Shown: positions 1-64,000 of the stretch, one piece after another | Layout of the letters: every line of letters begins with the position of its first letter | How positions within the stretch are numbered: position 1 is the first letter of the stretch | Origin: Bdellovibrionales bacterium | Lineage (GTDB): Bacteria > Bdellovibrionota > Bdellovibrionia > Bdellovibrionales > UBA1609 | NCBI GenBank assembly: GCA_965200025.1 | Contig: OZ241325.1 | Coordinates: forward strand, 1,306,743 to 1,370,742 | Length of the DNA: 64,000 bases | Direction: 5' to 3' | Notes under the pieces: model-generated | Database searches by the model: none | What the model saw: the letters and a program-made list of their open reading frames with translations, nothing else | Told to the model about the DNA's origin: nothing | Made by a program: the position numbers and the translations under genes

Positions 1-1
1 T

Positions 2-301
2 TTTCGTGTGCATATTTGCCTGCTGGACCCACAAGACACACAAAGTTTTGAAAAAGCCCACACACTTTACCACTCCCTGTGGGAAAGTGGCATAGACAGC
101 TTCCTGGATGACAGAAAAAACCTCCCCCCCGGGGTCAAATTTAAAGATGCAGACCTTATGGGTTTTCCCCTCAGAGTTGATATAGGAAGCAGAAACAAAA
201 ACTCTGCCACACTGGTACAGCGAAAAACCAAAGAAAAAACAACACTCCCCCACGGGGAGGTCCTAAAAAAAATCACCTCTTTGCTTGAAACAGAAGTGTG
301 A
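2..301 (+). CDS. proS: prolyl-tRNA synthetase, C-terminal fragment (5' part outside window)
   Basis: The frame is open from the window edge. The tail ...[30 protein letters not shown]... matches the conserved C-terminal anticodon-binding end of bacterial ProRS. Confidence 0.8.
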
Positions 302-371
302 TTTAGCCCTTTTTTTAGATTTTTTAAAAAAATCTTGCTTTCCAGAGGGCATTTCTTTAAGAAAAACCATT

Positions 372-566
372 ATGACAAAATATGAACTTTATCAAATTTC
401 TCAGGAAATACGACAAATCAGTCGCAGGCTTAAAATTTTGGACTCAGACAATCCCATTGAATGTCAACAAAGGGACAGGCTTTTGAATCGATGGGATTTT
501 TTGGACCACAAAGTGGCCATGGCTTTGAGAAAAGCTAAAAAACACCAGCTTCGCATTGTGGCCTGA
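372..566 (+). CDS. small hypothetical protein (64 aa, charged helical)
   Basis: ORF 285-566. I chose the internal ATG at 372 because the 285 start overlaps the proS tail. No recognisable family. Confidence 0.3.
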   Translation: MTKYELYQISQEIRQISRRLKILDSDNPIECQQRDRLLNRWDFLDHKVAMALRKAKKHQLRIVA

Positions 567-568
567 GG

Positions 569-1048
569 ATGTGCCTGATGAAACCATGGTTAATATGTAG
601 TTTGTTTTTTAGTGCAGCAGGTGTCTATGGGCAAACCAGTCCTGTGGTCCCTGTCTGTAAGAGGTCACTTATTGTTCAGAGAGCAATAACTTATAAGGGA
701 CTTTGTCTGGTCTTACATCCCTTGAAAGTATTGCTCTTTTTGATAGCAGGATAACGAAACTTCCGGAAGGTTTGTTTGAAGGATTAAACTCTCTTGAGGT
801 TATATCGTTTAACAGGATAGAACTAAAAAGCTTGCCGGAAGGAATATTTTCCGGACTTGTTCCTCTAAAGTGGGTTAGTTTAGCCAACAACAGGCTATCA
901 AACCTGCCTCCCGGCCTGTTCTCTGACACTGCTGTTCTTGGTTACCTTGATTTGCCGGGGCAATCCTTTGGAAAAGGAGGAGTTTACCCGTCTAAGAGAA
1001 GAATTATTGACTGTATACACCGATCCAGATTTAAACCTTCGCATGTAG
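569..1048 (+). pseudogene. leucine-rich-repeat (LRR) secreted protein interrupted by two compensating frameshifts
   Basis: A signal peptide (MCLMKPWLICSLFFSAAGVYGQ) lies in frame 2. LRR units (LTSLESIALFDSRITKLPEGLFEGLNSLEVISFNRIELKSLPEGIFSGLVPLKWVSLANNRLSNLPPGLF) lie in frame 1 from about 703. The LRR-like ending GNPLEKEEFTRLREELLTVYTDPDLNLRM-stop is back in frame 2 from 959 to 1048. The total span of 480 nt is a multiple of 3. Confidence 0.55.
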
Positions 1049-1198
1049 TTACCCCACCCCTGCCTTGTGACAGGTTCTGCACAGGGAGTGGCTTGCTTTT
1101 CTCACCCTGCCATGTTAGCATCCCACAGCTGGTACATAAAAGCGGCTTTAAAAGCATAACCGTGTTATAAAGGCCTGGTAAGGTCAAGGGGTTTTGAA

Positions 1199-2290
1199 GT
1201 GATGAAAAATACAAAAAAGCGTGTTCTGGTGGCCATGAGCGGTGGGGTGGACAGCAGTGTGGCGGCCCTGCTTCTTAAAAAGCAGGGCTATGATGTGGTG
1301 GGTATGACCATGCAGGTGTGGGATCACTCCCGCCCCTCTTCTGACATTCAGGAGGGTTATGGAACATGCTGCTCCAGCCTGGATGTGGAAGATGCCAGGG
1401 AAGTGGCAAAAAAACTCACCATACCTTTTTATGTTTTAAACTGTGAAGCCCGTTTTAAAGAACAGGTTATCAACAAATTTTTAAACTCTTATACGGAAGG
1501 CAAAACCCCCTCCCCCTGCGTGGATTGCAACACTTATTTAAAATTTGATCACCTGATAAAAAAAATGAAAGAGCTGGAATGCGATTTTTTGGCCACCGGG
1601 CATTACGCCCAAATCAAAAAAAGACATGGCAAGCACTTTATCTGTAAAAGCCAGGACGGATGGAAAGACCAAACTTACTTCTTATTCACCATCCCACCCC
1701 ATGTCTTACCCCGTTTGCTCTTCCCTGTGGGGGGAATAAACAAAGACGAAGTCAGAAAAATCGCCTTTCAGGAAGGCCTGAAAGTGGCCCGTAAAAAAGA
1801 TTCCACAGGGCTTTGCTTTATTGGCAAGTCGGGCTATGCAAAATTTATCAGAGAACAAATACCGGAAAAAAACCTTAAAGCAGGTCCCATAAAATTTTTC
1901 CCCTCCGGGGAAGTTATGGGGCAGCACACAGGGCTTTACCAATACACTTACGGGCAAAGAAAGGGCCTGGGGGTGGCCTCTTTACTCCCCCTGTATGTGG
2001 TAAAAATGGATATGGCCAAAAACACCTTATGGGTGGGGGAGGAAAAATCCCTTTACAGTAAAACAACAAAGCTCACCGATCTGCACTGGCTGGACGAAGT
2101 CCACGATGGGGAAGAGCTGGATGTTAAAATACGCTTTCATCACCAGCCATGCAAAAGCCGCTTCCACAAAGACTCCAAAGAGGGCGTGTGGCTGAAGTTT
2201 CAAACTCCGCAAAAATCTCTCACCCCCGGGCAGGCCGCTGTGTTATACAGAGGGGATCACCTTGTGGGGGGGGGACGTATTATTTCCTAA
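1199..2290 (+). CDS. mnmA: tRNA-specific 2-thiouridylase (tRNA 5-methylaminomethyl-2-thiouridine synthesis)
   Basis: PP-loop motif VLVAMSGGVDSSVAA, conserved CCS/CVDCN cysteines, and typical length of 363 aa. Confidence 0.95.
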   Translation: MMKNTKKRVLVAMSGGVDSSVAALLLKKQGYDVVGMTMQVWDHSRPSSDIQEGYGTCCSSLDVEDAREVAKKLTIPFYVLNCEARFKEQVINKFLNSYTEGKTPSPCVDCNTYLKFDHLIKKMKELECDFLATGHYAQIKKRHGKHFICKSQDGWKDQTYFLFTIPPHVLPRLLFPVGGINKDEVRKIAFQEGLKVARKKDSTGLCFIGKSGYAKFIREQIPEKNLKAGPIKFFPSGEVMGQHTGLYQYTYGQRKGLGVASLLPLYVVKMDMAKNTLWVGEEKSLYSKTTKLTDLHWLDEVHDGEELDVKIRFHHQPCKSRFHKDSKEGVWLKFQTPQKSLTPGQAAVLYRGDHLVGGGRIIS

Positions 2291-2310
2291 AACCATAAAG
2301 AAAAACCAAT

Positions 2311-3654
2311 ATGCTGTATTCCATAAAAACTTTTGGGTGTAAGGTAAACACTTACGACACAGCTCTTCTTCAAAAGCATCTGGAGGAAAAGGGTTTTAAA
2401 AGAATGGACAAAGGTTGTGTTTCCAAAGACTCACCGGATGTTCATATCATCAACACATGTGCTGTGACACAACAGGCTGTTCAGGAGGCCAAACGCTGGA
2501 TTCGAAGGCAGCACAGAAAACACCCCCACAGTTCTTTGGTGGTCACCGGGTGTGCGGCCCAGGTGGAAACAGAACAATTTACACAGCTTAAAGAAGTGGA
2601 TCAAATTATTGCCAACTCCCACAAACACAGGCTGGCCCACTTGTTACCCGCCCCTTCTTCTCCCCACCAAAGAAACAAAGAAACCACACCGGTATTTAAA
2701 TCCTCCATTTTTAAAGTTTCAAACATGGGGCTTGGAGGAGGGGTGGAAAGCCAGCATTCCCGCCTGTTTTTAAAAATACAGGATGGATGCAACAGTTTTT
2801 GTACTTTTTGTGTTATTCCTTTTGCCAGGGGAAAAAGCAAAAGCCTGCCATGTAAAGATCTCATCGATTCTGTTAACAGGCATTATGACCAGGGGGTAAG
2901 AGAACTGGTACTCACCGGGGTTCATATTGGAGATTACCGCATGCCGGAATCCCCTGCCAGGGGACTTAAGTCTTTGGTGGAGGCTTTATTAAAAAAAACA
3001 CAAATGCCCCGCATACGACTCTCCAGTCTGGAACCACCGGAACTCACCGAAGAGCTTTTAGACCTTTACCACTCTGAAAGAATGTGTCCCCACTTTCACC
3101 TCAGTGTGCAAAGCTTAAGCTCCCCTGTTCTTAAACACATGAAGAGAACTTATCAGGCCAGGGATGTCACCAAAGCCCTTCAAAACATTTACAGGCAACA
3201 CCCCAGGGCTTTTGTGGGGATGGATGTGATTGCCGGGTTTTCCGGAGAGGGAAAAAAAGAATTTGAAGACACTTACTTTCGCCTGAAAGACAACCCATGG
3301 ACCAAAATCCATGTCTTTCCCTATAGCTCAAGACCACACACTTACGCTTCAAAAAAACTTCCCACTCTTCCTCAGGCCACTGTGGTGAAAAGAGCCAGCC
3401 TGCTCAGGCACTTAAGCCAGCTTCGCTATGAAAAAGCAGGTTTCAAACAAACCGGCTGTGTGAAAACCGTGCTTCCTTTAAAATACCGTTCCCCGGCACC
3501 CCACATAAGGCAGGGCTTAAGTAAAGATTTTTGGAAAATCCAGTGGAAGTCTGAACTTCCCCCGGATTACACCAAAGAATACCAGGTGCTGATCCACTCC
3601 TTTGACTCTCAAAAAGAAAGCCTGCTTGGAGAACCAAAAATGCCCTCTCTTTAA
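2311..3654 (+). CDS. radical-SAM methylthiotransferase, MiaB/RimO/MtaB family (MtaB-like)
   Basis: N-terminal UPF0004 motif TFGCKVNTYD and the radical-SAM cluster CNSFCTFCVIP. 447 aa. Confidence 0.8.
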   Translation: MLYSIKTFGCKVNTYDTALLQKHLEEKGFKRMDKGCVSKDSPDVHIINTCAVTQQAVQEAKRWIRRQHRKHPHSSLVVTGCAAQVETEQFTQLKEVDQIIANSHKHRLAHLLPAPSSPHQRNKETTPVFKSSIFKVSNMGLGGGVESQHSRLFLKIQDGCNSFCTFCVIPFARGKSKSLPCKDLIDSVNRHYDQGVRELVLTGVHIGDYRMPESPARGLKSLVEALLKKTQMPRIRLSSLEPPELTEELLDLYHSERMCPHFHLSVQSLSSPVLKHMKRTYQARDVTKALQNIYRQHPRAFVGMDVIAGFSGEGKKEFEDTYFRLKDNPWTKIHVFPYSSRPHTYASKKLPTLPQATVVKRASLLRHLSQLRYEKAGFKQTGCVKTVLPLKYRSPAPHIRQGLSKDFWKIQWKSELPPDYTKEYQVLIHSFDSQKESLLGEPKMPSL

Positions 3655-3759
3655 AAGAGACTGTTCATAAGCCAGTTTATAGCTTGTTTTGCTTAAACCC
3701 TCCTATAGTCAGGAATCTTAGAACAAAGCAGCCTCTTTATTGACACCCCCCTCTGGAAA

Positions 3760-4509
3760 GTGCAAAAAAAACTCATGAATACCAAAAAAAAATTACAGAC
3801 ATGGTTCAGTAGAATCAGAGGTAAAAACTTCTGCGATTTGGAAAACCAGATCGGCTACCGGTTTAAAAACCAGAATCTAAAAAACATGGCTTTAACCCAT
3901 AAGAGCATAACAGGCCGTGAGAGGGTGGAAGAACATAACGAAAGGCTGGAATTTTTGGGAGATTCTGTTTTTGACCTGTGTGTGAGTGATTTGCTGATGA
4001 ATAAGTACCCTGAGGCCGACGAGGGGGATTTATCCAAAATGAGATCCTCTTTGGTGAATACGGAGGAGTTGGCCAACCTGGCTCTTTCCATAAAACTGGA
4101 TCAGTATTTAAAATTAAGGGTTCCGGAAGAACAGGAACGGGAGCAGCTCACACCCCGCCTTTTAGCCTGTGTCATGGAGGCTTTGATAGGAGCTGTGTAT
4201 AAAGATGGCGGCTTTACAAAGACACAAAAAGTCATCACCCGCCTTTTAAATCCCCGAATTAACAAAGGTATTATAAACAGGGACTACAAGAGTATTTTAC
4301 AGGAATTTACACAAAAAAAGTTTCGAAAAATTCCCTCATACAACATTGTCCATATCAAAGGCCCCCCTCATGATAAAGTGTTTCTTATGGAGGTTAAGGT
4401 GGGGGTGAAGTCCCTGGGCGAGGGGGAGGGCAAAAGCAAAAAACAGGCCACTCAGTCAGCAGCCCTTCAGGCTTTAAAAAAACTGGCTGTTATACCCTAT
4501 CTCAGGTAA
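3760..4509 (+). CDS. rnc: ribonuclease III
   Basis: RNase III signature NERLEFLGDSV and a C-terminal dsRBD ending GEGKSKKQATQSAA. The exact start is uncertain because several in-frame Met codons exist. Confidence 0.9.
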   Translation: MQKKLMNTKKKLQTWFSRIRGKNFCDLENQIGYRFKNQNLKNMALTHKSITGRERVEEHNERLEFLGDSVFDLCVSDLLMNKYPEADEGDLSKMRSSLVNTEELANLALSIKLDQYLKLRVPEEQEREQLTPRLLACVMEALIGAVYKDGGFTKTQKVITRLLNPRINKGIINRDYKSILQEFTQKKFRKIPSYNIVHIKGPPHDKVFLMEVKVGVKSLGEGEGKSKKQATQSAALQALKKLAVIPYLR

Positions 4510-4553
4510 AAGCAACAAGTTAGGTGGAGGAGTGCTTCCCTCCACAGGGAATT

Positions 4554-5879
4554 ATGATGAAAAAAGTTTTAATTTTGGGCCGGCCCAATGTGGGAAAATC
4601 CTCTCTGTTTAACCGGCTGATACGAAAAAAAAAAGCACTGGTCATCAATCAACCGGGAGTCACCAGGGATATTTTAAAAGCAAAAGCCTCCTGGTGGGGA
4701 AAAGAATTTGAAGTGTGGGACTCCGGCGGCCTGTGGATGAAAACCCCAATGTGGAACAAATCCATACAGCTGCAAGTGGAAGGGGCTGCCTCAAAAGCGG
4801 ATCTTTTGATCTTGGTTATGGACGGAAGAGCAGGCCTTACCGGGGAGGACAAACAAACTTTAAAACTGGTTAAAAAATCGTCAAAACCTTTTTTGGTTTT
4901 GGTCAACAAAGTGGATGACTTAAAACAAACCGACCTCCTTTTAAGTGATTTTTATCAGCTGGGGGTAAGTATTCTTCCCTGTGCCTTTGAAAAAGACAAA
5001 GGAATAGTGGAAACCATAGAGTGGATTTTGCCCTTTTGCCACGCGTCCCCTCTCCCCTCAGGAGCATCTGTCCGCTCAAAAAACATTTGTGTTTTTGTGA
5101 TTGGAAAAACCAATGCCGGAAAAAGCACCCTGTGTAACGCCTTACTCAGGCAGGAACGAATGCTCAGCTCGCCGGAGGCCGGCACCACCACAGATGTCGT
5201 GGAGGAAACACTGACTTTTAAAGATCAAACCTTCACACTGTGCGATACCGCGGGATTAAGAAAGGCTGCCACCCTGAAAAGCAAAACAGAAGATCTTTCT
5301 CTTTTTAAAACCCACCAAAATTTTAAGCAGGCCCATCTGGCATGGCTTTTAATGGATGCTTCACTGCCAGAAGGTCCCGGTCGCCAGGAGGCCAGACTTC
5401 TGAAAATGTGCATTGAACAACACAAAACTGTTATCATGGTTGTCAGTAAATGGGACAAAGCTTTAAAAACCACCACAAAAGATCAGCTCCGAAAGCAAAT
5501 TCAGGAGTGTTTTCACTTTTACCCGGATTTACCGGTGGTTTTCACCAGTGCCTTAAACCAAAAAGGTCTTCACACTCTTTTAAGCACCACTTACCGGATT
5601 TATACAAAGATGGGTTTTCGTGTTTCCACAGCGGTGCTTAACCGGTTTTTTAATCGTATCACACACACTTCCCCGGCTCCTGTTTATGGCTCAAAAGATG
5701 TCAAATTTTATTACCTGACACAAAAACATGGGACACCTCCCTCTTTTATTGTCTTTGCCAACCACCCGGAGGGGGTCAGACCCGCTTACCGGCGGTTTCT
5801 TATTCGAAGCATTCAAAAACAATGGAACTTACAGGGCATTCCCATCCGCATAAACATTCTTCCCAAAAACCGGGTTTAA
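4554..5879 (+). CDS. der: ribosome-biogenesis GTPase Der (EngA), double GTPase domain
   Basis: Two G1 motifs (GRPNVGKSSLFN and GKTNAGKSTLCN) plus a KH-like C-terminus. The start is set at MMKKVLILG; the ORF track begins at 4524. Confidence 0.9.
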   Translation: MMKKVLILGRPNVGKSSLFNRLIRKKKALVINQPGVTRDILKAKASWWGKEFEVWDSGGLWMKTPMWNKSIQLQVEGAASKADLLILVMDGRAGLTGEDKQTLKLVKKSSKPFLVLVNKVDDLKQTDLLLSDFYQLGVSILPCAFEKDKGIVETIEWILPFCHASPLPSGASVRSKNICVFVIGKTNAGKSTLCNALLRQERMLSSPEAGTTTDVVEETLTFKDQTFTLCDTAGLRKAATLKSKTEDLSLFKTHQNFKQAHLAWLLMDASLPEGPGRQEARLLKMCIEQHKTVIMVVSKWDKALKTTTKDQLRKQIQECFHFYPDLPVVFTSALNQKGLHTLLSTTYRIYTKMGFRVSTAVLNRFFNRITHTSPAPVYGSKDVKFYYLTQKHGTPPSFIVFANHPEGVRPAYRRFLIRSIQKQWNLQGIPIRINILPKNRV

Positions 5880-7813
5880 GTTTTTTCCATTTTTTTAAAA
5901 AGAAGAACCACTTTTTGCTTTAAAGATTTAAGCTCCCTCCGGGTGCAGAGCTTTTGTGTTTCTTTGGCAGGGGAAAAACCCATTTTTTCCAGCTGAAGGG
6001 CCAGCTCTTTGATTTCCGCTTCATGGCGAAGTTTTAAATGCAGGGGAAGTTTTTGAATTAAAGAACTTAAACTGTGGGAAGGTACAAAATGCTCCGTATA
6101 GGCTGTTATATTCTCCGAAGAGGTGTTAAGGGAAAGGTCCGGGTGAGTGAGCTCAGAAAGAAACACATAAATTAAGCGGCAAAGATCCTGGCTGGCCTCT
6201 TTATATTGTTTTTTTTGTATTTTTTTATCCACCTCTTTAAGTGATGCATCCACTCTCATATAAGCATGAGATTTTTTTACCCCTTTGCGGATCCACAGCA
6301 CCAAAAACACAACCAACAGGATGAAAAAAGCAAGCAACCACAACATGTTTGTGTTTTTAAAAAACCAGGAGGGAGGCTGAAAACCCTGAAGAGGGTTTGT
6401 CATCTGTGAGTTGTCCCTCTTCTGAGACACAGGAGGGGTTTTTGCCGACTGGTCAGGAGGTAAAGCAGGTTTTTCCCCCTCCAAAGGTTGCTGGGGGGAA
6501 GGCAAAAAAGCACTGACCTCTTTTTTATTTGTGGGTAAAGAAGTTCTTTCTTGCTTTTTATTATCTGTAACAGGAATAACAAACTGAGGAAGGATGTGGG
6601 TTTTATACACAGCCAAACCGGGATCAAAGGTGCTGAGTTCAAAAGGCGGGATTTTTAAATCCCCCACTTCCCGGGCTATCAGTATCACCTCAAAATCTTT
6701 TTGACTGGCTTTTAAATCAAATTGAGAGGTTTCTGTGGTGTCATAAACCTTCCATGCCGGGCCAAAAGGCAAAGCAGGGAGCTTTATCAGCCGGGGATGC
6801 CCTTGCCCTTTAAAACGAACTTTGTAAATTAAAGGATCCCCTTTGGTTAAAGTTCCCCCTTTAACATGTGCAGAGAGGGTAAAATCCCCCACAGTGCCTG
6901 TAAAAAATTTGGTTTTTCCCTTTTCTGGCAGGGGTAAAACAACAAGGCTGCCTTCAGAGCTTTGCCTTTCCACCGAAGAAGAGGAGGGGAAAAAAGCCCT
7001 GGCTCTAAAACGGGCTTTTAAAGCACCTGTTTTTAAAGTGCCCGAACGCAAAGGGAAGGCCGCCACCGAGTAAAGCTCTTCTTTGAGGTAGGTTTTGCCT
7101 TGTTTTTCCTCATATTGGGGTTGGATAAACAAAGGGGAGGATCGGGGTGTGGGGCTTTCCAACCAAAAATCGTTCAGCACGGGGGGATTTTCCACACTAA
7201 AATTGAAAATCCGCCCCTGGCCTTTTTCTCTCAGCAGATAAGCAAACCACCGGAGAAGGATCATCTCCCCCACATAAAGTTTTTTATTGTTAAAATGAAA
7301 ATCCACAAACAAATCCTTTTTCCCGGGATTTCCCAACGGCGGGGAGGGGGAAAAAGGGGAAAAGGGATCAGCTTCAAAAAAAGGGGAAAAAAAACCTTTA
7401 AAACCCCCTGGGGAAGAAGGGGGGGGCTTAATCCGGGAGGACACCTCCACCCTCAGCTCTTCTGTTTTATGTTCTTTTCCATCAATAGTGATTTTTATGG
7501 GGCCAATACTTAACCCGCCCTCTTTTTTGGCCTTCAGCCTGTAATGGTATTTTTTTGTGCTTTTTGAAAAACCAGATTGAATTTGATAGCTTTGCGACAC
7601 ACTCTCGCTTTCCATGTGAAAATCCGGCAGGGGGGGTAAGACAGGACCCAGGATCTCAGGACTGCCTTCGTATTCAATAACAAGGGTAAGAGTTAAAGAA
7701 GCCTGGGGCGGAAGGGCTTTGGGTACCACCTCTGCACGCACACTGACCTGTGCAGAAAGAAAAGAGCAAAACCCTGAAATCAGCATCAGGGTTAAAAACA
7801 AACACCACTTCAT
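5876..7813 (-). CDS. BatD-like (oxygen-tolerance family) membrane-anchored protein
   Basis: A signal peptide is followed by repeated Ig-like segments of BatD type (PIKITIDGKEHKTEELRVEV), then one late TM helix (LWLLAFFILLVVFLVLWI) and a cytoplasmic helical tail. Confidence 0.55.
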   Translation of the reverse strand: MKWCLFLTLMLISGFCSFLSAQVSVRAEVVPKALPPQASLTLTLVIEYEGSPEILGPVLPPLPDFHMESESVSQSYQIQSGFSKSTKKYHYRLKAKKEGGLSIGPIKITIDGKEHKTEELRVEVSSRIKPPPSSPGGFKGFFSPFFEADPFSPFSPSPPLGNPGKKDLFVDFHFNNKKLYVGEMILLRWFAYLLREKGQGRIFNFSVENPPVLNDFWLESPTPRSSPLFIQPQYEEKQGKTYLKEELYSVAAFPLRSGTLKTGALKARFRARAFFPSSSSVERQSSEGSLVVLPLPEKGKTKFFTGTVGDFTLSAHVKGGTLTKGDPLIYKVRFKGQGHPRLIKLPALPFGPAWKVYDTTETSQFDLKASQKDFEVILIAREVGDLKIPPFELSTFDPGLAVYKTHILPQFVIPVTDNKKQERTSLPTNKKEVSAFLPSPQQPLEGEKPALPPDQSAKTPPVSQKRDNSQMTNPLQGFQPPSWFFKNTNMLWLLAFFILLVVFLVLWIRKGVKKSHAYMRVDASLKEVDKKIQKKQYKEASQDLCRLIYVFLSELTHPDLSLNTSSENITAYTEHFVPSHSLSSLIQKLPLHLKLRHEAEIKELALQLEKMGFSPAKETQKLCTRRELKSLKQKVVLLFKKMEKT

Positions 7814-7840
7814 CGGCCTGAAAAAAACAAAGCCCCCCTG

Positions 7841-8086
7841 TCAGTCTATTTCAAAAGGAACAGCTGATATTTGTGAGGGAAAACCAAAACCATCATAAGC
7901 CACTGTGCTGGAAGGTATTAAAGACAAAGCTCTGGCTTTTTTGACAGCCTTTTTCAGCTGCCTTTGCTGAGAGTGCATCAGACCTGTTAAACGGGCCGGG
8001 TGAATTTTACCTCCCTCTGTAATAAACTGATACAAGGTCAAAGGGGATTTGTAATCCAACTTGACCGGCCTGCGGGCAGCCTTCAT
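7841..8086 (-). CDS. rpsR: 30S ribosomal protein S18
   Basis: The motif KLDYKSPLTLYQFITEGGKIHPARLTGLMHSQQRQLKKAVKKARALSLIP matches the S18 core. An alternative upstream start lies at 8104. The usual rpsF/ssb/rplI partners are not adjacent. Confidence 0.8.
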   Translation of the reverse strand: MKAARRPVKLDYKSPLTLYQFITEGGKIHPARLTGLMHSQQRQLKKAVKKARALSLIPSSTVAYDGFGFPSQISAVPFEID

Positions 8087-8281
8087 AAAAACACCTCCTT
8101 GCAAGGGTAAAAAAACATTTTAGTCACACTTTAATTGTCAAACACAGGATGTTTATCAGCTTACCAAAAAAAAAACAAGAAAAAAATCACCCTGAAGCCC
8201 GCATTCTTTACTTGCTTATTTGTTTTTTTTCTTATAGGCTTGCTTTTTTTCTGGCAAAACTGACCTTAAAGGAGCTAAAAA

Positions 8282-8578
8282 ATGTCCCGTTGTGAGCTGA
8301 GTGGTAAAAGGCCTGTGGTCAAAAATCTGGTTTCCCACTCCAATATTAAAACAAAGTCCAGGGCTTTTCCCAATGTCCATCTGAAGACTTTTTTTAGCCC
8401 CGGATTAAAAAGAACTTTTCGCCTGAAGGTGGCGGCCTCCACCCTCCGGTCCATCGACAAAGCCGGGGGGATTGATTTTTTTCTCATCAAACAAAGCAAA
8501 AAGTCTCTTTCCCCTGCTGCCTTAAATTTCAGAAAGAAGCTGGAAAAACTCATGCACAAAAAGGGGAAAAAACCTTGA
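8282..8578 (+). CDS. rpmB: 50S ribosomal protein L28
   Basis: MSRCELSGKRPVVKNLVSHSNIKTKSRAFPNVH is the L28 N-terminal signature. Confidence 0.85.
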   Translation: MSRCELSGKRPVVKNLVSHSNIKTKSRAFPNVHLKTFFSPGLKRTFRLKVAASTLRSIDKAGGIDFFLIKQSKKSLSPAALNFRKKLEKLMHKKGKKP

Positions 8579-8847
8579 AACTCAAAATAAAAAAAGGGGA
8601 CGAGGCCCAGGTTGTGGCAGGCTCAGAAAAAGGCAAAACAGCCCAGGTAATTCAGATCAACCGCCACCTCTTAAAGATACGTCTCAGGGGGGTAAAAATT
8701 CAAACCCACTTCGATAAAAAAAACGGCATTCAAAAAAAAGAGGGATGGATAGACTACTCCAATGTCAAGCTGGTGCGTTCTGCCAAAAAACCAACCAAAA
8801 CAACCCCCTCTCCTGCGGAAAGCAACAAAGCAACCAAAAGCCCGTAA
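8575..8847 (+). CDS. KOW-domain protein resembling 50S ribosomal protein L24
   Basis: The sequence IKKGDEAQVVAGSEKGKTAQV...GWIDYSNVKLV parallels L24 (KKGD.V.VI.GKDKGK.G.V ... I..SNV). The TTG start overlaps the rpmB stop (TTGA). A K/T/P-rich tail follows. Confidence 0.55.
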   Translation: MKLKIKKGDEAQVVAGSEKGKTAQVIQINRHLLKIRLRGVKIQTHFDKKNGIQKKEGWIDYSNVKLVRSAKKPTKTTPSPAESNKATKSP

Positions 8848-8902
8848 TTTTTAAATCTTATGGGGGAAAGCCCTCACACACACCCTTCAGGGGGATAAAA
8901 AA

Positions 8903-9178
8903 ATGCACCACCACCACCTTAAAAACCAGTTGAAAAGTGGGTTTTTGTGCCTTTTGGGGATGGGGGGGGCTTTACTGCTTTTGGCCTTTGCAGACCAGGG
9001 GGTCCTGCCTGATGCACAACAAAGCCCGCAAAAACTGGAAGTGAAAAAAAACTTTCCCCGGTACCCTGTTTATTTTCCTTACCAAAAAGTGGCAGAGGAG
9101 GTTTATGAGGAACTTCTTAAGGAAAAGGAAAAAGAAAAACCAAAGACCTCAGAAGAGCCAGGGCCTCCCCCCTCTTAA
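8903..9178 (+). CDS. small hypothetical membrane/secreted protein
   Basis: An ORF with one hydrophobic segment (FLCLLGMGGALLLLAF) and a KE-rich tail. No recognisable family. Confidence 0.3.
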   Translation: MHHHHLKNQLKSGFLCLLGMGGALLLLAFADQGVLPDAQQSPQKLEVKKNFPRYPVYFPYQKVAEEVYEELLKEKEKEKPKTSEEPGPPPS

Positions 9179-9179
9179 A

Positions 9180-10472
9180 ATGAAAACAAAGCACAGCACT
9201 TTATGGCGACCTTTCACCCAGATGAAGCTTCGCACCCGTTTTCCGGAAGTGGTGAGGGCTGAGGGAAGCCGTCTTTATTTAAAAAACAAACCCCGCACTC
9301 CCGTTATTGATGCCATTTCCTCCTGGTGGGTTATCACTTCGGGGCATTGTGATCCCCGCATTGTGAAAGCTCTTCTGAGGCAGGCTCAAAATTTGGATCA
9401 GGTTTTATTTGCCAATTTTTCACACCAGCCGGCCCAGGAGCTGGCTGCTCAGATCAAAAGTGTACTACCAAAAAAACTGGCTTATTTGTTTTTTTCTGAC
9501 GATGGTTCCACAGCCGTGGAATGTGCACTGAAGATGGCTTTGGGCCGTTTAAGTCAAAATCAACAGGGGCATAAAAACAAATTTATTGCCTTCACCCACT
9601 CTTACCATGGAGACACCACCGGGGCTATGAGTGTCAGCGGCCGGGGGGTTTTTAACCAGGCTTATAAAAAAATGTTGTTTTCTGTTTTGCGGGTCCGTCA
9701 GGGCAGACGATCTTCTGATCCTGTGTCTGCTTTTGTGGATGATTTTGAAAAAACTCTTAAAAAGCACCACAGATCTTGTGCCGGCGTGATTATTGAACCT
9801 CTCATACAGGGGGCAGGGGGTATGATTATGTGGCCTTTAAAGGCCTTGAAGCATATTTGCCTTCTCACCAAAAAATATGGGCTTTATCTGATTTTTGACG
9901 AGGTGATGACAGGTTTTGGCCGTACGGGAAGCTTTTTTGCTTTTGAGCAAATTGGCATTACACCAGACATTTTATGCCTTTCCAAAGGCTTAACAGGGGG
10001 AATGCTGCCCCTGGGTTTAACAGTAAGCACTCAGGATATTTACAGGGGGTTTTTATCGGATAAAAAAGAAAAAATGTTTTTCCATGGACACAGTTTTACG
10101 GCCAACCCTTTATCCTGTGCAGCAGCAGTGGCCAGTATGAAGATTTTAAAGCAAAAATCCACTCAAAAAAACTGGCAAAGAATTCAAAAATTTCACCAAA
10201 AAGAGGTGGCACAAATTAAAAATCACCCGAAAGTTAAAGATGCCGATGTTTGCGGCACCATTGCCCGGGTGGAGCTTCGAAGCTCAAAATCCACAGGCTA
10301 CACCTCCCGGTGGGCCGAGCATGTCAGCACGCAGGCTCTTAAAGAAGGGGTGTTTTTACGCCCCCTGGGGAACATTGCCTATATTCTCCCCCCTTACTGC
10401 ACCAGTAACCAGGAACTTCAAAAAATATGGTCTGTACTCAAAAAACAAATCTCAAAAGCCCCCCTTTTGTAA
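9180..10472 (+). CDS. bioA: adenosylmethionine-8-amino-7-oxononanoate aminotransferase (class III aminotransferase)
   Basis: LWRPFTQMK start region, SSWWV..GHC, DEVMTGFGRTG and the PLP-lysine motif LSKGLTGG. The start is taken at ATG 9180 rather than the track's 9105. Confidence 0.85.
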   Translation: MKTKHSTLWRPFTQMKLRTRFPEVVRAEGSRLYLKNKPRTPVIDAISSWWVITSGHCDPRIVKALLRQAQNLDQVLFANFSHQPAQELAAQIKSVLPKKLAYLFFSDDGSTAVECALKMALGRLSQNQQGHKNKFIAFTHSYHGDTTGAMSVSGRGVFNQAYKKMLFSVLRVRQGRRSSDPVSAFVDDFEKTLKKHHRSCAGVIIEPLIQGAGGMIMWPLKALKHICLLTKKYGLYLIFDEVMTGFGRTGSFFAFEQIGITPDILCLSKGLTGGMLPLGLTVSTQDIYRGFLSDKKEKMFFHGHSFTANPLSCAAAVASMKILKQKSTQKNWQRIQKFHQKEVAQIKNHPKVKDADVCGTIARVELRSSKSTGYTSRWAEHVSTQALKEGVFLRPLGNIAYILPPYCTSNQELQKIWSVLKKQISKAPLL

Positions 10473-10517
10473 GGGAGGTACTTGACAAAACCGGAAAAAA
10501 GTTTTTATAAGGGACCC

Positions 10518-10880
10518 ATGTTTAATTTTATAGCCACCATTCATATTATTGCCTCTGTAGTGATGATTGTTTTTATCCTGCTCCAGGATCCCAAGGGGGG
10601 GGCTATGGGAATGTTTGGAGGAGGATCTTCCAGCCTGTTTGGCAGCACGGGGGCCAATCAGTTTTTGTTAAAAGTCACAAAATGGACAGCTGTTGTTTTT
10701 GCCTGCACCTCCATCTATCTGGCGGCTTTAAGTTCCCAAAAAGGACCCAGTGTACTGGACCAATACACTCCGGAAGCCACTCAAAGCACCCCACCTGCCA
10801 CAGCAACAGAAGATACCAACCCCGCAAACAAAAAAGAGGAAGTACCTGCTTCAAACCCCTTACCACCAAAACAACAATAA
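10518..10880 (+). CDS. secG: preprotein translocase subunit SecG
   Basis: Two TM helices flank the motif LLQDPKGGAMGMFGGGSSSLFGSTGA, which is typical of SecG. The start is set at MFNF; the track gives TTG 10482. Confidence 0.85.
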   Translation: MFNFIATIHIIASVVMIVFILLQDPKGGAMGMFGGGSSSLFGSTGANQFLLKVTKWTAVVFACTSIYLAALSSQKGPSVLDQYTPEATQSTPPATATEDTNPANKKEEVPASNPLPPKQQ

Positions 10881-10910
10881 ATCTTTTCAAAACAAAAAAG
10901 TAAGAGCCCT

Positions 10911-11312
10911 ATGTTAAATACCACCAAAAAAGGCTTTCAGAAAAAAATCTTTGTTTGTTTTATAAAATGGCCGGGTTTGTTTTTTCTTTTGGTTTTTTCT
11001 TTTGGTCATAGTGGGAGCTTAAAAAAAGAAAAACCACCGGGGTTTTACTCTCACTATATGGACCAGGTGGTGACAAGAAAAAAAAAGCTCTTGAAAACAA
11101 AATGCCTGAAACTGAAAGACAAAAAAGACAAAGGTTTTATGATGCTTGAGCTTAAAGTGTCTTTAAAAGGGGCTGTGGACACCCGGGTGATGAATACAGA
11201 GATTAAGAGTAAAAAATTTATTCAGTGTGCTTTGAATGTTCTTAACAGAACCCACTTCAAAACCCCTCCCACAAAAACTTTAAGCCGCATTTACAGGTTT
11301 TTTATCCTGTAA
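10911..11312 (+). CDS. hypothetical secreted protein, AgmX/TonB-C-terminal-like
   Basis: An N-terminal hydrophobic anchor is followed by a C-terminal pattern (C..L....GFMMLELKVSLKGAV......KFIQCALNVLNRTHFKTPP) that resembles TonB-C/AgmX-type domains. Confidence 0.35.
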   Translation: MLNTTKKGFQKKIFVCFIKWPGLFFLLVFSFGHSGSLKKEKPPGFYSHYMDQVVTRKKKLLKTKCLKLKDKKDKGFMMLELKVSLKGAVDTRVMNTEIKSKKFIQCALNVLNRTHFKTPPTKTLSRIYRFFIL

Positions 11313-11383
11313 CTGCAAAAAAAGAGGCAGGCAGGAAGAAAAAAACAAAGCCTTTGCACTTAAAAAGTTTGGGTTGATTAATA

Positions 11384-11461
11384 GACCACGTAGCTCAGTC
11401 CGGATAGAGCAAGAGTTTCCTAAACTCTAGGTCGCAGGTTCAACTCCTGCCGTGGTCGCCA
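11384..11461 (+). tRNA. tRNA-Arg (anticodon CCT)
   Basis: Hand fold: acceptor GACCACG/CGTGGTC, D arm GCTC..GAGC, anticodon arm AGAGT-TTCCTAA-ACTCT, T arm GCAGG-TTCAACT-CCTGC, and an encoded CCA. Confidence 0.9.
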
Positions 11462-11548
11462 CTTTTGTTTTTCTTACCAATGACAACTATAATTAACTCA
11501 TATTTCAGTCGTTTTAGGTCATCCGGAATACATATTGAACTTCCCACC

Positions 11549-11563
11549 ATGTAATTTTTACAT
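11549..11563. promoter_or_regulatory. 15-nt palindrome ATGTAATTTTTACAT, candidate operator upstream of paralogue A
   Basis: Arms ATGTAA/TTACAT lie 49 nt upstream of the -35 box. Equivalent palindromes lie upstream of the two other paralogues (17365-17379 and 19352-19366). Confidence 0.35.
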
Positions 11564-11611
11564 CTCCAAATGTAAATAATACCACTCAAAAATCTTTTTT
11601 TAATTTTAAAC

Positions 11612-11639
11612 TTGACAAAAAAATGGGGGGGGGTAAAAA
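11612..11639 (+). promoter_or_regulatory. sigma70-like promoter TTGACA-N16-TAAAAA with a G9 tract in the spacer
   Basis: The 29-nt string cttgacaaaaaaatgggggggggtaaaaa is identical to 19403-19431. It lies 52 nt upstream of ATG 11691. Confidence 0.5.
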
Positions 11640-11690
11640 GACCTCTCCAAGAGGGAAGCTACCTCATAAACTGCTCCAAAGGAGAAAAAA

Positions 11691-12599
11691 ATGATAAAAA
11701 TTAAAATTTTAAAAGCTTTGTTTTTTGTTTGTGCCATGCTTTCTTATGAATCTCACGCTGGTTTTTGTGAAATTTTTTTTTCAAAACCAGTGTCACAAAA
11801 ATCAAAAACCCCCAAACCTATAGATATAAATAAAATTTTAAAACAACCATTAACCCAAAAGCAGAAGGATTTTTTGTCTGGTAAGGATTTTCTCCGAATC
11901 GTTCGGGGTGACAATATCTCTGACAGAAGTATACTGGATGTTTTGGAAAACGGGTTTAGTGCAGTGGATTTGGAAGCCATCCTGTTAGAATCAAACCCCA
12001 AACATGGTCCAGTCCTGGTGAAACAACTCTATGAGTTCATGTCTGCGGTCAATACCCTGCAAACAAGGCTGGGTCAAACAACACCCATGAGTGTCCCTCA
12101 AATAGCATTGGTGAAAAAAATAAACCAGAAAGTACACTTAATAGACAGTAATTCATCATATACCAATAAAAACGCATGGTATGAGTCTCTCAGAGAAGAT
12201 TTACAGGAATTGGTAGAGCATTCCCAGTCACAAAAAGATTTTACAGACTTGGTAAAAGGGGAACACAACCAGATAACTTTATCAGATAGGGGTCATAGTG
12301 ACTGGATGAACTATCTTCAAAACAGAAAACAAGCGGAAAAGGAAATGGGAAAAACTTTAACTCACAACCAGGACCGGCAGATTTTTTGGACACAATTTAA
12401 CCTGAGAAAAAAAGAATATCCAGGAGAAAAAACTCTAGAAGAACAACCTCTATTTTCCGTTCAGGCATTTATAGATTCAGATTTCAGTACTGTGGATTTG
12501 AAGATTCTTGTGGATCACAATATACTAACCATAAAGGAATGGCAAAAAACCATGATAAAGATGCATATTGAAGATTATGAAACCAAAAAATCCCTTTAA
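11691..12599 (+). CDS. secreted hypothetical protein, paralogue A of a three-member family
   Basis: It has a signal peptide, a Cys just after the cleavage region (HAGFCEIFF), an LT....F motif and repeated GF...(D/E)(L/I)..L(L) motifs (NGFSAVDLEAILLE, SDFSTVDLKILVDH). These are shared with ORFs 16377-17243 and 19450-20274. Confidence 0.6.
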   Translation: MIKIKILKALFFVCAMLSYESHAGFCEIFFSKPVSQKSKTPKPIDINKILKQPLTQKQKDFLSGKDFLRIVRGDNISDRSILDVLENGFSAVDLEAILLESNPKHGPVLVKQLYEFMSAVNTLQTRLGQTTPMSVPQIALVKKINQKVHLIDSNSSYTNKNAWYESLREDLQELVEHSQSQKDFTDLVKGEHNQITLSDRGHSDWMNYLQNRKQAEKEMGKTLTHNQDRQIFWTQFNLRKKEYPGEKTLEEQPLFSVQAFIDSDFSTVDLKILVDHNILTIKEWQKTMIKMHIEDYETKKSL

Positions 12600-12756
12600 A
12601 ACCTAACCTGCCAAAGAGGGGATAATCAGATCTCACAGCAAAAAACTCAAGCCCCATAAGTTTTAAACTGACAAGGGGGGGGCTTTTGTATGCAGTATAA
12701 AAATGGCATTTCTTACTTGCCAAAAGGCTGTTTTTTACATAAAAGTAAAAATTAAG

Positions 12757-13689
12757 GTGAATTCCATAAAAATTTTAACAGGTACAGCCCATCCCCATTT
12801 TGCACAGCAGGTGGCCCGGCAGATGAACCTTCCCCTGTGTGAGTGCCAGGTTTCCCGTTTTACGGACGGGGAGGTGCAGGTGCATATCAGGGAAAGCATC
12901 AGGGGCTGCCATGTTTTTATTCTTCAGGGGACCTCCCCCCCGGTGAATGAAAATTATATGGAATTGTTTATCATGATGGATGCTGTTCGCAGGGCCTCTG
13001 CCCAGGAGATAACAGTGGTCATGCCTTATTACGGTTATGGAAGGCAGGACCGAAAAGCTGCTGCCCGCACCCCCATATCGGCCAAATGTGTGGCTGATTT
13101 GCTCCAGGTCAGTGGGGCCAAAAGGCTTTTGGTGGTAGATCTCCACGCCCCTCAAATACAGGGTTTTTTTAAAGGTCCGGTGGATAATCTTTTTGCATGG
13201 CCTGTGATGGCCCGCACCTGGAAAGAGCAAATGAAAGACAAAAATCCCGTGTGTGTCAGCCCGGATGCAGGGGCTTTGGAGCGTACACGGGCTTTTGCCA
13301 AAAAAATTCAAAGCCCCATTGCTGTGATAGACAAAAGAAGGCCAGAGCCAGGCATAGCCAGGGCTTTTCATGTGGTGGGGGATATCAAAGATAAAACAGC
13401 TCTCATTATAGACGATATGATTGACACCGGGGGAACCCTAACCGCAGCGGCTGAAAAGCTTCTTCAAAAAGGGGCAAAGGAGGTGTATGCCATGGCCACC
13501 CATGCGGTGTTTTCAGGTTCTGCACTCCAGCTGATAGAAAACAGCCCTTTGAAGGAGGTTTGGGTTACAGACACCATACCACTGAGGCAAAAAGCCAAAA
13601 AAATACGCTGTGTTTCTGTAGCTCCCCTGGTGGCAGAGGCCATTCGCCGTATCGATTCCAAAGGTTCTGTCAGTGCCATGTTTGATTGA
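12757..13689 (+). CDS. prs: ribose-phosphate pyrophosphokinase (PRPP synthetase)
   Basis: Motifs YYGYGRQDRK, DLHAPQIQGFF and the PRPP-binding loop LIIDDMIDTGGTL. The GTG start at 12757 is inferred from the usual N-terminus; the track start is 12703. Confidence 0.9.
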   Translation: MNSIKILTGTAHPHFAQQVARQMNLPLCECQVSRFTDGEVQVHIRESIRGCHVFILQGTSPPVNENYMELFIMMDAVRRASAQEITVVMPYYGYGRQDRKAAARTPISAKCVADLLQVSGAKRLLVVDLHAPQIQGFFKGPVDNLFAWPVMARTWKEQMKDKNPVCVSPDAGALERTRAFAKKIQSPIAVIDKRRPEPGIARAFHVVGDIKDKTALIIDDMIDTGGTLTAAAEKLLQKGAKEVYAMATHAVFSGSALQLIENSPLKEVWVTDTIPLRQKAKKIRCVSVAPLVAEAIRRIDSKGSVSAMFD

Positions 13690-13747
13690 TTTTTTTAGTG
13701 ACAAAAAAAACCAGGGCATGTATATATCAAAACCCTGAGGTAAAATC

Positions 13748-14491
13748 ATGTCTGCAAATGGAAAAGAGCTTTATTTTGATGTGGATCTCAGAGGTGTGGG
13801 GACTTCTGAAGCCCGCAAGGTTCGCCGCCAGGGCAGGGTACCGGCGGTGGTTTATGGAAGCAGTGCCAAATCCATACCCCTGTACTTAAGCTTAAAAGCT
13901 GCTGAAAAATACATCAAAAAAGCTTATGACAACAAAATCTTTACCTTCAAGTCAAAATCCAAAGAACTTAATGGATTAAAGGTCCTTAAAAAAGCCGTCA
14001 GCTATCACAAACTGAACAGAAAACCCTTACACATGGATTTTTTCTCTTTGGATATGAACAAAAAAGTGAGGGTGAATGTGGAGGTGCAATTCACTGGCCA
14101 GGCCAAAGGGGTTAAAGAATCCGGAGGGGTTTTTAGTGCCACCAGGAGAAATGTGGAAATAGAGTGCCTGCCGGGGGAAATCCCCGATTTTTTTTCCATT
14201 GATATAAGCCCTTTGGATATGAACCAAAGCTTCCATGTTCAGGATCTTAAAATTCCCTCTCATATTAAGCTTATCACACAAAAACAAAGCACTCTTTGTG
14301 CAGTCACAGAACTTAAAGAGGAGGAAAGCCCGAAAGAAGCTGCTGCGGCGGACAAAGCCGCCTCTTCCGGGGAAAAAACCAGTACCACCACACCAGCGGC
14401 CACTGAAGGGGAAAAACCCACTACTGCCACTTCCTCCACCGAAAGCAAAGCCCCTGCTGTAAAAAAAACAAACACAAAAAAAACCAAATAA
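13748..14491 (+). CDS. rplY: 50S ribosomal protein L25 / general stress protein Ctc
   Basis: The N-terminus RKVRRQGRVPAVVYG and the beta-rich Ctc core are followed by a low-complexity A/T/K tail. Confidence 0.85.
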   Translation: MSANGKELYFDVDLRGVGTSEARKVRRQGRVPAVVYGSSAKSIPLYLSLKAAEKYIKKAYDNKIFTFKSKSKELNGLKVLKKAVSYHKLNRKPLHMDFFSLDMNKKVRVNVEVQFTGQAKGVKESGGVFSATRRNVEIECLPGEIPDFFSIDISPLDMNQSFHVQDLKIPSHIKLITQKQSTLCAVTELKEEESPKEAAAADKAASSGEKTSTTTPAATEGEKPTTATSSTESKAPAVKKTNTKKTK

Positions 14492-14497
14492 CAAATC

Positions 14498-15091
14498 ATG
14501 AAAATGATAGTGGGTTTAGGTAATCCGGGGCAAAAATACCTGCTCACTCCGCACAACATAGGATGGATGGTACTGGATCATCTCTGCCACCATTTAAACC
14601 CCCCTTTAAAAAACCCGGCTGTAGCGGCTTTGTGGAAAACAAAATCACCTTCTTATCTTTACTGTTCGGTGCTTTTAAACCCTTACAAAATCCTGCTTCT
14701 TAAGCCTTTAACTTATATGAATCTTTCCGGCAAAGCGGTTAAAGAGGCTATGGGCTATTATAAAATCGCTTTGGAGGATTTACTGGTGGTGCACGATGAC
14801 ACCGACCTTCCTTTTTTATCCATGAAGTTTCAGGTGGATCGGGGTGCTGCCGGTCACAATGGGATTAAGAACATTCACACTGAATTACAAAGTCAAAATT
14901 ACGCCCGTCTGCGGGTGGGGATGCAGCAGACAGTCAAAAGGCCTCCCATAAAAAGAAATGTTTTAAAACCCTTTACCCCGGAGGAACAAAGCCTTTTACC
15001 TTCTTTTTTGGATTCTGCCACCGAGGCCCTTGTTTATTTTATACAGGAGGGGGTAAAAAAAACAGCCGATCGTTATAACAAAAAATCATAA
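14498..15091 (+). CDS. pth: peptidyl-tRNA hydrolase
   Basis: Motifs MIVGLGNPGQKY..TPHNIG and HDDTDLP..GHNG. Confidence 0.9.
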   Translation: MKMIVGLGNPGQKYLLTPHNIGWMVLDHLCHHLNPPLKNPAVAALWKTKSPSYLYCSVLLNPYKILLLKPLTYMNLSGKAVKEAMGYYKIALEDLLVVHDDTDLPFLSMKFQVDRGAAGHNGIKNIHTELQSQNYARLRVGMQQTVKRPPIKRNVLKPFTPEEQSLLPSFLDSATEALVYFIQEGVKKTADRYNKKS

Positions 15092-15201
15092 GGAAGGTTT
15101 TTTTTATTTCCCGGATTAAGAAAGCTCACAAACCCAAGTGTGACACAAAGGTTTTTTATCCTTGCCACAGGGCCGTCAAAGAGTTTACATTTGTTTTTAC
15201 G

Positions 15202-16380
15202 ATGAAATGCGGTATTATTGGCCTTCCCAATGTGGGCAAAAGCACTTTGTTTAATTGCTTAACCTCTCTTAAAATTCCTGCAGAAAATTACCCTTTCTGT
15301 ACTATTGATCCCAACATAGGAAGGGTGGCGGTGCCTGATCAAAGGCTTTCCACCTTAAAAGAGATTTTTAAACCGGAAAAAACCACCCCCACCAGCATGG
15401 AATTTGTGGATATTGCGGGTCTCATCCCTCAGGCCCACAAAGGTGAGGGCCTGGGAAACCGGTTTTTAAGTCATATACGCGAAACCGATGCTTTAATCCA
15501 TGTGGTCCGCTGTTTTGAAGACGAAAAAGTCTCTCACACTCAGGGAGGGGAGTTAAACCCCCTTCAGGATGTGGAGCTGATTGAAACAGAGCTTTTAATG
15601 GCAGACTTAAGTACCCTGGAGCAGCGACAGCAAAAACTGCAAAAGCTTTTAAAAGGCTTTCAAAAAAAAGAACTCCTAAAAGAGCATCAACTGGTTCAAA
15701 AACTCTTAACCCACATTTCAGAAAAAAACAAACCAGCCGGGAAGTACCCTTTAACTTCCGAAGAGGATGTGTATTTTAAACCCTTAAACCTTTTGACTGC
15801 CAAACCGGTTTTGTATGTCTGTAATACAGATGAAACCTCCCTTCTGGCAGACTTAAAAAACTCAAACTCCCCCTCAGAACATGCCTCATCTGTTACAGAC
15901 GGAAAAAAAACTTTATTAAGTAAGAATACTCCCTCCCCCAGCCTCTTGCAAAAAATGAAAACCAAATACCCGGCCTCCTCTTTAATGCCTGTTTGTGCCA
16001 ATATGGAGGCAGAGGCTTTGGCTTTTGAATCCGAGGGGGAGAGGCAAAGTTTTCTCTCAAGTATGGGGTTAAAGGAATCAGGACTTTCCCGGTTGATTAA
16101 AAAATCCTATAGCCTTTTAAATCTTATCACTTTTTTTACAGCAGGACCCAAAGAGTGCCGGGCATGGACTGTTAAACAGGGTAGCAAGGCCCCTCAGGCG
16201 GGAGGCTCTATCCACAGTGATTTTGAAAAAGGTTTTATCAAAGCAGAAGTTTATGCTTTTGAAGATTTAAAAAGACTAAAATCAGAGGCAGAAGTTCGAA
16301 AAGCAGGACTCTTAAGACAGGAAGGTAAAAATTATGTGATTCAAAATGGAGATATTGTGTTCTTCAAATTTAATGTCTAA
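15202..16380 (+). CDS. ychF: ribosome-binding ATPase YchF (Obg-like)
   Basis: G1 motif GLPNVGKSTLFN, EFVDIAGL and a TGS-like end (IHSDFEKGFIKAEV...DGDIVFFKFNV). It also has an S/P/K-rich internal insertion relative to typical YchF. Confidence 0.95.
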   Translation: MKCGIIGLPNVGKSTLFNCLTSLKIPAENYPFCTIDPNIGRVAVPDQRLSTLKEIFKPEKTTPTSMEFVDIAGLIPQAHKGEGLGNRFLSHIRETDALIHVVRCFEDEKVSHTQGGELNPLQDVELIETELLMADLSTLEQRQQKLQKLLKGFQKKELLKEHQLVQKLLTHISEKNKPAGKYPLTSEEDVYFKPLNLLTAKPVLYVCNTDETSLLADLKNSNSPSEHASSVTDGKKTLLSKNTPSPSLLQKMKTKYPASSLMPVCANMEAEALAFESEGERQSFLSSMGLKESGLSRLIKKSYSLLNLITFFTAGPKECRAWTVKQGSKAPQAGGSIHSDFEKGFIKAEVYAFEDLKRLKSEAEVRKAGLLRQEGKNYVIQNGDIVFFKFNV

Positions 16381-17243
16381 ATTCTGCCGTTCAAAGCGGG
16401 ATTATATTGCTCTGGAGGAAACACCACAGAGTTTCCCTCTCTTTTTGCCTCATCGGTTTTTTTCCTTAAAAATACCAAAAAAGCTTTATGCTTGTCTTCT
16501 TTCAATGTAAATTCGGTTTCAGGGGCAACAACCAGTAAGCTTTCCATTCCCCCCTTTTGCTGATTTTTAGGGAAGGAATGTAGCAGCTGTTCATATTTTT
16601 GCCCCAGCTTTTTCATCAAAGAATCAAGAGAATAAGACAAAGGGTCATTTTCTTTGTGAGTATTGATTTTATGAACACTATATGAAATCTCATGCCAAAG
16701 ATTTAGTTGATCAGCACTCAGAGGCTTGTCTGTCTTGTTTAAAAGATGCTCCATTTCATGAACTCTACTGATAAACTGAGGAATTTTAGAGTGAACATTT
16801 GTACCTTTCACCTTTAAAATACGCTTACCTGCCAATACATTTATGTCCTCCATACTAAATCCAGCTCCCATCAATTCTATAAAACTCGAAAAATGGAATC
16901 CATACAGGTTCCGTCTACTAAACAAGTTTCTCTTACTTATATACTCCCGGTTCGGTTCACCAAAGGTTGTGTTGATGAAAAAAGGGCTGTGGAGTTCACT
17001 TCTTATGAAAATGATTTCATCAACGGTGAGCTTCCTGTTTAAGGCATTTTCCATCTTTGTTTTTAACATTTTTAATTTCACTTTGAATACTCTGTCGTCC
17101 AATTTCGGTCTCAGTTCTTTCACTCCGTATTCTATCAGATCGTCTATTTTTTCTATAAATAAGTCCTTACAGGAGGCCACACTCACAGTATAGCCTTCCA
17201 CACAAAAAACCATTACTACAGCAAAAACAAAACCCTTAAACAT
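16377..17243 (-). CDS. secreted hypothetical protein, paralogue B of the three-member family
   Basis: Signal peptide, the motif VASCKDLFI, KLTVDEIIFIRS and AGFSMEDINVLAGK. It sits behind the same promoter/palindrome architecture as A and C. Confidence 0.6.
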   Translation of the reverse strand: MFKGFVFAVVMVFCVEGYTVSVASCKDLFIEKIDDLIEYGVKELRPKLDDRVFKVKLKMLKTKMENALNRKLTVDEIIFIRSELHSPFFINTTFGEPNREYISKRNLFSRRNLYGFHFSSFIELMGAGFSMEDINVLAGKRILKVKGTNVHSKIPQFISRVHEMEHLLNKTDKPLSADQLNLWHEISYSVHKINTHKENDPLSYSLDSLMKKLGQKYEQLLHSFPKNQQKGGMESLLVVAPETEFTLKEDKHKAFLVFLRKKTDEAKREGNSVVFPPEQYNPALNGRI

Positions 17244-17302
17244 CTTTCAAACTCCCTTAAAAAAGTTGCTTTCATCACATTCATGTGGCTTTACCAAAAT
17301 CC

Positions 17303-17330
17303 ACTTTAACCCCTCCCATTTTTCTGTCAA
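17303..17330 (-). promoter_or_regulatory. sigma70-like promoter TTGACA-N16-TAAAGT (interrupted G tract)
   Basis: The minus strand reads cttgacagaaaaatgggaggggttaaagt. This matches the 29-nt A/C promoter with a few substitutions, and the G run is broken (GGGAGGGG). Confidence 0.4.
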
Positions 17331-17364
17331 GTTTTTTATGTTTTTTTGTTTCATCTTATTTTTA

Positions 17365-17379
17365 GTGTAAATTTTACAC
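17365..17379. promoter_or_regulatory. 15-nt perfect palindrome GTGTAAATTTTACAC, candidate operator upstream of paralogue B
   Basis: The 7-bp arms GTGTAAA/TTTACAC lie 34 nt upstream of the -35 box on the minus strand. Confidence 0.35.
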
Positions 17380-17425
17380 CGCCCTTAAGATGTAGCAGGA
17401 AGATTTTACAATTTTTATATTTGTT

Positions 17426-18172
17426 TTAAGAAAACACTGATTTTAAAAAACGCAGCATTTCCTGCCAGGAGGATTTTTCCACCTCTGCATTGTAAGCTGT
17501 GTCGATGTTAAACTTTTTACCATTCTCTGTTGCCTGAGGGTTGGTAAAACCATGGGCTGCACCCGGATAGCTGATAAACTTACAGTCTGCCTGTTTGACC
17601 TCCATTTCTTTTTTAAAATTTTGCACATGCTCTGCGGGAATCATGCTGTCGTTTTCCCCATGGCAGACCAGTATTTTGGTTTTTATCGAAGAGGGAAAAG
17701 AATTTTCCTCAGCCAGAAGCCTTAAACTTCCATGGAAGCTGACCACCCCCTTAAGCTGCTCTGTCCCCATACGGGCCAAATGAATGGACAAAGCCCCCCC
17801 CAGGCAGTGACCTATGGAAGCCCTTTGATGGGGCAGAACCTGTGCCTGAGAACTTAACACTTTAAGGCAATTCAGCAGTTTTTTTGTGGTACTCTCCATG
17901 TTGGCAAGAGTGTTCTTCATCATCGCTGTAGCCTCAAGGGCTGTGGCAGCCAGTTTGCCCTCCCCGTACAGGTCAACGGCCAAAGTGGTGTAACCTTCTT
18001 TGGCCAACCTCAAGGCACGGTTTTTCATGTTTTCTGTCAGGCCCCAAAACTCAGGCAAAACCATAACAGCAGGAAAAGAATCTGAACTTCCCGCAGAAGG
18101 GGAAAAAAGCACTGATCGGGACACAGAATCTTCAAAAGGTATATTTAATGCCCGGGTTTGAATTTGGCTCAT
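17426..18172 (-). CDS. dienelactone hydrolase family protein
   Basis: Alpha/beta-hydrolase layout with the nucleophile motif IGHCLGG and a C-terminal AAHGF. 248 aa. Confidence 0.8.
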   Translation of the reverse strand: MSQIQTRALNIPFEDSVSRSVLFSPSAGSSDSFPAVMVLPEFWGLTENMKNRALRLAKEGYTTLAVDLYGEGKLAATALEATAMMKNTLANMESTTKKLLNCLKVLSSQAQVLPHQRASIGHCLGGALSIHLARMGTEQLKGVVSFHGSLRLLAEENSFPSSIKTKILVCHGENDSMIPAEHVQNFKKEMEVKQADCKFISYPGAAHGFTNPQATENGKKFNIDTAYNAEVEKSSWQEMLRFLKSVFS

Positions 18173-18312
18173 TTTTTTCCTCCTTTTTTTAAGGGATACA
18201 CTTTGTGGTCAAGATAAAAGCTTAAAACAAACATTTTATGCCCTATAAATCAAGGCTGTTTCTGCCAAAAAATTCAAACATTCACCTTTTTGGATTTTTC
18301 TTTAAAAAAAGC

Positions 18313-18924
18313 TTACTTTTTATCTTCAGGCAGGATTTTTGAGTAAGAAAATGTTTTTCTGTGCAGGGGGCAGGGGCCTTTTTGTGCCAAAATCAGGCGA
18401 TGACGGGCTGTACTGTATCCCTTATGAGAGGCAAAACCATAGTGGGGAAAAAGCTTGTCCTTTTTTTTCATCCATTGATCTCTTAAGACTTTGGCCACAA
18501 TACTGGCAGCCCCAATGGGTGCAAAGTTTTTGTCCCCTTTGATACAAGGTGTTTGTTTTAAGCCTTTTGGCAGATGCGGCAGGGGAAAGGGGCCATCCAC
18601 CAAAACATGCCCTTTTAACAGGGTTTTTCCCTTAAAAGTGGGAAGATTGAGCAGGGCTCTTTCCATGGATAAAAAACTGGCCTGAAGAATGTTGTATTTG
18701 TCTATTTCCTGCACAGAAGCCTGGCCCACGCCGTAACAGTGATCCGCCATAATTTCCCCTGCCAGAACCTCTCTTTTCTCAGGGGTGAGGGCTTTTGAAT
18801 CCGGGTAGTTTTTATGACCACTCAAAATCACAGCTGCTGCAAAAACGGGACCTGCCAGGCAGCCCCGGCCCACTTCATCCACCCCTATTACCGGATGAGG
18901 TTGAAACGAAGCCCACTGCCTCAT
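18313..18924 (-). CDS. rnhB: ribonuclease HII
   Basis: VIGVDEVGRGCLAGPVFAAAV catalytic motif and ASIVAKV. Confidence 0.9.
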   Translation of the reverse strand: MRQWASFQPHPVIGVDEVGRGCLAGPVFAAAVILSGHKNYPDSKALTPEKREVLAGEIMADHCYGVGQASVQEIDKYNILQASFLSMERALLNLPTFKGKTLLKGHVLVDGPFPLPHLPKGLKQTPCIKGDKNFAPIGAASIVAKVLRDQWMKKKDKLFPHYGFASHKGYSTARHRLILAQKGPCPLHRKTFSYSKILPEDKK

Positions 18925-19271
18925 GAGTTTTTTGTTAAAGAATCAGACAGGGAAACAGTGGCAGCTTTTTCATCTTCATAAATATTCTGATCAGGTACAC
19001 TTTTCTGACTGGCAAGCATACGGCGAAATTCAGACCCCACACAACAAAACCTGAGCTGGGAACACTCTCCCAAATCCTTAATTGTTTTCAGAAAAGGACT
19101 TAAACCATCTGAACCCACAAAATTCAGACCTTTAAGATTAAAAACGATATTTTTTTTAACCAGCTTGGTCATACAGGTGTTGTGAAAAGGCTCTGTGCAG
19201 GCCAAATCCACCTCTCCCTTTAAATGCACAATAATCACACCTTCTTTGGTTTCTTTTACAAAAGCTTCCAT
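18921..19271 (-). CDS. STAS-domain protein (anti-sigma-factor antagonist-like)
   Basis: About 116 aa with LNFVGSDGL (the SpoIIAA-type DSSGL position). It overlaps the rnhB start by 4 nt. Confidence 0.65.
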   Translation of the reverse strand: MEAFVKETKEGVIIVHLKGEVDLACTEPFHNTCMTKLVKKNIVFNLKGLNFVGSDGLSPFLKTIKDLGECSQLRFCCVGSEFRRMLASQKSVPDQNIYEDEKAATVSLSDSLTKNS

Positions 19272-19351
19272 AGTTTTTTTAGTCTGACCTGTAAAAGGGG
19301 AAATGACAAATGCTTTTATATGTCATCAGGTCTTTAGGCTTACCTGTATCC

Positions 19352-19366
19352 ATGTATTTTTTACAT
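19352..19366. promoter_or_regulatory. 15-nt palindrome ATGTATTTTTTACAT, candidate operator upstream of paralogue C
   Basis: Arms ATGTA/TACAT lie 38 nt upstream of the -35 box. An extra TTTACAT half-site lies at about 19384. Confidence 0.35.
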
Positions 19367-19403
19367 TCTTAATTGAAACCTTTACATTCTTTAAATTCCC
19401 GCC

Positions 19404-19431
19404 TTGACAAAAAAATGGGGGGGGGTAAAAA
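19404..19431 (+). promoter_or_regulatory. sigma70-like promoter TTGACA-N16-TAAAAA with a G9 tract in the spacer
   Basis: It is identical over 29 nt to 11611-11639. GGAG lies 9 nt before ATG 19450. The leader would be very short, so the real start codon or +1 site is uncertain. Confidence 0.45.
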
Positions 19432-19449
19432 ACTTTTGGAGTTTGAAAA

Positions 19450-20274
19450 ATGTTAAAAATATTGCTCTTAATGATTTCGGTGTTTTTCTCTTTACAGGGC
19501 CATACTCTGCCCTGTGATGAGTATTTTAAAACCTCAGGGGAGGATATTCTGATCCAGCAGATAGAAAACACCCTGAAGCGGGAACTCACACCCTACCAGG
19601 TGGGATTTATACAAAAACACATGAAAAAATCAAAAACCCGAAAAAAAAATAATTTTAGCAATTCCATAGCTATAATGAATTTTGTGGAAAGCGGCTTCCT
19701 TATACATGAGATAAGCACACTGCTGCGTAATGGTATTATAAAGGAATCCAGAAAAGCTTTATACAATGATATATATATTATTGAAGCCATGCAATCCGTT
19801 TTAAATCAGGAAGAGCCTCTCAGTCTGACTCAAATTCAGCTTTTACTGAAAGCCAAAGTGTTTATGGATATGATAAAATGGAAAAAACCTGTTGAAATGT
19901 TTGAGATAGAATTTTTTATATCTTACATAGAGCAAATAGCAAACCTTTCACAGGAGGAAAATAAAAACCTGAACTTCAGTGAGTTGGAACATTTCATAAG
20001 AACAGTTTTTAAAGTCTATATAAAAAAAACCTTCCACATCCTTCAGTATGTTGAAAAAAGAGACCGGATAAAGCAACACCTCACAACCTTTAACGGCCTG
20101 GCATTGGCCGGAGCACAAAGAAGGCTTATAAGAAAAAACACATTTGACATTCAACCCCTGTTAAAAAAAGGTTTTACTGTGGAAGATATAAAAACCCTGC
20201 TTAAGGAGGATATGTTTTCTTCTGACCAGAACTTAAAACAACTGGTGCAGGATGCTTTGGATTCTTTAAAATGA
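19450..20274 (+). CDS. secreted hypothetical protein, paralogue C of the three-member family
   Basis: Signal peptide, the motif TLPCDEYFK, ELTPYQVGFIQK, SGFLIHEISTLLRNG and KGFTVEDIKTLLKE. Confidence 0.6.
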   Translation: MLKILLLMISVFFSLQGHTLPCDEYFKTSGEDILIQQIENTLKRELTPYQVGFIQKHMKKSKTRKKNNFSNSIAIMNFVESGFLIHEISTLLRNGIIKESRKALYNDIYIIEAMQSVLNQEEPLSLTQIQLLLKAKVFMDMIKWKKPVEMFEIEFFISYIEQIANLSQEENKNLNFSELEHFIRTVFKVYIKKTFHILQYVEKRDRIKQHLTTFNGLALAGAQRRLIRKNTFDIQPLLKKGFTVEDIKTLLKEDMFSSDQNLKQLVQDALDSLK

Positions 20275-20907
20275 GGTACAACTTTCAGAGATTAAAGATC
20301 GTTCATAAGCTTCAGAACTAACAGCCTGTGTTCCCAAAAGTGTTTTAAACACCCTGCCATTCCACTGCTTTAAAGTTTGCTCTCCATAAAGTTCTTCCGC
20401 AGAGTTTTTAAGCTTGCAAAACAAAGCCACATCCGCTGTGGAAAACCAGTTGAATTTACTGTGCACCAGGTGAGCAGGAACTTCCTGCCAGGCCAAACGA
20501 ACCATTAAATCATACACCTGAAAAAGGGTTTTCCTGACCCTGCTGACAGCCGCCAGGTTTTGCATGCAATCCTGGGATATCACATTAAAATCGTTTATCA
20601 GTTTATGTACCTGGGCAAACAAACCATAACAGCTCCCCGGAGAGGAGTGTGTTTTACACTCTGCCATGAGAACATCCATGAGAGGTTTTTTTCTGGTCTT
20701 AACGTCAGGATTTTTATAAAGCCGGCCTTTTTGCCGGGCCTTAAAATTTTCTATTTGCGTGCGGCATATTGTGTGCGGAGGATCTTGTAAAACCACAAGC
20801 ACAATCACAGCACCTAAAATGAGTGTTACAAAAATCTTCCTGGGCAAAGAGGCAAACCACTTAATCACAACAAAAACTCTAAGTACCCACCACCTGCCCA
20901 CAAGCAC
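20266..20907 (-). CDS. hypothetical membrane-anchored protein
   Basis: An ORF with an N-terminal TM helix (IFVTLILGAVIVLVVL) and several Cys. No recognisable family. Confidence 0.4.
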   Translation of the reverse strand: MLVGRWWVLRVFVVIKWFASLPRKIFVTLILGAVIVLVVLQDPPHTICRTQIENFKARQKGRLYKNPDVKTRKKPLMDVLMAECKTHSSPGSCYGLFAQVHKLINDFNVISQDCMQNLAAVSRVRKTLFQVYDLMVRLAWQEVPAHLVHSKFNWFSTADVALFCKLKNSAEELYGEQTLKQWNGRVFKTLLGTQAVSSEAYERSLISESCTSF

Positions 20908-21418
20908 TGTGGTTTAAGTGTAAAACCGGACGAATATTTTTTTGTACCCATGTGCTGCGATCTCTGGAGCAAAAAAATACAAAATATCTTTTTAATCCAT
21001 AAGCCCTTACCAGGTAAGAAAAAGTCTTGTTTAAATCCTTCATAATGGCCCGCTGCCTTTTGGCAGATGCAGAGATCATTCCCGCTGTGCCGCTTTCAAT
21101 ATGACTCAGCAGCCGGGACATGTGAGAAAGCTCATGGTAAGAAAGCGAATCCGCAAAGGGAAAGTTTTTTAGTTTTTGAACCTGTTGCCCAATTCGAAAA
21201 GCATGCAGGCGGATATGATCTGTATTTTTTAAATAAACAGCCTGATGTAAAAGTACAGCCTCGTCCATAAAAGCAGACAAAAGATTCTTAAAATGCCCCT
21301 CTTTCAGAACAAAAGAGGGTTTTCCCGTTGCGGCAGCAGATAAAAAAAACACCAAGCCTGCAGCACCCAGAGTGTAAAAAATCCTCTTTAACACCTTTTT
21401 ACATCCTCTTAAAAGCAA
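20879..21418 (-). CDS. hypothetical secreted protein (faint DUF3347-like pattern)
   Basis: A signal peptide, a helical body, and a C-terminal YFVFFCSRDRSTWVQ that resembles the Y..CPM....WLQ motif of DUF3347. Weak. Confidence 0.35.
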   Translation of the reverse strand: MLLRGCKKVLKRIFYTLGAAGLVFFLSAAATGKPSFVLKEGHFKNLLSAFMDEAVLLHQAVYLKNTDHIRLHAFRIGQQVQKLKNFPFADSLSYHELSHMSRLLSHIESGTAGMISASAKRQRAIMKDLNKTFSYLVRAYGLKRYFVFFCSRDRSTWVQKNIRPVLHLNHSACGQVVGT

Positions 21419-21487
21419 TAAAGCCGATTTCCCCTGTTGTTGTTCAGGAAAAACCGGCCTTATCTTTATTTTATATTCAACCAGCCC

Positions 21488-22597
21488 TTAGAAGTCAAAG
21501 CTCACATTCGCCTGAACCTGCCAATAAGGAGCAGAGTTTGCAACATCAAAGGCCCCGGCAGAAACTTTGGCCCTAAAACCACCAGCAAAGGTTTTCTTCA
21601 CAAAGAGGCTTACCTCCAACACATCTTCTGTGCTGAGCATATCCTCCGAGTTAGGCACCTTTCCGCCATTACCCCAAAGACCCCAACTTCCTATGGACAT
21701 GAAGTACAAAGCGGTAAGCCCCATCTTTAAATGCTCCATGGGGGCGTAAGATACACCGGCTTTTCCGTATACAGTGCCTCCACCAAGAGCTGCCACATCC
21801 AACCACCCCGCACCATGGTGACGGTTGTGGTAGAAAGGGTCATAAGTGTCGTTTTCGTAGTGTGCACCTATATAGAAACGAACATCAACAGGAGTGCTGT
21901 AGTAGACTTTACCTTCCACAGCATAATTGACATCATCCGCCTGAAGCTTCTCCACATGGGCCACACCACTGAATTTGTAACCCACATCAGAGACTTCACC
22001 TCCCAGGTCCATTCCCACACGGATTTGGTCTTTGACACCTTCCGCATTTGCCATGGCATAGATTCCATAAAGAGTGGCGGTTTTAAGTGCCTCCAGAGCA
22101 TGAATGTCCAGAGCCAGACCCACTGTCTCTTTATAGTTCGCCTGCTCCACACCACCTTTCCACACTTCAGGAAGGTAAGCCCCCCAGACATCCACAGACA
22201 TACTGTCTGTGTTGTAAGTCAGAAAAGCCCCATCCATGGCATAAGGGTATTTTTCATACTTGTTAATGCTTATGGAGGAACCATAGCCCAGTTCGTAAGG
22301 GCTTCTTCCCAGACGAATCATAAGCTCATCGGATATTTTCCAATCCCCGTAACCATAGACACGGATACTCTCCATTTGGCTTTTTCCCCAGTCCAGGTTG
22401 GTAACCATCCAAAAATAGCTTTCAAACATTTCGTTGGGGCTGAAAGCTCCCTTGAGCTTAAACCTTTGAACAAAAACATCCTCTATATCCTGGTTATAAT
22501 AGACACCTCTGGCACGGTGTTGACCACCTAACTCCAGATCCACAGCCCACGCCACAGGCATGGCCATGTATAAAAGTATAAGAAACAGTTTTTTCAT
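21488..22597 (-). CDS. outer-membrane beta-barrel (porin-like) protein
   Basis: Signal peptide MKKLFLILLYMAMPVAWA, alternating aromatic/Gly-rich beta-strand pattern, and a terminal ...NVSFDF ending in Phe. Confidence 0.6.
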   Translation of the reverse strand: MKKLFLILLYMAMPVAWAVDLELGGQHRARGVYYNQDIEDVFVQRFKLKGAFSPNEMFESYFWMVTNLDWGKSQMESIRVYGYGDWKISDELMIRLGRSPYELGYGSSISINKYEKYPYAMDGAFLTYNTDSMSVDVWGAYLPEVWKGGVEQANYKETVGLALDIHALEALKTATLYGIYAMANAEGVKDQIRVGMDLGGEVSDVGYKFSGVAHVEKLQADDVNYAVEGKVYYSTPVDVRFYIGAHYENDTYDPFYHNRHHGAGWLDVAALGGGTVYGKAGVSYAPMEHLKMGLTALYFMSIGSWGLWGNGGKVPNSEDMLSTEDVLEVSLFVKKTFAGGFRAKVSAGAFDVANSAPYWQVQANVSFDF

Positions 22598-22802
22598 AAT
22601 ATAACTCCTTTATTTTTAAATTAGTTTCCTGATTTCAGTTCGCATTATGACCCGGCCAAGACCTGCCTGCCATAAATACCCCCCTAACTTACTCAGGCTT
22701 TTAGGGCTGAGTCAACACCAGAAATACTGTTCAAAACCCCTTTTTTTTTGAGTTTTGGCACTTTTTTTCACTTTTTTTTCAAAATTTCCCATTTTTTTCA
22801 GG

Positions 22803-22808
22803 TATAAT
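22803..22808 (+). promoter_or_regulatory. candidate -10 box (TATAAT) for tRNA-Pro
   Basis: A perfect TATAAT lies 78 nt upstream of the tRNA and is preceded by phased T-tracts. No good -35 box is present. Confidence 0.25.
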
Positions 22809-22886
22809 GTCCTGATGCGTCATAAAAAGTGTATCTTTTGATAGCCAGGCCATTTTGGGTTTTTAATGGGAGGAGGTCCCATTTTT

Positions 22887-22963
22887 CGGAGAGTGGCGCA
22901 GCCCGGTAGCGCATCTGCTTTGGGAGCAGAGGGTCGCAGGTTCAAATCCTGTCTCTCCGACCA
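22887..22963 (+). tRNA. tRNA-Pro (anticodon TGG)
   Basis: Hand fold: acceptor CGGAGAG/CTCTCCG, anticodon arm TCTGC-TTTGGGA-GCAGA, T arm GCAGG-TTCAAAT-CCTGT, and an encoded CCA. Confidence 0.9.
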
Positions 22964-23457
22964 TTTTATTACACAAGCCCATTTTTTTGCACCCCTTACC
23001 CCCCAAGTGAAGTGAAAACAAGAGGAATCGGACCTGAATTTTGACTTTATTCAATTAAGAAGATAATTAAATGAGGATTTAAACTTGGAATCAAGCCAGT
23101 TTCACCACAGTTCTTGAAGTACAAGATACTGCAGGTTAAAATAGGTTTAAGTAAACAAATAATTCAAGGTCAATACCCGTCTTCAAATCTAATGTATGAT
23201 GATTTATGGAAAATAGCTAATGACAACACTCCATTTCAAGATATATTGCATGATGTCAAAATCTTGGAACATGGATTTTCCTGAAAATTATACACTTGAT
23301 TTTATCAAAATAACTTGTCATTATATATCCAGTTAAAGGTTATAGGCCTTTAGTACAGACTTCCACTAACAAAAGTCTTAATTTATAAAGAAACTTATAA
23401 AAGCGTAAAGCTTTAAAAACATTTCAGTTTTTATGCTTTTAAATTAGATTAAAATCA

Positions 23458-25914
23458 ATGAAGTTTAAAGATTTCGCAACTGGAAAACTTGTTAAACTTT
23501 CTCCAGAGGAGAAAGTAAGACAAGAATATGAAAAAATTTTAGTAAATGATTATAGTTATAAAAAATCAGAACTGGATATTGAAGTTTCTATTCCAAGAGG
23601 AACAGGGTATTTCCCAGATTCTGCTGACATTGTCGTGTTTAATTCATCAATTGAAAAAGATCCAGCTGCTAATATATTAGGAATTGTAGAGACTAAACGT
23701 CCTGAAAAAAAAGATGGGTTAGCTCAACTTAAATCATACATGACAGCAACTTCTGCTGTTTGGGGAGTATGGACAAATGGCAATGATATTGCTTATCTTT
23801 GCAAACCTCCCGGAACAAACTCTATTTCAGAAAATTATCTAAATAATATCCCTGCAAGAAATCAATCTCTTCAAGACGTAGGCAGAATAAAAAAACAAGA
23901 TTTAAAACCTTTTGGAAGAGAAGAGCTTAAAACAGCTTTTCGCAGGATTCTTCTCACCCTTTATACAAATACAAATATCAGTCGTAGGGAAAAATTAGGT
24001 GGAGAAATGATAAAGTTGATTTTCTCAAAACTTGAAGACGAAAAAACATACTTAAATCGTGTTCCTGATTTTCGCTCAGAAGCAGGAGAAAAACCAGAAA
24101 CAGTAAAAAAACGAATTGATAAACTTTTTGACAGGGTAAAAAAAGAACTAAAAAATGATGGTGTTTTTCATTTTCATGAAAAAATTACTCTGGAAGCAAG
24201 ATCAGTTGCCTGGGTAGTGGGACAGTTAGAACGTGGAAGTTTATTAAAGACTGATACAGATGTGGTTGGAGATGCTTTTGAAATTTTTGCAGAATCTCCT
24301 TTAAAAGGGGAAAAAGGTGAATTTTTTACACCTCGTGGGGTTATTAAACTTGCAGTAAAGATGACTAATCCAAAACCTGAAGAGTCTATTTGTGATCCTG
24401 CTTGTGGATCAGGTGGATTTCTGATTTATTCCATGAAGCATATATGGAATCTAATGGAACATGATCCTAAATGGAAAGGATCACCTAAATTAAATGAACA
24501 TAAGCAAAGAATAGCCTCACAATCCATATTCGGAATAGATAAAGAGTCTGATTTGGTGAAAATTGCAAAAGCTTATATGGCTATTTCAGGAGATGGAAGA
24601 AGTAATATGGTTTATGAAAATACTTTACATGAAATAAGTAAGTTTTCACCTCTTGCTAAAGAAAAGTTTACAGAAGACAATAAATTCAGAAAATTTGATG
24701 TGATTTTAACTAACCCACCTTTTGGAACTAAAACCAAGGTTGTAAAATCTGATTCCAAAAATTTTCAACTTGGATATCAATGGACAGAAACAATAAAAGG
24801 GAAGTTTAACAAAACCAACAAAGTATGTGAAAGAGAACCACATATATTATTTATTGAACGCTGCCTTGATATGCTTAAAAAAAACGGACGCCTTGCAATC
24901 GTTCTTCCAGAAACTGTGTTTCACGCCCCAAAAGCAGGTTACATCAGGAATTTCATAAAAAATCAAACTAGTATAGAAGCTGTAATTGATTTGCCACATA
25001 ATACCTTTCGACCTCATTGTAACGCAAAAACATGTCTCTTTATTTTACAAAAAGGAAAAAAACAAAATAATAAAGTGATTATGGCTGCTCCCAAAGAAAT
25101 GGGACACAACCATCAAGGAAAGGTTATTTTTAGAAGAGGCACTGAAGAAATATGGGATGATCTAAAAGTGGTAACAAAAGAGTTAGATAATCCTAACCTA
25201 AAAAATAATCAATTCACTTTTTTGGTACCGTGGTCTCAAATCAAAGAGGCTGGAAATCTAGTACCTATTTATTATCAAAATATTTTCAAACCACCTAAAA
25301 TGTTGGAAGGAAGACTTGGCATTAAATTGAGTGATCTTTGTAATCAAAGGGTTTTAGATGCATGGGATGGTCATGGTTCTCCTTCCTCCATATCAAAAGG
25401 ACAAGGAAAAATTCCTTATATCCGTGTGAGTGACATTGTTAATTGGGAATTATACAGAAATCCAGTTACAGGAGTTCCAAAGGAGGTTTATGAAAAAATG
25501 ATTCAAAATAAGAAGAAACCTAAACCAAAAGACATTCTTTTTGTCAGAAGAGGGAGTTATCGTATAGGAACAGTTGCCATGGTATCTCCTCAGGATACAG
25601 AAGTGCTTCTAACAAGAGAGTTACTTACTTTTAGAGTTTTGAATGCAAAAAATCCCTATGGGATTAACCCTTTTTATCTTCTTGGTTTATTATCTTCAGA
25701 ATTTGTACAAAATCAAATACCTTCAAAAGTTTTTATTGATACAACTTTACCAAATATCGGGGATAGATGGAAAGACATTATTCTTCCTGTCCACAAAAAT
25801 AAAAAAGAAATTGAGAATTATACAAATAGAGTTAAGTCTATTATCGATAATAAATGGAAAGCACAAAAAGAAATTCAAAAAATGATAAATGATATAGAAA
25901 ACATTGTAACATAA
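23458..25914 (+). CDS. single-polypeptide restriction-modification enzyme (type IIG-like): PD-(D/E)xK nuclease, gamma-class N6-adenine methyltransferase and an HsdS-like specificity domain
   Basis: The N-terminus matches the HsdR-N-type nuclease domain (EEKVRQEY...SADIVVF...GIVETK; ExK at 23686-23697). The AdoMet motif ICDPACGSGGFLI starts at 24391. The catalytic NPPFG lies at 24712-24726. The C-terminal 300 aa resemble a type I S-subunit TRD (IPYIRVSDI...FVRRGSYRIGTVAMV...FYLLGLLSS). Confidence 0.8.
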   Translation: MKFKDFATGKLVKLSPEEKVRQEYEKILVNDYSYKKSELDIEVSIPRGTGYFPDSADIVVFNSSIEKDPAANILGIVETKRPEKKDGLAQLKSYMTATSAVWGVWTNGNDIAYLCKPPGTNSISENYLNNIPARNQSLQDVGRIKKQDLKPFGREELKTAFRRILLTLYTNTNISRREKLGGEMIKLIFSKLEDEKTYLNRVPDFRSEAGEKPETVKKRIDKLFDRVKKELKNDGVFHFHEKITLEARSVAWVVGQLERGSLLKTDTDVVGDAFEIFAESPLKGEKGEFFTPRGVIKLAVKMTNPKPEESICDPACGSGGFLIYSMKHIWNLMEHDPKWKGSPKLNEHKQRIASQSIFGIDKESDLVKIAKAYMAISGDGRSNMVYENTLHEISKFSPLAKEKFTEDNKFRKFDVILTNPPFGTKTKVVKSDSKNFQLGYQWTETIKGKFNKTNKVCEREPHILFIERCLDMLKKNGRLAIVLPETVFHAPKAGYIRNFIKNQTSIEAVIDLPHNTFRPHCNAKTCLFILQKGKKQNNKVIMAAPKEMGHNHQGKVIFRRGTEEIWDDLKVVTKELDNPNLKNNQFTFLVPWSQIKEAGNLVPIYYQNIFKPPKMLEGRLGIKLSDLCNQRVLDAWDGHGSPSSISKGQGKIPYIRVSDIVNWELYRNPVTGVPKEVYEKMIQNKKKPKPKDILFVRRGSYRIGTVAMVSPQDTEVLLTRELLTFRVLNAKNPYGINPFYLLGLLSSEFVQNQIPSKVFIDTTLPNIGDRWKDIILPVHKNKKEIENYTNRVKSIIDNKWKAQKEIQKMINDIENIVT

Positions 25915-26053
25915 ATGGAAAGTTTAATATATAGTTCTCTAAATTTTTACAGTGGCATTTCTTTTTAAGAGTCAAATCTTTTAAACAAACTGTAACAGAA
26001 GGGCATAAACTTTCTTTCCAGGAGGATTTTTTTAAAAAATAAGGAATTAAATA

Positions 26054-27847
26054 ATGAGAATAATTAAAATTATTATAAATAACTTTAGAGGAGTTAAAAA
26101 AAGTGAAATTTATTTTCCAAATCATGGAGTTCTTGTTGGTGATAGCAATGTAGGAAAATCAACAATTTTTGAAGCCATTGATCTGGTTTTGGGTCCAGAG
26201 AGAATGAGAAAAAAACCAGTTATTGATGAACATGATTTTTTTGCTGGTGATTATTTAAGTTTAGAAAAGAAGTTAATCAAAATTAATATTGAAGTAACAG
26301 CAGTGAATTTAAATAAAGAACAAGAAACCTATTTTAAAGATCATATTGAATGGTGGGATATTAACCAAGGTCAAATTTTAGACAGCCCACCCCCTGAAGC
26401 TACAGATGCAAACACTGTATTATCAGCCATCAGGTTTTCTTTCGAAGGAAAATATGATGAGGAAGAGGACGATTTTATCGGAAACACATATTTTCAACAT
26501 CCATTAAGAGATGATGGAGGAAAAAATCATCTTAGTACAAAAGATAAAAGAATGTGTGGATTTCTTTTTTTAAGAACTCTTAGAACAGGATCAAGAGCAT
26601 TAAGCTTAGAAAGAGGTTCATTGTTAGATATTATTTTAAATATTAAAGAAATTAAAATTAATATGTGGGAAGAGATTTTAGAAAAATTAAGATCTGTTTC
26701 TATTGCTGACAAATCTGAACTGGGAGTGACCAATGTATTATCTGATGTAAAAAAAGAACTAAGCTCATTGGTTACATCTGAATGGGGTACAAATCCTCAA
26801 ATAAAAACTTCTGATCTAACAAGAGAAGGGTTACGAAAAGTACTGAATGTGTTTATGGAAACGGGAGTCAAAAATATAAAAGGCCACAAACATATTGTGC
26901 CATTTAAAAAACAAGGAACAGGAACAATCAACATGCTGGTTCTTTCAATGCTATCCATAATTGCAAATTTAAAACAAAATGTAATTTTTGCAATGGAGGA
27001 ACCTGAAACAGCAATACCCCCATATACTCAAAAAAGAATCATCAATCATATTAGAAAAAATTCAACTCAAGCACTTTTTACTTCTCATAGTCCCTATGTA
27101 TTGGAAGAATTTGATCCTTCAGAGATTATTGTTCTCACTAATAGATTAGGTTTTATGGAATCAAAAAAAGTTACATTCCCAGCACATGTTAAAAGAAAAA
27201 ATTATAAACAGGAATTTAGAAAAAAATATTGCGAAGCGTTGCTGGCAAAAAAAATTTTAATAGTTGAAGGAAAAACAGAATATGATGCAATTCCGGTCGT
27301 TGCCCGTCGATTGCATGAAATCAACTCTCAAAAATTCTCCAGTTTGGAGGCTCTTGGAATAAGCATCATTAATGCTGAAACAGATTCTCAAATTGCATAT
27401 ATTGGGAAACATTTAAAAAACTTGGGAAAAATAACTTTAGCGATATATGACAAACAAGATGACAATCAGAATCTTCCAATAAAAAAAAATATAGATCACC
27501 CATTTGAATCTCCTGAAAAAGGATTTGAAAGCCTTATTATTAATAATGTTCCCTATCAAAAATTAAAGCAGTTTTTTATTGATATTTTTTCAGAAGGAAG
27601 CTGGCCCAGCCACTTATCCCACATAACTCCTAACAACTCTAGTAATGAAGCTGACATTAAAAAAGCTCTGAGTAAATACTTTCAGTGGTCAAAAGGTTTT
27701 GAAACTATAGCTAATTTATTGGAAACATGTAGTGAAAATGAAATTCCTGAATTTATAAAAGATACGCTTCTCTCAATAAAACATAAAGTGCAAAAAAAAT
27801 CTTTATCAGACCATCGAAGCTCTATAGAAAGTAATAATGAAAATTAA
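26054..27847 (+). CDS. gajA: OLD-family ATP-dependent nuclease (ABC-type ATPase + TOPRIM), GajA-like
   Basis: Walker A GDSNVGKST (26138-26164), Walker B-like VIFAMEEPE, then SHSPYV. The C-terminal TOPRIM-like region is ILIVEGKTEYDAIP...INAETDS...AIYDKQDD. The gene is adjacent to and overlaps a UvrD-like gene. Confidence 0.8.
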   Translation: MRIIKIIINNFRGVKKSEIYFPNHGVLVGDSNVGKSTIFEAIDLVLGPERMRKKPVIDEHDFFAGDYLSLEKKLIKINIEVTAVNLNKEQETYFKDHIEWWDINQGQILDSPPPEATDANTVLSAIRFSFEGKYDEEEDDFIGNTYFQHPLRDDGGKNHLSTKDKRMCGFLFLRTLRTGSRALSLERGSLLDIILNIKEIKINMWEEILEKLRSVSIADKSELGVTNVLSDVKKELSSLVTSEWGTNPQIKTSDLTREGLRKVLNVFMETGVKNIKGHKHIVPFKKQGTGTINMLVLSMLSIIANLKQNVIFAMEEPETAIPPYTQKRIINHIRKNSTQALFTSHSPYVLEEFDPSEIIVLTNRLGFMESKKVTFPAHVKRKNYKQEFRKKYCEALLAKKILIVEGKTEYDAIPVVARRLHEINSQKFSSLEALGISIINAETDSQIAYIGKHLKNLGKITLAIYDKQDDNQNLPIKKNIDHPFESPEKGFESLIINNVPYQKLKQFFIDIFSEGSWPSHLSHITPNNSSNEADIKKALSKYFQWSKGFETIANLLETCSENEIPEFIKDTLLSIKHKVQKKSLSDHRSSIESNNEN

Positions 27848-29555
27848 AATATGTGAAAAAAGAAACCGACTACTTTCATCTTCCAATAATTTAATTATTT
27901 TAGGTGGGCCTGGTTCGGGAAAAACCACAATTGCTTTGATAAAAGCAAAAGAAGAAGTAAAATCACTATCAAGTAGTCAAAAAATTTTATTTTTAAGTTT
28001 TGCTAGAGCTACAGTCGCTAAAGTTATCGAAAGCTCATCTCAATATATAGATAAAGTGTCCTTGAAATCCATTGAAATCAATACCTACCATGGATTCTTT
28101 TGGAATATTTTAAGAAGTCATGGTTATCTAATTAACAACAACTATCCTTTCAAAATTTTGAATGCAGCTGACGAGGCTGTGAAGATGGCAAATGTAGATC
28201 CAAAAGACAAGAGTATTACTCGTAAAAAAATATTTGAACAAGAAGGTATTGTAGCATTTAATTTGTTTTCTTCCCTGGTCAATAGGTTATTTTCAGGATC
28301 AAAAAAATTAAAATATATAATCTCAAGATCATATCCCATTATCATTGTTGATGAGTTCCAGGATACCAATATTGAGGAATGGGAAACAGTGAAGCTTTTA
28401 AGTGAAACTTCCAGAATTATTGCTCTCGCTGACCCTAATCAAAGAATCTATGATTTTAGAGGAGCTGATCCTGCTCGAATAGGTCAATTTATTGAGCAAT
28501 TAAAACCAGAAACATTCAATTTTGAAAATGAGAATAACAGGAGTTCAACCAAAGATATAACCACATTTGGAAATGACCTTCTTACAGGAGAAAACCAAAG
28601 AAAACAATATCGTGATGTCAAAATCTTTTTTTACAAATATTACGGAAATAACCGTCATGAAATCTATCATCCACTTAAAACGAAAGTAATGGAAGGAATT
28701 AAGAGATTAAATACCGGTATAGACTGGTCAATTGCAATATTACTCCCTACAAAATCTCAAATGTTACAAGCATCAAATTATTTTTCTTCTTCAAAAGACA
28801 AGTTACCTATTATTGAACATGATGTTGCCATTGACTCTGAAGGACCTGAACTTGCTGGAAATTTATTTGCTAAATTATTGGAAAATTTTACCTCAATAGA
28901 AGAAATAAAAAAGCAGATTATTATTCATCTCATAGACCACTTGAAAGGCAGAAAAGGAGATAACCCCACACAACAGGATTTAAAACTTTCAAGAGCATTA
29001 CAAAATTTGTTAAGTAAAAATAAAATTACTGGAACAAGACGGTTAAAATTAATAAAAGAAATAGAATTAATTGCCAATAAAAGATTTAATCTGAGATTCA
29101 CAGGTAATCCTTTGGATGATTGGCGAAGTAATGTAGATTTATTTAATAACTATAAAAATGAAGATGCTTTAAAAAATATCAAAGAAGATGCAAAGTATAT
29201 AAGATTATTACATATAGGTTCTCATCTCAGAGAATCTTTAAATCGCTCCTGGAAAGATTATGGTTGTTACAATAATGCCAGTAAAAATTTTCGATCAGTA
29301 ATTCAGAAAGAAAATTTATCCACAAATATTAAAAAATCTTCCAAAATTAATATAATGACTATACATAAATCCAAAGGAAAACAATTTAATGAAGTTTTTC
29401 TTTTTGAAGGACTTTATACAGGTCGATTTGTACGACAACCAAAAGAACAAAAAAGTGTTGACCAATCCAGATTAATCTTAAGAGTCGGTGCCACAAGAGC
29501 AATGGATCGGGTCACCATATTATCTCCTGATAGTAAAAAGTGTGAAATACTATAA
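27837..29555 (+). CDS. gajB: UvrD/PcrA/Rep-family SF1 helicase, GajB-like
   Basis: Motif I GGPGSGKTT (27903-27929), motif II IIIVDEFQDTN (28350-28364), TIHKSKGKQF and VGATRAMDRV. It overlaps the upstream gene by 11 nt. Confidence 0.8.
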   Translation: MKIKICEKRNRLLSSSNNLIILGGPGSGKTTIALIKAKEEVKSLSSSQKILFLSFARATVAKVIESSSQYIDKVSLKSIEINTYHGFFWNILRSHGYLINNNYPFKILNAADEAVKMANVDPKDKSITRKKIFEQEGIVAFNLFSSLVNRLFSGSKKLKYIISRSYPIIIVDEFQDTNIEEWETVKLLSETSRIIALADPNQRIYDFRGADPARIGQFIEQLKPETFNFENENNRSSTKDITTFGNDLLTGENQRKQYRDVKIFFYKYYGNNRHEIYHPLKTKVMEGIKRLNTGIDWSIAILLPTKSQMLQASNYFSSSKDKLPIIEHDVAIDSEGPELAGNLFAKLLENFTSIEEIKKQIIIHLIDHLKGRKGDNPTQQDLKLSRALQNLLSKNKITGTRRLKLIKEIELIANKRFNLRFTGNPLDDWRSNVDLFNNYKNEDALKNIKEDAKYIRLLHIGSHLRESLNRSWKDYGCYNNASKNFRSVIQKENLSTNIKKSSKINIMTIHKSKGKQFNEVFLFEGLYTGRFVRQPKEQKSVDQSRLILRVGATRAMDRVTILSPDSKKCEIL

Positions 29556-29652
29556 CCGACGTTTAATCTTTTTTAATTTTTCCACTGGTCTTTGGTTTTG
29601 AAGATATAGTCTTGCCATACCACCATATAGTCAACTTGAACCAACAAAACTT

Positions 29653-32600
29653 TCAGGCGGTGGCGTTTTCTGTACCGGGATGGGTGGCTTCATCCTCAAC
29701 AGAGGAAGCCACTGTACCAGGGAGTTCCACCTGCTCATCCTCTTCGGCCTCATTAAAAACCAGCTTCCAGTTTCGGTAAGCGTTTAAGCCGGTACCAGCG
29801 GGAATCAGCCGGCCCATCACAATGTTTTCTTTCAGGCCGGAAAGCTCATCCGCTTTGGACTGAACAGCCGCCTCCGTAAGTACCTTTGTAGTCTCCTGAA
29901 AAGAGGCTGCAGAAATCCAGCTGTCTGTACTTAAGGACATGCGGGTAATACCAATCAAAAGCACCTTGTATTGTACAGGCTTTCCACCTGTTTTTTGCAA
30001 ATGCCTGTTCACATTTATCACCTCTGCCCTGTCTATTTGATCCCCCACCAAATAGCGGCTGTCCCCAGGTTCCAACACCTCCACCTTCTTCAGCATTTGA
30101 GAGACAATCACCTCAATATGCTTGTCATTAATCACCACACCCTGAAGCCTGTAAACCGCCTGTATCTCATCAATCAGGTAAGAAGCTAAAGCATAAGTCC
30201 CGGATATGTGTAAAATATCATGGGGATCACTCAAACCATCCATAATGGTCTCCCCCATTTTAATATACTCCCCCTCTCTGACAGCAATATGCTTCCCCTT
30301 GGGAACCAGATACTCCCTTTGTTCCCCCTCTTTCGAAGTCACAATCACACTCTGCTTGCCTTTGGAACCTTTACCAAAACTTACAGAACCTTCAATTTCA
30401 CAAATAATGGCTGCATCTTTTGGTTTTCGGGCTTCAAAAAGTTCTGCCACCCGGGGAAGCCCCCCTGTGATGTCTTTCGTCTTGGTGGATTTTTTATGAA
30501 TCTTGGCTATCATATCCCCGGCACGAATCTGATCTCCGTGGGAAACCAAAACCTGTGCCCCCACAGGAATGGTGTAAGAAATGGGAGTCCCCCTGTCTGC
30601 AAATATCAAAGCCTTTCCCTTTCCGTCCACCAAAGCAATGCTGGGTTTTTGATCCGAAGATTTGCTCTTAATAATAATCTTGGTGGAAAAACCGGTCACC
30701 GCATCCACCTGCTCTGTCATGGAAACACCCTCCTCAATATCAATAAACTTCACAAAGCCGTTCTCATCAGCCACAATAATGTTGGAGTAAGGATCCCACT
30801 CAGCCAGCAAATCCCCTTTATTGACCTGATCTCCATCCTTTACACTCAGTACAGAACCATAAGGAACCTGCAGGCGATCCCGCTCCCGGCCCGTGCCATC
30901 TGTAATAACAATCTCCCCGCTCCGGTTAATCACCCGAAGTTTGCCATGCCGGTTGACCACAGAAGTCACATTCTCAAACTGCACCTTTCCACTGTAACGG
31001 GTGGTGTGCACAGACTGCTCAATGGAACGGGAGGCCGTACCCCCTGTGTGAAAAGTCTTCATCGTCAGCTGTGTCCCCGGTTCCCCAATGGACTGGGCGG
31101 CTATCACCCCCACAGGTTCGCCCAAATTGACTGTTTTTCCCCGGGCCAAATCCCTTCCATAACATTTGATGCAAATTCCCCTGTGAGCTTTACAGGTTAA
31201 AGACGATCGGATTTTCACCGACTCAATACTTAAGGACTTCAGTTCCTCCAGAACATACTCATCCAGCTCCTCACCGGCTTTGACAATCACTTCTTTGGTT
31301 TCCGTATGAATAATATCCTCAAAACTGGTGCGACCCAAAACCCTGTCACTTAAAGACTGCACCATACCACTGCCCTCTCCCGGGGCCCGCACAGTTACAA
31401 ACTCTTCTGTCTTGCAGTCCATTTCAGTAATCACCACATCCTGTGCCACATCCACCAGCTTACGGGTCAGGTACCCGGAGTTGGCTGTTTTTAAAGCTGT
31501 GTCTGCAAGTCCTTTTCTGGCCCCATGTGTGGAAATAAAATACTGAAGCACAGTCAAACCCTCCCGAAAGTTGGCGGTAATGGGAGTTTCAATAATCTCC
31601 TGTGAGGGTTTTGCCATAAGTCCCCTCATTCCCGCCAGCTGGCGAATTTGGGCGGCAGATCCCCTGGCCCCGGAATCCGCCATAATAAAAATGGAGTTAA
31701 AACTGTCGGATTCCACCTGCGTGCCGTCTTTCAGTGTAAAAGAATCTTTTTCCAGATTGTTCATCATTTCTTTTGCCACCTGGTCCCCACACTGAGTCCA
31801 TATATCCACCACTTTGTTATATCTTTCACTGTCGGTGATCAGACCCTCATCGTATTGGGTTCTGATCTCATCCACTTCCTTTCGGGCCTGAGACAAAAGT
31901 TTTTCTTTGGACTTGGGAATCACCAGGTCATCCAGACAGATGGAAATACCGGCCAGTGTGGAATACTTATACCCATAGTTTTTTAAACCATCCGCCAGAA
32001 GAACAGTCTTTTTTCCCCCACACAATCTGAAAGTTCTGTCAATGAGTTCTGCCAGGGCTTGCTTGTTCATGGTTTTGTTGTAACACTCCACCGGTACTTC
32101 CGGAGGAATAATATCACTCAACAAAGCACAACCCACGGAAGTGTCCATCAGTTTGTTTTTCATCCGACACTTGATAGCCGCCTGCAAATCCACATACCCG
32201 TTCTCATGGGCGTAAATCACATCCTGCACACTTCCGAAAACAGCCCCTGTCCCCTTTGCTCCAGGGCGAATTCTGGTCATCCAGTAAATCCCCAACACAA
32301 TATCCTGTGTGGGATTGATAATGGGTTTTCCGTTGGCAGGGCTTAAAATGTTGTTGGTGGACATAATCAGAACCCGGGATTCCACCTGAGCCTCCACCGA
32401 AAGAGGCACATGGACAGCCATCTGATCCCCATCAAAGTCCGCATTAAAAGCTGTACAAACCAAAGGGTGAAGCTGAATGGCCTTGCCTTCATGAAGAACC
32501 GGCTCAAAAGCCTGAATACCCAGGCGATGCAGAGTGGGGGCCCGGTTCAACAGCACAGGATGCTCTTTCACCACTTCAGACAAAATATCCCAAACCTCCA

Positions 32601-33816
32601 CACTTTCCTGATCCACAAGCTTCTTGGCCTGTTTGATGGTCACTGCCAGCTGACGCTCCTGAAGTTTGTTATAGACAAAAGGTTTAAAAAGCTCCAAAGC
32701 CATTTTTTTTGGCAAACCACACTGATGAAGCCGGAGTTTTGGACCCACCACAATCACTGATCGGCCTGAGTAATCCACCCTCTTACCCAAAAGGTTTTGA
32801 CGAAACCGACCCTGTTTTCCCTTAAGCATATCGCTTAAAGATCTGAGAGGTCTTTTGTTGGGGGACATAAAGGGCTTTCCCCCCCGGCCATTGTCCAGAA
32901 GGGAATCCACGGCCTCCTGAAGCATTCTTTTCTCATTCCGGATAATCACCTCAGGGGCGGAAAGCTCCTGAAGTTTACGCAAACGATTGTTACGGTTAAT
33001 CACCCGCCGGTAAAGATCATTTAAATCAGAGGCTGCAAACCGGCCCCCATCCAGAGGAACCAAAGGTCTTAAATCCGGTGGAATCACAGGCAAAATCTCA
33101 AGCATCATCCATTCCGGACGATTCCCGGAGTGAAGAAAAGTTTCCACCACACGGAGTTGCCTGGTGAGTTTTTTGGTGAGAGTAACCAGCTTGGTTTCTC
33201 TGAGTTGCTTTCTGATTTTCCGGGATAAAAAATCCAGATCCAAATCTTTAAGCATGGCGTGAATGGCCTCCCCCCCCACAGAAACCACAAAGTGCGGACC
33301 GTATTTGGCACCCGCCTCCTGATACTCCATTTCTGAAAGCAGCTGGCCTTTTTTTAAATCCGTGTCTTTGGGATCCAAAACCACATAAGACTCACAATAA
33401 AGCACTTTTTCCACATCCTTAAAACTCATATCCAGCAAAATGGCAATGCGGCTGGGAAGGGAACGCAACATCCACACATGAGCCACAGGAGAGGCCAGCT
33501 GAATGTGTCCGGTACGCTCCCTTCTGACTTTCGATTTGGTAACCTCCACCCCACACTTTTCACATATTGTACTTCTGTACTTCATACCCTTGTACTTGCC
33601 ACACAAACATTCATAATCCCTTGAGGGACCAAAAATTTTGGCACAAAAAAGACCTTCCCTTTCCGGCTTAAAAGTCCGGTAGTTAATGGTCTCAGGTTTT
33701 CTCACCTCCCCGTAGCTCCACTTGCGTATCATCTCCGGGGAAGCCAAAGACACCCGCACTCTGTTAAAAGCCAAAGGGTCTTTTGGTTTTTCAAAAAAAT
33801 TTAAAAGATCTCTCAT
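29653..33816 (-). CDS. rpoC: DNA-directed RNA polymerase subunit beta'
   Basis: Unambiguous: the NADFDGD catalytic motif, zinc-binding CxC..C..C near the N-terminus, and 1387 aa. Confidence 0.98.
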
Positions 33817-33852
33817 AGTGTTGTTTCTCCCCCTCCACTGTTGTTTGTGGTT

Positions 33853-36800
33853 TTATTTTCCCTTTTTGTCAGGAGTCTCTGTCAATAAATCAGATTCCAC
33901 CATTTCCACATTTAAACCCAGGCTTTGCAACTCTTTCACAAGAACATTAAAGGATTCAGGAATTCCCGGCTCCAAAATATTTTCCCCTTTGACAATGCTT
34001 TCGTACATACGGGTCCGGCCGGCCACATCATCTGATTTCACAGTTAAAAATTCCTGAAGACAATAAGCCGCTCCATAAGCCTCAATGGCCCACACCTCCA
34101 TTTCCCCCAGTCTTTGACCCCCAAACTGAGCCTTTCCACCCAGAGGCTGCTGAGAGACCAAAGAATAAGGTCCAATGGACCGGGCATGAATTTTCTCCTC
34201 CACCAGGTGATGCAGTTTGAGCATATACATCACCCCCACTGTAACGGGACGCTTAAACGGCTCGCCCGTCCGGCCGTCAAACAACAGGGTTTGTCCGCTG
34301 ACGGGTAAAGAGGCTTTTTTCAGTAAGTTTTTTACATCCGTCTCTTTGGCCCCATCAAACACAGGAGTGGCAATACAAAGCCCGCCTGCCAAATCCCCAA
34401 GCATTTTCTTTAAAGAGGAACCATCGGCATTTTGCACCTTCTGTAAGATGGTTTTGTTGTCTTTGTAAAAATCCATCAGATGCTGCCGGGTTTGCTGGGC
34501 TTTAAAGTTGTCGATATGCACCTGAAGCTGACGACCCAGAGCATGGGCTGCCCAACCCAAATGGGTTTCCAGAATTTGTCCAATGTTCATACGGGAAGGC
34601 ACACCCAGGGGGTTGAGTACCATGTCCACAGGGGTTCCGTCCATGAGGTAGGGCATGTTTTCCTCCGGTAAAATATGGGAAATAACCCCTTTGTTACCAT
34701 GACGACCTGCAAACTTGTCCCCCACTTGCAGTTTTCTCTTCACTGCCACATACACTTTCACCATTTTTATCACCCCGGGGGGCATCTCATCCCCTTTGGA
34801 AAGCCGGGTCATTTTATCCTGAAAAACAGTCTCCACCACAGACAAACGATTTTTGGCCTGCTCCACAATTCGGGCAGCCTCTTCACGGGCCTTGTCGTTT
34901 TTTAAAGACACATAAGCCAAAAGCTCAAACGGCACACGATCCACATCCTCAGAGGTGATGGTCCGGCCCGCTGCCAGCAGCTCTTCTGAACCATCATCAC
35001 TGAGTAAAACTTCAGAGGTTTTTTGACCGGTAAGCACCTCCTTAACCTGATCGATGGAGTTGTTGTAAATGATCTTTTTTTCAATCTCAAACTCCCTGTT
35101 CATTTTGTCTTTTTTCTCCTGAACAATGGTTTTCAGCCTTTCGTTTCTGTCCATGGGATCCCGGCTATAAACCTGAGTGTCAATCACTGTGCCTGTCACA
35201 CCTGAGGGGGTGTAAAGGGAAGTGTCCCTGACCTCTCCCGCTTTTTCCCCAAAAATGGCCAGCAGGAGTTTTTTCTCAGGAGAGATTTGTGTTTCCCCCT
35301 TTGGAGTCACCTTACCCACCAAAATATCACCGGGCCGGACTTTGGCACCAATACGGATAATGCCGGAGCCATCCAGGTCCTTTAAAACCTCCTCCCCCAC
35401 ATTGGCAATGTCAGAGGTGATCTCCTCCCCACCCAGCTTGGTGTCCCGGGCCACACATTCAAACTCCTCAATATGAATGGAGGTATAAACATCGTCCTTA
35501 ATCAAACGCTCTGAGATCAGTATGGAATCTTCAAAATTGTAACCGGCCCAGGGGGTAAAAGCCACCAGCACATTTTGCCCCAAAGCCAACTCCCCTTTAT
35601 CTGTGGCCGGGCCATCGGCAATAATATCCCCTTTACTGACCTTATCCCCTGTATTCACAATAGGTCTGTGGTTAAAGCAGGTGTTTTGATTGGTTTTTTG
35701 ATACTTGATGAGGTTGTAAATATTCACACTGGCCCCCAGCTTGCCACTCTTGTGAAAAAGCCTGACCACAATACGGGCGGCATCCACTTCTTCCACAATT
35801 CCATCGGCCCGGCAAATTACAGAAGTGCCGGAATCACGGGCCACCAGGCGTTCCACCCCTGTTCCCACCAAAGGGGCCTTGGCCTTCATCAAAGGCACAG
35901 CCTGCCTTTGCATATTGGATCCCATAAGAGCCCGGTTGGCATCGTTGTGTTCCAGAAAGGGAATCAGGGAGGCCGCAATGGACACCAGCTGGGAGGGGGA
36001 CACATCCATAAGGGAAACCTCTGATTTTTTAACTGTTTTGTATTCCCCATCCACCCGGACAGTAACACTCTGATCTGCTGACATACGATGAAATCCCGGA
36101 TCGGCCTGGGCAATACAATGGTTTTGTTCCCCCAAAGCAGAAATGTATTTTACCTCCGTACTCACCTTGTTACTTTTGACCTCACAATAAGGGGTTTCAA
36201 TAAATCCATAAGGGTTAATGCGGGCAAAGGTGGCCAGAGAGGCAATCAAACCAATGTTGGGGCCTTCGGGAGTCTCGATAGGACAGATTCTTCCGTAATG
36301 GGTGGGGTGTACATCACGCACTTCAAAGCCCGCTCTGTCCCGGGTCAAACCTCCAGGACCCAAAGCCGAAAGCCTTCTCTTGTGAGTGATCTCAGAGAGA
36401 GGATTTGTCTGATCCATAAACTGCGAGAGCTGGGAGGAACCAAAAAACTCCTTAATCACCGCTGACACAGATTTGGCGTTGATCAGATCGTGAGGCATCA
36501 TGGTTTCCAAATCTTTTTGGTTCATACGCTCCTTGATGACTCTTTCCATACGGACCAGGCCAATACGATACTGGTTCTCCAAAAGTTCCCCCACAGAGCG
36601 TACCCGCCGGTTCCCCAGGTGATCAATATCATCCACCTGCCCCTTCCCGTTTTTTAAATCGATAAGCTCTTTAAAAATGTTCAACACATCCTCTTTGTGC
36701 AGAACACAGGAGGAGGAGGGGTCTTTCTTCATAGCAGGGGATTTGTCCCCAAAACGATGACGCATTTTCAGCCGGCCCACTTCACCCAGGTCGTAAGTTT

Positions 36801-38007
36801 CCGGGGCAAAAAACAAACGATGAAAAAAGTTTTGTGCCGCTTCCAGAGCCGGAGGTTCCCCGGGACGCATCTTTTTATAAATATCCAAAAGAGCCTCCTC
36901 ATAAGTGGAGACTTTGTCTGTAAGCAAAGTGTTGCTTAAGTAAGGTCCCACAGAAAAGCCCTCAAAAAAGATTAGATGAAATTTGGAAATCTTATGGGAC
37001 AAAGCCTGTTTAAAAATCTCCTCTGTCAAAGCCTGGTTGGTGTCAGCAATAATCTCTCCTGTGAGGGGGTCAAAAACAGGCTCAGCGGTTACAGCACCAT
37101 TTAAATCCGAAGGCTGAAGAGGTATTTTTTTCACTTTGGCCTGAAGCACTCTCTGAATCACAGAGCGTGTGACCCTTCTGCCCTGCTTGCCCAGCACATT
37201 TCCCTTTTTGTCTTTTATGTCAGAAAGAATCCTCTGCCCGGCCATTTTTTCAATATCAATGTACCGGTAGATCTTCCCCTTAGCCTCCACTTTCACAAGG
37301 GACAGATCGTAAAAGTGCTTCAGTATTTCCTCTGTACTCAAGCCCAAAGCCTTTAAAAAAACCGTGGCGGGAAATTTACGTTTTCTGTCAATACGGGCAT
37401 ACATCAGATCTTTGTGATCAAATTCAAAATCCAGCCACGAGCCACGGTAAGGAATCACACGGGCAGAGTAAATCAGCTTTCCACTGGTATTGGACCTGCC
37501 ATCATCATGATCAAAAAACACACCCGGAGACCTGTGCAGCTGGGAAACAATAACCCTCTCAGTACCATTAATAATAAAAGACCCGCTTTCTGTCATTAAG
37601 GGGATATCCCCGAGAAAAACCTCCTGCTCTTTAACATCACGGATGCTTTTTTCCCCGGAACCCTCCTGCACATCAAAAACCACCAAACGAAGCAGAATTT
37701 TTAAAGGGGCGGCATAGCTCATTTTTCTTTGCCGGCACTCCTCAATATCATAGCTGGGATGATCCAATGTGTAACGAACAAACTCCAGCTGCAAGGCCCC
37801 CTTGTAATCGTTAATGGGAAAAATGGACTTAAACACCGCCTGAAGACCCTGTAAGCCCCGCTTGTCCGGATCCACATCCTTTTGTAAAAAATTTTCATAA
37901 GAGTTTTTTTGCAGTTCAATAAGATTGGGAACTCCCACAGCATGGGAGGCCAGACCAAACTTTTTTCTTAACCGCAAATGAGATGCCGTAACTGCCACTT
38001 TCTGCAT
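33853..38007 (-). CDS. rpoB: DNA-directed RNA polymerase subunit beta
   Basis: Unambiguous conserved blocks ([27 protein letters not shown]). 1384 aa. Confidence 0.98.
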
Positions 38008-38073
38008 TCGTCCTCCTTTTAAAAAACTTCAGACTGTAAAACAGAGCTTAAGATAAAAAAACCACCATTAAGT

Positions 38074-38451
38074 TTATTGAACTTCAATCTTGGCACCTGC
38101 TTTTTCCAAAGCCGCCTTGATTTTATCCGCTTCCTCTTTAGGTATTTTTTCTTTAATCATCTTGGGGGCGGCATCCACCAAATCCTTGGCCTCTTTTAAG
38201 CCCAGGCCTGTCAGACTTCGAACCTCTTTGATAACAGCAATTTTATTGGAACCCACACTGGCCAAAGTGACATTAAACTCTGTTTTTTCCTCAGCCTGTG
38301 CACCCCCCTGGGCCTGAGGGGCTGCTGCCACCACGGGTGCGGCCTGTGCACTCACGCCCCATTTGTCCTCCAGGTCTTTAATCAGACCTGCAAGCTCTAT
38401 CACCGGCAGCTGAGACAAATGATCAATCAATTGTTCTTTACTTATGTTCAT
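38074..38451 (-). CDS. rplL: 50S ribosomal protein L7/L12
   Basis: Ala-rich hinge and the C-terminal domain [23 protein letters not shown]. Confidence 0.95.
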
Positions 38452-38472
38452 AACTTCCTCCCTATGGTTTTT

Positions 38473-39009
38473 TTACTGTTTTTTTTGTTTGTCCTTATAT
38501 TCTGAAAAGACTCTTAAAGCCCCCTCCGGCAGGGTACAAAAAACTCTTAAAAGCCGGGACAAAGGGGCTGAAAACACAGAAAGCAGTCTGGCTCTTAACA
38601 CAGCTTGCGAAGGTAAAGTGGCCAGCAGATTAATATCCTTCACCCCTAAAGCCTGAGTACCCATAAACCCCTGTCGGATTTGTAAATGCTCTGTATCCTT
38701 TGCGTAACGGGACAAAATTTTTGCCGTCTCACAAGGGTCTTCAAAAGCAAATACAAAGGCACAGGAACCATTCAAATGGGGGCCAAAGCTTTCACTGATC
38801 TCTTTTTTTTGACTGCTTAAGGCTTTTTTTACCAAAGTGTTTCTAAACACCTTCATTTCAGATTTTTTTTCTTTTTTAAGCTCTTTTCTCAAAGCTGTGA
38901 TTTGCCCCACATCCATGCCCTTAAAGCTCATCAAAAAAGCCGCTTTTGACTTCCCGAGGTGAGAGGAAAACTCCTGCACCATTTTTTCTTTGTTCTCTCT
39001 AAAAATCAA
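38473..39009 (-). CDS. rplJ: 50S ribosomal protein L10
   Basis: Its position between rplA and rplL, and the L10-like sequence (FKGMDVGQITALRKELKK). TTG start. Confidence 0.9.
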   Translation of the reverse strand: MIFRENKEKMVQEFSSHLGKSKAAFLMSFKGMDVGQITALRKELKKEKKSEMKVFRNTLVKKALSSQKKEISESFGPHLNGSCAFVFAFEDPCETAKILSRYAKDTEHLQIRQGFMGTQALGVKDINLLATLPSQAVLRARLLSVFSAPLSRLLRVFCTLPEGALRVFSEYKDKQKKQ

Positions 39010-39028
39010 CTCTTCTGCCCTCTTTTGT

Positions 39029-39730
39029 TTAATTCAAATGAGTTTGACACTCATTCATGTTCAAAGGAACGGGAGGCCCCATGGTGGAGGAAAGCACCAT
39101 CTTTTTTAAAAACACCCCTTTGCTGGAATGAGGTTTGAGTTTTATCACCTCACTTAAAAAAGCCAAAAAATTTTGTTTCAAACCTTCCACCCCCATGGAT
39201 CTCCTTCCAATGCAGCTGTGAACCAAACCATTTTTACCTGCCCGGATATGAGCTTTGCCTTTTTTTTCGGCCCGCACGGCTGGCCCCACTTTGACAGTGA
39301 CTGTACCTGATTTGGGATTGGGCATCAAACCTTTGGGACCCAGAATTTTAGCCACTTTTGAAACCAGAGGCATCATATCCGGAGTGGCAATCACCCGGTC
39401 AAAATCCAACCATCCCTCCTCTTTGATTTTCTTTATCATATCTTCACTGCCTGTGTGATCCGCACCCTCTTTTTTGGCCTCCTCTTCACTGGCCCCTTTG
39501 GCAAGCACCAAAATCCGCACCTTGCGGCCTAAGCCATTGGGCAGCACCACCTGTCCCCGGACCTGTTGATCGTTTTTGCGTGTATCCACTCCCAAAGACA
39601 TCACAATATCTATGGATTCATCGAATTGGGCTGCGGGGTGGTCCACCAAAAACTTCAAAGCCTCCTCCAAAGGGTAAGGTTTATCAGAACTTAAACGAGA
39701 TGCAATCTGTTTATATTTTTTACCACTCAT
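39029..39730 (-). CDS. rplA: 50S ribosomal protein L1
   Basis: Motifs DPRKNDQQVRGQVVLPNGLG and ATPDMMPLVSKVAKILGPKGLMPNPK. Confidence 0.95.
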   Translation of the reverse strand: MSGKKYKQIASRLSSDKPYPLEEALKFLVDHPAAQFDESIDIVMSLGVDTRKNDQQVRGQVVLPNGLGRKVRILVLAKGASEEEAKKEGADHTGSEDMIKKIKEEGWLDFDRVIATPDMMPLVSKVAKILGPKGLMPNPKSGTVTVKVGPAVRAEKKGKAHIRAGKNGLVHSCIGRRSMGVEGLKQNFLAFLSEVIKLKPHSSKGVFLKKMVLSSTMGPPVPLNMNECQTHLN

Positions 39731-39736
39731 GGTTTT

Positions 39737-40171
39737 TTATTTCACCTCCAGGCCCATGCTTTGGCTGGTGCCTTTCACCTGAGAGATGGCAGCCTCAACC
39801 TCCAGGCCATTTAAATCCGGAAGCTTAAGACGGGCAATTTCCTCAATCTGCTTTAAGCTGACTGTCCCCACCTTGTCTTTTTGTGGCTGGGCAGAACCAC
39901 TTTTAAGCCCTGCTGCTTTTTTTAAGAGAACAGAGACCGGCGGTGTTTTGGTAATAAAAGAAAAAGACCGGTCCGAAAACACATCAATCACAACAGGGAC
40001 CACAGTATCACCCATTTTTTGTGTACGGGCATTAAACTGCTTGCAAAAATCCATAATGTTAATACCGTGCTGCCCCAGGGCCGGCCCCACAGGAGGGGCA
40101 GGATTGGCTTTGCCTGCTGTAATCTGTAGCTTCACCTGAGAGACCGTTTGTTTTTTTTGTTTTGCTGCCAT
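39737..40171 (-). CDS. rplK: 50S ribosomal protein L11
   Basis: [34 protein letters not shown] signature. Confidence 0.95.
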
Positions 40172-40192
40172 TTTCCTTTTGTATCCTTTCTT

Positions 40193-40759
40193 TTATTCCT
40201 CTCTATGTACCTGGGAGAAATCCAGTTCCACAGGTGTGGGACGACCAAAAATACTCACAGACACCTTCACCCGTCCTTTTTCCTGATTGACTTCCTCCAC
40301 AACACCACCAAAGCTGTTAAATGGACCATCAATGACCTTCACATGCTCCCCGGGAGAAAAAGACATCTTCGTTTGTGGATGGCTTTTGTTCTCCTCCAGC
40401 TGATGAGAAATAGCCTCTATTTGTTCTAAAGGCACTTCTGTGGGTTCCCCCTGCTTTCCCACAAAATTCACCACATGAGAAGCACTCTTTATGAGGTACC
40501 AAAGCTCATCGGTCAAGTGCATTTGAACAAATACATAGCCCGGGTAAAACTTTTTAAATTTACTCACTTTTTTACCCTTGACCACCTCAATAACTTCTTT
40601 TTCAGGGATAAGAATTTCGCCCAGCATGCTCTCCATCTGATGATCTTTGACCAATCGGGATATAGCCTCTCTGGCCCGCATCTCACAATGAGACTTGGTT
40701 TTGATAATATACCACTTCAGGGCTTTGTCTGTTGTTTCCACCTGTTCACCATGTTTCAT
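40193..40759 (-). CDS. nusG: transcription termination/antitermination factor NusG
   Basis: NGN domain (KWYIIKTKSHCE) and KOW motif (PGEHVKVIDGPFNSFGGVVEEV). Located in the conserved secE-nusG-rplK context. Confidence 0.9.
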   Translation of the reverse strand: MKHGEQVETTDKALKWYIIKTKSHCEMRAREAISRLVKDHQMESMLGEILIPEKEVIEVVKGKKVSKFKKFYPGYVFVQMHLTDELWYLIKSASHVVNFVGKQGEPTEVPLEQIEAISHQLEENKSHPQTKMSFSPGEHVKVIDGPFNSFGGVVEEVNQEKGRVKVSVSIFGRPTPVELDFSQVHREE

Positions 40760-40801
40760 AAAACTTTACCTTCATCTTAAAAAAAGGTGAAAAAGCCGCC
40801 T

Positions 40802-41182
40802 TTAGGAATCTATCAGAAAGCCCACCACGGCAGAACCCACCAAATCAAACACTCCCAGGGCAGCCCCCGCCAGCATCAAAATCACACAAACCAAAGCTGT
40901 CATGGCCATGGTTTGAGTGCTGCTGGGCCAGACCACCTTGCGTACCTCCACCACCACTTCATTGGCCCACACTCTGACCGATTCCCTCATCTGAAGGGAC
41001 AAAAAAACCACAAAGCCCACACCTGCCGGCAGGGCATGTCTTAACCACTCGTGTCCATAAGCCCAGGCCACCGGCCCCACATAAACAGCCAGAGATTCAA
41101 AAATCAGGCGTGCCACAAAAGCACTTAAAAAAGCCGCCCCCAAAAAGGACAGGGTGATAATTTTCAGGTTTTGATCGGTCAT
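40802..41182 (-). CDS. secE: preprotein translocase subunit SecE (three-TM form)
   Basis: Three hydrophobic helices and the conserved EVRKVVWPS motif. Located in the conserved position between tRNA-Trp and nusG. Confidence 0.8.
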   Translation of the reverse strand: MTDQNLKIITLSFLGAAFLSAFVARLIFESLAVYVGPVAWAYGHEWLRHALPAGVGFVVFLSLQMRESVRVWANEVVVEVRKVVWPSSTQTMAMTALVCVILMLAGAALGVFDLVGSAVVGFLIDS

Positions 41183-41220
41183 ACTGTGTCTCTTTTACAC
41201 CAGAGAAAGAAAAACAAAAG

Positions 41221-41292
41221 CAGGGCAGGAGGGAATCGAACCCCCAATCCACGGATTTGGAGTCCGTTGCTCTACCATTGAGCCACTGCCCT
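41221..41292 (-). tRNA. tRNA-Trp (anticodon CCA)
   Basis: Hand fold: acceptor AGGGCAG/CTGCCCT, anticodon arm ACGGA-CTCCAAA-TCCGT, T loop TTCGATT. CCA is not encoded. Confidence 0.9.
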
Positions 41293-41319
41293 TGGCACTT
41301 TTTATTTCTTTCAGGGCTT

Positions 41320-42504
41320 TTACTCCATAACCTCTGAAACCAGACCGGCACCCACTGTCCGGCCCCCTTCTCTGACAGCAAACTTACTTCCCTTCTCCAT
41401 GGCAATGGGAGAGATCAATTCCACTTCCATAGCGGCATTGTCCCCGGGCATAATCATCTTTGTATCTTTCGGCAAAGCGATAGCCCCTGTAACATCCGTG
41501 GTACGAAAATAAAACTGGGGCCGGTAACCGTTTAAAAAAGCGGTGTGCCTTCCCCCTTCATCTTTGGTTAAAATGTAGCACTCGCATTTAAATTTTTTAT
41601 GAGGGGTGATGGTCCCTGGTTTTGAAAGCACCTGCCCTCTTTCCACATCCTCCTTATTGACACCTCTTAAAAGGCAACCGGCGTTGTCACCCGCCTCTCC
41701 CAAATCCAGCTCTTTTCTGAACATTTCGATACCGGTGACCACTGTTTTACGGGTGTCACGGATCCCCACAATCTCCACTTCCTCACCAATTTTCACACGG
41801 CCTCTTTCAATCCGCCCGGTGACCACAGTCCCCCGCCCGGAGATGGAAAATACATCCTCAATAGGCATCAAAAAAGGTTTGTCTTTGTCCCTGACAGGAG
41901 AGGGAATATGCTCATCAATGGCTTTCATCAGCTCCATAATGGACTCCTCTGCCTTGCCATCCCCTTCCATGGCCTTCAGGGCCGAACCTTTAATAATGGG
42001 AGTGGTGTCACCGGGAAATTTGTACTCTGTCAGTCTTTCACGAATCTCCATTTCCACCAGCTCCAGAAGCTCTGGGTCACTGACCTGGTCACATTTGTTC
42101 ATATAAACCACAATGGCCGGAACCCCCACCTGACGGGCCAGAAGAATATGCTCACGGGTTTGAGGCATGGGACCATCTGTTGCAGAAACCACCAAAATGG
42201 CACCATCCATTTGAGCCGCCCCTGTGATCATGTTCTTGACATAGTCGGCGTGTCCCGGGCAATCCACATGGGCATAGTGTCTTTTTTCGGTTTCGTACTC
42301 CACATGAGCTGTGGATATGGTGATACCACGCTCTTTTTCCTCAGGAGCCTTATCAATCTGATCATACTTCATGACCTCTGCCCCCCCTTTTTTGGCCAAA
42401 ACAGAGGTGATAGCTGCCGTTAAAGTGGTTTTGCCATGGTCCACATGGCCAATGGTACCCACATTGATATGTTCTTTGTTTCTTTGAAATTTTTCTTTCG
42501 CCAT
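41320..42504 (-). CDS. tuf: elongation factor Tu
   Basis: Unambiguous ([25 protein letters not shown]). 394 aa. Confidence 0.98.
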
Positions 42505-42731
42505 TTGAATTTTCTCCTCTTTTTGTGGTTTTTTTGCCTTTTTTTATGCCAAGGTGCATAAACACCACACCCCACCGGCCCAAAAAAAGACGCTTTTTTT
42601 GTATATTCAGCTTTTTTTAAAAATGCAAGCCTTATTTTCTATTTTACTTTTCAGACTTTGTCCACTGTCTTTTTTATCCCATTATAAAGGGGCAAAAGGG
42701 GGGCAAAACCTGTCAAAGTTTCAGACAGATC

Positions 42732-43601
42732 TCAAAAAAACAGCTGTTTGAGGGCCTGTTTCCAAAACAGACAACGGACCCCCTCCACCTGTTGATCTCT
42801 TCTTTGTTGTGACCACAGCTGGGGTTCGCATTCTGAAAACCAGTCTTTTTTAAACCGGCACAAAGATTTGATATGTGTTTTTTGAACATACTCTGTGGAT
42901 TTGATTTCCACCAAAACATCTTTTTTCCCTGGTCGTTCTATAATCAGATCCACTTCATTTTGATCTTTGGTCTTGAGATAATAAAAATTAAAGTCTTTTC
43001 TGAGGTATTCATTCAGGTAAAAGCATTCCAAAATCATTTTATGCTCAAAAGCCTGACCATAAGTGTATGTGCTTTTCAAAAGTGGTAAGCTGGTGTGTGC
43101 CTCCAGTGCCCGTTTAACACCTGTGTCAAAAAAGTAAAATTTTGGAGACTGGTTTTGTTGTTTCCGTACAGATTTATGGTAACTGGGGAGAAAAAAACCA
43201 AGAAGGGTGTCTTCCAGAATGGAGAAATAGTTTTTCACTGTCTTGTCATCGGCTTTAATGTCCCGGGCTATAGAGGAATAATTTAAAATTTGCCCATTGT
43301 GCTGGGCCGCTATTTTGAGAAAGTTTCTAAAAGGGTTGAGTTTTCTGATGATCTGCTCAGAAATTACCTCTTCTTTCAGATAAGTTTGAACATAACTTTT
43401 TAAAAACTCTCTTTTATCTTTCGGATTTTTTTTATTCACCACTTCAGGAAGAGTGCCAAATTCCAGCATGGAATCCAAATGGGTTTTTGTATCGAGTTCA
43501 AACACAGAAAAAGGGAAAAGATAATAGAGTGGAGTTTTGGCATTCTTCGGATCATAATCCGAAATTATCCGATATTTTCGGAGTAAAATCCAGAACTTTT
43601 T
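42732..43601 (-). pseudogene. 5'-truncated AAA-ATPase / DUF4143-family gene remnant
   Basis: The C-terminal two-thirds are intact (NPFRNFLKIAAQHNGQILNYSSIARD..., PKFYFFDTG, EVDLIIE). The frame stays open 33 codons upstream of the GTG (…TPLYYLFPFSVFEL, the end of the AAA domain) without any start. The Walker-A part is absent, and the neighbouring gene's stop abuts at 43621. Confidence 0.6.
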
Positions 43602-43620
43602 TTAAACTCTTTAAAAGATT

Positions 43621-45696
43621 TTAAAGAAACAAAGGCATACACAACAAGGCCCCTGCCAGCCCGGAAAGGCCTGCGAGCCTCTTCTTTGAAGCCTGGTTTT
43701 CTATTTGCTTTATGGCAGCCCGGGCCTCACTGCTTTTATATCCCTGTTTTGCAGCGGTTTGATACCATTTTTTAATCAATTCCTGCTCTTTGTCGGGGTG
43801 ATTCCATTGGCTTGAGGAGGTGCGGTAAGATTCGGCCAAATGGAAGCTTGCGGCCCCGTGGTTTTTTAAAGCCGCTTTACGGTAGTGTACTCTGGCTTTT
43901 TGCAAAGAACGGGGGATGGAAAAAAAACCTTTTTCAAACACCTGCCCCATAAAAAACATCACATCTTTACCATCTTTGGGAAGCCCGGAAGAAGAAACCA
44001 GCTTCCTTAAAAAACTCAAACCACTGCTTTTGTTTTCCTGTTGCTTCCAATATGAGTTATAATGTGTTAAATAAGAGGGATAAGCAATAATACGACTAAC
44101 AAGATCTGAAATGCTTTTCGACGAAGCCTTTGTCTGATAGACAGCATGAAAAACAACGAAAAGGGCAGGAGGATATCCCGCATTCATCATTTGTTTCATC
44201 CACCTCCTTGCAGCATCTGAAAAAAATGATTTTTCCTCCTCTGAGTCAGCCATTAAAACCTCATCCATGAGCATAAGATGGAGTAAGTATTGTGCTTCAA
44301 GCGAATTGTTTAAAGCGGCTTTTTCATACCAGTGTCTGATGAGGTCAATATCTTCAGTATATACGGCAAGCAAGCGGGCCAAAAAAAATTGAGAATCCCC
44401 ATGCCCGCTTAAAGCGGCTTTCTCTAACCATGGTTTGGCTTTGTTAAAAAGTTCTTCTCCCGGTTTTGTACTGTTATCATTTTTTTCCACGCGATACACC
44501 ATTAATGCTGCGTCAGAATGGATCCTGCCCAACCGGGCCTGAGAAGGGGTATGCCCATGCCGGGCTGCCTGCTCATAGAGAACCAAAGCTTTTTCAAAAT
44601 AATCTTCTTTAATTTCCAACCCTTGAGGCATTGCAGTTAAAGTTTGTTCAAAGTTTTTGATTTCCAGGTAGGTGGCATATCTAAAGAGATTCACAAAACT
44701 TTGTGAGGATTCCTCTTGAAGAAAATCCGATAAAAAATCCTTCTCACCGGTGGTTTGATTCATCGGTGTTAAACCACTGTCTGTCCCCAACATCAATGAA
44801 GAGACATAAGGCTTGATATCTTTTGAGGGTATGACTTCCCGTGCTTCGATATATTCCAAATTTCTGAACAAATACTCTTTTTTGGAATCTTTGCTTCCCA
44901 GTATTTTATATTTTTCTTTAAGGGCTTTGTCTGTTTCTTTTATACGTTGAGGGACATCTTTAACATGATTCAGGCTTTTCCACTGAAAGTCTGTGGAAAG
45001 AAGGTCTTTGACAAAAGACACAGGAACAGCCAAAACCCTGTGTTCATGATCTTTCAGGGAAACGGCCAACACATCCCCCGATGAGGAAAGAAGGGGACTG
45101 CCGGAAACCAGAAGTTCTTTTTGAGTGCCATCGTATATATGATAATCACTTTCTGAAAACCTGACCTGCCCCGTTAACATCTCCCCCTCTTGTGTTGCAA
45201 AATTCATGGCATGTAAATACACCTCAGCACTTCTTGTTTGTATTCCTGAAAGATGCGACAAAGAAAGCTGTGGCCCCTCATAACCCTTCACTGTCATCAC
45301 CACCAGTCCCAAAACTTCAGAAAAACTTCTGTAACCCACCACTTCCACAGAAGAAAGCGGATCATATTCATCGATGCTATAGAGATGACCTTGCATACCA
45401 TGTAACTTCAGATATTTGGGATTCAAAATTTTGTCTTCCTGTTTAACCAGATCTATACTGCTAACAAGAGTGTCCTGATTGATAAAAAAACCAAATCTGC
45501 CATCTTCCGGAAGAGATTCTTCAATCGTAATATATGCCACAGCACCAGAGGATTTTTGAACCGCAAGGGGCAAAGGGGCTTCCTGCTTCCCACCCTGGGC
45601 CTGAAGCACCTTACAAACCAAAAGCATGCCTGCCACAAAACAGGGTTTTATGGATTTCAGAATTTTTGTTTTCATAATGCCCTTTTTATAGCACAC
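43621..45696 (-). CDS. secreted protein: degenerate trypsin-like fold + Sel1 (TPR-like) repeats, paralogue 1
   Basis: It has a signal peptide (likely start MKTKIL at 45675). The N-terminal 230 aa parallel chymotrypsin-fold proteases (GFFINQDTLVSSIDLV, VVGYRSFSEVLGLVVMTVKGYEG, VSGSPLL). At least 5 Sel1 repeats follow (YEQAARHGHTPSQARLGRIH, LEKAALSGHGDSQFFLARLL, ...). The C-terminal tail is hydrophobic. Confidence 0.7.
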   Translation of the reverse strand: MCYKKGIMKTKILKSIKPCFVAGMLLVCKVLQAQGGKQEAPLPLAVQKSSGAVAYITIEESLPEDGRFGFFINQDTLVSSIDLVKQEDKILNPKYLKLHGMQGHLYSIDEYDPLSSVEVVGYRSFSEVLGLVVMTVKGYEGPQLSLSHLSGIQTRSAEVYLHAMNFATQEGEMLTGQVRFSESDYHIYDGTQKELLVSGSPLLSSSGDVLAVSLKDHEHRVLAVPVSFVKDLLSTDFQWKSLNHVKDVPQRIKETDKALKEKYKILGSKDSKKEYLFRNLEYIEAREVIPSKDIKPYVSSLMLGTDSGLTPMNQTTGEKDFLSDFLQEESSQSFVNLFRYATYLEIKNFEQTLTAMPQGLEIKEDYFEKALVLYEQAARHGHTPSQARLGRIHSDAALMVYRVEKNDNSTKPGEELFNKAKPWLEKAALSGHGDSQFFLARLLAVYTEDIDLIRHWYEKAALNNSLEAQYLLHLMLMDEVLMADSEEEKSFFSDAARRWMKQMMNAGYPPALFVVFHAVYQTKASSKSISDLVSRIIAYPSYLTHYNSYWKQQENKSSGLSFLRKLVSSSGLPKDGKDVMFFMGQVFEKGFFSIPRSLQKARVHYRKAALKNHGAASFHLAESYRTSSSQWNHPDKEQELIKKWYQTAAKQGYKSSEARAAIKQIENQASKKRLAGLSGLAGALLCMPLFL

Positions 45697-45787
45697 AAGC
45701 AGAAAAATTTATAAAAAAATAGTATGTTTTGAACTTCACAGGGGAACAAACAGGTAAAATTTACACTAAACAAGCACTCCTCAATGC

Positions 45788-45821
45788 ACCCACTTCCCCA
45801 CGCGGGGAAAAGCAAGTGGGT
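45788..45821 (-). other. nested stem-loop immediately 3' of tRNA-Gly(CCC)
   Basis: Outer 8-bp stem ACCCACTT/AAGTGGGT and inner CCCC-ACGC-GGGG (plus-strand reading), 6 nt after the tRNA CCA. No U-tract follows, so its role (terminator or processing) is unclear. Confidence 0.3.
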
Positions 45822-45827
45822 ATCAAA

Positions 45828-45902
45828 TGGAGCGGGAGACGGGACTCGAACCCGCAACCCTCAGCTTGGGAAGCTGATGCTCTACCATTGAGCCACCCCC
45901 GC
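45828..45902 (-). tRNA. tRNA-Gly (anticodon CCC)
   Basis: Hand fold: GCGGGGG acceptor, anticodon arm TCAGC-TTCCCAA-GCTGA, T arm GCGGG-TTCGAGT-CCCGT, and an encoded CCA. The 3' half is identical to tRNA-Gly(TCC) at 48234-48310. Confidence 0.9.
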
Positions 45903-45982
45903 TTATAACCCACCAACAAAAAAGCCTGAACAAAAACAACAAAGAACCTGAATAAAATTCAAAAATCCCCCCTGCCACAACC

Positions 45983-48064
45983 TTAATAAAAAAGATTCAG
46001 ACAAGCCCCCGACACCGAAGAAAATAAAAACATGTTATATGCCCCGTAACCCTGTTTTAACATTTCCTCTTTAAGGTTCTTTTCATAAGCTTTGATTTCC
46101 TCCAAATCAAGTGCTGCTCTTGGATGGCCACCCGCCTGTGCTTTTGTGAGCCATTTTTTAGCCTCTTCAACATTACTCCATGAATGGGAGGAGTGCTGCC
46201 GGTAAGTTTGTGCCAAATCAAACTGAGCCTCTGGATCCCCCTTCAGAGCCACTTTACGATACCACCTTCTGGCCTCCTCCAGGGAGGGAACCACAAAGTG
46301 GCCCCTGTGGTACAGCTGAGCCAAAGTGTAAGACGCTGGAGTGTGACCCTTAAGAGCCAGAAAGATCAGGTGATCCACCACTTTTTTTTCCTCCAGCTGA
46401 AAACGGTCAGGGTACAAAGTGGTCATAATTTTTTTATCAAAACAGGTCCATCCCCAGGTACAGGCCGCCTGGTAAAACACATGGGCTTTTTCATGATTTT
46501 TTTCCACACCCCATCCGTTTCTGTAAAGCTCTGCAATAGCAAAAAAAGCGGGACCATAACCCAAATTAGCCGCTCTTGCCCACCACTGAAGGGCCGCTTC
46601 CGCCACAAAACCCCTGACTTCGGTGTAAGATTTTTTGTTTTCCATTACCAAAGCATCCTTCATATAAAGGATGCCCAGCCTGTAAACCGCCTGAGGCAGA
46701 TCCTGAAGGGCTGCCTTCTCAAGCCAGTGCCTGGCTTTTTCCGAATCTTCATGGATCACAGCCAAAGCCAGCTGAGCGGAAGCATAGCCCTGCTCTGCCG
46801 CCTCTTTATGCCACTTCACAGAGGTTTTTATGAGGTTTGTTTTTTGCTGCCTGTTTAACAGATCTTTTTTTGCCTCATACTCTTTTAAATAAAACTGCCC
46901 CAAATGATACTGTGACAAAACATGCCCCCTCTGTGCCGCCTGTTCAAAATAAAAAATCATTTTTTGTCTGTAAGAATCCCAGGATTCAGAATTTTTAATA
47001 TCCTTTGCCGGGTGATTGACATTTTTAAAATATCCACGATCAAATAAAACTCTGTAGTACATGGTCGCCAGCTGATAAAAAAGAACAGACAAACTCTCCT
47101 GGGAGGGGTTTTCTTTAAGGATGGCGTTAATCAGTCTTTGTTTTTCCGCTATTCCCTCATCAGTGGAGTTGAGTATATAAAAATCCTTATGGGTGGGTGG
47201 TGGGGCATAATCCTTTGAAGCCATTATCAAAAAGGATCCTGTGGGGTCCATCCCCTCCCCTCTAAGGATACCCAAAAACCATCTTGCATAAAGATCGGTA
47301 AAATAATCTTTTTTACCGGGGTGGGGGCTGGCTTTCCGATCCAGCAGCTCCTGATCCTTGTGCCGGATTTTTTTAAACACCTGGTGTATATTTTTTAAAG
47401 TGTGCCATTCAAAATCTGTATCAATCAAATCCTTCAACAAAGACAGGGGAATGGCTTTTACCGACTGACCCCCAGTTTCCCGTTGAAAAACCACAGCCTG
47501 TAAGCTGCCACTGCCAGTTAACACAGGGCCTCCTCTGACAATATCCATTGCAGAGACATACTGATTGGTATGATAACTCCCTCCCCCCATCACCTGCCCA
47601 GTGAGGGTTTTTAAAACACCTTCTTTGTTAAAAACCAGCAGGTAAGATTCCCCATGGCCTGCCAAATAACCAAAATCCTTTTCAAAAGGCAGCACATAGC
47701 CTTCATAACCCTGTACTTTTAAAACAGCCAAATTCAACAAAAGGGAAAAAGACCTGTAACCAACCACTTTCGCATGAGGCAGTCTGATGCCCTTACCACG
47801 AAACAGTTTAAGGGATCCGGTGGGAAAGAGAACCCCATTTTTTTTGTCTGCCACAGCGTCTATACTGGTCACAAGTGTGTTTTTGTCTATAAAAAATCCC
47901 ACCCCTTTTGAAAAGGCGGACGAAACCAAAACCACTGCACTTTGTGCTTGCAGCTTTTTTTCCTGATAAGCCACAGGGTCCATGTCTGAAGCAAAAGTGT
48001 AAGCCATCCTGTAAACAGACAGAATCAAAAACACACTTTTTAAGTAAAACATTTCAAACCTCAC
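45983..48064 (-). CDS. secreted protein: degenerate trypsin-like fold + Sel1 repeats, paralogue 2
   Basis: The architecture matches 43621-45696 (GFFIDKNTLVTSIDAV, VVGYRSFSLLLNLAVLKVQGYEG, VRGGPVL). Sel1 repeats include FEQAAQRGHVLSQYHLGQFY, HKEAAEQGYASAQLALAVIH and LTKAQAGGHPRAALDL. Confidence 0.7.
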   Translation of the reverse strand: MRFEMFYLKSVFLILSVYRMAYTFASDMDPVAYQEKKLQAQSAVVLVSSAFSKGVGFFIDKNTLVTSIDAVADKKNGVLFPTGSLKLFRGKGIRLPHAKVVGYRSFSLLLNLAVLKVQGYEGYVLPFEKDFGYLAGHGESYLLVFNKEGVLKTLTGQVMGGGSYHTNQYVSAMDIVRGGPVLTGSGSLQAVVFQRETGGQSVKAIPLSLLKDLIDTDFEWHTLKNIHQVFKKIRHKDQELLDRKASPHPGKKDYFTDLYARWFLGILRGEGMDPTGSFLIMASKDYAPPPTHKDFYILNSTDEGIAEKQRLINAILKENPSQESLSVLFYQLATMYYRVLFDRGYFKNVNHPAKDIKNSESWDSYRQKMIFYFEQAAQRGHVLSQYHLGQFYLKEYEAKKDLLNRQQKTNLIKTSVKWHKEAAEQGYASAQLALAVIHEDSEKARHWLEKAALQDLPQAVYRLGILYMKDALVMENKKSYTEVRGFVAEAALQWWARAANLGYGPAFFAIAELYRNGWGVEKNHEKAHVFYQAACTWGWTCFDKKIMTTLYPDRFQLEEKKVVDHLIFLALKGHTPASYTLAQLYHRGHFVVPSLEEARRWYRKVALKGDPEAQFDLAQTYRQHSSHSWSNVEEAKKWLTKAQAGGHPRAALDLEEIKAYEKNLKEEMLKQGYGAYNMFLFSSVSGACLNLFY

Positions 48065-48233
48065 ACCTCATAAAGAACACCACAAATACATAACTCAACC
48101 GAAAAGCACAACCAAAAAATATAAAATTCAGGGAAAACACACAGGCATTATGTAATTTTTATATCCCTGTCCAGCAGGTGGTAACAGATTTTCAAAAAAC
48201 AAGGGGGAGTGTTTGTAATCATTTTCAAAACAA

Positions 48234-48310
48234 TGGAGCGGGAGACGGGACTCGAACCCGCAACCCTCAGCTTGGAAGGCTGATGCTCTAGCCAATTGAG
48301 CCACTCCCGC
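48234..48310 (-). tRNA. tRNA-Gly (anticodon TCC)
   Basis: Hand fold: acceptor GCGGGAG/CTCCCGC, anticodon arm TCAGC-CTTCCAA-GCTGA, T arm GCGGG-TTCGAGT-CCCGT, and an encoded CCA. Confidence 0.9.
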
Positions 48311-48952
48311 TTATAACTTCGCAAAGCCAGTGTAAAACCCAAAAGGGTTTTACACCCTGCCTCAGATGCTCCCCCAGGTCGCATCTGACACAGGGAACTT
48401 ACAAATCAAAGCTCACCGAAACACTGTCACTCTAACCAAACCACTCCCGCTTATAACTTCGCAAAGCCAGTGTAAAACCCAAAAGGGTTTTACACCCTGC
48501 CTCAGATGCTCCCCCAGGTCGCATCTGACACAGGGAACTTACAAATCAAAGCTCACCGAAACACTGTCACTCTAACCAAACCACTCCCGCTTATAACTTC
48601 GCAAAGCCAGTGTAAAACCCAAAAGGGTTTTACACCCTGCCTCAGATGCTCCCCCAGGTCGCATCTGACACAGGGAACTTACAAATCAAAGCTCACCGAA
48701 ACACTGTCACTCTAACCAAACCACTCCCGCTTATAACTTCGCAAAGCCAGTGTAAAACCCAAAAGGGTTTTACACCCTGCCTCAGATGCTCCCCCAGGTC
48801 GCATCTGACACAGGGAACTTACAAATCAAAGCTCACCGAAACACTGTCACTCTAACCAAACCACTCCCGCTTATAACTTCGCAAAGCCAGTGTAAAACCC
48901 AAAAGGGTTTTACACCCTGCCTCAGATGCTCCCCCAGGTCGCATCTGACACA
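48301..48952. repeat. perfect tandem repeat, 140-bp unit x 4.66 copies
   Basis: Units start at 48301, 48441, 48581, 48721 and 48861, and the last is 92 bp. I see no mismatch between copies. The first 10 nt of each unit equal the 5' end of tRNA-Gly(TCC). Each unit carries an 11-bp-stem hairpin (first copy 48330-48355) and a 7-8-bp-stem hairpin (48362-48388). Confidence 0.97.
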
Positions 48953-48957
48953 AATAA

Positions 48958-49041
48958 TGGTGGAGGGAGTAGGATTCGAACCTACGTAGGCAAAGCCAAC
49001 GGTTTACAGCCCGCCCCCTTTAACCACTCGGGCATCCCTCC
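48958..49041 (-). tRNA. tRNA-Tyr (anticodon GTA), class II with long variable arm; anticodon arm non-canonical
   Basis: Acceptor GGAGGGA/TCCCTCC, GTA in the loop context CTGTAAA, variable arm GGC-TTT-GCC, T arm GTAGG-TTCGAAT-CCTAC, and an encoded CCA. The 3' strand of the anticodon stem appears one C short (CCGT instead of CCCGT). Confidence 0.8.
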
Positions 49042-49052
49042 ACAAAAAACGG

Positions 49053-49125
49053 AGCTGGGTAAGGGAATCGAACCCCCAACCTGCTGATTACAAATCAGCT
49101 GCTCTACCAGTTGAGCTAACCCAGC
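49053..49125 (-). tRNA. tRNA-Thr (anticodon TGT)
   Basis: Hand fold: acceptor GCTGGGT/ACCCAGC, anticodon arm GCTGA-TTTGTAA-TCAGC, T loop TTCGATT. CCA is not encoded. Confidence 0.85.
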
Positions 49126-49173
49126 ACAAAAAACCCCTTACCACCCATAGTAACATTTTTTTAGATGGATTTG

Positions 49174-49905
49174 TTAAAATTTATTTTGTGATCTCAAACA
49201 CTCATTTAAAGCCAACACCACGGCATGAGACAAGTTAAAATGAGCAGCCCGGTAAGCCTGGGGAATAAACAGCAATTCATCACACAGGCTTTTAACAGTG
49301 AGACGGATGCCTTTTTCCTCCGAACCCACCACAAACAAAGACGGACCGGAAAAATCCTGCTTCCACAAAGATTTTTTGCCTTCACGGCTTAAGCCATACA
49401 CACTAAAGCCCGCCCGCTTTAAAGATTGAATGTGATGCACAGGAGAGCTGACAAACTCCACCGGTACATGCTCTGCCCCCCCGGCAGCCACCTTCATCAC
49501 AGAAGGGGTCAGGCCCACACTGCCTTTTGAAGGAAGCAAAAGCCCCTTAACCCCCATAAGCCAGGAACTTCGAAGTACAGAACCCAAATTTCTGGGATCC
49601 TCCACCCGGTCCAGGTACACCAAAACAGTTTTGAGCAGCAGGGGGTCAGGCAAATTCAACCGGGGCCGGCCTTTCAGAAGCAAAACAGCTCCCTGATGCC
49701 CCGGGCCTATTTTGTCCATCTTCTGTGCAGACATCACCTGCGTTTTTATTCCCCGGGCATGGGTTTTTAAAGCTTTAAGGGATTTTTTGCTTTCCCACCC
49801 GGGCTTGAGATACAAACCAACAACCTGTTTATGATGTACTTTTAAAGCTTCCCGGCAGGCATGAATACCTGTCACTGTGCGAAGCTTAAGGCCCGGGCTT
49901 CCCAA
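49174..49905 (-). CDS. rlmB: SpoU/TrmH-family RNA 2'-O-methyltransferase (RlmB-like)
   Basis: N-terminal substrate-binding region (GIHACREALK) and SpoU motifs (LDRVEDPRNLGSVLRS, VVGSEEKGI, IPQ....FNLSHAV). TTG start. Confidence 0.7.
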   Translation of the reverse strand: MGSPGLKLRTVTGIHACREALKVHHKQVVGLYLKPGWESKKSLKALKTHARGIKTQVMSAQKMDKIGPGHQGAVLLLKGRPRLNLPDPLLLKTVLVYLDRVEDPRNLGSVLRSSWLMGVKGLLLPSKGSVGLTPSVMKVAAGGAEHVPVEFVSSPVHHIQSLKRAGFSVYGLSREGKKSLWKQDFSGPSLFVVGSEEKGIRLTVKSLCDELLFIPQAYRAAHFNLSHAVVLALNECLRSQNKF

Positions 49906-49927
49906 AAAAACATCAACCTGACATGTT

Positions 49928-50503
49928 TTAAGAGGAAGGCTCTACATCTTCCATTTTAAGACAGGCCTCAGCCTGCTGCTCCTGAGGGGTTCTTTCCAAT
50001 GTGTAATCGCAGGCGATACCACCCGGCCAGCAATCTGCCACCAGAGTTAAGAGCCAGTTGCCAGACCGAGTCATACAAAGAGAAGTATCCTGCCCGGGGC
50101 CACACCCATAAATCAAACCGCCACTGCTCTGATTACTACTGCCCTGACCACTGCCCATGTGATTTACCAGCACCTTCAAACGGGAAAAGTCCTTTTTTTG
50201 ATACTCCACACAAAGCCCTTCTCTTAAATCAGCCGTTGTTCTTTTACTCACTTCATTTGTGCCGGAACCAGGGACTATGAAAGAAACACGGTGCTTAATT
50301 TTTAGATTCATGTTTTTAGAACCTATAGATAAAGTATAAATGGTTTCCGAGGGGGGGGGGCTTTGCACTGGGCCTTGCGTACCTGAAGTGCCATCCCCTG
50401 TCTGGTTTGTATCCCCTGCCTTACCACCGGCAGCATCGTCTCTATCCCCCCTGCAGGAGCAAAAAAACATCAAAGAACATAAAACAATAAATAAAATTTT
50501 CAT
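49928..50503 (-). CDS. small Cys-containing putative lipoprotein, paralogue 1
   Basis: The signal/lipobox-like N-terminus MKILFIVLCSLMFFCSCRG is identical to that of ORF 51423-52055. A low-complexity G/T/S linker is followed by a conserved Cys pattern. Confidence 0.55.
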   Translation of the reverse strand: MKILFIVLCSLMFFCSCRGDRDDAAGGKAGDTNQTGDGTSGTQGPVQSPPPSETIYTLSIGSKNMNLKIKHRVSFIVPGSGTNEVSKRTTADLREGLCVEYQKKDFSRLKVLVNHMGSGQGSSNQSSGGLIYGCGPGQDTSLCMTRSGNWLLTLVADCWPGGIACDYTLERTPQEQQAEACLKMEDVEPSS

Positions 50504-50599
50504 AACTCACCACCTTTTCAAAAAAAGTTAAAAAATACACCTAAAACCATAATCAGGGTACCAATAACAGACTTTCCCGTCAATCACATTTTAAAATAC

Positions 50600-51310
50600 C
50601 TATAAATTTTTAAGGCTTTCCTGCAGCTGGACACACACTTTTACCGGGTCCGGGGCCTGGTAAACAGGTCTTCCCATAACCAAAGCACTGGCCCCGGCTT
50701 TTAAAGCCTGTGGGGCGGTTTTAACCCGTTTTTGATCTCCATCAGGAGACTCCACAAGACGAATGCCCGGAGTCAGCAAATAAGCCTGTGGATGGCGTTT
50801 TCTTAATATTCCCACCTCTTCCGCAGAGCAAACCAAAGAGTTTAAGCCCTGCCGTACACTGAAATCCGCCAGGCTTTCCACCTGTAAAGGCAAAGAAAAA
50901 GGCTTTAAAAAAGCAGGCAGCAGGGATCTTGTAAAGCTGGTTAAAACTGTTACCACCAAAATCCGAAAATCTCTTTTGGCCTTAAGACGAAGCTGCAAAG
51001 AGGCCAAAAGCCTTAAAGTGTCTGCTCCATTGTGGGCATGCACTGTGGTCAGGTCCGCCCCCTGGTCCCAGGCCGCCTGAACAGCCGCCACCACAGAAGA
51101 GGGAATATCAAAAAATTTAAAATCCAAAAACACCCGGCCGTACTTTTTAAGACGGGGAACAAACTGCCTGCTGCTTTTAAAAAACAGCCTTGGCCCCACC
51201 TTAAACCCCTCCACATAAGGAGCCGTTTGACGGGCCAAAGACAAAGCACAGTCCTCCCTGTCCATATCCAAACTGACATATAAAGGAAGCTTTTTTACTG
51301 GTCTTGACAT
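50600..51310 (-). CDS. pyrF: orotidine-5'-phosphate decarboxylase
   Basis: Motifs LDFKFFDIPSS, TVHA and a C-terminal MGRPV. Confidence 0.9.
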   Translation of the reverse strand: MSRPVKKLPLYVSLDMDREDCALSLARQTAPYVEGFKVGPRLFFKSSRQFVPRLKKYGRVFLDFKFFDIPSSVVAAVQAAWDQGADLTTVHAHNGADTLRLLASLQLRLKAKRDFRILVVTVLTSFTRSLLPAFLKPFSLPLQVESLADFSVRQGLNSLVCSAEEVGILRKRHPQAYLLTPGIRLVESPDGDQKRVKTAPQALKAGASALVMGRPVYQAPDPVKVCVQLQESLKNL

Positions 51311-51422
51311 ATAAGCTTTTAAAGCAAAAGAGGGAGCTTTAACACCCCCTCTTTTTTATTTTTAACCAAAGACAATTCACTCCTGATTTAAGAGGATAGC
51401 GGACTCTATACCCACCCCCTCT

Positions 51423-52055
51423 TCACATAGTGTTACCAAGAGAAATACCAGACCACGGGGATGTCGCCATATTTTCCATAACAAGACAGTCTTTTGTGGC
51501 ATCAACAGTGGGTGTAATATCTGCAGCTGGAGTAAAACCTTTTGTTTTGAAGCTGCACCAGTACTTACCCCAGAAAGTGCATTCTTTCTGTAAGGTAAAA
51601 ACCCAGTGACCGACCTCAGAAGGACATCTGTTTTCTTTGTCGGGAGAACAATTATACCACACATTTTCTTTGAATGTATTCTCAATAGTCATCAACAGGT
51701 GGGGGAAATCCTCTTCCTTAAGCTGCACACAAACCCCGTTTGTTAAGTCACCGGAAACTTTTGCACTTACTACACCATCTTTTTTAAGACCGAAGTGAAT
51801 CTGATGATTTTCCATACTGTCTGCATTCTCCAGATTCACCTTCAGAGTGTAAAGTTTTGATGTGGATACCCCCCCCACAGCACCTTCCGGAGTGCCTGAA
51901 ACAGCCCCCCCTTCAGCACCTGTACCTGTCTGATTGGTATTCCCCGAAGTATCCGTGCCTTGAGCTTCAGGGTCCTGGCCTCCCGAAGTATCGTCTTTCC
52001 CCCTGCAGGAGCAAAAAAACATCAAAGAACATAAAACAATAAATAAAATTTTCAT
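51423..52055 (-). CDS. small Cys-containing putative lipoprotein, paralogue 2
   Basis: Its first 19 aa and its 5' DNA are the same as in 49928-50503. The motifs CV(E/Q)..(K/E)(K/E)DF and GxW(L/V)(L/F)TL are shared. Confidence 0.55.
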   Translation of the reverse strand: MKILFIVLCSLMFFCSCRGKDDTSGGQDPEAQGTDTSGNTNQTGTGAEGGAVSGTPEGAVGGVSTSKLYTLKVNLENADSMENHQIHFGLKKDGVVSAKVSGDLTNGVCVQLKEEDFPHLLMTIENTFKENVWYNCSPDKENRCPSEVGHWVFTLQKECTFWGKYWCSFKTKGFTPAADITPTVDATKDCLVMENMATSPWSGISLGNTM

Positions 52056-52362
52056 AATTCATCACCTCTTTAAAAAAAAGTTAATAAACACTTTTAAAAC
52101 CACAGTTCCACAGTATAAACCACAGGACTTTCAGTCAACTGTATTAAAAAAAAATCATCCTAAATATTTGTTCAGGGCTTCTGCCTGCCCCAAAAAGGGG
52201 TTTTTTGAACACATTATTGTTAAAAATGATGAAAAAACCCGCTTTAAGTCCCCCTTTGAACCTGCAATGACAGGTCCAAGCCCCCCCGGAGAACCAAATT
52301 TAAAGGCTTTTACCTGTGAATTTTTTACATGGGGGGGCATATATCCATCACTCCATGGAGCC

Positions 52363-53787
52363 TCATGCCTTGATTTTTCTTTTTTTTAAGGCTCTGCGTA
52401 TAAATAAAACCACAGAACCCAGAATGACAAACAAAGAACCTGTGTACTTTACCTTTCGGCCCGGGTCTTTATTGACAGAAAACACAGAGGCCAGGGGTTT
52501 TCCCTGCTCATCCTCTTCAAACCCGGCCTGATACACAGTGTAACCTTTAAAAACCAGAGGCTGATTCATGGATATGAGATGCCTGCTCTGCCCATTCACC
52601 AGCACAGAACTTTCATAAGATTTTGCCTGCCAGCTGGAGGCATAACGGTCGATTTTAAAATCCTGAAGTGTCAGCTCAAAGCCCAGGTATTTTTTCTCAT
52701 TGGCGTAAGCCACAATATAAACTTTGTCTTCATCAAAAAAAAACAGGTGCGAGTTCAGGCCCAAATAATGCTCATCCCCTTTAAAAGCCACCTTCACAGC
52801 CGGAACACTGGTGGATGTCACCTCCTTTTGAGGGGTAAAAACAGTGTGGGGCAAAGACTGGGGAAGATAAGAGATCAGGTGAAACCTCAGGTCCATCCAC
52901 CCGGTGTTTAAAACAGAACCGGGTTTTAAAGTCCCCGTCTGAAACCGGCCTTTTTGCAAATGATGCAGCTGGTACCTCACAGAATCCCCGGAAGGGGACA
53001 GCAGCAAAAGGGGACGGGGGAAATTTGTCTTTTTAGGCAGTTTTTCCACAAGCCGTATCTCCGCTGGTCCCAGGTTTAAGCTGACCTGTTTTTTCCATAA
53101 GGGTTTAAACAGCCACTTTATAAGGTTTGTCTGCCCCCCCTCTATATGAAACCTTAAAGCCACCCCCCCTTTTTTGGAAGCTTTGTAGTTTTCCCGGGCC
53201 TGGGCCTGAGGGATATGCTCCACCACCTTCAGCTCTTCGGTACCCAAAGGCACAAGGTAAGGCTTTTTTAAAGTGGGGGGGGAGCGGTAAAAGAACACTT
53301 TTTTCCGGTAAAGCTCTGTTAAATTCAGGCCATCAAAAGAGGAATACACAATGAGCATGGAATCTGATGTGCTGATCTGCATCCCCCTGGCCCCCAATTC
53401 CAGACGCATGTTACCATCTATGCCATAAAAGCGTGTCCATGCCGCACCAGCAAGGACCAGTAAAATTCCCATATGGGCCATTAAAAACCCGGTGTGCTTT
53501 TTTTTCCACGGCCATCGATCGATCATCACAGCCAAAATGTTTAAACTTAAGGCAAACAGGGCGGCACTCATCCACCAGGATTGATAAATCACCTCAGCGG
53601 CCGCCACCCGCCCATAAGCCGCCTCATAAAAAGTACCCACTGCAAACAATACAATCAGTACCAGCAACACACACACAGCGGCTTTTAAAGACCTAAAAAA
53701 CCTGTACAGACTTAACAAGACTCTCAAAATCTGAAATCCCCCCGGCGGAACAAAAAAAACCATTTTTATAAAGGGTGAAACCCTCAT
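52363..53787 (-). CDS. ResB/Ccs1-like cytochrome c biogenesis protein
   Basis: N-terminal TM pair with the motif LKAAVCVLLVLIVLFAVGTFYE...YQSWWMSAALFALSLNILAVMIDR, a large periplasmic middle and a C-terminal TM helix. This layout is typical of ResB. No ccsA/resC is adjacent. Confidence 0.65.
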   Translation of the reverse strand: MRVSPFIKMVFFVPPGGFQILRVLLSLYRFFRSLKAAVCVLLVLIVLFAVGTFYEAAYGRVAAAEVIYQSWWMSAALFALSLNILAVMIDRWPWKKKHTGFLMAHMGILLVLAGAAWTRFYGIDGNMRLELGARGMQISTSDSMLIVYSSFDGLNLTELYRKKVFFYRSPPTLKKPYLVPLGTEELKVVEHIPQAQARENYKASKKGGVALRFHIEGGQTNLIKWLFKPLWKKQVSLNLGPAEIRLVEKLPKKTNFPRPLLLLSPSGDSVRYQLHHLQKGRFQTGTLKPGSVLNTGWMDLRFHLISYLPQSLPHTVFTPQKEVTSTSVPAVKVAFKGDEHYLGLNSHLFFFDEDKVYIVAYANEKKYLGFELTLQDFKIDRYASSWQAKSYESSVLVNGQSRHLISMNQPLVFKGYTVYQAGFEEDEQGKPLASVFSVNKDPGRKVKYTGSLFVILGSVVLFIRRALKKRKIKA

Positions 53788-53809
53788 TCAGCTTGTTTTT
53801 CAGGCTTTA

Positions 53810-54814
53810 TCAAGGCAAAGGAAGCCCTGCCAAAATGTGTTTGACTTTTTTATGCAGAAATTTTTTAAGCCCACTTAAATCCTCCTCTTTCAGTCGAAAC
53901 TGGTAGACTTTTTTCCCCTCGTCCATAAGAGAAAGCAAATAATCGTCACTGGTGGAGATACGATCCACCAGACCCAGCTCTTTCGCTTTTACCCCCAGCC
54001 AGTGATCCCCATTGGCTGTCCTCGCCAGATCCAAATGAGGACGAAAAGAGACAACATAACTCTTAAACTGCTCGTGGATATCCTTGAGCTGCTCTTTCAG
54101 TTTTTGTCGTTTTTCCTCTGTGGTCTGGCCAAACAGGGTAAGGGTACGCTTATATTCCCCGGCATAATGCTCTTCCACATCCACATTTTGTTTTTGTAAA
54201 AAACGATAAAAATTGGGAATTTGTGCCAACACCCCAATAGAACCCAAAACCGCAAAAGGGGCTGCAATAACAGTATGAGCCACACAAGCCATAAGGTAGC
54301 CCCCACTGCCTGCCACCTCATCCACACACACAGTGAGCCGAAACCCTTTGTCCCGAAGTCTTTTAAGCTGTGAGGCACACAAACCATGCGTATGCACCAG
54401 TCCCCCCCGGTTATTGAGCCGTAAAACCACTTCATCTTTTTTGGGATCGGCAGCCTTTAAAAGAATAGACACCTCCTCCCTGAGATGTTTAAGCCCCGTG
54501 GCCTCCACATCCCCTTCAAAATCCAGTACATACACACAAGAGGGAAGAGCTTTTTTGAGTTCTGCCTTTTTTTGTTTTTTCTTTTTTTTGATTTGTTTTT
54601 TTAGTTCTTTCGCCGACATGTTTAAGGACTGCGTGCTTAAGCAGTAAGAGTTCAGTTTTTCACCCAAATCCTCTATTTCCAGCTGCTTTTTCTTTTTGAT
54701 TTTTTTATGTTCAGCCAGTAAAGACCCCACTATCATTAGCAAAAACCCAAAAAACAGCACAACTACTGCCACTTTGCCTCCAAAAACACCCACTTCCCAC
54801 ATAAATTGACTCAT
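53810..54814 (-). CDS. sohB: S49-family inner-membrane peptidase SohB
   Basis: N-terminal TM helix, VYVLDFEGDV and the S49 motif AGSGGYLMACVA. ATG 54814 has a GAGGA 8 nt upstream; the track's TTG start is 54844. Confidence 0.8.
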   Translation of the reverse strand: MSQFMWEVGVFGGKVAVVVLFFGFLLMIVGSLLAEHKKIKKKKQLEIEDLGEKLNSYCLSTQSLNMSAKELKKQIKKKKKQKKAELKKALPSCVYVLDFEGDVEATGLKHLREEVSILLKAADPKKDEVVLRLNNRGGLVHTHGLCASQLKRLRDKGFRLTVCVDEVAGSGGYLMACVAHTVIAAPFAVLGSIGVLAQIPNFYRFLQKQNVDVEEHYAGEYKRTLTLFGQTTEEKRQKLKEQLKDIHEQFKSYVVSFRPHLDLARTANGDHWLGVKAKELGLVDRISTSDDYLLSLMDEGKKVYQFRLKEEDLSGLKKFLHKKVKHILAGLPLP

Positions 54815-55057
54815 TATTTTTATCCTCTGATTAAAAAAAACCAACTTTTTTTCACAAAAACAACCAGGCTTTCCCGGGGGGCTTTAACCCCTTAAGCTCT
54901 TTAGTATGCTAAAGCCCGCCCTGTTAGGCCCACTTACCACTTCTGTCAGCCCCTCACCTTAAACCAACAGCATCTGTTAGGCAAAACATTTTTCCACCTT
55001 TATCCGGAGCTTATGACAGAAAAGTGAATTTGTGACGCACCCCACCTCCCCCCCTTG

Positions 55058-55066
55058 TGTTAAAAT
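55058..55066 (+). promoter_or_regulatory. candidate extended -10 promoter (TGtTAAAAT) for ORF 55138
   Basis: TGTTAAAAT lies 72 nt upstream of the ATG. A C10 tract (55103-55112) lies in the predicted leader. Confidence 0.3.
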
Positions 55067-55137
55067 GTTTTTTCTTTTAAAGTGGTGTTTTGGTCTAAAA
55101 TTCCCCCCCCCCATCTGTTTTTCTGCAGGTCATTCCA

Positions 55138-64000: not shown

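Follow-up and report, generated by a model that had tools for sequence, protein, structure and literature searches.

A shared promoter core and upstream palindrome at three distant paralogs of a lineage-specific family of predicted exported proteins in a Bdellovibrionota-like bacterium

In porA and opc of Neisseria meningitidis, both single genes, the -35 and -10 hexamers are separated by a spacer that contains a poly-G or poly-C tract, the variation of which is documented. The vlp genes of Mycoplasma hyorhinis form a multigene lipoprotein family clustered at one locus, with poly-A in the promoter spacer. The PmrA- or CpxR-controlled Dot/Icm effectors of Legionella have upstream tandem-repeat motifs which are bound by these response regulators; the Dot/Icm effectors are not known to be homologous to each other or to possess Sec signals. 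The Bordetella genes fim2, fim3, fimX and fimN possess a conserved "fim box" and a "C-stretch" promoter element, the tract length of which sets transcription (PMC1891110). The fim promoters of B. pertussis and B. bronchiseptica are under BvgA control.

The window analysed here (the whole stretch of DNA, 64 kb) lies on a 1,898,558-bp (1.9-Mb) contig of a Bdellovibrionota-like bacterium. It contains three genes, A, B and C, which have diverged to approximately 22% amino acid identity yet retain one cis-regulatory cassette (Table 1). All of the features of these genes reported in a first-pass annotation of the window were recovered at the same coordinates. Our preferred reading, to which we assign a probability of roughly 0.55, is that the cassette would serve exported proteins of a lineage-specific family under the common control of a dimeric DNA-binding protein at a sigma-70-type promoter.

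Table 1. Features of the three loci (positions within the 64-kb window; palindrome centres relative to the inferred transcription start)
Feature	Position	Strand	Description
tRNA-Arg(CCT)	11384-11461		directly upstream of gene A
Gene A palindrome ATGTAATTTTTACAT	11549-11563		perfect TGTA-N5-TACA; centre ~-91
Gene A second site TGTAAATAATACC	11571-11583		imperfect, 1 mismatch; centre ~-70; 21 bp downstream of first
Gene A promoter core	11611-11639	+	-35 TTGACA 11612-11617; G9 11625-11633; -10 TAAAAA 11634-11639
Gene A	11691-12599	+	302 aa (P0001); signal peptide; Cys26 in CEIFF motif
Gene B	16377-17243	-	288 aa (P0004); signal peptide; Cys25 in CKDLF motif
Gene B promoter core CTTGACAGAAAAATGGGAGGGGTTAAAGT	17303-17331	-	-35 at 17330-17325; -10 TAAAGT at 17308-17303
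Gene B palindrome GTGTAAATTTTACAC	17365-17379		centre ~-77
STAS (anti-sigma-factor antagonist) gene	18921-19271		divergent from gene C; intergenic region with the C palindrome common to both
Gene C palindrome ATGTATTTTTTACAT	19352-19366		centre ~-80
Gene C second site TGAAACCTTTACA	19374-19386		imperfect, 1 mismatch; centre ~-59; 21 bp downstream of first
Gene C promoter core	19403-19431	+	-35 19404-19409; G9 19417-19425; -10 TAAAAA 19426-19431
Gene C	19450-20274	+	274 aa (P0002); signal peptide; Cys22 in CDEYF motif

The three genes had been grouped on the motifs C-x-x-(F/L/Y)-F, LT....F(I/L) and GF..(D/E)(I/L), all of which are found in A, B and C. Formal comparison shows them to be true but distant paralogs (BLASTP: A-B, 4e-6; A-C, 3e-5; B-C, 1e-3), and a family HMM run against the six-frame translation of the window matched only these three (E 1e-65 to 1e-98). 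Genes A and C carry LTxxQ…GFSxxDI modules at both the N and C termini, and gene B has the N-terminal module only. The 3’ end of gene B and the stop codon of ychF overlap by 4 nt in convergent orientation, and the ribosome-binding/start region GGAGTTTGAAA.ATGTT is common to genes B and C.

The promoter string CTTGACAAAAAAATGGGGGGGGGTAAAAA is identical at A and C (29/29), and the B string is a variant of it in which 24/29 positions are identical. A search permitting three mismatches found this core only at genes A, B and C in the 64 kb, compared with 0 in 100 shuffles, and a repeat search of the window recovered the strings independently (repeats D1 and I1). The 29 nt are laid out as CTTGACA-A6-T-G9-TAAAAA, with A6-T-G9 forming the spacer; that of B has its G tract broken by one A (GGGAGGGG). 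In all three the -35 hexamer is TTGACA, a 6/6 match to the sigma-70 consensus, and the spacer is 16 nt, within the sigma-70 range of 16-18 nt. The -10 hexamer of B, TAAAGT, possesses both key bases (A at -11, T at -7). The cassette promoter is a near-consensus sigma-70 type (TTGACA, 16-nt spacer, TAAAAA or TAAAGT), though the assignment is not airtight since TAAAAA of A and C has the A at -11 and lacks the T at -7. This non-coding core is far better kept than synonymous sites: it is 83-100% identical, versus 32-35% for the third codon positions of A, B and C, for which the random expectation is 26-27%. The non-coding DNA flanking the core is 33-56% identical.

The window contains exactly three copies of the palindrome TGTA-N5-TACA (at 11550-11562, at 17366-17378 and at 19353-19365), against a chance expectation of 0.46, and every perfect copy is paired with a promoter string, lying 33-47 nt upstream of it. 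The dyad can be described as TGT-N7-ACA, an odd 13-bp element with an AT-only centre, and its midpoint lies 42-56 nt upstream of TTGACA. Genes A and C both possess a further, imperfect site; none was found at gene B. Since the upstream regions of A and C are homologous, their common 21-bp site spacing does not amount to two independent observations. The A sites are offset from those of C by one helical turn (11 bp), and this helical phasing lends added support to a protein-binding site. The AT-rich intergenic DNA of the window has many palindromes with one mismatch and an AT-only centre (14 versus 1.5 expected), and we therefore place weight only on the perfect, promoter-linked copies.

The hairpin energies of the three palindromes, -1.6 to -3.4 kcal/mol, are insufficient for terminators. 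Among known operators, the E. coli LexA box is CTGT-N8-ACAG, the TyrR box TGTAAA-N6-TTTACA, the LacI/CcpA-type operator TGWAANCGNTNWCA and the CRP site TGTGA-N6-TCACA; all four were rejected, the spacing being at least 1 bp off each consensus, and a literature search for the TGTA-N5-TACA motif returned nothing. The first-pass annotation had also noted a likeness, perhaps coincidental, of the B palindrome to a hairpin at 48330-48355 in a tRNA-linked repeat. This resemblance is a coincidence in which the 7-nt arm ends are alike and the structure differs: the hairpin has an 11-bp stem of -11.3 kcal/mol, much stronger than the three palindromes, and contains no match to TGTA-N5-TACA. The earlier interpretation is upheld as to paralogy, confinement of the motifs to upstream regions and non-coding conservation, and is to be dropped as to the hairpin. 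It did not mention the size of the family (at least nine members) and its restriction to this genome, the internal module repeat of the proteins or the place of the G9 tract in the promoter spacer.

A common promoter and palindrome at three diverged paralogs point, on sequence evidence, to one shared on/off control. We propose that the dyads are putative operators of one dimeric DNA-binding protein, which would contact RNA polymerase from upstream in a position like that of a class I activator. Because the A and C promoters are without the conserved T at -7 they would be activator-dependent, and the scattered paralogs would in this way be turned on together. The site of action of the proteins would probably be extracytoplasmic, whether the cell surface, prey or host.

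The alternative which survives best, though we consider it unlikely, dispenses with a dedicated regulator. The cassette would be the ancestral upstream region of a duplicated gene, its core kept for promoter strength, and the AT-rich palindrome would have survived by chance, or would be a site for a nucleoid protein or an element of structural or UP-like kind. The hexamers are indeed of the ordinary housekeeping type, TTGACA-N16-TAAAAA being found also at 62204, in front of an unrelated gene; the palindrome has frequent near-matches, as noted above; the 64-kb window yielded no gene for a DNA-binding regulator; and the B palindrome is out of register with that of C by 3 bp. This account has difficulty with the spacer, which is normally free to vary and yet is kept at 16/16 positions between A and C, and at 13/16 in comparison with B, in genes whose synonymous sites are saturated. 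A perfect palindrome has, moreover, been kept at 3/3 loci despite a diverged, length-changed interval between it and the promoter, and in the window perfect sites occur only at family genes.

The lineage-specific family to which genes A, B and C belong numbers at least nine paralogs, all on the one contig, and is restricted to this genome. No homologs were found among 1.84 billion (1.84e9) representative proteins, nor did any other genome yield a member. Relatives with YchF proteins 55-60% identical conserve the rplY-pth-ychF block, and two of the three contigs inspected have prs ahead of it. The family genes are absent from the nearest relative, a contig of 1982 bp, and two metagenome matches that carry a G7 version are from unrelated organisms. 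The cassette was inspected at 3/9 family promoters, namely A (P0001), C (P0002) and B (P0004), the other six members being P0003 and P0005-P0009.

Export was judged on the n-region (basic), the h-region (10-15 residues, hydrophobic) and a cleavage site with small residues at -3 and -1. Read by eye, signals of the Sec/signal peptidase I type are present in 9/9 members, with candidate cleavage sites (by inspection; the slash marks the cut) SHA/GF, SVA/SC, GHT/LP, SSA/SV, AYS/VE, NNA/SP, VYG/VK and SLA/EL. The mature N-terminus, also read by eye, is x-x-Cys-[E/D/K]-x-x-Phe and contains the sole cysteine of the protein. The possibility that these are lipoproteins (signal peptidase II substrates) was rejected: residues -3 to -1 before the Cys are AGF, AGL, VAS, TLP, ASV, SVE, ASP, GVK and AEL in the nine members, and the lipobox [LVI][ASTVI][GAS]C fails in 8/9, only B (VAS/C) fitting. 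The proteins contain one or two copies of a helical module of approximately 60 aa, LTxxQ…GFSxxDIxxL, the internal repeat being recognized by hhalign with a probability of 94% (E 1.5e-7). The family proteins are soluble and all-alpha; structure models have a pLDDT of 77.5 for the whole protein and 86 for a single module. No Pfam entry reached its gathering score, the best being MerR_1 (0.075) and SinI (0.0025), for one member each; NCBIfam gave no match to the family and PHROGs none of significance. A PDB profile search yielded no significant match (best E 0.17), and Foldseek against the PDB no fold match (best E 1.6 for the whole protein, 1.8 for the module). The proteins define a new sequence family without detectable structural relatives. 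Predicted export, lineage restriction and fast divergence are the entire basis for describing them as effector-like.

The G9 tract admits another account, compatible with the regulon model, which we regard as quite improbable: the promoters would be phase-variable, slippage in G9 altering the 16-nt spacing so that the paralogs switch on and off independently, with B locked by its interrupted tract. An uninterrupted G9 (the criterion being approximately 7 nt or more) does lie exactly inside the A and C spacers, an exported, fast-evolving, multi-copy family is a typical contingency-locus substrate, and Bordetella fim sets a precedent for control of transcription by tract length (PMC1891110). However, no variation in length was seen: the A and C tracts are equal in length and the total spacer length of B is the same. 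G/C runs of ≥8 are frequent in this genome, even in the essential genes rpoC and secG, largely because GGG is the commonest Gly codon; their occurrence in core genes indicates that such tracts are tolerated and are not by themselves the mark of a contingency locus. Nor does slippage account for the conservation of the A6-T part and of both hexamers. More speculatively, activator and slippage might be combined, the nine members then serving as a contingency system in a Bdellovibrionota predator or symbiont with a small genome. The timing of family expression would be set by a dedicated dyad-binding activator and the choice of paralog in each cell by G9 slippage, giving a Bordetella-fim-like combinatorial variation of a new class of exported helical proteins for contact with prey or host; we hold this to be decidedly improbable.

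We give very little credence to the 29-mer as a transcribed leader in which an ATG (11623, 19415) opens a short uORF (MGGGKK…) for translational coupling and the G tract is a frameshift switch: the in-frame codons exist (ATG-GGG-GGG-GGT-AAA-AA in A and C, ATG-GGA-GGG-GTT-AAA in B), the A uORF ending in an ATGA that overlaps the A start codon and the C uORF 4 nt past the C start codon, but the uORF ATG has no Shine-Dalgarno sequence before it, the peptide is not conserved past residue 6, the B uORF stops well upstream of the B start codon, no upstream promoter consistent across the A, B and C loci was found, and conservation begins exactly at CTTGACA and ends exactly at the -10 hexamer, a promoter-like pattern. 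It is equally hard to credit that palindrome and promoter are a small mobile or gene-converted cassette (MITE-like, or an outward-facing promoter element) placed before three genes, for although A equals C over 29 nt and gene A is next to a tRNA gene, neither terminal inverted repeats nor target-site duplications are present, and the 64 kb contains no copies away from family genes. The palindrome-promoter distance is different at each locus, and the identity tract is too short, with flanks too diverged, for recent conversion. Since the genes behind the cassette are paralogous in their own right, it is simpler to suppose that gene and promoter were duplicated together.

If co-regulation through the dyad is correct, the cassette gives access to an uncharacterised regulon in a little-studied branch of the Bdellovibrionota with small genomes, the 13-bp dyad is usable as bait for its regulator, and the exported, fast-evolving proteins tagged by the common promoter and found only in this lineage are likely candidates for prey or host interaction. 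As a mode of gene control it is not new in principle, since paralog families that keep an operator and promoter as one cassette are well known.

With the effector regulons of Legionella the family has in common scattered, lineage-specific, fast-evolving genes with a common motif beside the promoter; here, in contrast, the motif is an inverted repeat and the genes, being paralogs, encode proteins with Sec signals. The vlp genes are likewise multi-copy, with a highly conserved promoter/5’ region and signal peptide, diverged mature proteins and a homopolymer in the spacer, whereas our genes are scattered among housekeeping genes and 8/9 of their products fail the lipobox. As in porA and opc, which are surface-protein genes, a homopolymeric G/C tract occupies a sigma-70 spacer, but here it belongs to a multi-copy family with a common upstream dyad. 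The family proteins are unrelated to those of Bordetella fim, being all-alpha and not pilins; the 7-22-nt C-stretch of Bordetella replaces the -35 region whereas our G9 sits inside a canonical TTGACA/-10 spacer, the upstream element here is a 13-bp dyad, and both uninterrupted tracts here are G9. Like Bordetella fim, the locus presents paralogous genes for exported proteins, a conserved promoter element with a G/C homopolymer near the -10, and an upstream activator region, which is here putative.

Everything described in the first-pass annotation (three ORFs, their promoter string and their palindromes) was recovered at the positions reported there, and both motifs proved to be confined to the upstream regions of genes A, B and C rather than scattered at random through the 64-kb window. 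The 25-nt promoter pattern, with up to 3 mismatches allowed, matches solely at the three family promoters; none of 100 shuffled sequences gave a match. The dyad TGTA-N5-TACA occurs exactly three times in the 64 kb (0.46 expected), each time 33-47 nt upstream of one of these promoter strings. Independent repeat finding in the window also returned an A/C direct repeat (D1) and an A/B inverted pair (I1), and a B/C repeat match (I10) spans the ribosome-binding site and start codon (GGAGTTTGAAA.ATGTT). Palindromes with 1 mismatch occur elsewhere in the window; the promoter string lies beside none of them and they were taken as AT-rich background. The loose pattern TTGACANAAAAATGGGN{3,9}TAAA gave at least 112 matches over genome contigs, which were taken as chance, the source genome being absent among the matches listed.

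Positions of the features discussed (window coordinates)
Feature	Position	Strand	Remark
ORF with eukaryote-type leucine-rich repeats	703-1170		LRR_8, E 3.6e-15
ORF, 133 aa	10911-11312		secG to tRNA-Arg
Dyad, A	11550
Promoter pattern, A	11612-11636	+
Mirror repeat, A	11618-11639		spacer and -10
Gene A (P0001)	11691-12599	+	between tRNA-Arg and prs
Gene B (P0004)	16377-17243	-	convergent with ychF; stop codons overlap 4 nt (16377-16380)
Promoter pattern, B	17330-17306	-
Dyad, B	17366
Dyad, C	19353
Promoter pattern, C	19404-19428	+
Mirror repeat, C	19410-19431		spacer and -10
Gene C (P0002)	19450-20274	+	divergent from STAS-domain gene
tRNA-Pro	22887-22963
Three low-GC genes	23458-29555		beside tRNA-Pro
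First: type IIG-like restriction-modification protein			HSDR_N_2 + N6_Mtase + Eco57I
Second: OLD-family ATPase			AAA_15/AAA_21 + TOPRIM
Third: UvrD-type helicase
Two EF-G-like paralogs	43621-48500		691 and 693 aa; a tRNA-Gly gene upstream of each
Hairpin GTGTAAAACCC/GGGTTTTACAC	48330-48355		repeated from about 48470
tRNA	48958-49041		unassigned 2-base anticodon (ARAGORN); Rfam 49.8 bits
TTGACA-N16-TAAAAA site	62204		precedes unrelated gene
G/C runs, examples	10595-10602; 33270-33277; 50351-50360; 55103-55112		first in secG, second in rpoC
G/C runs, intergenic	8962; 12675; 55103		upstream of neighbouring genes

Formal pairwise BLASTP upheld the claim that the three proteins are paralogs (A-B 4e-6, A-C 3e-5, B-C 1e-3; 23-27% identity). 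In a codon alignment their amino-acid identity is 21-23% and their third-position identity 32-35% versus 26-27% expected from composition, so that synonymous sites are in effect saturated. The 29-nt core (CTTGACA-A6-T-G9-TAAAAA in A and C, a variant with TAAAGT in B) is nevertheless identical at 29/29 positions between A and C and at 24/29 in comparison with B, which bears out the proposal that this non-coding DNA has been kept far better than the proteins. The conserved block starts at CTTGACA and stops at the -10 hexamer; the identity of the upstream DNA outside it is 33-56%. Judged from these alignments, the conservation appears to reflect selection on the promoter itself, including its spacer, and not recent duplication. 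The spacer and -10 of A and C (A6-T-G9-T-A5) also form an almost perfect homopurine mirror repeat, and the B counterpart (GAAAAATGGGAGGGGTTAAAG) is roughly mirror-symmetric; such repeats can form triplex (H-DNA) under supercoiling.

The hexamers of the family promoters belong to the ordinary housekeeping class. The pattern TTGACA-N16-18-TAnnn[AT] occurs five times in the window, three of these being the family promoters, and another, ahead of an unrelated gene (Table), has a layout identical to that of A and C. In A and C the -10 hexamer has no T at -7, a base that sigma-70 normally needs; its absence would fit dependence on an activator. Relative to an inferred transcription start, set ca. 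35 nt away from where the -35 hexamer begins, the midpoints of the perfect dyads fall at about -91 in A, -77 in B and -80 in C, and a second dyad with 1 mismatch lies exactly 21 bp downstream in A (-70) and C (-59). The A pair is shifted 11 bp relative to the C pair. Dyads two helical turns apart, moved as a pair by one whole turn, are as would be expected of a protein held to one face of the helix, though the upstream regions of A and C are homologous, so that the geometry in the two is not fully independent, and the B dyad is 3 bp out of phase. The dyad hairpins are very weak (-1.6 to -3.4 kcal/mol) and a role as terminators was rejected on these grounds. The link suggested earlier between the dyad and the hairpin of the tRNA-Gly-associated repeat was dismissed as coincidence. 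The dyad spacing fitted none of the LexA, TyrR, LacI/CcpA and CRP consensus sites, a literature search for the motif returned nothing, and no HTH protein was found as a regulator candidate among the ORFs scanned in the window. The observation itself is real, and for the cassette of dyad and promoter as read at three family promoters (those of A, B and C, of nine members) a shared regulon would, on the sequence evidence, be the best-supported reading.

Scanning 1.84 billion representative proteins in full with HMMER, using a profile built from four sequences, retrieved nine family proteins, all of them on one contig of 1,898,558 bp; other genomes yielded no member. No further members came from two word-indexed searches of 5.8 billion proteins, and no significant match to the family was found in Pfam, NCBIfam, PHROGs or the PDB sequences. 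By inspection, all nine carry a signal peptide of the signal peptidase I type, followed after 1-2 residues by an invariant Cys in C-[E/D/K]-x-x-F; in at least seven members the mature protein has no other cysteine. The residues directly before the Cys are F, L, S, P, V, E, P, K and L, and since eight of the nine members lack a lipobox a lipoprotein reading of this Cys was rejected. Profile-profile comparison identified residues 45-100 (N-terminal) and 214-276 (C-terminal) of A as homologous modules (probability 94%, E 1.5e-7), and an alignment of eighteen such modules, drawn from all nine proteins, has the consensus ExxLGxxLTxxQ…GFSxxDIxxL. Gene B has the N-terminal module alone, P0005 is a whole protein duplicated in tandem, and P0006 has one extra module. 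The AlphaFold model of the whole protein, with 16 predicted helices, is reasonably confident (pLDDT 77.5, pTM 0.69), that of a single module, predicted to fold into five helices, has a pLDDT of 86, and a fold search of the PDB with both gave no significant neighbour. On the evidence of these searches the family appears to be new and restricted to one genome. Two members encoded outside the window, P0005 and P0008, end in an identical hexapeptide, VDTEWA, absent from A, B and C, which might serve as a tag for sorting or interaction.

The best named homologs of YchF are from "Bdellovibrionales / Bdellovibrionota bacterium" MAGs (50-57% identity). The closest relative, at 85%, is on a read-assembly contig of 1982 bp from SRR17504026, and the next ones are at 60%. 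The order rplY-pth-ychF is kept in all three relatives with long contigs, with prs directly upstream in two, and the flanking genes differ from those in the window. The G+C content of A, B and C is 35-37% versus 42-49% in their neighbours. The lack of family members in other genomes, the differing flanks and the low G+C content indicate that the family expanded recently, within this lineage, and was inserted among housekeeping genes. Gene B lacks the C-terminal module of the other members, as if truncated at the ychF boundary.

Several other features of the window deserve mention. The 133-aa ORF has a weak match, below the cut-off (E 1e-5), to the AgmX/PglI C-terminal domain, which is typical of Myxococcota and Bdellovibrionota; the match fits the taxonomic placement. 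The leucine-rich repeat ORF, together with an ankyrin-repeat protein at 13473-14309 of L116, the contig of a 60%-YchF relative, hints at a possible association of the clade with eukaryotic hosts. The three genes beside tRNA-Pro have a G+C content of 30-33% and a GC3 of ca. 0.20, as against ca. 0.45-0.50 in the rest of the window; the second and third form a Gabija-like pair, and the whole has the look of a defence island gained by horizontal transfer at a tRNA gene. The strong hairpin near the EF-G-like paralogs belongs to a direct repeat that precedes tRNA-Gly(TCC) and extends up to the gene edge. The tRNA beyond it is probably one with a long variable arm mis-parsed by ARAGORN, possibly tRNA-Tyr.

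A minor alternative, not exclusive of a shared regulon, is that the promoters are phase-variable through the G9 tract, at 11625-11633 in A and 19417-19425 in C, which lies within the promoter spacer, placed like the homopolymers of the Bordetella fim promoters. However, G or C runs of ≥8 nt are common here, with 16 in 64 kb versus ca. 0.4 expected from base composition alone, and many are inside essential genes (rpoC, secG and other core genes). Most coding runs arise because Gly is encoded most often by GGG (330 of 1083 Gly codons), GGG-GGG being among the commonest Gly-Gly encodings. Furthermore, the tract length is identical in A and C, and the B spacer has the same length with the tract interrupted. 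A metagenome search for the 29-mer in which the G tract could vary in length yielded two matches, L113 11858-11883 and L114 1048-1073. Both read CTTGACAAAAAAATGGGGGGGTAAAAT, have a G7 tract and a spacer of 14 nt, and lie shortly upstream of an ORF start. An ORF on one of the contigs was read as SpoIVA-like, which suggests a Firmicute, and the other contig encodes a protein read as PEP carboxykinase; as related copies both were rejected, the organisms being unrelated and the matches probably due to chance in a very large database. Alternatively, the ATG inside the 29-mer opens a short upstream ORF, ending at the ATGA of the start codon in A and just past the start codon in C, but it has no Shine-Dalgarno sequence, its peptide is not conserved, and B has no such start-codon relation. 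That the cassette is a mobile element has no support, as it lacks terminal repeats and other copies in the window, and its dyad-to-promoter distance differs between loci.

The control architecture of the proposed regulon is of a familiar kind. As for the spacer, the Bordetella fim promoters provide the parallel: there the homopolymer is likewise in the spacer, as is the G9 tract here, and its length sets transcription (PMC1891110).

Follow-up and report, generated by a model that had tools for sequence, protein, structure and literature searches.

A low-GC islet between tRNA-Pro and rpoC of a Bdellovibrionales-like genome carries a predicted single-chain restriction-modification gene and a Gabija pair

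Between tRNA-Pro(TGG) and rpoC of a Bdellovibrionales-like genome lies a three-gene island of 6.7 kb, at positions 22964-29652 of the window (the whole 64,000-nucleotide stretch of DNA that was analysed). The original prediction described it as horizontally acquired immune cargo and asked whether its nuclease-methyltransferase-specificity protein and its OLD/UvrD-type pair act as one unit. The locus raises two questions: whether the three genes form a single new system or are known systems placed side by side, and by which route they came to this position.

Layout and foreign composition of the island

The features of the locus are as follows.

22887-22963, plus strand: tRNA-Pro (anticodon TGG), found by ARAGORN; left boundary of the island
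22964-23347, no strand: unique non-coding spacer, which matches no other locus fetched
23348-23457, plus strand: upstream region (about 110 nt) of the restriction-modification (RM) gene, with an 86% DNA match to locus L081
23458-25914, plus strand: putative Type IIG-like RM gene, 818 aa (ORF, Pfam, AF2, Foldseek)
25915-26037, no strand: junction spacer separating the cassettes; neither set of relatives shows homology to it
26054-27847, plus strand: gajA, 597 aa (PADLOC, Pfam, motifs)
27837-29555, plus strand: gajB, 572 aa (PADLOC, Pfam, motifs)
29556-29652, no strand: gajB/rpoC spacer, 97 nt, between convergent stop codons; right edge of the island
29653-33816, minus strand: rpoC (ORF); right boundary, backbone

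The three ORFs of 818, 597 and 572 aa have exactly the predicted coordinates. All of them are on the plus strand, and rpoC is on the opposite strand. The RM gene and gajA are separated by 139 nt, and the end of gajA overlaps the start of gajB by 11 nt, as judged from the ORF coordinates. tRNA-Pro(TGG) has an encoded CCA end, a GC content of 0.62 and a score of 66 bits against the Rfam tRNA model. The homologues of rpoC, at most 87% identical, are named as the beta' subunit of Bdellovibrionales. No ORF longer than 56 aa was found in the 494-nt leader, for which the only Rfam match was to the tRNA; the leader and the spacers gave zero Rfam matches to structured RNA, and their fold z-scores were at the chance level. 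Likewise, no terminator-like hairpin was detected in the junction spacer between the RM gene and gajA (fold z-scores not beyond chance), and no significant hairpin appeared on either strand of the gajB/rpoC spacer.

The base composition changes at both edges. GC drops from 0.43 (22500-22999) to 0.29 (23000-23499), stays at 0.27-0.34 as far as 29499 and is 0.46 again from 29500. The steep drop begins near 23041, and the 77 nt directly 3' of tRNA-Pro(TGG) have a GC of 0.42. Mean GC is 0.31 in the island as compared with 0.439 ± 0.030 outside (56 segments of 1 kb, minimum 0.356); the six 1-kb segments within the island range from 0.30 to 0.33. Measured against the rest of the window, the tetranucleotide distance is 0.15-0.25 outside the island and 0.45-0.52 within it, a two- to threefold rise over the background. 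GC3 is 0.20-0.21 in the three island genes, whereas it is 0.38-0.52 in seven of the nine neighbours tested. The share of lysine, asparagine and isoleucine is 26-29% in the three proteins, in contrast to 13-19% in RpoB, RpoC and the neighbours. Thus, the profiles of GC, GC3 and tetranucleotides confirm the claimed AT-rich drop after tRNA-Pro and the return at rpoC, and the K/N/I-richness was also correctly predicted. The stretch 22964-29652 is compositionally foreign.

The island genes are absent within 10 kb of rpoC in all 12 relatives, as would be expected from the claimed acquisition. In these relatives, ETF-QO or an unrelated gene is next to rpoC. Horizontal acquisition of the island by a Bdellovibrionales-like genome is the best explanation of these observations. 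Neither tRNA-Pro nor the left-flank genes are found at rpoC in these 12 relatives. RpoC scans of genome contigs and of the protein database gave no relative above 87% RpoC identity, and no empty site was found among the nearest relatives (RpoC 84-87%), in which synteny is absent on the tRNA side. We infer that the insertion took place at exactly the tRNA-Pro/rpoC junction.

An abrupt change of composition might also be produced by a chimeric assembly in a metagenome-assembled genome. At 90% identity, each of the three proteins is a singleton found on one 1.9-Mb contig, and the sequence is known only from this metagenome-derived contig. However, the edges of the AT-rich block coincide with natural gene boundaries, namely the 3' end of the tRNA and the stop codon of rpoC, and the flanking genes are intact. 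Furthermore, related long contigs hold low-GC cassettes in a backbone of higher GC. We consider an assembly chimera scarcely credible.

The predicted restriction-modification enzyme and the Gabija pair

The nuclease-methyltransferase, OLD/TOPRIM and UvrD domains proposed for the three proteins were upheld by Pfam, PADLOC and NCBIfam. The 818-aa protein matches HSDR_N_2 and N6_Mtase in Pfam, and four regions can be assigned to it.

Residues about 16-132: PD-(D/E)xK nuclease
Residues 140-265: helical linker
Residues 266-597: gamma-class N6-adenine methyltransferase (MTase)
Residues 598-818: HsdS-like target recognition domain (TRD) and C-terminal helix

The catalytic motifs are intact. In alignments of 52 and 120 homologues, no aligned sequence departs from the nuclease residues D57, E78 and K80. 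The MTase motifs D313-P-A-C-G-S-G-G-F321 (with C316 and G319 near-invariant) and N419-P-P421, of the NPP(F) type, are invariant or near-invariant in the same alignments.

The AF2 model of the protein has a pLDDT of 85.6, and its top Foldseek matches are BsaXI and BpuSI. BpuSI (Type IIG, PDB 3S1S) aligns over the whole length and has the nuclease, helical linker, gamma-class MTase and C-terminal TRD in the same order, although its sequence identity to the 818-aa protein is 13%. BsaXI is also the top match by sequence. Its RM subunit (Type IIB, 8W0P) shares 22-24% identity with the 818-aa protein; BsaXI requires a separate S subunit, whereas the TRD of the 818-aa enzyme is fused. Pfam gave no match to the C-terminus (residues 601-818). 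The C-terminal profile gave HsdS structures (1yf2, 5ybb_D and 3okg) as its top matches in PDB, which were weak (E = 0.045-0.5). The sequence and the model therefore give modest support to a C-terminal TRD that forms part of the polypeptide itself, and no partner gene for a separate S or M subunit is present. Taken together, they suggest that the 818-aa protein is a single-chain Type IIG-like RM enzyme, and its activity is predicted from these likenesses. No phase-variable repeats of note were found in the gene.

Two other assignments were rejected. The best NCBIfam match is MAD2 of the MADS system (NF047738), which shares the common HSDR_N_2 and N6_Mtase architecture over residues 4-562. However, the score is 338.6 bits against a cut-off of 720 bits, and the C-terminal 250 residues are outside the match. 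The other mad genes are missing, and gajAB are the sole neighbours; GajA resembles MAD3 only over an 80-residue stretch (44 bits against a cut-off of 420 bits). A Type I RM system was rejected because the island possesses neither an HsdR helicase gene nor an HsdS gene; the hsdM model TIGR00497 scores 62.5 bits on the 818-aa protein, as compared with its cut-off of 242.75 bits.

The family of the RM enzyme is highly conserved across phyla, and its TRD is unusually so. Across 120 homologues, identity to the window protein is 56% in the specificity domain and 60% in the MTase core. From these alignments, the specificity domain of the family appears to be fixed. Among 80 sampled metagenome loci, genes of this family were often tightly linked to transposase genes.

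Since RM enzymes usually diversify fast, a TRD nearly as conserved as the MTase is unusual for them and would suit an orphan or regulatory MTase with a non-cutting nuclease-like domain, in which case Gabija would be the sole defence system of the island. The homologues bear only the NCBI-derived name 'N-6 DNA methylase', and the fold search with the model also matched orphan MTases of the CamA type. In contrast, the invariance of D57, E78 and K80 in all aligned homologues implies selection for catalysis. Moreover, the gene is patchy in distribution, low in GC and mobile, and its frequent position beside transposases resembles that of selfish RM genes. Thus, a non-cutting orphan MTase seems unlikely, and an RM enzyme is the preferred reading. 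If such an enzyme works as BpuSI and MmeI-type enzymes do, its single HsdS-like specificity domain would read a short asymmetric site, the gamma-class MTase would mark an adenine of the host DNA, and unmarked incoming DNA would be cut by the N-terminal PD-(D/E)xK nuclease.

By sequence, genes 2 and 3 are a full-length Gabija pair, GajA and GajB. GajA matches the PADLOC model PDLC00086 with 820 bits over residues 1-590 of 597, and Pfam identifies AAA_15 (1-349) and OLD-like_TOPRIM (396-466). Its motifs are Walker A GDSNVGKST, the Walker-B-like MEEPE and TOPRIM IVEGKTE. GajB matches PDLC00104 with 657 bits over its full length, contains UvrD-helicase and UvrD_C in Pfam, and possesses the motifs GGPGSGKT and DEFQD.

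The arrangement is like that of Gabija from B. cereus VD045, a two-gene operon in which gajA comes first and gajB overlaps it. The proteins also correspond: GajA combines an ABC-type ATPase with TOPRIM, and GajB belongs to the UvrD-like SF1 helicases. However, the window GajB has 572 aa as compared with about 494 aa in the solved B. cereus chains, and the sequences are only remotely similar to the solved proteins. In phmmer searches of PDB, B. cereus GajA was matched partially (28 bits, E = 7e-6), and B. cereus GajB was matched with E = 1e-9. This weak similarity suggests that the pair belongs to a distant Gabija subfamily, so its behaviour is extrapolated from B. cereus, where GajA and GajB form a complex; by this analogy, the window proteins would together nick or cleave DNA in infection. 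The nearest gajAB homologues (71-72% identity in GajA) are from uncultured bacteria, at loci L084 and L085.

Relationship between the two cassettes

The DNA homology of the island is divided into two parts. The RM cassette, 23348-25915, is the span of the 86% identical match to its closest copy, L081. The genomic context of L081 is completely different; nevertheless, the homology opens at 23348 and closes at the stop codon of the RM gene. The approximately 110 nt upstream of the gene that are thus shared presumably contain its own promoter and 5' UTR. The gajAB cassette, 26038-29555, is the span of DNA homology to L085, which begins merely 16 nt upstream of the gajA ATG.

The two cassettes also occur separately. 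gajA and gajB are absent from the flanks of all 86 other RM-family loci; at the 80 metagenome loci alone, the flanking sequence searched amounts to 366 kb. The RM gene is solitary at L081, L082, L086, L087, L168 and L169, and records of an Aerococcus plasmid and a Helicobacter prophage are among the loci where it stands alone. At L170, the RM cassette adjoins a SIR2-type pair in place of Gabija. Conversely, this RM gene is missing beside the two closest gajAB pairs, at L084 and L085, whose neighbours are different. A search of known plasmids and phages gave no near-identical DNA, and only distant gajA and MTase fragments were matched.

The homology breakpoints at 25915 and 26038, together with the separate occurrence, show that the cassettes are independent of each other. 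Thus, we conclude with high confidence that the island is a mosaic defence islet in which two independent, self-sufficient cassettes stand side by side. The suggestion that the RM protein and the OLD/UvrD pair constitute a single unit was not borne out, given the 86 loci with the RM gene and no gajAB, the two closest gajAB pairs with no RM gene, and the break of homology between the modules.

Some features of the locus would nevertheless suit one mutually dependent system, transcribed from a promoter upstream of the RM gene. In such a system, for example, methylation might mark self DNA for Gabija, or the products of RM cleavage might trigger GajB. The three genes are co-oriented, the gap between the RM gene and gajA has no predicted terminator, and the gajAB cassette contributes hardly any upstream sequence. 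In addition, 10.1101/2023.05.02.539174 reports that GajB senses DNA termini. However, PMC10781630 and PMC10822852 describe Gabija as a system of two proteins. The absence of gajAB from the RM-family loci, the other neighbours of the closest gajAB pairs, the broken homology and the SIR2-type partner at L170 all argue against mutual dependence, which we regard as highly improbable.

A looser relationship can also be considered. Since there is no terminator between the RM gene and gajA and the gajAB lead is only 16 nt, co-transcription from the RM promoter is possible. It is very unlikely, in our judgement, that the RM enzyme and Gabija are both co-transcribed from this promoter and synergistic, with phage DNA ends made by the RM enzyme activating GajB/GajA. 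If such synergy were true, the juxtaposition would reflect selection for a unit of two layers rather than chance.

Arrival beside tRNA-Pro and meaning of the island

As had been predicted, the island contains no integrase, no transposase and no repeat of the tRNA 3' end. Neither a direct repeat of the tRNA-Pro 3' end (allowing up to 3 mismatches) nor flanking direct repeats were found around the island, and the search for att, direct and inverted repeats gave only AT-rich repeats at the chance level. No similarity to integrases or transposases above chance was detected in the island and its spacers.

The use of a tRNA 3' end as a landing site, also part of the original prediction, gains indirect support from a second tRNA-Pro gene. 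On a related contig (L168/L170), the same RM cassette (81% aa identity) lies 247 nt 3' of tRNA-Pro with anticodon GGG. This site is also a low-GC mosaic, in which the RM cassette is followed by different defence cargo, and its flanks differ from those in the window. A tRNA gene is present within about 1 kb at 8 of the 86 related RM loci, in addition to the window itself. These sequences point to a tRNA-linked defence hotspot. Hotspots of this kind at tRNA loci, some with no identifiable mobilisation, are known from the E. coli pan-genome (PMC10121019). The likeness is in the variable defence cargo at a tRNA locus, here Gabija or a SIR2-type pair; the difference is that the two occupied sites are at two different tRNA-Pro genes.

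The island can also be compared with an integrase-mediated tRNA island. It starts at a tRNA 3' end, has a deviant composition and has a counterpart at tRNA-Pro(GGG), but neither an integrase gene nor an attR repeat was found at it. On this basis, the island might be a decayed integrative element, which entered at the 3' end of tRNA-Pro by means of a tyrosine recombinase and later lost its integrase and attR. Its start at the tRNA, the RM cassette 3' of the second tRNA-Pro and the tyrosine recombinases 0.2-6.5 kb away at 6 of the 80 RM-family loci are in keeping with such an entry. Positions 23081-23122, within a reading frame of 23081-23284, encode a box-II-like peptide, KLGIKPVSPQFLKY. However, this match is not significant: it scores 1.2 bits, was equalled by 7 of 2000 shuffles and came from a search of several frames, and Pfam gave no match. 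Moreover, the att repeat is absent in both the window and L170. Each of the two tRNA-Pro genes retains compensatory acceptor and T stems of its own, so that no shared 3' half derived from an element is visible. We therefore hold a decayed element to be a tentative possibility, somewhat doubtful on the present evidence. It concerns only the route and is compatible with two independent cassettes. The most likely route is arrival via a tRNA-Pro-associated defence hotspot, at which mobility genes would have been lost, or the site filled by recombination.

The island thus comprises two systems of well-known anti-phage kinds, a predicted one-protein RM enzyme and the Gabija pair, and no new three-gene machine. 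Its significance beyond annotation is slight. Two common defence systems are documented in a poorly sampled, uncultured Bdellovibrionales-like lineage, and the locus is a clean example of an islet of gene-sized cassettes with sharp homology boundaries, beside tRNA-Pro and without mobility genes. It also teaches that RM and Gabija genes may lie adjacent and co-oriented without this being evidence for a new composite system. The family of the RM enzyme may merit a study of its own, on account of its conservation across phyla, its apparently fixed specificity domain and its linkage to transposases.

Composition and layout of the island

An AT-rich island of three co-oriented genes had been proposed between tRNA-Pro and the 3′ end of rpoC. 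All of its features were found in the window, and they lie far beyond the variation of the remaining sequence.

Features of the island and its borders
22887-22963, + strand: tRNA-Pro(TGG), CCA end encoded (ARAGORN, Rfam)
23458-25914, + strand: gene 1, 818 aa, restriction-modification (RM) fusion (ORF)
26054-27847, + strand: gene 2, 597 aa, gajA (ORF)
27837-29555, + strand: gene 3, 572 aa, gajB (ORF)
29653, convergent to the island genes: rpoC stop codon (ORF)

The GC content fell from 0.43 to 0.29 right past tRNA-Pro, stayed at 0.27-0.34 through the island and returned to 0.46 at rpoC. In 1-kb windows, it was 0.30-0.33 inside (n = 6) versus 0.439 ± 0.030 outside (n = 56, minimum 0.356), and the tetranucleotide profile differed from that of the remaining window by a distance of 0.45-0.52 inside versus 0.15-0.25 outside. 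GC3 was 0.20-0.21 in the three genes and 0.38-0.52 in seven of nine neighbours tested. K, N and I together make up 26-29% of the island proteins versus 13-19% of the compared proteins. In the 494-nt leader, ORFs reach at most 56 aa, and Rfam gave no match.

Only two other patches of the window dip towards the island composition (GC 0.34-0.36). They lie at 16377-17499 and 19000-20300 and overlap ORFs without Pfam hits (288 aa, - strand; 274 aa, + strand). The gap that separates tRNA-Pro from a divergent 369-aa gene contains, at 22740-22800, tandem T-rich motifs in 2-4 copies (CACTTTTTTT and related ones), some 90-150 nt before the tRNA. At 48958-49041 (- strand), beside tRNA-Thr and with tRNA-Gly and tuf downstream, ARAGORN called a "tRNA-???" whose anticodon has two bases (gt). 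Probably the program mis-parsed a tRNA-Tyr, whose variable arm is long.

Domains of the three gene products

Gene 1 had been described as a nuclease-methylase-specificity fusion. Pfam detected HSDR_N_2 at residues 16-132 and N6_Mtase at 266-597. The sequence possesses D57, E78 and K80 (PD-(D/E)xK), motif I (DPACGSGGF, 313-321) and motif IV (NPPF, 419-422), and alignments of 52 and 120 homologues show little or no variation in these catalytic motifs. A confident AlphaFold2 model (pLDDT 85.6, pTM 0.75), built on 52 homologues, matched best the Type IIB BsaXI RM subunit and, over the whole length, Type IIG BpuSI, followed by Type I HsdM subunits and CamA. BsaXI also topped the sequence matches. 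The C-terminal 218 residues gave no Pfam hit. The top three PDB matches of their profile were the Type I HsdS proteins 1yf2, 5ybb_D and 3okg, at weak E-values of 0.045-0.5, with the HsdS-typical stretch G-x-IP-[FY]-[IV]-[RK]-[IV]-x-DI aligned. Therefore, the domains, motifs, model and HsdS matches support the fusion reading, in which the specificity domain is the least firmly assigned part. Its architecture and motifs place gene 1 in Type IIG, as a putative restriction-modification enzyme. The best NCBIfam match, MADS MAD2, was rejected: the score of 338.6 bits falls short of the 720-bit cut-off, and the other mad genes are absent.

Among 120 homologues, the mean identity to the window protein was 56% in the presumed specificity domain (598-818) versus 60% in the methyltransferase core. 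Invariant residues within 598-818 include GHGSP (638-642), PYxRxxDxVNWE (653-664) and RGSxRIGTVAM (698-708). Several phyla are represented in the names of the aligned homologues, among them Poribacteria and Chloroflexota. The alignment suggests that one fixed recognition sequence is kept throughout the RM family, which would be unusual for RM enzymes.

The OLD-type ATPase/TOPRIM and UvrD-like assignments of genes 2 and 3 were borne out by Pfam (AAA_15 and OLD-like_TOPRIM; UvrD-helicase and UvrD_C) and by full-length PADLOC matches to GajA (820 bits, residues 1-590) and GajB (657 bits). The two genes overlap by 11 nt. GajA contains a Walker A motif (GDSNVGKST), a Walker-B-like MEEPE and the TOPRIM glutamate (IVEGKTE); GajB contains GGPGSGKT and DEFQD. 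The pair has the architecture, gene order and HMM scores of Gabija but lies far from the validated prototype: the solved B. cereus proteins resemble its members only weakly (GajA, 28 bits; GajB, E = 1e-9). Judged by sequence, the pair is a distant subfamily of this very common system, which is reported from more than 15% of genomes and for which a GajA-GajB complex is described (PMC10781630, PMC10822852).

Modularity of the RM gene and the gajAB pair

The original prediction had raised the possibility that the three genes form one novel unit. The closest RM homologue (87% aa identity, locus L081) is solitary among housekeeping genes, as are copies at 81% (L168), 68% (L082) and 67% (L169) and, at about 35-38%, those of an Aerococcus plasmid and a Helicobacter prophage record. 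No GajA or GajB match was found in 366 kb of flanks of 80 further metagenome loci (homologues 47-60% aa) or at six other RM-family loci. Conversely, the nearest GajA homologues (71-72%) occur in gajAB pairs without an RM gene of the window type; one pair (L085) has a Y1 transposase and fragments of Type I RM genes as neighbours, and the other (L084) is surrounded by rve transposases and further defence-like genes.

The boundaries of DNA homology are also separate. Window 23348-25915, from some 110 nt before the RM start codon to the RM stop codon, is 86% identical to L081, where the gene again has a GC content below its flanks (0.33 versus 0.39-0.40). The gajAB identity (75-76%) is confined to 26038-29555, from 16 nt before the gajA ATG through the gajB stop, and in L085 the pair is again AT-rich within a GC-richer host. 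The spacers 25916-26037 (122 nt) and 22964-23347 (384 nt, after the tRNA) matched nothing among the sequences fetched. In L170, on the same contig as L168, a SIR2_2 gene and a 932-aa gene take the place of Gabija after the RM cassette. Thus, with gajAB at none of the 86 loci, separate boundaries and a swapped partner, the evidence says that the RM gene and gajAB are two modules, and the proposed three-gene unit was not upheld. Since no terminator was predicted between the RM gene and gajA, read-through transcription is possible. A shared transcript alone would not turn them into one system, and functional synergy of the juxtaposed modules is very unlikely.

Elsewhere in the family, RM homologues of about 50% aa identity are immediately preceded, on their own strand, by an IS5-family-like DDE transposase gene. 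In two loci this gene extends into the beginning of the RM-fusion ORF:

L149, 6628-7869 and 7866-10487: IS5-like transposase and RM-fusion ORF
L117, 6961-7860 and 7827-10487: IS5-like transposase and RM-fusion ORF

L104, L109, L119, L139 and L142 also belong to the loci with this transposase-RM pairing. The IS5-like gene scored 131 bits against transpos_IS5_2 (NCBIfam), under the 140-bit cut-off. DNA comparison (72-79% identity) showed that the pair is kept together in several loci, and homologues of this transposase adjoin the RM gene at 16 of the 80 metagenome loci in varied orientations. The pairing could reflect an RM unit linked to a transposase, or passage of the RM gene on a transposon. 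IS1595-family genes (NCBIfam, 206 bits versus a 75-bit cut-off) are separated by 3-132 nt from the RM homologue at nine of the 80 (L089, L113, L121, L131, L132, L144, L148, L162 and L163), so that a DDE transposase of either kind is immediately beside it at 25. No trace of either was found in the window.

In L169, another Bdellovibrionales-like genome, a 591-aa ORF (9591-11366, + strand; no Pfam hit on record) begins 8 nt past the RM homologue (67% aa). Its N-terminus contains REFIQNSLDA, similar to the GHKL ATPase N-box ExxxNxxDA. The ORF could be an RM partner or a separate defence gene.

Locus history and tRNA linkage

RpoC places the host in an uncultured Bdellovibrionales-like lineage (best relatives 87%, 86% and 84% identical). 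At 12 rpoC-flank loci of relatives, neither homologues of the three genes nor a tRNA-Pro gene near rpoC was found. In the relatives read, rpoC is followed by ETF-QO (L001, L011) or an unrelated 318-aa gene (L083). None of the left-flank genes of the window lies beside rpoC in these relatives, and none of their downstream genes occurs within the window; therefore, the island occupies a breakpoint of synteny. Clearly, the rpoC locus does not carry these three genes as a conserved feature. No empty site was found at the relatives' rpoC flanks, which share no left-flank synteny with the window.

As originally stated, the island contains no integrase, transposase or att repeat of the tRNA 3′ end. 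A reading frame at 23081-23284 (+ strand) opens with KLGIKPVSPQFLKY, which resembles tyrosine-recombinase box II (xLGIxxVSPHxLRH), and continues into a 56-aa ORF (23114-23284). It scored 1.2 bits against the integrase HMM, a value equalled by 7 of 2000 shuffles, and gave no Pfam hit. As a hint only, the frame may be a decayed integrase 3′ end, or chance. The cargo may have been delivered by an integrative element since decayed or by recombination.

The sample that yielded L083, the nearest RpoC relative read, also yielded the L168/L170 contig. On this contig, the RM cassette (81% aa) lies 247 nt 3′ of tRNA-Pro(GGG), a gene other than that of the window, with its own compensatory stems and flanked by tRNA-His and tmk. 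A low-GC mosaic island begins at this tRNA (L170, 9678-20200; cassettes 0.33-0.38, backbone 0.50-0.55) and carries the RM homologue, small ORFs, the SIR2_2 gene, the 932-aa gene (no Pfam hit on record) and an AAA_14/DUF4143 gene. No integrase or attR was found in it. A tRNA lies within about 1 kb at 8 of the 86 RM-family loci, and the window is a ninth case. This proximity fits the known tRNA-linked defence hotspots, some of which have no identifiable mobility functions (PMC10121019).

The island lacks one or more defining features of each of three other classes: MADS, Type I RM and integrase-bearing tRNA islands. The proposal of horizontally acquired immune cargo stood with respect to the foreign composition and the absence from the 12 rpoC flanks; its novelty as a three-gene combination did not. 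We conclude that the island is a horizontally acquired, ordinary mosaic defence islet of known kinds of system.

Follow-up and report, generated by a model that had tools for sequence, protein, structure and literature searches.

Do two overlapping genes in a Bdellovibrionales genome form an intact Gabija anti-phage module? In the 64-kb stretch of DNA that we analysed (hereafter the window), gajA (26054–27847) encodes a 597-aa class 2 OLD-family nuclease with an ABC-type ATPase and a TOPRIM domain, and gajB (27837–29555) encodes a 572-aa SF1A UvrD-like ATPase/helicase; all gene and motif coordinates given here are on the plus strand. An earlier note, made from the nucleotide sequence, had proposed an intact Gabija-type module. 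In class 2 OLD systems, a UvrD/PcrA/Rep-like SF1 helicase gene lies directly downstream of the nuclease gene on the same strand (PMC10568477, PMC6755086). The evidence below supports that proposal: gajA and gajB very probably constitute an intact, functional Gabija module, comprising a class 2 OLD nuclease and its UvrD-like partner, that was acquired horizontally in a small defence islet.

Two intact genes match Gabija profiles along their full length

Direct reading of the sequence confirmed both open reading frames, neither of which has internal stop codons, and every motif quoted in the earlier note. gajA ends with ...AGT AAT AAT GAA AAT TAA, its last nucleotide being 27847, and the ATG of gajB begins at 27837; the stop region of gajA thus covers the start of gajB in an 11-nt overlap (27837–27847; ATGAAAATTAA). 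GajA contains GDSNVGKST (aa 29–37), IFAMEEPE (311–318), SHSPYV (344–349) and, in the TOPRIM region, ILIVEGKTEYDAIP (401–414), INAETDS (439–445) and AIYDKQDD (463–470). GajB contains GGPGSGKTT (aa 23–31), IIIVDEFQDTN (168–178), TIHKSKGKQF (508–517) and VGATRAMDRV (550–559). No promoter or terminator signal at the locus rose above shuffled controls.

Profile searches of the kind suggested in the earlier note, with GajA/GajB, AAA_15, OLD-TOPRIM and UvrD models, all returned matches. GajA matched the PADLOC profile PDLC00086 with 820 bits (3e-247; protein 1–590, profile 1–586 of 600), and GajB matched PDLC00104 with 657 bits (6e-198; protein 3–572, profile 2–572 of 574) and PDLC00141 end to end with 508 bits (profile length 572). 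Matches of this strength are far outside chance. The runner-up PADLOC systems were much weaker: AriA 79 bits, Old 73 bits and DRT RTasHel 82 bits. Pfam placed AAA_15 (1–349, 1e-22) and OLD-like_TOPRIM (396–466, 3e-9) on GajA, and UvrD-helicase (2e-28) and UvrD_C (8e-9) on GajB.

Structure models also supported the assignment. The AF2 model of GajA had moderate confidence (pLDDT 75), and parts of the dimerisation insert came out disordered; the best PDB matches of the model in Foldseek were B. cereus GajA chains and TsOLD, with E values of about 1e-16. The GajB model (pLDDT 86.6) matched UvrD/Rep/PcrA with TMq values of 0.55–0.64 and B. cereus GajB with a TMq of 0.38.

Other assignments were tried and rejected. 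A housekeeping helicase is contradicted by NCBIfam scores of 95 bits for uvrD (cut-off 1144), 90 for pcrA (911) and 73 for rep (951), by a GajB 1B subdomain about 42 aa shorter than that of UvrD and by a missing C-terminal extension. The earlier note had named non-defence ABC ATPases and repair helicases as possible best matches; that place was taken by the Gabija profiles. A class 1 OLD protein (P2 Old-like, a stand-alone gene) would have no helicase partner and fits poorly in score (PADLOC Old, 73 bits vs 820 for GajA). PARIS, with its split ATPase and TOPRIM proteins AriA/AriB, was set aside on the same two counts (AriA, 79 bits vs 820). In Septu, the PtuA ATPase has an HNH partner; the partner here is a helicase, and other PADLOC systems score far below GajA.

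The pair is conserved across phyla

gajB lies directly downstream of gajA in 78 of the 81 related loci, which span Bdellovibrionota, Pseudomonadota, Bacillota, Bacteroidota, Planctomycetota and other phyla. The junction is an overlap or a gap of at most 20 nt in 69 of 76 loci, the two closest relatives share the 11-nt overlap, and a Robbsia plasmid carries a natural in-frame GajA-GajB fusion. The window proteins are 50–72% identical to other clade members; the nearest are found in Bdellovibrionales/Bacteriovoracaceae MAGs, and P. aeruginosa also harbours members of the same branch (P0226; megaplasmid hits H2 and H3). The two genes make up an operon with tight coupling, and they spread together, independently of other genes, through many phyla and on plasmids. 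We found no published experimental test of this locus or its Gabija subfamily in the literature searched.

These data bear on whether a generic ABC ATPase and an SF1 helicase simply lie side by side by chance, with no functional pairing. Both folds are very common, and the two proteins do give weak Pfam matches to SMC_N, AAA_23, Viral_helicase1 and others. However, chance does not account for a pairing kept in nearly all loci across phyla, for tight or overlapping junctions and a known fusion, or for full-length matches of both proteins to Gabija-specific profiles; this reading is effectively refuted.

The locus is a small defence islet

The pair occupies part of a low-GC island of about 6.7 kb (22964–29652) that runs from a tRNA-Pro(TGG) gene at its left boundary (22887–22963, plus strand; ARAGORN; Rfam tRNA, 66 bits) to the rpoC stop and contains three defence genes. 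Its GC content is 0.30–0.33, vs 0.43–0.45 in the flanks, and GC3 is 19.6–21.1% in the island genes, vs 51% in rpoB/rpoC. The remaining gene (23458–25914) is a neighbour outside Gabija that encodes an 818-aa restriction-modification (RM)-like enzyme. In a single chain, this enzyme combines an N-terminal PD-(D/E)xK-type domain (Pfam HSDR_N_2, 1e-16), an N6-adenine methyltransferase (N6_Mtase, 1.5e-42; NPPF at aa 419) and a C-terminal region of about 250 aa; its best solved relative is RM.BsaXI (8w0p, 89 bits). We detected no integrase within 22964–29652, no ORF of at least 60 aa within 22964–23457 and no att-like direct repeats, the 3' end of the tRNA-Pro gene not being repeated elsewhere in the 64-kb window. 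With an adjoining RM-like enzyme, low GC and a tRNA gene at its flank, gajAB sits in a defence-island context.

Could the RM-like gene and gajA-gajB instead be one three-gene, methylation-linked system (MADS-like or RM-coupled), in which methylation would mark self DNA for the OLD nuclease? All three lie in one orientation within the low-GC island, their GC3 is near-identical, and just 139 nt separate the RM-like gene from gajA. The top NCBIfam match of the RM-like enzyme is MADS MAD2 (339 bits), and GajA weakly matches MAD3 (44 bits). Yet both scores are far below the respective cut-offs of 720 and 420, and the island contains no other MAD genes. Nor is the RM-like gene a conserved neighbour: among the 81 gajAB loci, a methyltransferase is either missing or represented by unrelated weak matches kilobases away, at most 6 of 78 loci share any one flanking gene family, leaving no conserved third gene, and in the closest relative (71% identity) the upstream position is taken by a DUF2779 gene. 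Furthermore, with a nuclease-like domain at its own N-terminus and a resemblance to RM.BsaXI, the RM-like enzyme is self-sufficient as an RM enzyme. We therefore regard a three-gene system as very improbable.

The TOPRIM site is altered yet under selection

We then considered the active sites of GajA. Walker A (26138–26164; G29-x4-G34-K35-S36-T37) aligns to the N-terminus of B. cereus GajA, with K35 and S36 invariant in 120/120 close homologues. The segment comprising Walker B (FAMEE316PE) and the H-loop (TSH345SP; 26984–27100) aligns with B. cereus GajA 254–383; E315, E316 and H345 are conserved in 120/120. The TOPRIM core (27239–27508; aa 396–485) is supported by AF2 secondary structure, phmmer and profile alignment, hhalign and conservation. 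Its key residues are E405 where beta1 ends, E409, G435, E442-T-D444 in the loop that follows beta2, and D466-K-Q468, which comes behind beta3 and takes the DxD position. The three TOPRIM strings picked out in the earlier note indeed mark these places: the beta1 end that carries the catalytic Glu, the post-beta2 loop and the DxD site behind beta3. E405 corresponds to B. cereus E379 in phmmer and profile alignments, and D466/Q468 fall on D432/D434 in an hhalign comparison with a prototype-type alignment (by ungapped extension for D466).

A downstream helical region (27527–27694) contains E492 and K547. These residues are candidate counterparts of BpOLD E508 (a metal B ligand) and K562, a putative equivalence drawn only from conservation and the E-to-K spacing (55 residues in GajA vs 54 in BpOLD; PMC6755086). 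E405, E409, D411, D466, Q468, E492 and K547 are all invariant in 120/120 close homologues, and the D444 position is mostly acidic in the subfamily. Among 38 diverse GajA-like representatives, E405 is conserved in 38, D466 in 37, E492 in 37 and K547 in 36. Every nucleotide-binding motif of GajA and GajB is strictly conserved, and so are the TOPRIM residues at the core of metal binding.

The canonical TOPRIM signature is nonetheless incomplete. The earlier note had left the TOPRIM catalytic residues to a proper alignment: E405 and D466 are present, whereas AIYDKQDD reads D-x-Q, the second Asp of the DxD motif being Q468, and no Gly directly follows beta2, where E442-T443 stands. Might the pair then be a Gabija relative with changed catalysis or a dead nuclease, one whose TOPRIM has ceased to cleave DNA and which acts only by ATP/nucleotide depletion, DNA binding or non-defence repair? 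The two substitutions are compatible with this, as is a GajB model more like bona fide UvrD than B. cereus GajB. Schiltz 2019 reported the second Asp and the Gly after beta2 to be absolutely conserved in class 2, according to their alignment (PMC6755086). However, the Gln is itself invariant amid the invariant E405, E409, D411, D466, E492 and K547, a pattern that indicates a selected active site rather than decay. An acidic residue (D or E) occupies the second position in only 5 of the 38 diverse cluster representatives; since it is missing in the other 33, it is not required family-wide. The curated GajA profile for the window clade has the same D-x-Q feature. In BpOLD, D457 contacts metal A only through hydrogen bonds to bound waters, and the D457A single mutant kept activity (PMC6755086). 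The second Asp and the post-beta2 Gly are thus a signature of the prototype's sub-branch and not of the family, and their absence is not disqualifying. In addition, the surroundings of the locus are those of a defence islet and not of a repair operon, and the helicase misses the equivalog cut-offs for UvrD/PcrA/Rep by over 800 bits. We accordingly consider a nuclease-dead or repurposed pair highly unlikely.

GajB combines a compact 1B with a UvrD-sized 2B-like subdomain

SF1A motifs I, Ia, II (DExQD), III, IV, V and VI are all present in GajB. Across 118 full-length homologues, motif I (27903–27929; GGPGSGK29TT) retains G26, G28 and K29 in 118/118, and motif II (28338–28370), which aligns to the DEFQD of UvrD, retains all five residues of its D172–D176 box in 118/118. 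Motifs V (TIH510KSKGKQF) and VI (VGATR554A; together 29358–29513) align to UvrD 553–618, with H510, K513, K515, T553 and R554 likewise in 118/118. The other motif residues (D199/Q202/Y205/G209, R235-S236 and G514) are invariant or nearly so, R235 in all 118.

Between the DEFQD box and motif V lies an all-helical 2B-like accessory subdomain (28827–29327; aa 331–497), which AF2 models as eight helices between residues 335 and 494. The earlier note had given prototype lengths of about 580 and 490 aa, close to the 578 and 494 aa of the PDB chains of GajA and GajB. It had placed the extra GajB sequence between DEFQD and TIHKSKG, which is where we found it; its suggestion of a lineage-specific insertion does not hold, as a block of 163–169 aa is present in all 118 homologues (547–590 aa long), with G423, D428, W429, W472 and Y478 invariant. 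The two best PADLOC GajB profiles have 574 and 572 positions, and most others 540–635. The corresponding Cacc subdomain of B. cereus GajB (residues 314–416) has 103 aa (PMC10681800). The 2B-like subdomain explains why the window GajB is longer than the Bacillus prototype, which at 494 aa is the short outlier. The N-terminal half of GajB is colinear with that of B. cereus GajB (8–244 vs 7–240), whereas an alignment to UvrD takes a shift of 42 residues in 1B; GajB has kept the compact GajB-type 1B subdomain alongside a UvrD-sized 2B-like helical subdomain.

Proposed mechanism

By analogy with other Gabija systems, GajA and GajB would assemble as a hetero-oligomer (4:4 in B. cereus), in which the ABC ATPase domain of GajA may bind nucleotide and restrain the TOPRIM nuclease while the GajB ATPase senses DNA ends or termini. 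The conserved tight operon and the natural Robbsia fusion lend the predicted hetero-oligomer indirect support. Upon infection, the complex would nick or cleave invading linear DNA (for background on Gabija and OLD mechanisms, see PMC10781630, PMC10681800, PMC6755086, PMC12407980 and PMC10568477). The trigger could be a drop in NTP pools, as modelled for B. cereus, or linear DNA ends that RecBCD does not occupy, as modelled for P. aeruginosa PA14; the model of PMC12407980 and that of Cheng et al., as cited there, conflict. E405, E409, D466, E492 and K547 are predicted to make up the nuclease site of the subfamily. The invariant Q468 takes the place of the second Asp of the prototype, and a Gln could take over the water-hydrogen-bonding role of the Asp in BpOLD.

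The D-x-Q, long-2B branch might also work differently from the Bacillus prototype, with GajB as a true translocase/helicase feeding DNA to GajA and the altered TOPRIM site changing metal use or cleavage mode. Because GajB has a UvrD-sized 2B-like subdomain and a model nearer to real UvrD, such an activity is possible; we know of no unwinding activity for B. cereus GajB. The altered site, with its Gln, a subfamily-specific invariant D411 and a mostly acidic D444, could give, for example, processive degradation as opposed to site-specific nicking. We offer this idea tentatively and think it rather unlikely.

Comparison with known systems

The B. cereus VD045 Gabija system (GajA 578 aa, GajB 494 aa; PDB 8SM3, 8J4T, 8JQB and 8TJY), the only structurally characterised Gabija, has the same two genes in the same order and is remote in sequence (phmmer, 28 bits for GajA and 40 bits for GajB). 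The GajA proteins share the ABC ATPase with a GK[ST] Walker A, the E-E Walker B (LIEEPE in the prototype, FAMEEPE in the window) and the H-loop, as well as TOPRIM residues E405 (E379), E409 (E383) and D466 (D432). By contrast, B. cereus D434 is Gln in the window protein and G409 after beta2 is missing. Every SF1A motif is common to the two GajB proteins, as is a compact 1B of equal size (83 aa), but the window GajB is 78 aa longer, with an accessory subdomain of about 167 aa rather than 103 aa, and its model is nearer to UvrD (TMq 0.64) than to B. cereus GajB.

For the class 2 proteins BpOLD/XccOLD (PDB 6NK8; Schiltz et al. 2019, PMC6755086), the likely two-metal equivalents are E405 (E400), E409 (E404), D466 (D455), E492 (E508) and K547 (K562). 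Q468 stands in the place of BpOLD D457, and G490 probably in that of T506. The window GajA family profile gave no significant sequence match to 6NK8.

P. aeruginosa PA14 Gabija (PAPI-1; PMC12407980) is a two-gene GajA-GajB system, as in the window. Both of its genes are required, ATPase, TOPRIM and DExx residues are needed for defence, and the in vivo model has it targeting linear DNA ends that lack RecBCD protection (PMC12407980). PA14 GajB has a DESQ box, whereas DEFQD is invariant in the window subfamily; the two therefore belong to different Gabija branches.

E. coli UvrD and Rep/PcrA are the best structural matches of GajB, with motifs I–VI identical in type, and the motif IV-to-V region is practically equal in length (248 aa in GajB vs 250 aa in UvrD). 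Unlike UvrD, GajB ends about where the separation-pin hairpin would fall and has no GIG motif that we could see; unlike UvrD/Rep/PcrA in general, GajB of the window type is paired with an OLD nuclease. The window locus belongs to the clade represented by the PADLOC profiles PDLC00086 (GajA) and PDLC00104/PDLC00141 (GajB), of 600, 574 and 572 positions, and shows no substantive difference from it. It is an ordinary copy of the already known two-gene Gabija system, from a widespread, little-studied branch.

An intact Gabija module

The earlier note had described two overlapping reading frames that it took for a Gabija-type pair. Both gajA (window 26054-27847, forward strand, 597 aa) and gajB (27837-29555, co-oriented with gajA, 572 aa) proved to be uninterrupted ORFs. 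The 3' end of gajA reads ...AAT GAA AAT TAA at 27847 and the ATG of gajB lies at 27837, giving the 11-nt overlap that the note had stated; every motif string it quoted was found in the translations at the expected position. Pfam assigned AAA_15 (residues 1-349) and OLD-like_TOPRIM (396-466) to GajA, and UvrD-helicase, AAA_19 and UvrD_C to GajB. In PADLOC, GajA and GajB matched the profiles PDLC00086 and PDLC00104 end to end, with 820 and 657 bits, respectively; the next-best non-Gabija systems (AriA, Old and DRT helicase) scored only 73-82 bits. A chromosomal repair helicase is an alternative identity for GajB, but the NCBIfam UvrD, PcrA and Rep models gave it 73-95 bits against cut-offs above 900, which excludes a housekeeping enzyme.

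We built AlphaFold2 models from family alignments (pLDDT 75 for GajA and 87 for GajB) and searched them against the PDB using Foldseek. The best matches to the GajA model were B. cereus GajA chains of known structure and T. scotoductus OLD (E ~1e-16), and the GajB model retrieved UvrD/Rep/PcrA, followed by B. cereus GajB. The profile searches proposed as a check (GajA/GajB, OLD-TOPRIM/AAA and UvrD models) thus matched Gabija and not repair helicases, and full-length profiles, fold matches and conserved pairing support the reading as a Gabija-type module. The locus is a real, intact Gabija module; its subfamily, divergent and very widespread, already has entries in PADLOC. For annotation the call is routine, as PADLOC or DefenseFinder would make it automatically.

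Pairing of gajA and gajB across related loci

We examined 81 related loci, from one ENA contig and 80 species-representative genomes, spanning Bdellovibrionota, Pseudomonadota, Bacillota, Bacteroidota, Planctomycetota, Verrucomicrobiota, Nitrospirota and other phyla. A GajB homologue lay directly downstream of GajA in 78 out of 81 loci; two of the three remaining loci were at a contig end and the third (L072) had a truncated GajA match. The two genes overlapped in 23 out of 76 measurable junctions and were separated by 0-20 nt in a further 46, and the 11-nt overlap was common to the two closest relatives. No gene family recurred in the flanks of more than 6 of the 78 loci when we looked for a conserved third gene, and the methyltransferase gene upstream of gajA in the window was not a conserved gajAB neighbour across the 81 loci.

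On Robbsia andropogonis plasmid p3 (NZ_CP139167.1; locus L084, 2501-6079), GajA-like and GajB-like sequences formed a single 1192-aa CDS, in which the TOPRIM C-terminus was joined in frame to Walker A of GajB (LVIGGPGSG). The copy carried a canonical Y-D-L-D motif and, unless it is a sequencing artefact, would represent a natural GajA-GajB fusion. Taking the pairing, the tight junctions, the lack of a recurrent flanking family and this fusion together, gajAB is an autonomous two-gene module, which fits the literature definition of Gabija and of class 2 OLD systems (PMC10568477).

The GajA nuclease site

Among 120 close GajA homologues, the Walker A residues (G29...G34-K35-S36-T37), the Walker B pair E315-E316, which is the same E-E pair as in LIEEPE of the B. 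cereus VD045 prototype, and the H-loop His345 were invariant. The AlphaFold2 model placed the TOPRIM strands at residues 400-405 (beta1), 436-441 (beta2), 460-465 (beta3) and 482-485 (beta4). Searches with phmmer and with profiles both paired E405, at the end of beta1, with B. cereus E379. Beyond this point alignment to solved structures failed: the C-terminal 208 aa had no phmmer match in the PDB even at E = 10, and the family profile lost its PDB alignment directly past the TOPRIM Glu. We therefore recovered prototype-type GajA fragments with the B. cereus fragment as query and compared profiles using hhalign.

This comparison equated G435 with prototype G403, and ungapped extension placed D466-K467-Q468 on prototype D432-N433-D434. 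By this alignment the TOPRIM DxD motif retains its first Asp and has Gln in place of the second, giving D-x-Q. The note's TOPRIM assignment therefore stood for the Glu and the first Asp, with D-x-Q and not D-x-D as the motif (Q468). Since D466 and Q468 were each present in 120 out of 120 close homologues, Q468 is no lesion of the window copy. In BpOLD, a class 2 OLD nuclease, the corresponding D457 reaches metal A solely via water, and the enzyme tolerates a single D457A substitution (PMC6755086); on this ground we regard Q468 as a conservative variant kept by selection. No paper came up in a literature search on DxQ in Toprim domains.

We then compared 38 full-length proteins, each representing a more distant GajA-like cluster (P0260-P0394; 21-50% identity). 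E405 was present in all 38, G435, D466 and E492 each in 37, and K547 in 36. Position 468 was D or E in 5 out of 38 and Q in 9, with L, T, P, I and other residues in the rest. In this set, which was defined by GajA-like sequence and not by helicase neighbourhood, the 5/38 acidic residues at the second DxD Asp would conflict with the published description of that residue as absolutely conserved in class 2 OLDs. We read E405, E409, D466, E492 and K547 as a predicted working two-metal site, in which the equivalence of E492 and K547 to BpOLD E508 and K562 is inferred indirectly, from conservation and an E-to-K spacing of 55 residues versus 54 in BpOLD.

Two further acidic positions, D411 (nt 27284-27286) and D444 (nt 27383-27385), were conserved in the subfamily (120/120, and acidic in 119/120, respectively), whereas the aligned prototype residues are hydrophobic or Gly. 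In the loop after beta2, window GajA has E442-T443-D444 where the prototype has the "invariant" G409, which residue counting in the homologue P0246 identified as the Gly after beta2. D411 and D444 may be additional acids of the active site that go with the D-to-Q change. A simple form of this idea, that an acid like D444 after beta2 compensates for the lost second Asp, was rejected: there was no clean anticorrelation between the two across the 38 representatives, because many have neither.

The GajB accessory region

All SF1A motifs were present in GajB and invariant in 118 full-length homologues. The N-terminal half was colinear with B. cereus GajB (residues 8-244 versus 7-240), and alignment to UvrD needed an offset of ~42 residues in 1B. 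The 1B subdomain measured 82-84 aa across all homologues, matching the 83-aa Nacc of the prototype, whose Cacc is only 103 aa (PMC10681800).

The earlier note had placed the extra helicase sequence correctly but had suggested a lineage-specific insertion. The length excess corresponds to an all-helical block at residues 331-497, which was 163-169 aa long in 118 out of 118 homologues, refuting that suggestion, and which contains the invariant residues G423, D428, W429, W472 and Y478. Full-length homologues were 547-590 aa long, and the best PADLOC GajB profiles had 574 and 572 positions, with most others at 540-635. The extra sequence is constant throughout a large subfamily, and the Bacillus prototype is the short form. 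Motifs IV and V were 248 aa apart in GajB versus 250 in E. coli UvrD, and the GajB model superposed on UvrD with a TMq of up to 0.64, versus 0.38 for B. cereus GajB. The GajB C-terminus lies at about the site of the UvrD separation pin, and no GIG motif was apparent in GajB.

Spread of the subfamily

Among 8000 candidates scored, the subfamily comprised at least 4499 clusters at 90% identity (E 1e-5 or better). At 50% identity it had 297 representatives (E 1e-30 or better). GajA members were found on 29 plasmids, 10 of them conjugative; the phage genome collection gave no match. In six loci (L023-L028), gajAB together with 4-16 kb of flanking sequence showed 97-99.9% DNA identity between different genera: Eoetvoesiella, Pigmentiphaga, Ectopseudomonas oleovorans, Burkholderia aenigmatica, Pseudomonas pseudonitroreducens and a Gemmatimonas MAG. 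Such near-identity indicates, at the level of sequence, a recently spreading mobile element that would carry this Gabija subfamily.

The genomic island

The gene pair lies in a 6.7-kb island running from tRNA-Pro(TGG) (22887-22963), its left edge, to the rpoC stop (29653). The GC content of the island is 0.30-0.33 versus 0.43-0.45 in the flanks, and the GC3 of its three genes is 19.6-21.1% versus 51% for rpoB/rpoC. The nearest homologues (59-72% identity) came from Bdellovibrionales and Bacteriovoracaceae MAGs with a low local GC of 31-36%, which makes these relatives a plausible donor pool. We looked for an integrase and for att-type repeats of the tRNA-Pro 3' end in the island and found neither. 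The AT-rich 494-nt spacer between tRNA-Pro and the methyltransferase gene (22964-23457) lacked any ORF of at least 60 aa, recognisable integrase remnant or Rfam match, and may be a decayed island edge. Scanning the island for promoters and terminators yielded numbers like those from shuffled sequence.

In the closest genome relative, Bdellovibrionales MAG OZ241914.1 (locus L002), a tRNA-Leu(TAA) occupies 7885-7973 and gajA (8001 onward) starts 28 nt past it. As the tRNAs differ, the two tRNA-adjacent insertions were independent acquisitions.

The product of the third island gene (23458-25914, forward strand) has 818 aa and combines an HSDR_N_2 PD-(D/E)xK-like domain (SADIVVF...IVETK) at its N-terminus, an N6-adenine methyltransferase (NPPF at residue 419) and a C-terminal region of ~250 aa without a Pfam match. 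Its closest solved relative was RM.BsaXI (89 bits), and its best NCBIfam match was MADS MAD2 at 339 bits, under the cut-off of 720. A single-chain restriction-modification enzyme, type IIG/IIB-like, is the probable and simplest reading of the protein; the island would then be a two-system defence islet.

An Rfam search over 20-50 kb of the window returned only tRNAs. At 48958-49041 (reverse strand), adjoining tRNA-Thr, ARAGORN reported an 84-nt "tRNA-???" with a malformed 2-nt anticodon, which Rfam scored as a tRNA (49.8 bits). Its length and its place in the tRNA-tuf-secE-nusG-rpl-rpoBC cluster make a tRNA with a long variable arm, such as tRNA-Tyr, its probable identity.

Comparison with characterised Gabija systems

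The genes are intact, their catalytic and nucleotide-binding residues are conserved, and the tight operon is mobile as a pair. If the module works as other Gabija systems do, GajA and GajB would form a hetero-oligomer, which is 4:4 in B. cereus (PMC10781630, PMC10822852); nucleotide bound by GajA would hold the TOPRIM nuclease back, and the GajB ATPase would respond to DNA termini. The complex might then attack invading DNA when the NTP pool falls, the trigger of Cheng et al. as summarised in PMC10568477, or at linear DNA ends unoccupied by RecBCD, the trigger for the P. aeruginosa PA14 system (PMC12407980). PA14 GajB has a DESQ box, whereas DEFQD is invariant in the branch of the window, so neither experimental model comes from this branch and the extrapolation is by family only.

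The locus documents, in a Bdellovibrionota-like genome, a Gabija and restriction-modification islet flanked by tRNA-Pro and rpoC. Its only mildly novel angle is how the TOPRIM signature and 2B size of the branch compare with those of the prototype. The Gabija literature is almost entirely about B. cereus VD045, with some work on PA14; as a second model, a member of the present branch would be a sensible choice. Two prototype features regarded as characteristic in papers, the DxD motif and a reduced 2B subdomain, are not shared by this large, phylum-spanning branch. Prototype biochemistry may therefore not transfer to it, and the statements that "GajB is not a helicase" and that class 2 OLDs absolutely conserve DxD may not hold in general.

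Follow-up and report, generated by a model that had tools for sequence, protein, structure and literature searches.

A perfect 140-bp tandem array between tRNA-Tyr and tRNA-Gly in a Bdellovibrionales tRNA operon, read as a probable recent amplification of a spacer module

The tandem repeats of the E. coli tyrT operon probably derive from unequal recombination between duplicated tRNA genes. In E. coli K-12 this array consists of 3.1 copies of a 178-bp unit, starts inside tyrV, and has units that each end in the tRNA-Tyr 3' end (AATCCTTCCCCCACCACCA); the repeat also has an annotated 29-aa tpr gene. One unit of the E. coli repeat gives rise to rtT RNA (RttR, RF00391; PMC3318445). A second point of reference is the 3'ETS of leuZ, a 53-nt spacer excised from a polycistronic tRNA precursor in E. 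coli that serves as an sRNA sponge (PMC8166272). Here we describe a repeat array that shares features with both, within a tRNA operon of a Bdellovibrionales bacterium, in a 64,000-nt stretch of contig OZ241325.1 (hereafter the window).

All features of this operon lie on the minus strand, and coordinates are those of the window. Its first gene is tRNA-Thr(TGT) at 49051–49125 (ARAGORN; Rfam tRNA model, 70.7 bits), followed by a tRNA-Tyr(GTA)-like gene at 48958–49041 and by tRNA-Gly(TCC) at 48234–48310 (ARAGORN; Rfam, 71.4 bits). The first-pass annotation named the middle gene tRNA-Tyr. A gene is indeed present there, but ARAGORN has no name for it ('tRNA-???', anticodon 'gt'), because of a 1-nt deletion in the anticodon stem (CCC to CC) relative to five relatives; the same alignment shows a second 1-nt deletion in the variable-arm loop, and the Rfam score is 49.8 bits as against 62 bits for the orthologue in the closest relative. 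Should the genome have no second tRNA-Tyr, these deletions would be sequencing errors or else the mark of an unusual tRNA whose anticodon loop has 8 nt. Between tRNA-Tyr and tRNA-Gly lies the array (48301–48952, 652 bp), which TRF describes as period 140, 4.7 copies, 100% matches and 0 indels (score 1304), and in which a script finds the 140-bp unit four times without change, together with a 92-bp part of it that is likewise identical; one assembly is the source of both this copy number and this identity. The perfect 140-bp x 4.66 array noted at first reading is thus borne out, as are its layout of five 92-nt and four 48-nt blocks (recovered by script) and both of its boundaries: the ARAGORN/Rfam tRNA-Gly gene overlaps the first 10 nt of the array, and the array ends 5 nt from tRNA-Tyr. 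On direct reading, this 5-nt linker (48953–48957; TTATT in the tRNA orientation) joins the tRNA-Tyr CCA end to the array. Covariance-model hits fall on the units at 48731–48870, 48591–48730, 48451–48590 and 48311–48450.

Read in the tRNA orientation, the array is an 82-nt leader followed by four repetitions of a 58-nt segment plus the same leader, with the 5' end of the real tRNA-Gly as its final 10 nt. The leader copy that adjoins the real tRNA, the last of five, lies at 48311–48392 (direct reading) and is homologous to 11459–11547 of the closest relative; the others lie at 48451–48532, 48591–48672, 48731–48812 and 48871–48952, and in all five, two hairpins (H2 and H3) are followed by a terminal GTTATAA. 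The 58-nt segment, whose first copy is at 48813–48870 and whose others are at 48673–48730, 48533–48590 and 48393–48450, begins with GCGGGAGTGG, identical to nucleotides 1–10 of tRNA-Gly, continues with an apparent D-arm remnant (TTGGTTAGAG) and then has a third hairpin, H1 (48824–48857 in the first copy). We take this segment to be a probable decayed tRNA-Gly, so that the unit as a whole reads as a tRNA-Gly remnant joined to a structured tRNA-Gly leader. In shuffle tests, the score of remnant nucleotides 1–21 against tRNA-Gly nucleotides 1–25 was reached by two of 1000 shuffles, the score without the 10 identical nucleotides by 77 of 1000, and similarity beyond nucleotide ~22 was not significant; for this last reason, it is chiefly the position, and the layout found in the closest relative, that speak for a decayed tRNA, with positional support also from a weak covariance-model hit there over its Gly(CCC) gene and upstream leader. 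Neither ARAGORN nor Rfam RF00005, in gathering and E-value modes, called a tRNA inside the array.

The closest known analogue is tyrT/rtT, in which tandem repeats likewise sit in a tRNA operon and each unit carries a fragment of the adjacent tRNA. The present array is, as it were, a mirror image: its unit contains the 5' end of tRNA-Gly, upstream of that gene and between two tRNA genes, and has no tRNA-Tyr sequence, whereas the E. coli repeats lie downstream of the last tRNA and contain the tRNA-Tyr 3' end. The copies are 100% identical here as opposed to 95% in E. coli, and the unit has no conserved Tpr-like ORF. Nor is the array a member of the RF00391 family, to which it shows no likeness in sequence or by covariance model, since the only hit of that model in E-value mode (16.4 bits at 48958–49030, with a gathering score of 45 bits) is the tRNA-Tyr gene and not the unit. 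As with the 3'ETS of leuZ, the array is a non-tRNA segment of what would be a polycistronic tRNA precursor, may be excisable by normal tRNA processing and might itself function as an RNA (PMC8166272), but it is an internal spacer and not a 3' external one, and it is built of repeated 140-nt units where the E. coli spacer is a single 53 nt. Tandem tRNA duplications and tRNA pseudogenes offer a third likeness, as each unit matches tRNA-Gly over its first ~22 nt and, in a series of [leader + tRNA-Gly], has its remnant where a tRNA-Gly gene would stand; the remnant is, however, unrecognizable as a tRNA and yet 80–84% conserved in the closest relative, unlike a neutral pseudogene. Finally, CRISPR arrays also have regularly spaced, identical palindromic repeats, but here the copies do not differ anywhere in the 140-bp period and there are no unique spacers, so that the array is not CRISPR, as had been concluded from the first reading; the CRISPR-DR scores are sub-threshold (CRISPR-DR17, 18.7 bits against a 42-bit cut-off, which is chance level).

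Rfam, in gathering and E-value modes, returned only the flanking tRNAs and sub-threshold noise, so the unit falls in no Rfam family; metagenome scans with the exact hairpin and with a degenerate form of the conserved 5' segment gave no match, nor did a scan of viral sequences or distant blastn searches of phages and plasmids. It is not a dispersed repeat within the DNA compared, as no further copy came up in blastn searches of the entire window and of five related loci; weak hits at 19.4–21 kb are chance matches within coding sequence. A covariance model built from two sequences recovered only the known copies and one upstream paralogue in the closest relative.

A SpoU methylase gene followed by tRNA-Thr(TGT), tRNA-Tyr and tRNA-Gly(TCC) is conserved in order in all five related loci (L001–L005), with tRNA-Thr(TGT) the first gene after the methylase gene in these too. 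In four of them (L001, L003, L004 and L005) the Tyr–Gly spacer is 37–41 nt and has no array. The fifth, L002, is the closest relative and the only close one found: searches for homologues of the SpoU protein returned only L002–L005, those for homologues of the Sel1 protein only L002, and a scan of genome collections only one 39%-identical Bdellovibrio MAG. The host lineage is Bdellovibrio-related and sparsely sampled.

In L002 the layout is tRNA-Tyr, tRNA-Gly(CCC), 237 nt, tRNA-Gly(TCC), and the 237-nt spacer is homologous to our unit (blastn, 76% identity over 233 nt, E=6e-36). Global alignment of the unit with the full L002 copy gives 71% identity and z=14 against shuffles, and the two halves of the unit are separately significant (z=7 and z=5), while flanking intergenic DNA on either side is not alike (z=0.2 and z=-0.3). 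The best-conserved part is the remnant, which is 80–84% identical to L002 11403–11448. Direct reading and alignment also reveal a diverged, partial upstream leader copy (A) after tRNA-Gly(CCC), and this paralogue (Gly(CCC) plus leader A) is the weak covariance-model hit mentioned above (16.9 bits, E=0.015), so that the series in L002 runs Gly(CCC)-leader-remnant-leader-Gly(TCC). Judged from these alignments, L002 represents the ancestral state that was predicted, of 1.6 copies, and has a tRNA-Gly gene in the expected place of a remnant; the unit, having a homologous single copy at the same place in L002, is by the same reasoning older than the array; and, over the two genomes compared, the single module is shown to be under sequence constraint.

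The sequences just upstream of the tRNA-Gly genes and fragments tell a related story. In the window all six Gly-like 5' ends follow GTTATAA. The three in L002 all follow another motif, which is A-rich (agacaaa or acgaaa). Such concerted evolution of the Gly 5' flanks within each genome shows that recombination or conversion is active at the locus. It is a sign independent of the perfect identity of the copies, and both point, as the first-pass annotation had proposed, to recent expansion or homogenization.

H3, with an 11-bp stem and a 4-nt loop, lies at 48330–48355 in the copy next to tRNA-Gly and at 48470–48495, 48610–48635, 48750–48775 and 48890–48915 in the others (pattern count and folds); as had been reported, every unit has it, the 26-nt GTGTAAAACCC-AAAA-GGGTTTTACAC being counted five times against none expected from shuffles. 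The other reported hairpin, of 7–8 bp, is present as an 8-bp stem with an 11-nt loop (TCAGATGC-N11-GCATCTGA), our H2, once per leader, at 48362–48388 and then in steps of 140 bp up to 48922–48948. H3 pairing is kept in L002 with compensatory changes (GCGTAAAACCC/GGGTTTTATGC in copy B, the full one, and GTATAAAACC/GGTTTTTTAT in copy A): across the three copies pair 2 is T-A/C-G/T-A and pair 3 is G-C/G-U/A-T. Its loop is 4 nt or 7 nt depending on the copy, which is compatible with an RNA hairpin because such a hairpin tolerates this change. The covariation support is thin, given that the element occurs in only two genomes and that the two compensated pairs are both in one hairpin. H2 does not keep its base pairs in L002, where a different 6-bp hairpin (CCCTGC-GGA-GCAGGG) lies near that position. 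Fold energy favours the tRNA-sense strand over the antisense strand in the window (-56.9 versus -39.5 kcal/mol) as well as in L002 (-49.9, z=-2.7, versus -26.7, z=-1.0), and the centroid fold of the whole spacer retains H1 and H3 in every unit. A cloverleaf-like three-way junction with a closing stem, seen in the minimum-free-energy fold of the window, is not conserved in L002 and was rejected. The suggestion made at first reading, that the array might yield a repeated structured RNA, gains support from the constrained L002 homologue, the compensatory changes in H3 and the better-folding tRNA-sense strand.

We favour, with a probability of a little under 60%, the explanation that the array is a recent tandem amplification of an internal transcribed spacer module of the Thr-Tyr-Gly tRNA operon, this module consisting of the putative tRNA-Gly remnant, in which the first 10 nt and a trace of the D-arm survive, and of the hairpin-rich leader. 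The ancestor would have had the order leader-remnant-leader-tRNA-Gly, a layout itself probably descended from tandem [leader + tRNA-Gly] duplications; as this places two direct repeats of ~90 bp around the remnant, it is the expected substrate for unequal recombination. Unequal homologous recombination or replication slippage between these repeats could have expanded the module to 4.66 copies, and the same process may keep the copies identical. The array would have no promoter of its own, and transcription would enter it from the promoter of the operon, which is presumably upstream of tRNA-Thr. The unit sits between same-strand tRNA genes that are 37–41 nt apart in relatives, with no canonical terminator or promoter found inside the array by scan. 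In each unit the same scan also marked one alternative fold that weakly resembles a terminator, with TTTGGGTTTT after a 5-bp stem. Most likely, then, the array is transcribed through and excised as a hairpin-rich spacer RNA, with maturation of the tRNA-Tyr 3' end and of the tRNA-Gly 5' end (by RNase P) cutting it from the precursor and leaving an RNA of perhaps three hairpins per 140 nt. The sequence constraint on the module suggests an RNA-level role, for which processing or stability of the tRNA-Gly precursor and a spacer-derived RNA are the candidates. The additional copies are probably a neutral, unstable copy-number state.

Whether the additional copies might instead have been selected is the point on which the best-surviving alternative differs. 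There, the operon transcript would release the unit as a stable non-coding RNA with a function, like rtT or a sponge of the 3'ETS type, and amplification would have been selected because it raises the dose of this RNA four- to five-fold per transcript. The constraint on the unit relative to flanking DNA, the sense-strand structure with its compensated hairpin, and a host operon of a type that is normally very highly expressed would all suit such an RNA, and the excised, sponging 3'ETS of leuZ provides a precedent (PMC8166272). However, one copy suffices in L002, the perfect identity is equally well explained by a very young and possibly transient expansion, and no stable ITS fragment is reported according to the same review (PMC8166272). 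We regard selection for dosage as doubtful.

The first-pass annotation had also raised the possibility that each unit holds an active promoter, so that the array would fire repeatedly into tRNA-Gly and/or make 140-nt transcripts. The TTTACA-N15-TATAAG on which this was based does occur once in each unit, each hexamer matching the sigma-70 consensus at five of six positions, and a TATAAG is also found in leader A of L002, 8 nt upstream of the remnant; the stated position is not right, however, as the box does not end 1 nt before the tRNA start but overlaps it, the G of TATAAG being tRNA +1. Transcription would then start ~7 nt downstream, inside the tRNA, and the product would lack the 5' acceptor strand, which makes a complete tRNA-Gly impossible. 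The 15-bp spacing of the hexamers is outside the 16–18 bp range of sigma-70 promoters, and a scan of 47800–49400 returned 0 promoter-like sites, although this negative result is weak evidence because the scan missed the operon promoter too. Moreover, the -35-like hexamer is the 3' arm of H3, and upstream of the real tRNA-Gly(TCC) in L002 there is no TATAA box but GAAAGACAAA, the leader there reading ...GGTGAAAGACAAA directly before GCGGGAG. Tandem promoters feeding tRNA-Gly are improbable, and that part of the earlier proposal is not supported.

It could also be that the array is an artefact, the true locus having ~1.6 copies as in L002 and the extra ones arising from mis-assembly, or from polishing that erased differences between copies. 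Perfect identity is what such an error would produce, the genome is a single contig in collections, and the two homopolymer-type 1-nt deletions in the adjoining tRNA-Tyr are possibly sequencing errors. Yet 15 orthologous genes each give one unbroken, in-frame alignment to the L002 protein, from which it follows that indel errors are rare in the region; perfect tandem repeats are usually collapsed, not lengthened, in assembly; a 1.9 Mb contig suggests long reads able to span 652 bp; and the repeat architecture is corroborated by L002. An artefact is, on balance, hardly probable.

Less plausible are readings in which the repeat acts as DNA, with the 11-bp inverted repeats as operator or recombinase sites or the tRNA fragment as an att-type scar. 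While each palindrome is exact, integration at tRNA genes is common, and the Sel1-repeat genes downstream of tRNA-Gly are missing from L001, L003, L004 and L005, the spacing between half-sites varies (4 versus 7 nt) while pairing persists, and this is more in keeping with a hairpin than with a site bound by a dimer. As for a scar, the duplicated fragment is the tRNA 5' end, 130 nt upstream with only leader between, and the unit has no match in phage, plasmid or viral collections; an att scar is not supported on these grounds, and DNA-level function in general seems very improbable. Small-protein genes, with the tRNA strand encoding a 30-aa peptide like Tpr (MRPGGASEAGCKTLLGFTLALRSYKREWFG) or the opposite strand a 69-aa ORF, are the least probable of all and their coding potential was rejected, for although the ORFs recur in every unit and have a counterpart in the tpr gene of the E. 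coli tyrT repeat, the homologous frame in L002 is not kept (no ATG, and a stop after 11 codons), direct reading shows no Shine-Dalgarno-like sequence upstream of the ATG, and, 140 bp not being divisible by three, the longer ORFs are repeat artefacts whose frame changes between units.

The amplified spacer module is a modest curiosity and not a new kind of system. In practical terms, the array is likely a marker of variable copy number. It can also mislead assembly and annotation, since spurious ORFs are predicted along it. If the amplification reading is right, tRNA-operon evolution has been caught midway, with a duplicated tRNA gene decayed to a constrained spacer element and this element multiplied afterwards through recombination of the repeats that flank it, and the locus would be a second, independent example beside the tyrT/rtT repeats of E. 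coli. We give a low probability to the reading in which the 140-nt unit is a hitherto undescribed, constrained structured RNA that arose from a tRNA-Gly gene with its leader and is cut from the internal spacer of a tRNA operon, at a dose set by an unstable tandem copy number. Were this true, bacterial tRNA operons would have their first functional internal-spacer RNA, and rtT an independent counterpart in mirror image. The locus would be, in this respect, a simple test case for internal spacers of tRNA precursors as functional RNAs, and for their tuning by copy number.

The tandem array at 48301-48952 is a real sequence feature. TRF returned a period of 140, 4.7 copies, 100% matches, no indels and a score of 1304, and a script resolved the array into four 140-bp units and a partial one of 92 bp, all identical, bearing out the layout of five 92-nt and four 48-nt blocks described in the first-pass annotation. 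The 11-bp hairpin with a 4-nt loop noted there occurs five times against none expected, and the second, 8-bp hairpin of the unit was also found. Copy number and perfect identity come from one assembly, whose 1.9-Mb contig suggests long-read data. Each of 15 orthologous proteins from L002, the closest related locus, aligned to the window as one in-frame segment; indel errors are therefore rare in the region.

All relevant genes lie on the minus strand. Read in the tRNA direction, a SpoU-type rRNA methylase gene (49905-49174) is followed by tRNA-Thr(TGT) (49125-49051), a tRNA-Tyr-like gene (49041-48958), a 5-nt linker, the array, tRNA-Gly(TCC) (48310-48234), a Sel1-repeat protein gene, tRNA-Gly(CCC) (45902-45828), a second Sel1-repeat gene, a DUF4143 gene (42732-43505) and tuf (42504-41320), then tRNA-Trp, secE, nusG and ribosomal protein genes. 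The final 10 nt of the array form the true 5' end of tRNA-Gly(TCC). The tRNA-Tyr at 48958-49041 (minus strand), adjoining the array, has two 1-nt deletions relative to all five related loci. One shortens CCC to CC on the 3' side of the anticodon stem, which is left with 4 bp and a loop of 8 nt; the other falls in the variable-arm loop. ARAGORN labels the gene 'tRNA-???', and it scores 49.8 bits with Rfam versus 62 bits in L002. The deletions are either homopolymer sequencing errors or the mark of a damaged or unusual tRNA-Tyr; genes nearby contain no frameshifts.

With GCGGGAG placed first for description, the unit divides in two. Its first part (58 nt, the remnant) opens with tRNA-Gly nt 1-10, followed by a D-arm trace (TTGGTTAGAG versus TTGGCTAGAG), and its collinear tRNA likeness spans only ~22 nt. 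Its score against tRNA-Gly was reached by 2 of 1000 shuffles with the 10 identical nt and by 77 of 1000 without them, and neither ARAGORN nor the Rfam tRNA model recognized a tRNA in it. The second part (82 nt, the leader) is the sequence immediately 5' of the real tRNA-Gly and bears hairpins H2 and H3.

Five related loci, L001-L005, were found via the neighbouring SpoU protein, which is 39% identical in L001 (a Bdellovibrio MAG) and 57-60% in L002 to L005. The order SpoU, Thr(TGT), Tyr, Gly(TCC) is kept in all five. In L001, L003, L004 and L005, the Tyr-Gly region holds no repeat, its spacer measures 37-41 nt, and Thr(GGT) and tuf follow directly. The Sel1-gene insertion is common to L002 and the window. 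At 43621-48310 (minus strand), Gly(TCC), Thr(GGT) and tuf no longer stand together in their ancestral arrangement, and the pairing of a tRNA-Gly with a ~690-aa Sel1-repeat protein gene occurs twice (Gly(TCC) with 693 aa, Gly(CCC) with 691 aa); the proteins are 30% identical, the tRNA-Gly genes 97% identical over 59 nt. The tRNA-Thr(GGT) found 5' of tuf in all five relatives is missing from the window.

In L002 the order is Tyr, 31 nt, Gly(CCC), 237 nt, Gly(TCC), and the 237-nt spacer contains one full unit homologue (11403-11547, opening with GCGGGAGTAGGGTTGGTTAGAGTG) that aligns to the window unit end to end. With the tRNA included, blastn aligned 233 nt at 76% identity (E=6e-36); global alignment of the homologue to the unit gave 71% identity (z=14, dinucleotide shuffles), and the halves were also alignable separately (remnant minus the 10 tRNA-identical nt, z=7; 3' 95 nt, z=5). 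Because coding DNA of the window and L002 is only 68-75% identical and the adjoining intergenic DNA cannot be aligned (SpoU to tRNA-Thr, z=0.2; tRNA-Gly to Sel1, z=-0.3), the unit is conserved about as well as genes. A second, more diverged leader lies 5' of the homologue, directly after Gly(CCC), with GGTTATAAGG and an H3-like hairpin (GTATAAAACC-TGTTTAA-GGTTTTTTAT). A covariance model trained on two full units only, those of the window and L002, matched it at 16.9 bits (E=0.015), with Gly(CCC) at the position of the remnant. This layout therefore points to an ancestral series of tRNA-Gly plus leader in which the middle tRNA decayed; the common ancestor would thus have carried leader-remnant-leader-tRNA-Gly, ~1.6 copies of the present unit.

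Two ~90-bp direct repeats flanking a 50-60-bp segment form a textbook substrate for slippage or unequal homologous recombination, in which every event would gain or lose exactly one 140-bp module and repeated events would homogenize the copies. Every GCGGG(A/G)G start in the window, six in total (those of the four remnants, of Gly(TCC) and of the distant Gly(CCC)), follows a GTTATAA, while in L002 an A-rich motif, agacaaa or acgaaa, precedes all three. These genome-specific 5' flanks are independent evidence of conversion at the locus. The array is best explained as the amplification of an ancient spacer module that goes back to a duplicated tRNA-Gly.

Several smaller features were seen around these genes. 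An imperfect 22-bp x 2.4 tandem repeat (AACAAAAAAGACCTGAACAAA, 45914-45965) lies directly upstream of tRNA-Gly(CCC). The 257-aa ORF at 42732-43505 (minus strand) matches solely the DUF4143 domain (residues 51-203); members of the family typically carry an AAA ATPase domain at the N-terminus as well, so this gene may be a truncated one. Upstream of tuf, the 227-nt intergenic stretch at 42505-42731 is, unlike other intergenic DNA, 73% identical to L002 (z=19); it could represent a conserved leader or promoter of tuf, or some other non-coding element. Farther away, 24001-30000 has a GC content of 0.30-0.34 versus ~0.44 elsewhere; this block, which begins ~1 kb downstream of tRNA-Pro(TGG) (22887-22963), may be an island gained by horizontal transfer. 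The public annotations of L002 (11559-11879, overlapping tRNA-Gly(TCC) and the spacer downstream) and L005 (1306-1533) contain short hypothetical ORFs antisense to tRNAs, probably spurious; that L002 spacer also has, by eye only, an apparent ~60-nt imperfect direct repeat (...ctgaaaac...cccaaacgatgggg...).

The first-pass annotation suggested that, should its promoter-like boxes be functional, the array would serve as tandem promoters feeding tRNA-Gly and/or yield a repeated 140-nt structured RNA. A -10-like TATAAG is indeed present, but rather than ending 1 nt before the tRNA it overlaps it, its G being tRNA position +1; transcription would therefore start near tRNA nt +7, making an intact tRNA-Gly impossible. 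Moreover, the -35-like hexamer, spaced 15 bp from the -10-like box, is merely the 3' arm of H3, and the box is missing 5' of Gly(TCC) in L002. A sigma-70 scan returned no site in the array; it also missed a promoter for the whole operon and is therefore insensitive in this organism. Tandem promoters are thus not supported. Nor is the unit a dispersed repeat (no further copies in the window or related loci, none in the metagenome, viral, phage and plasmid collections searched), a member of any Rfam family or, as already held, a CRISPR; its 30-aa ORF is not conserved, the L002 frame stopping after 11 codons, and 69-aa plus-strand ORFs are frame-hopping repeat artefacts.

Since same-strand tRNA genes, normally 37-41 nt apart, flank the array, and scanning found no canonical terminator or promoter within it, we infer that transcription from the operon promoter would read through it, its RNA then being removed as tRNA ends mature. 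One unit of sense-strand RNA has a predicted fold of -56.9 kcal/mol (z=-5.2) with three hairpins, the antisense strand only -39.5; the L002 homologue gives -49.9 (z=-2.7) and -26.7 (z=-1.0). This asymmetry stems from G-U pairs and speaks for an RNA transcribed in the tRNA orientation. The two-unit consensus fold retains a 5-bp GCGGG stem, the invariant 7-bp H1 stem in the remnant (UUAGAGU/GCUUUGA) and H3; H2 pairs are not kept one for one in L002. In H3, pair 2 is U-A in the window and C-G in copy B, the leader within the L002 homologue, pair 3 is G-C, G-U and A-U across three copies, and the loop is 4 nt in one genome versus 7 nt in the other. Such pairing conservation, from two genomes only, is suggestive, short of proof. 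H1 and H3 are retained in all units in the centroid structure of the entire 647-nt spacer.

Among known systems the array comes closest to the distal repeat in the E. coli tyrT operon, checked here in K-12: a 178-bp x 3.1 array of 95% identity that opens inside tyrV, each unit closing with the tRNA-Tyr 3' end, with rttR and tpr annotated. One unit of that repeat encodes rtT RNA (PMC3318445). The likeness is one of architecture and presumed origin. Here, however, in mirror image, the fragment is a tRNA 5' end and the array lies upstream of its own tRNA, within the operon; the sequences are unrelated and RF00391 is unmatched, placing the array outside that family. Spacer-derived functional RNAs such as the leuZ 3'ETS are a second reference point, where, according to a review, no stable internal-spacer fragment has yet been reported (PMC8166272). 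The unit may plausibly act as a structured spacer RNA.
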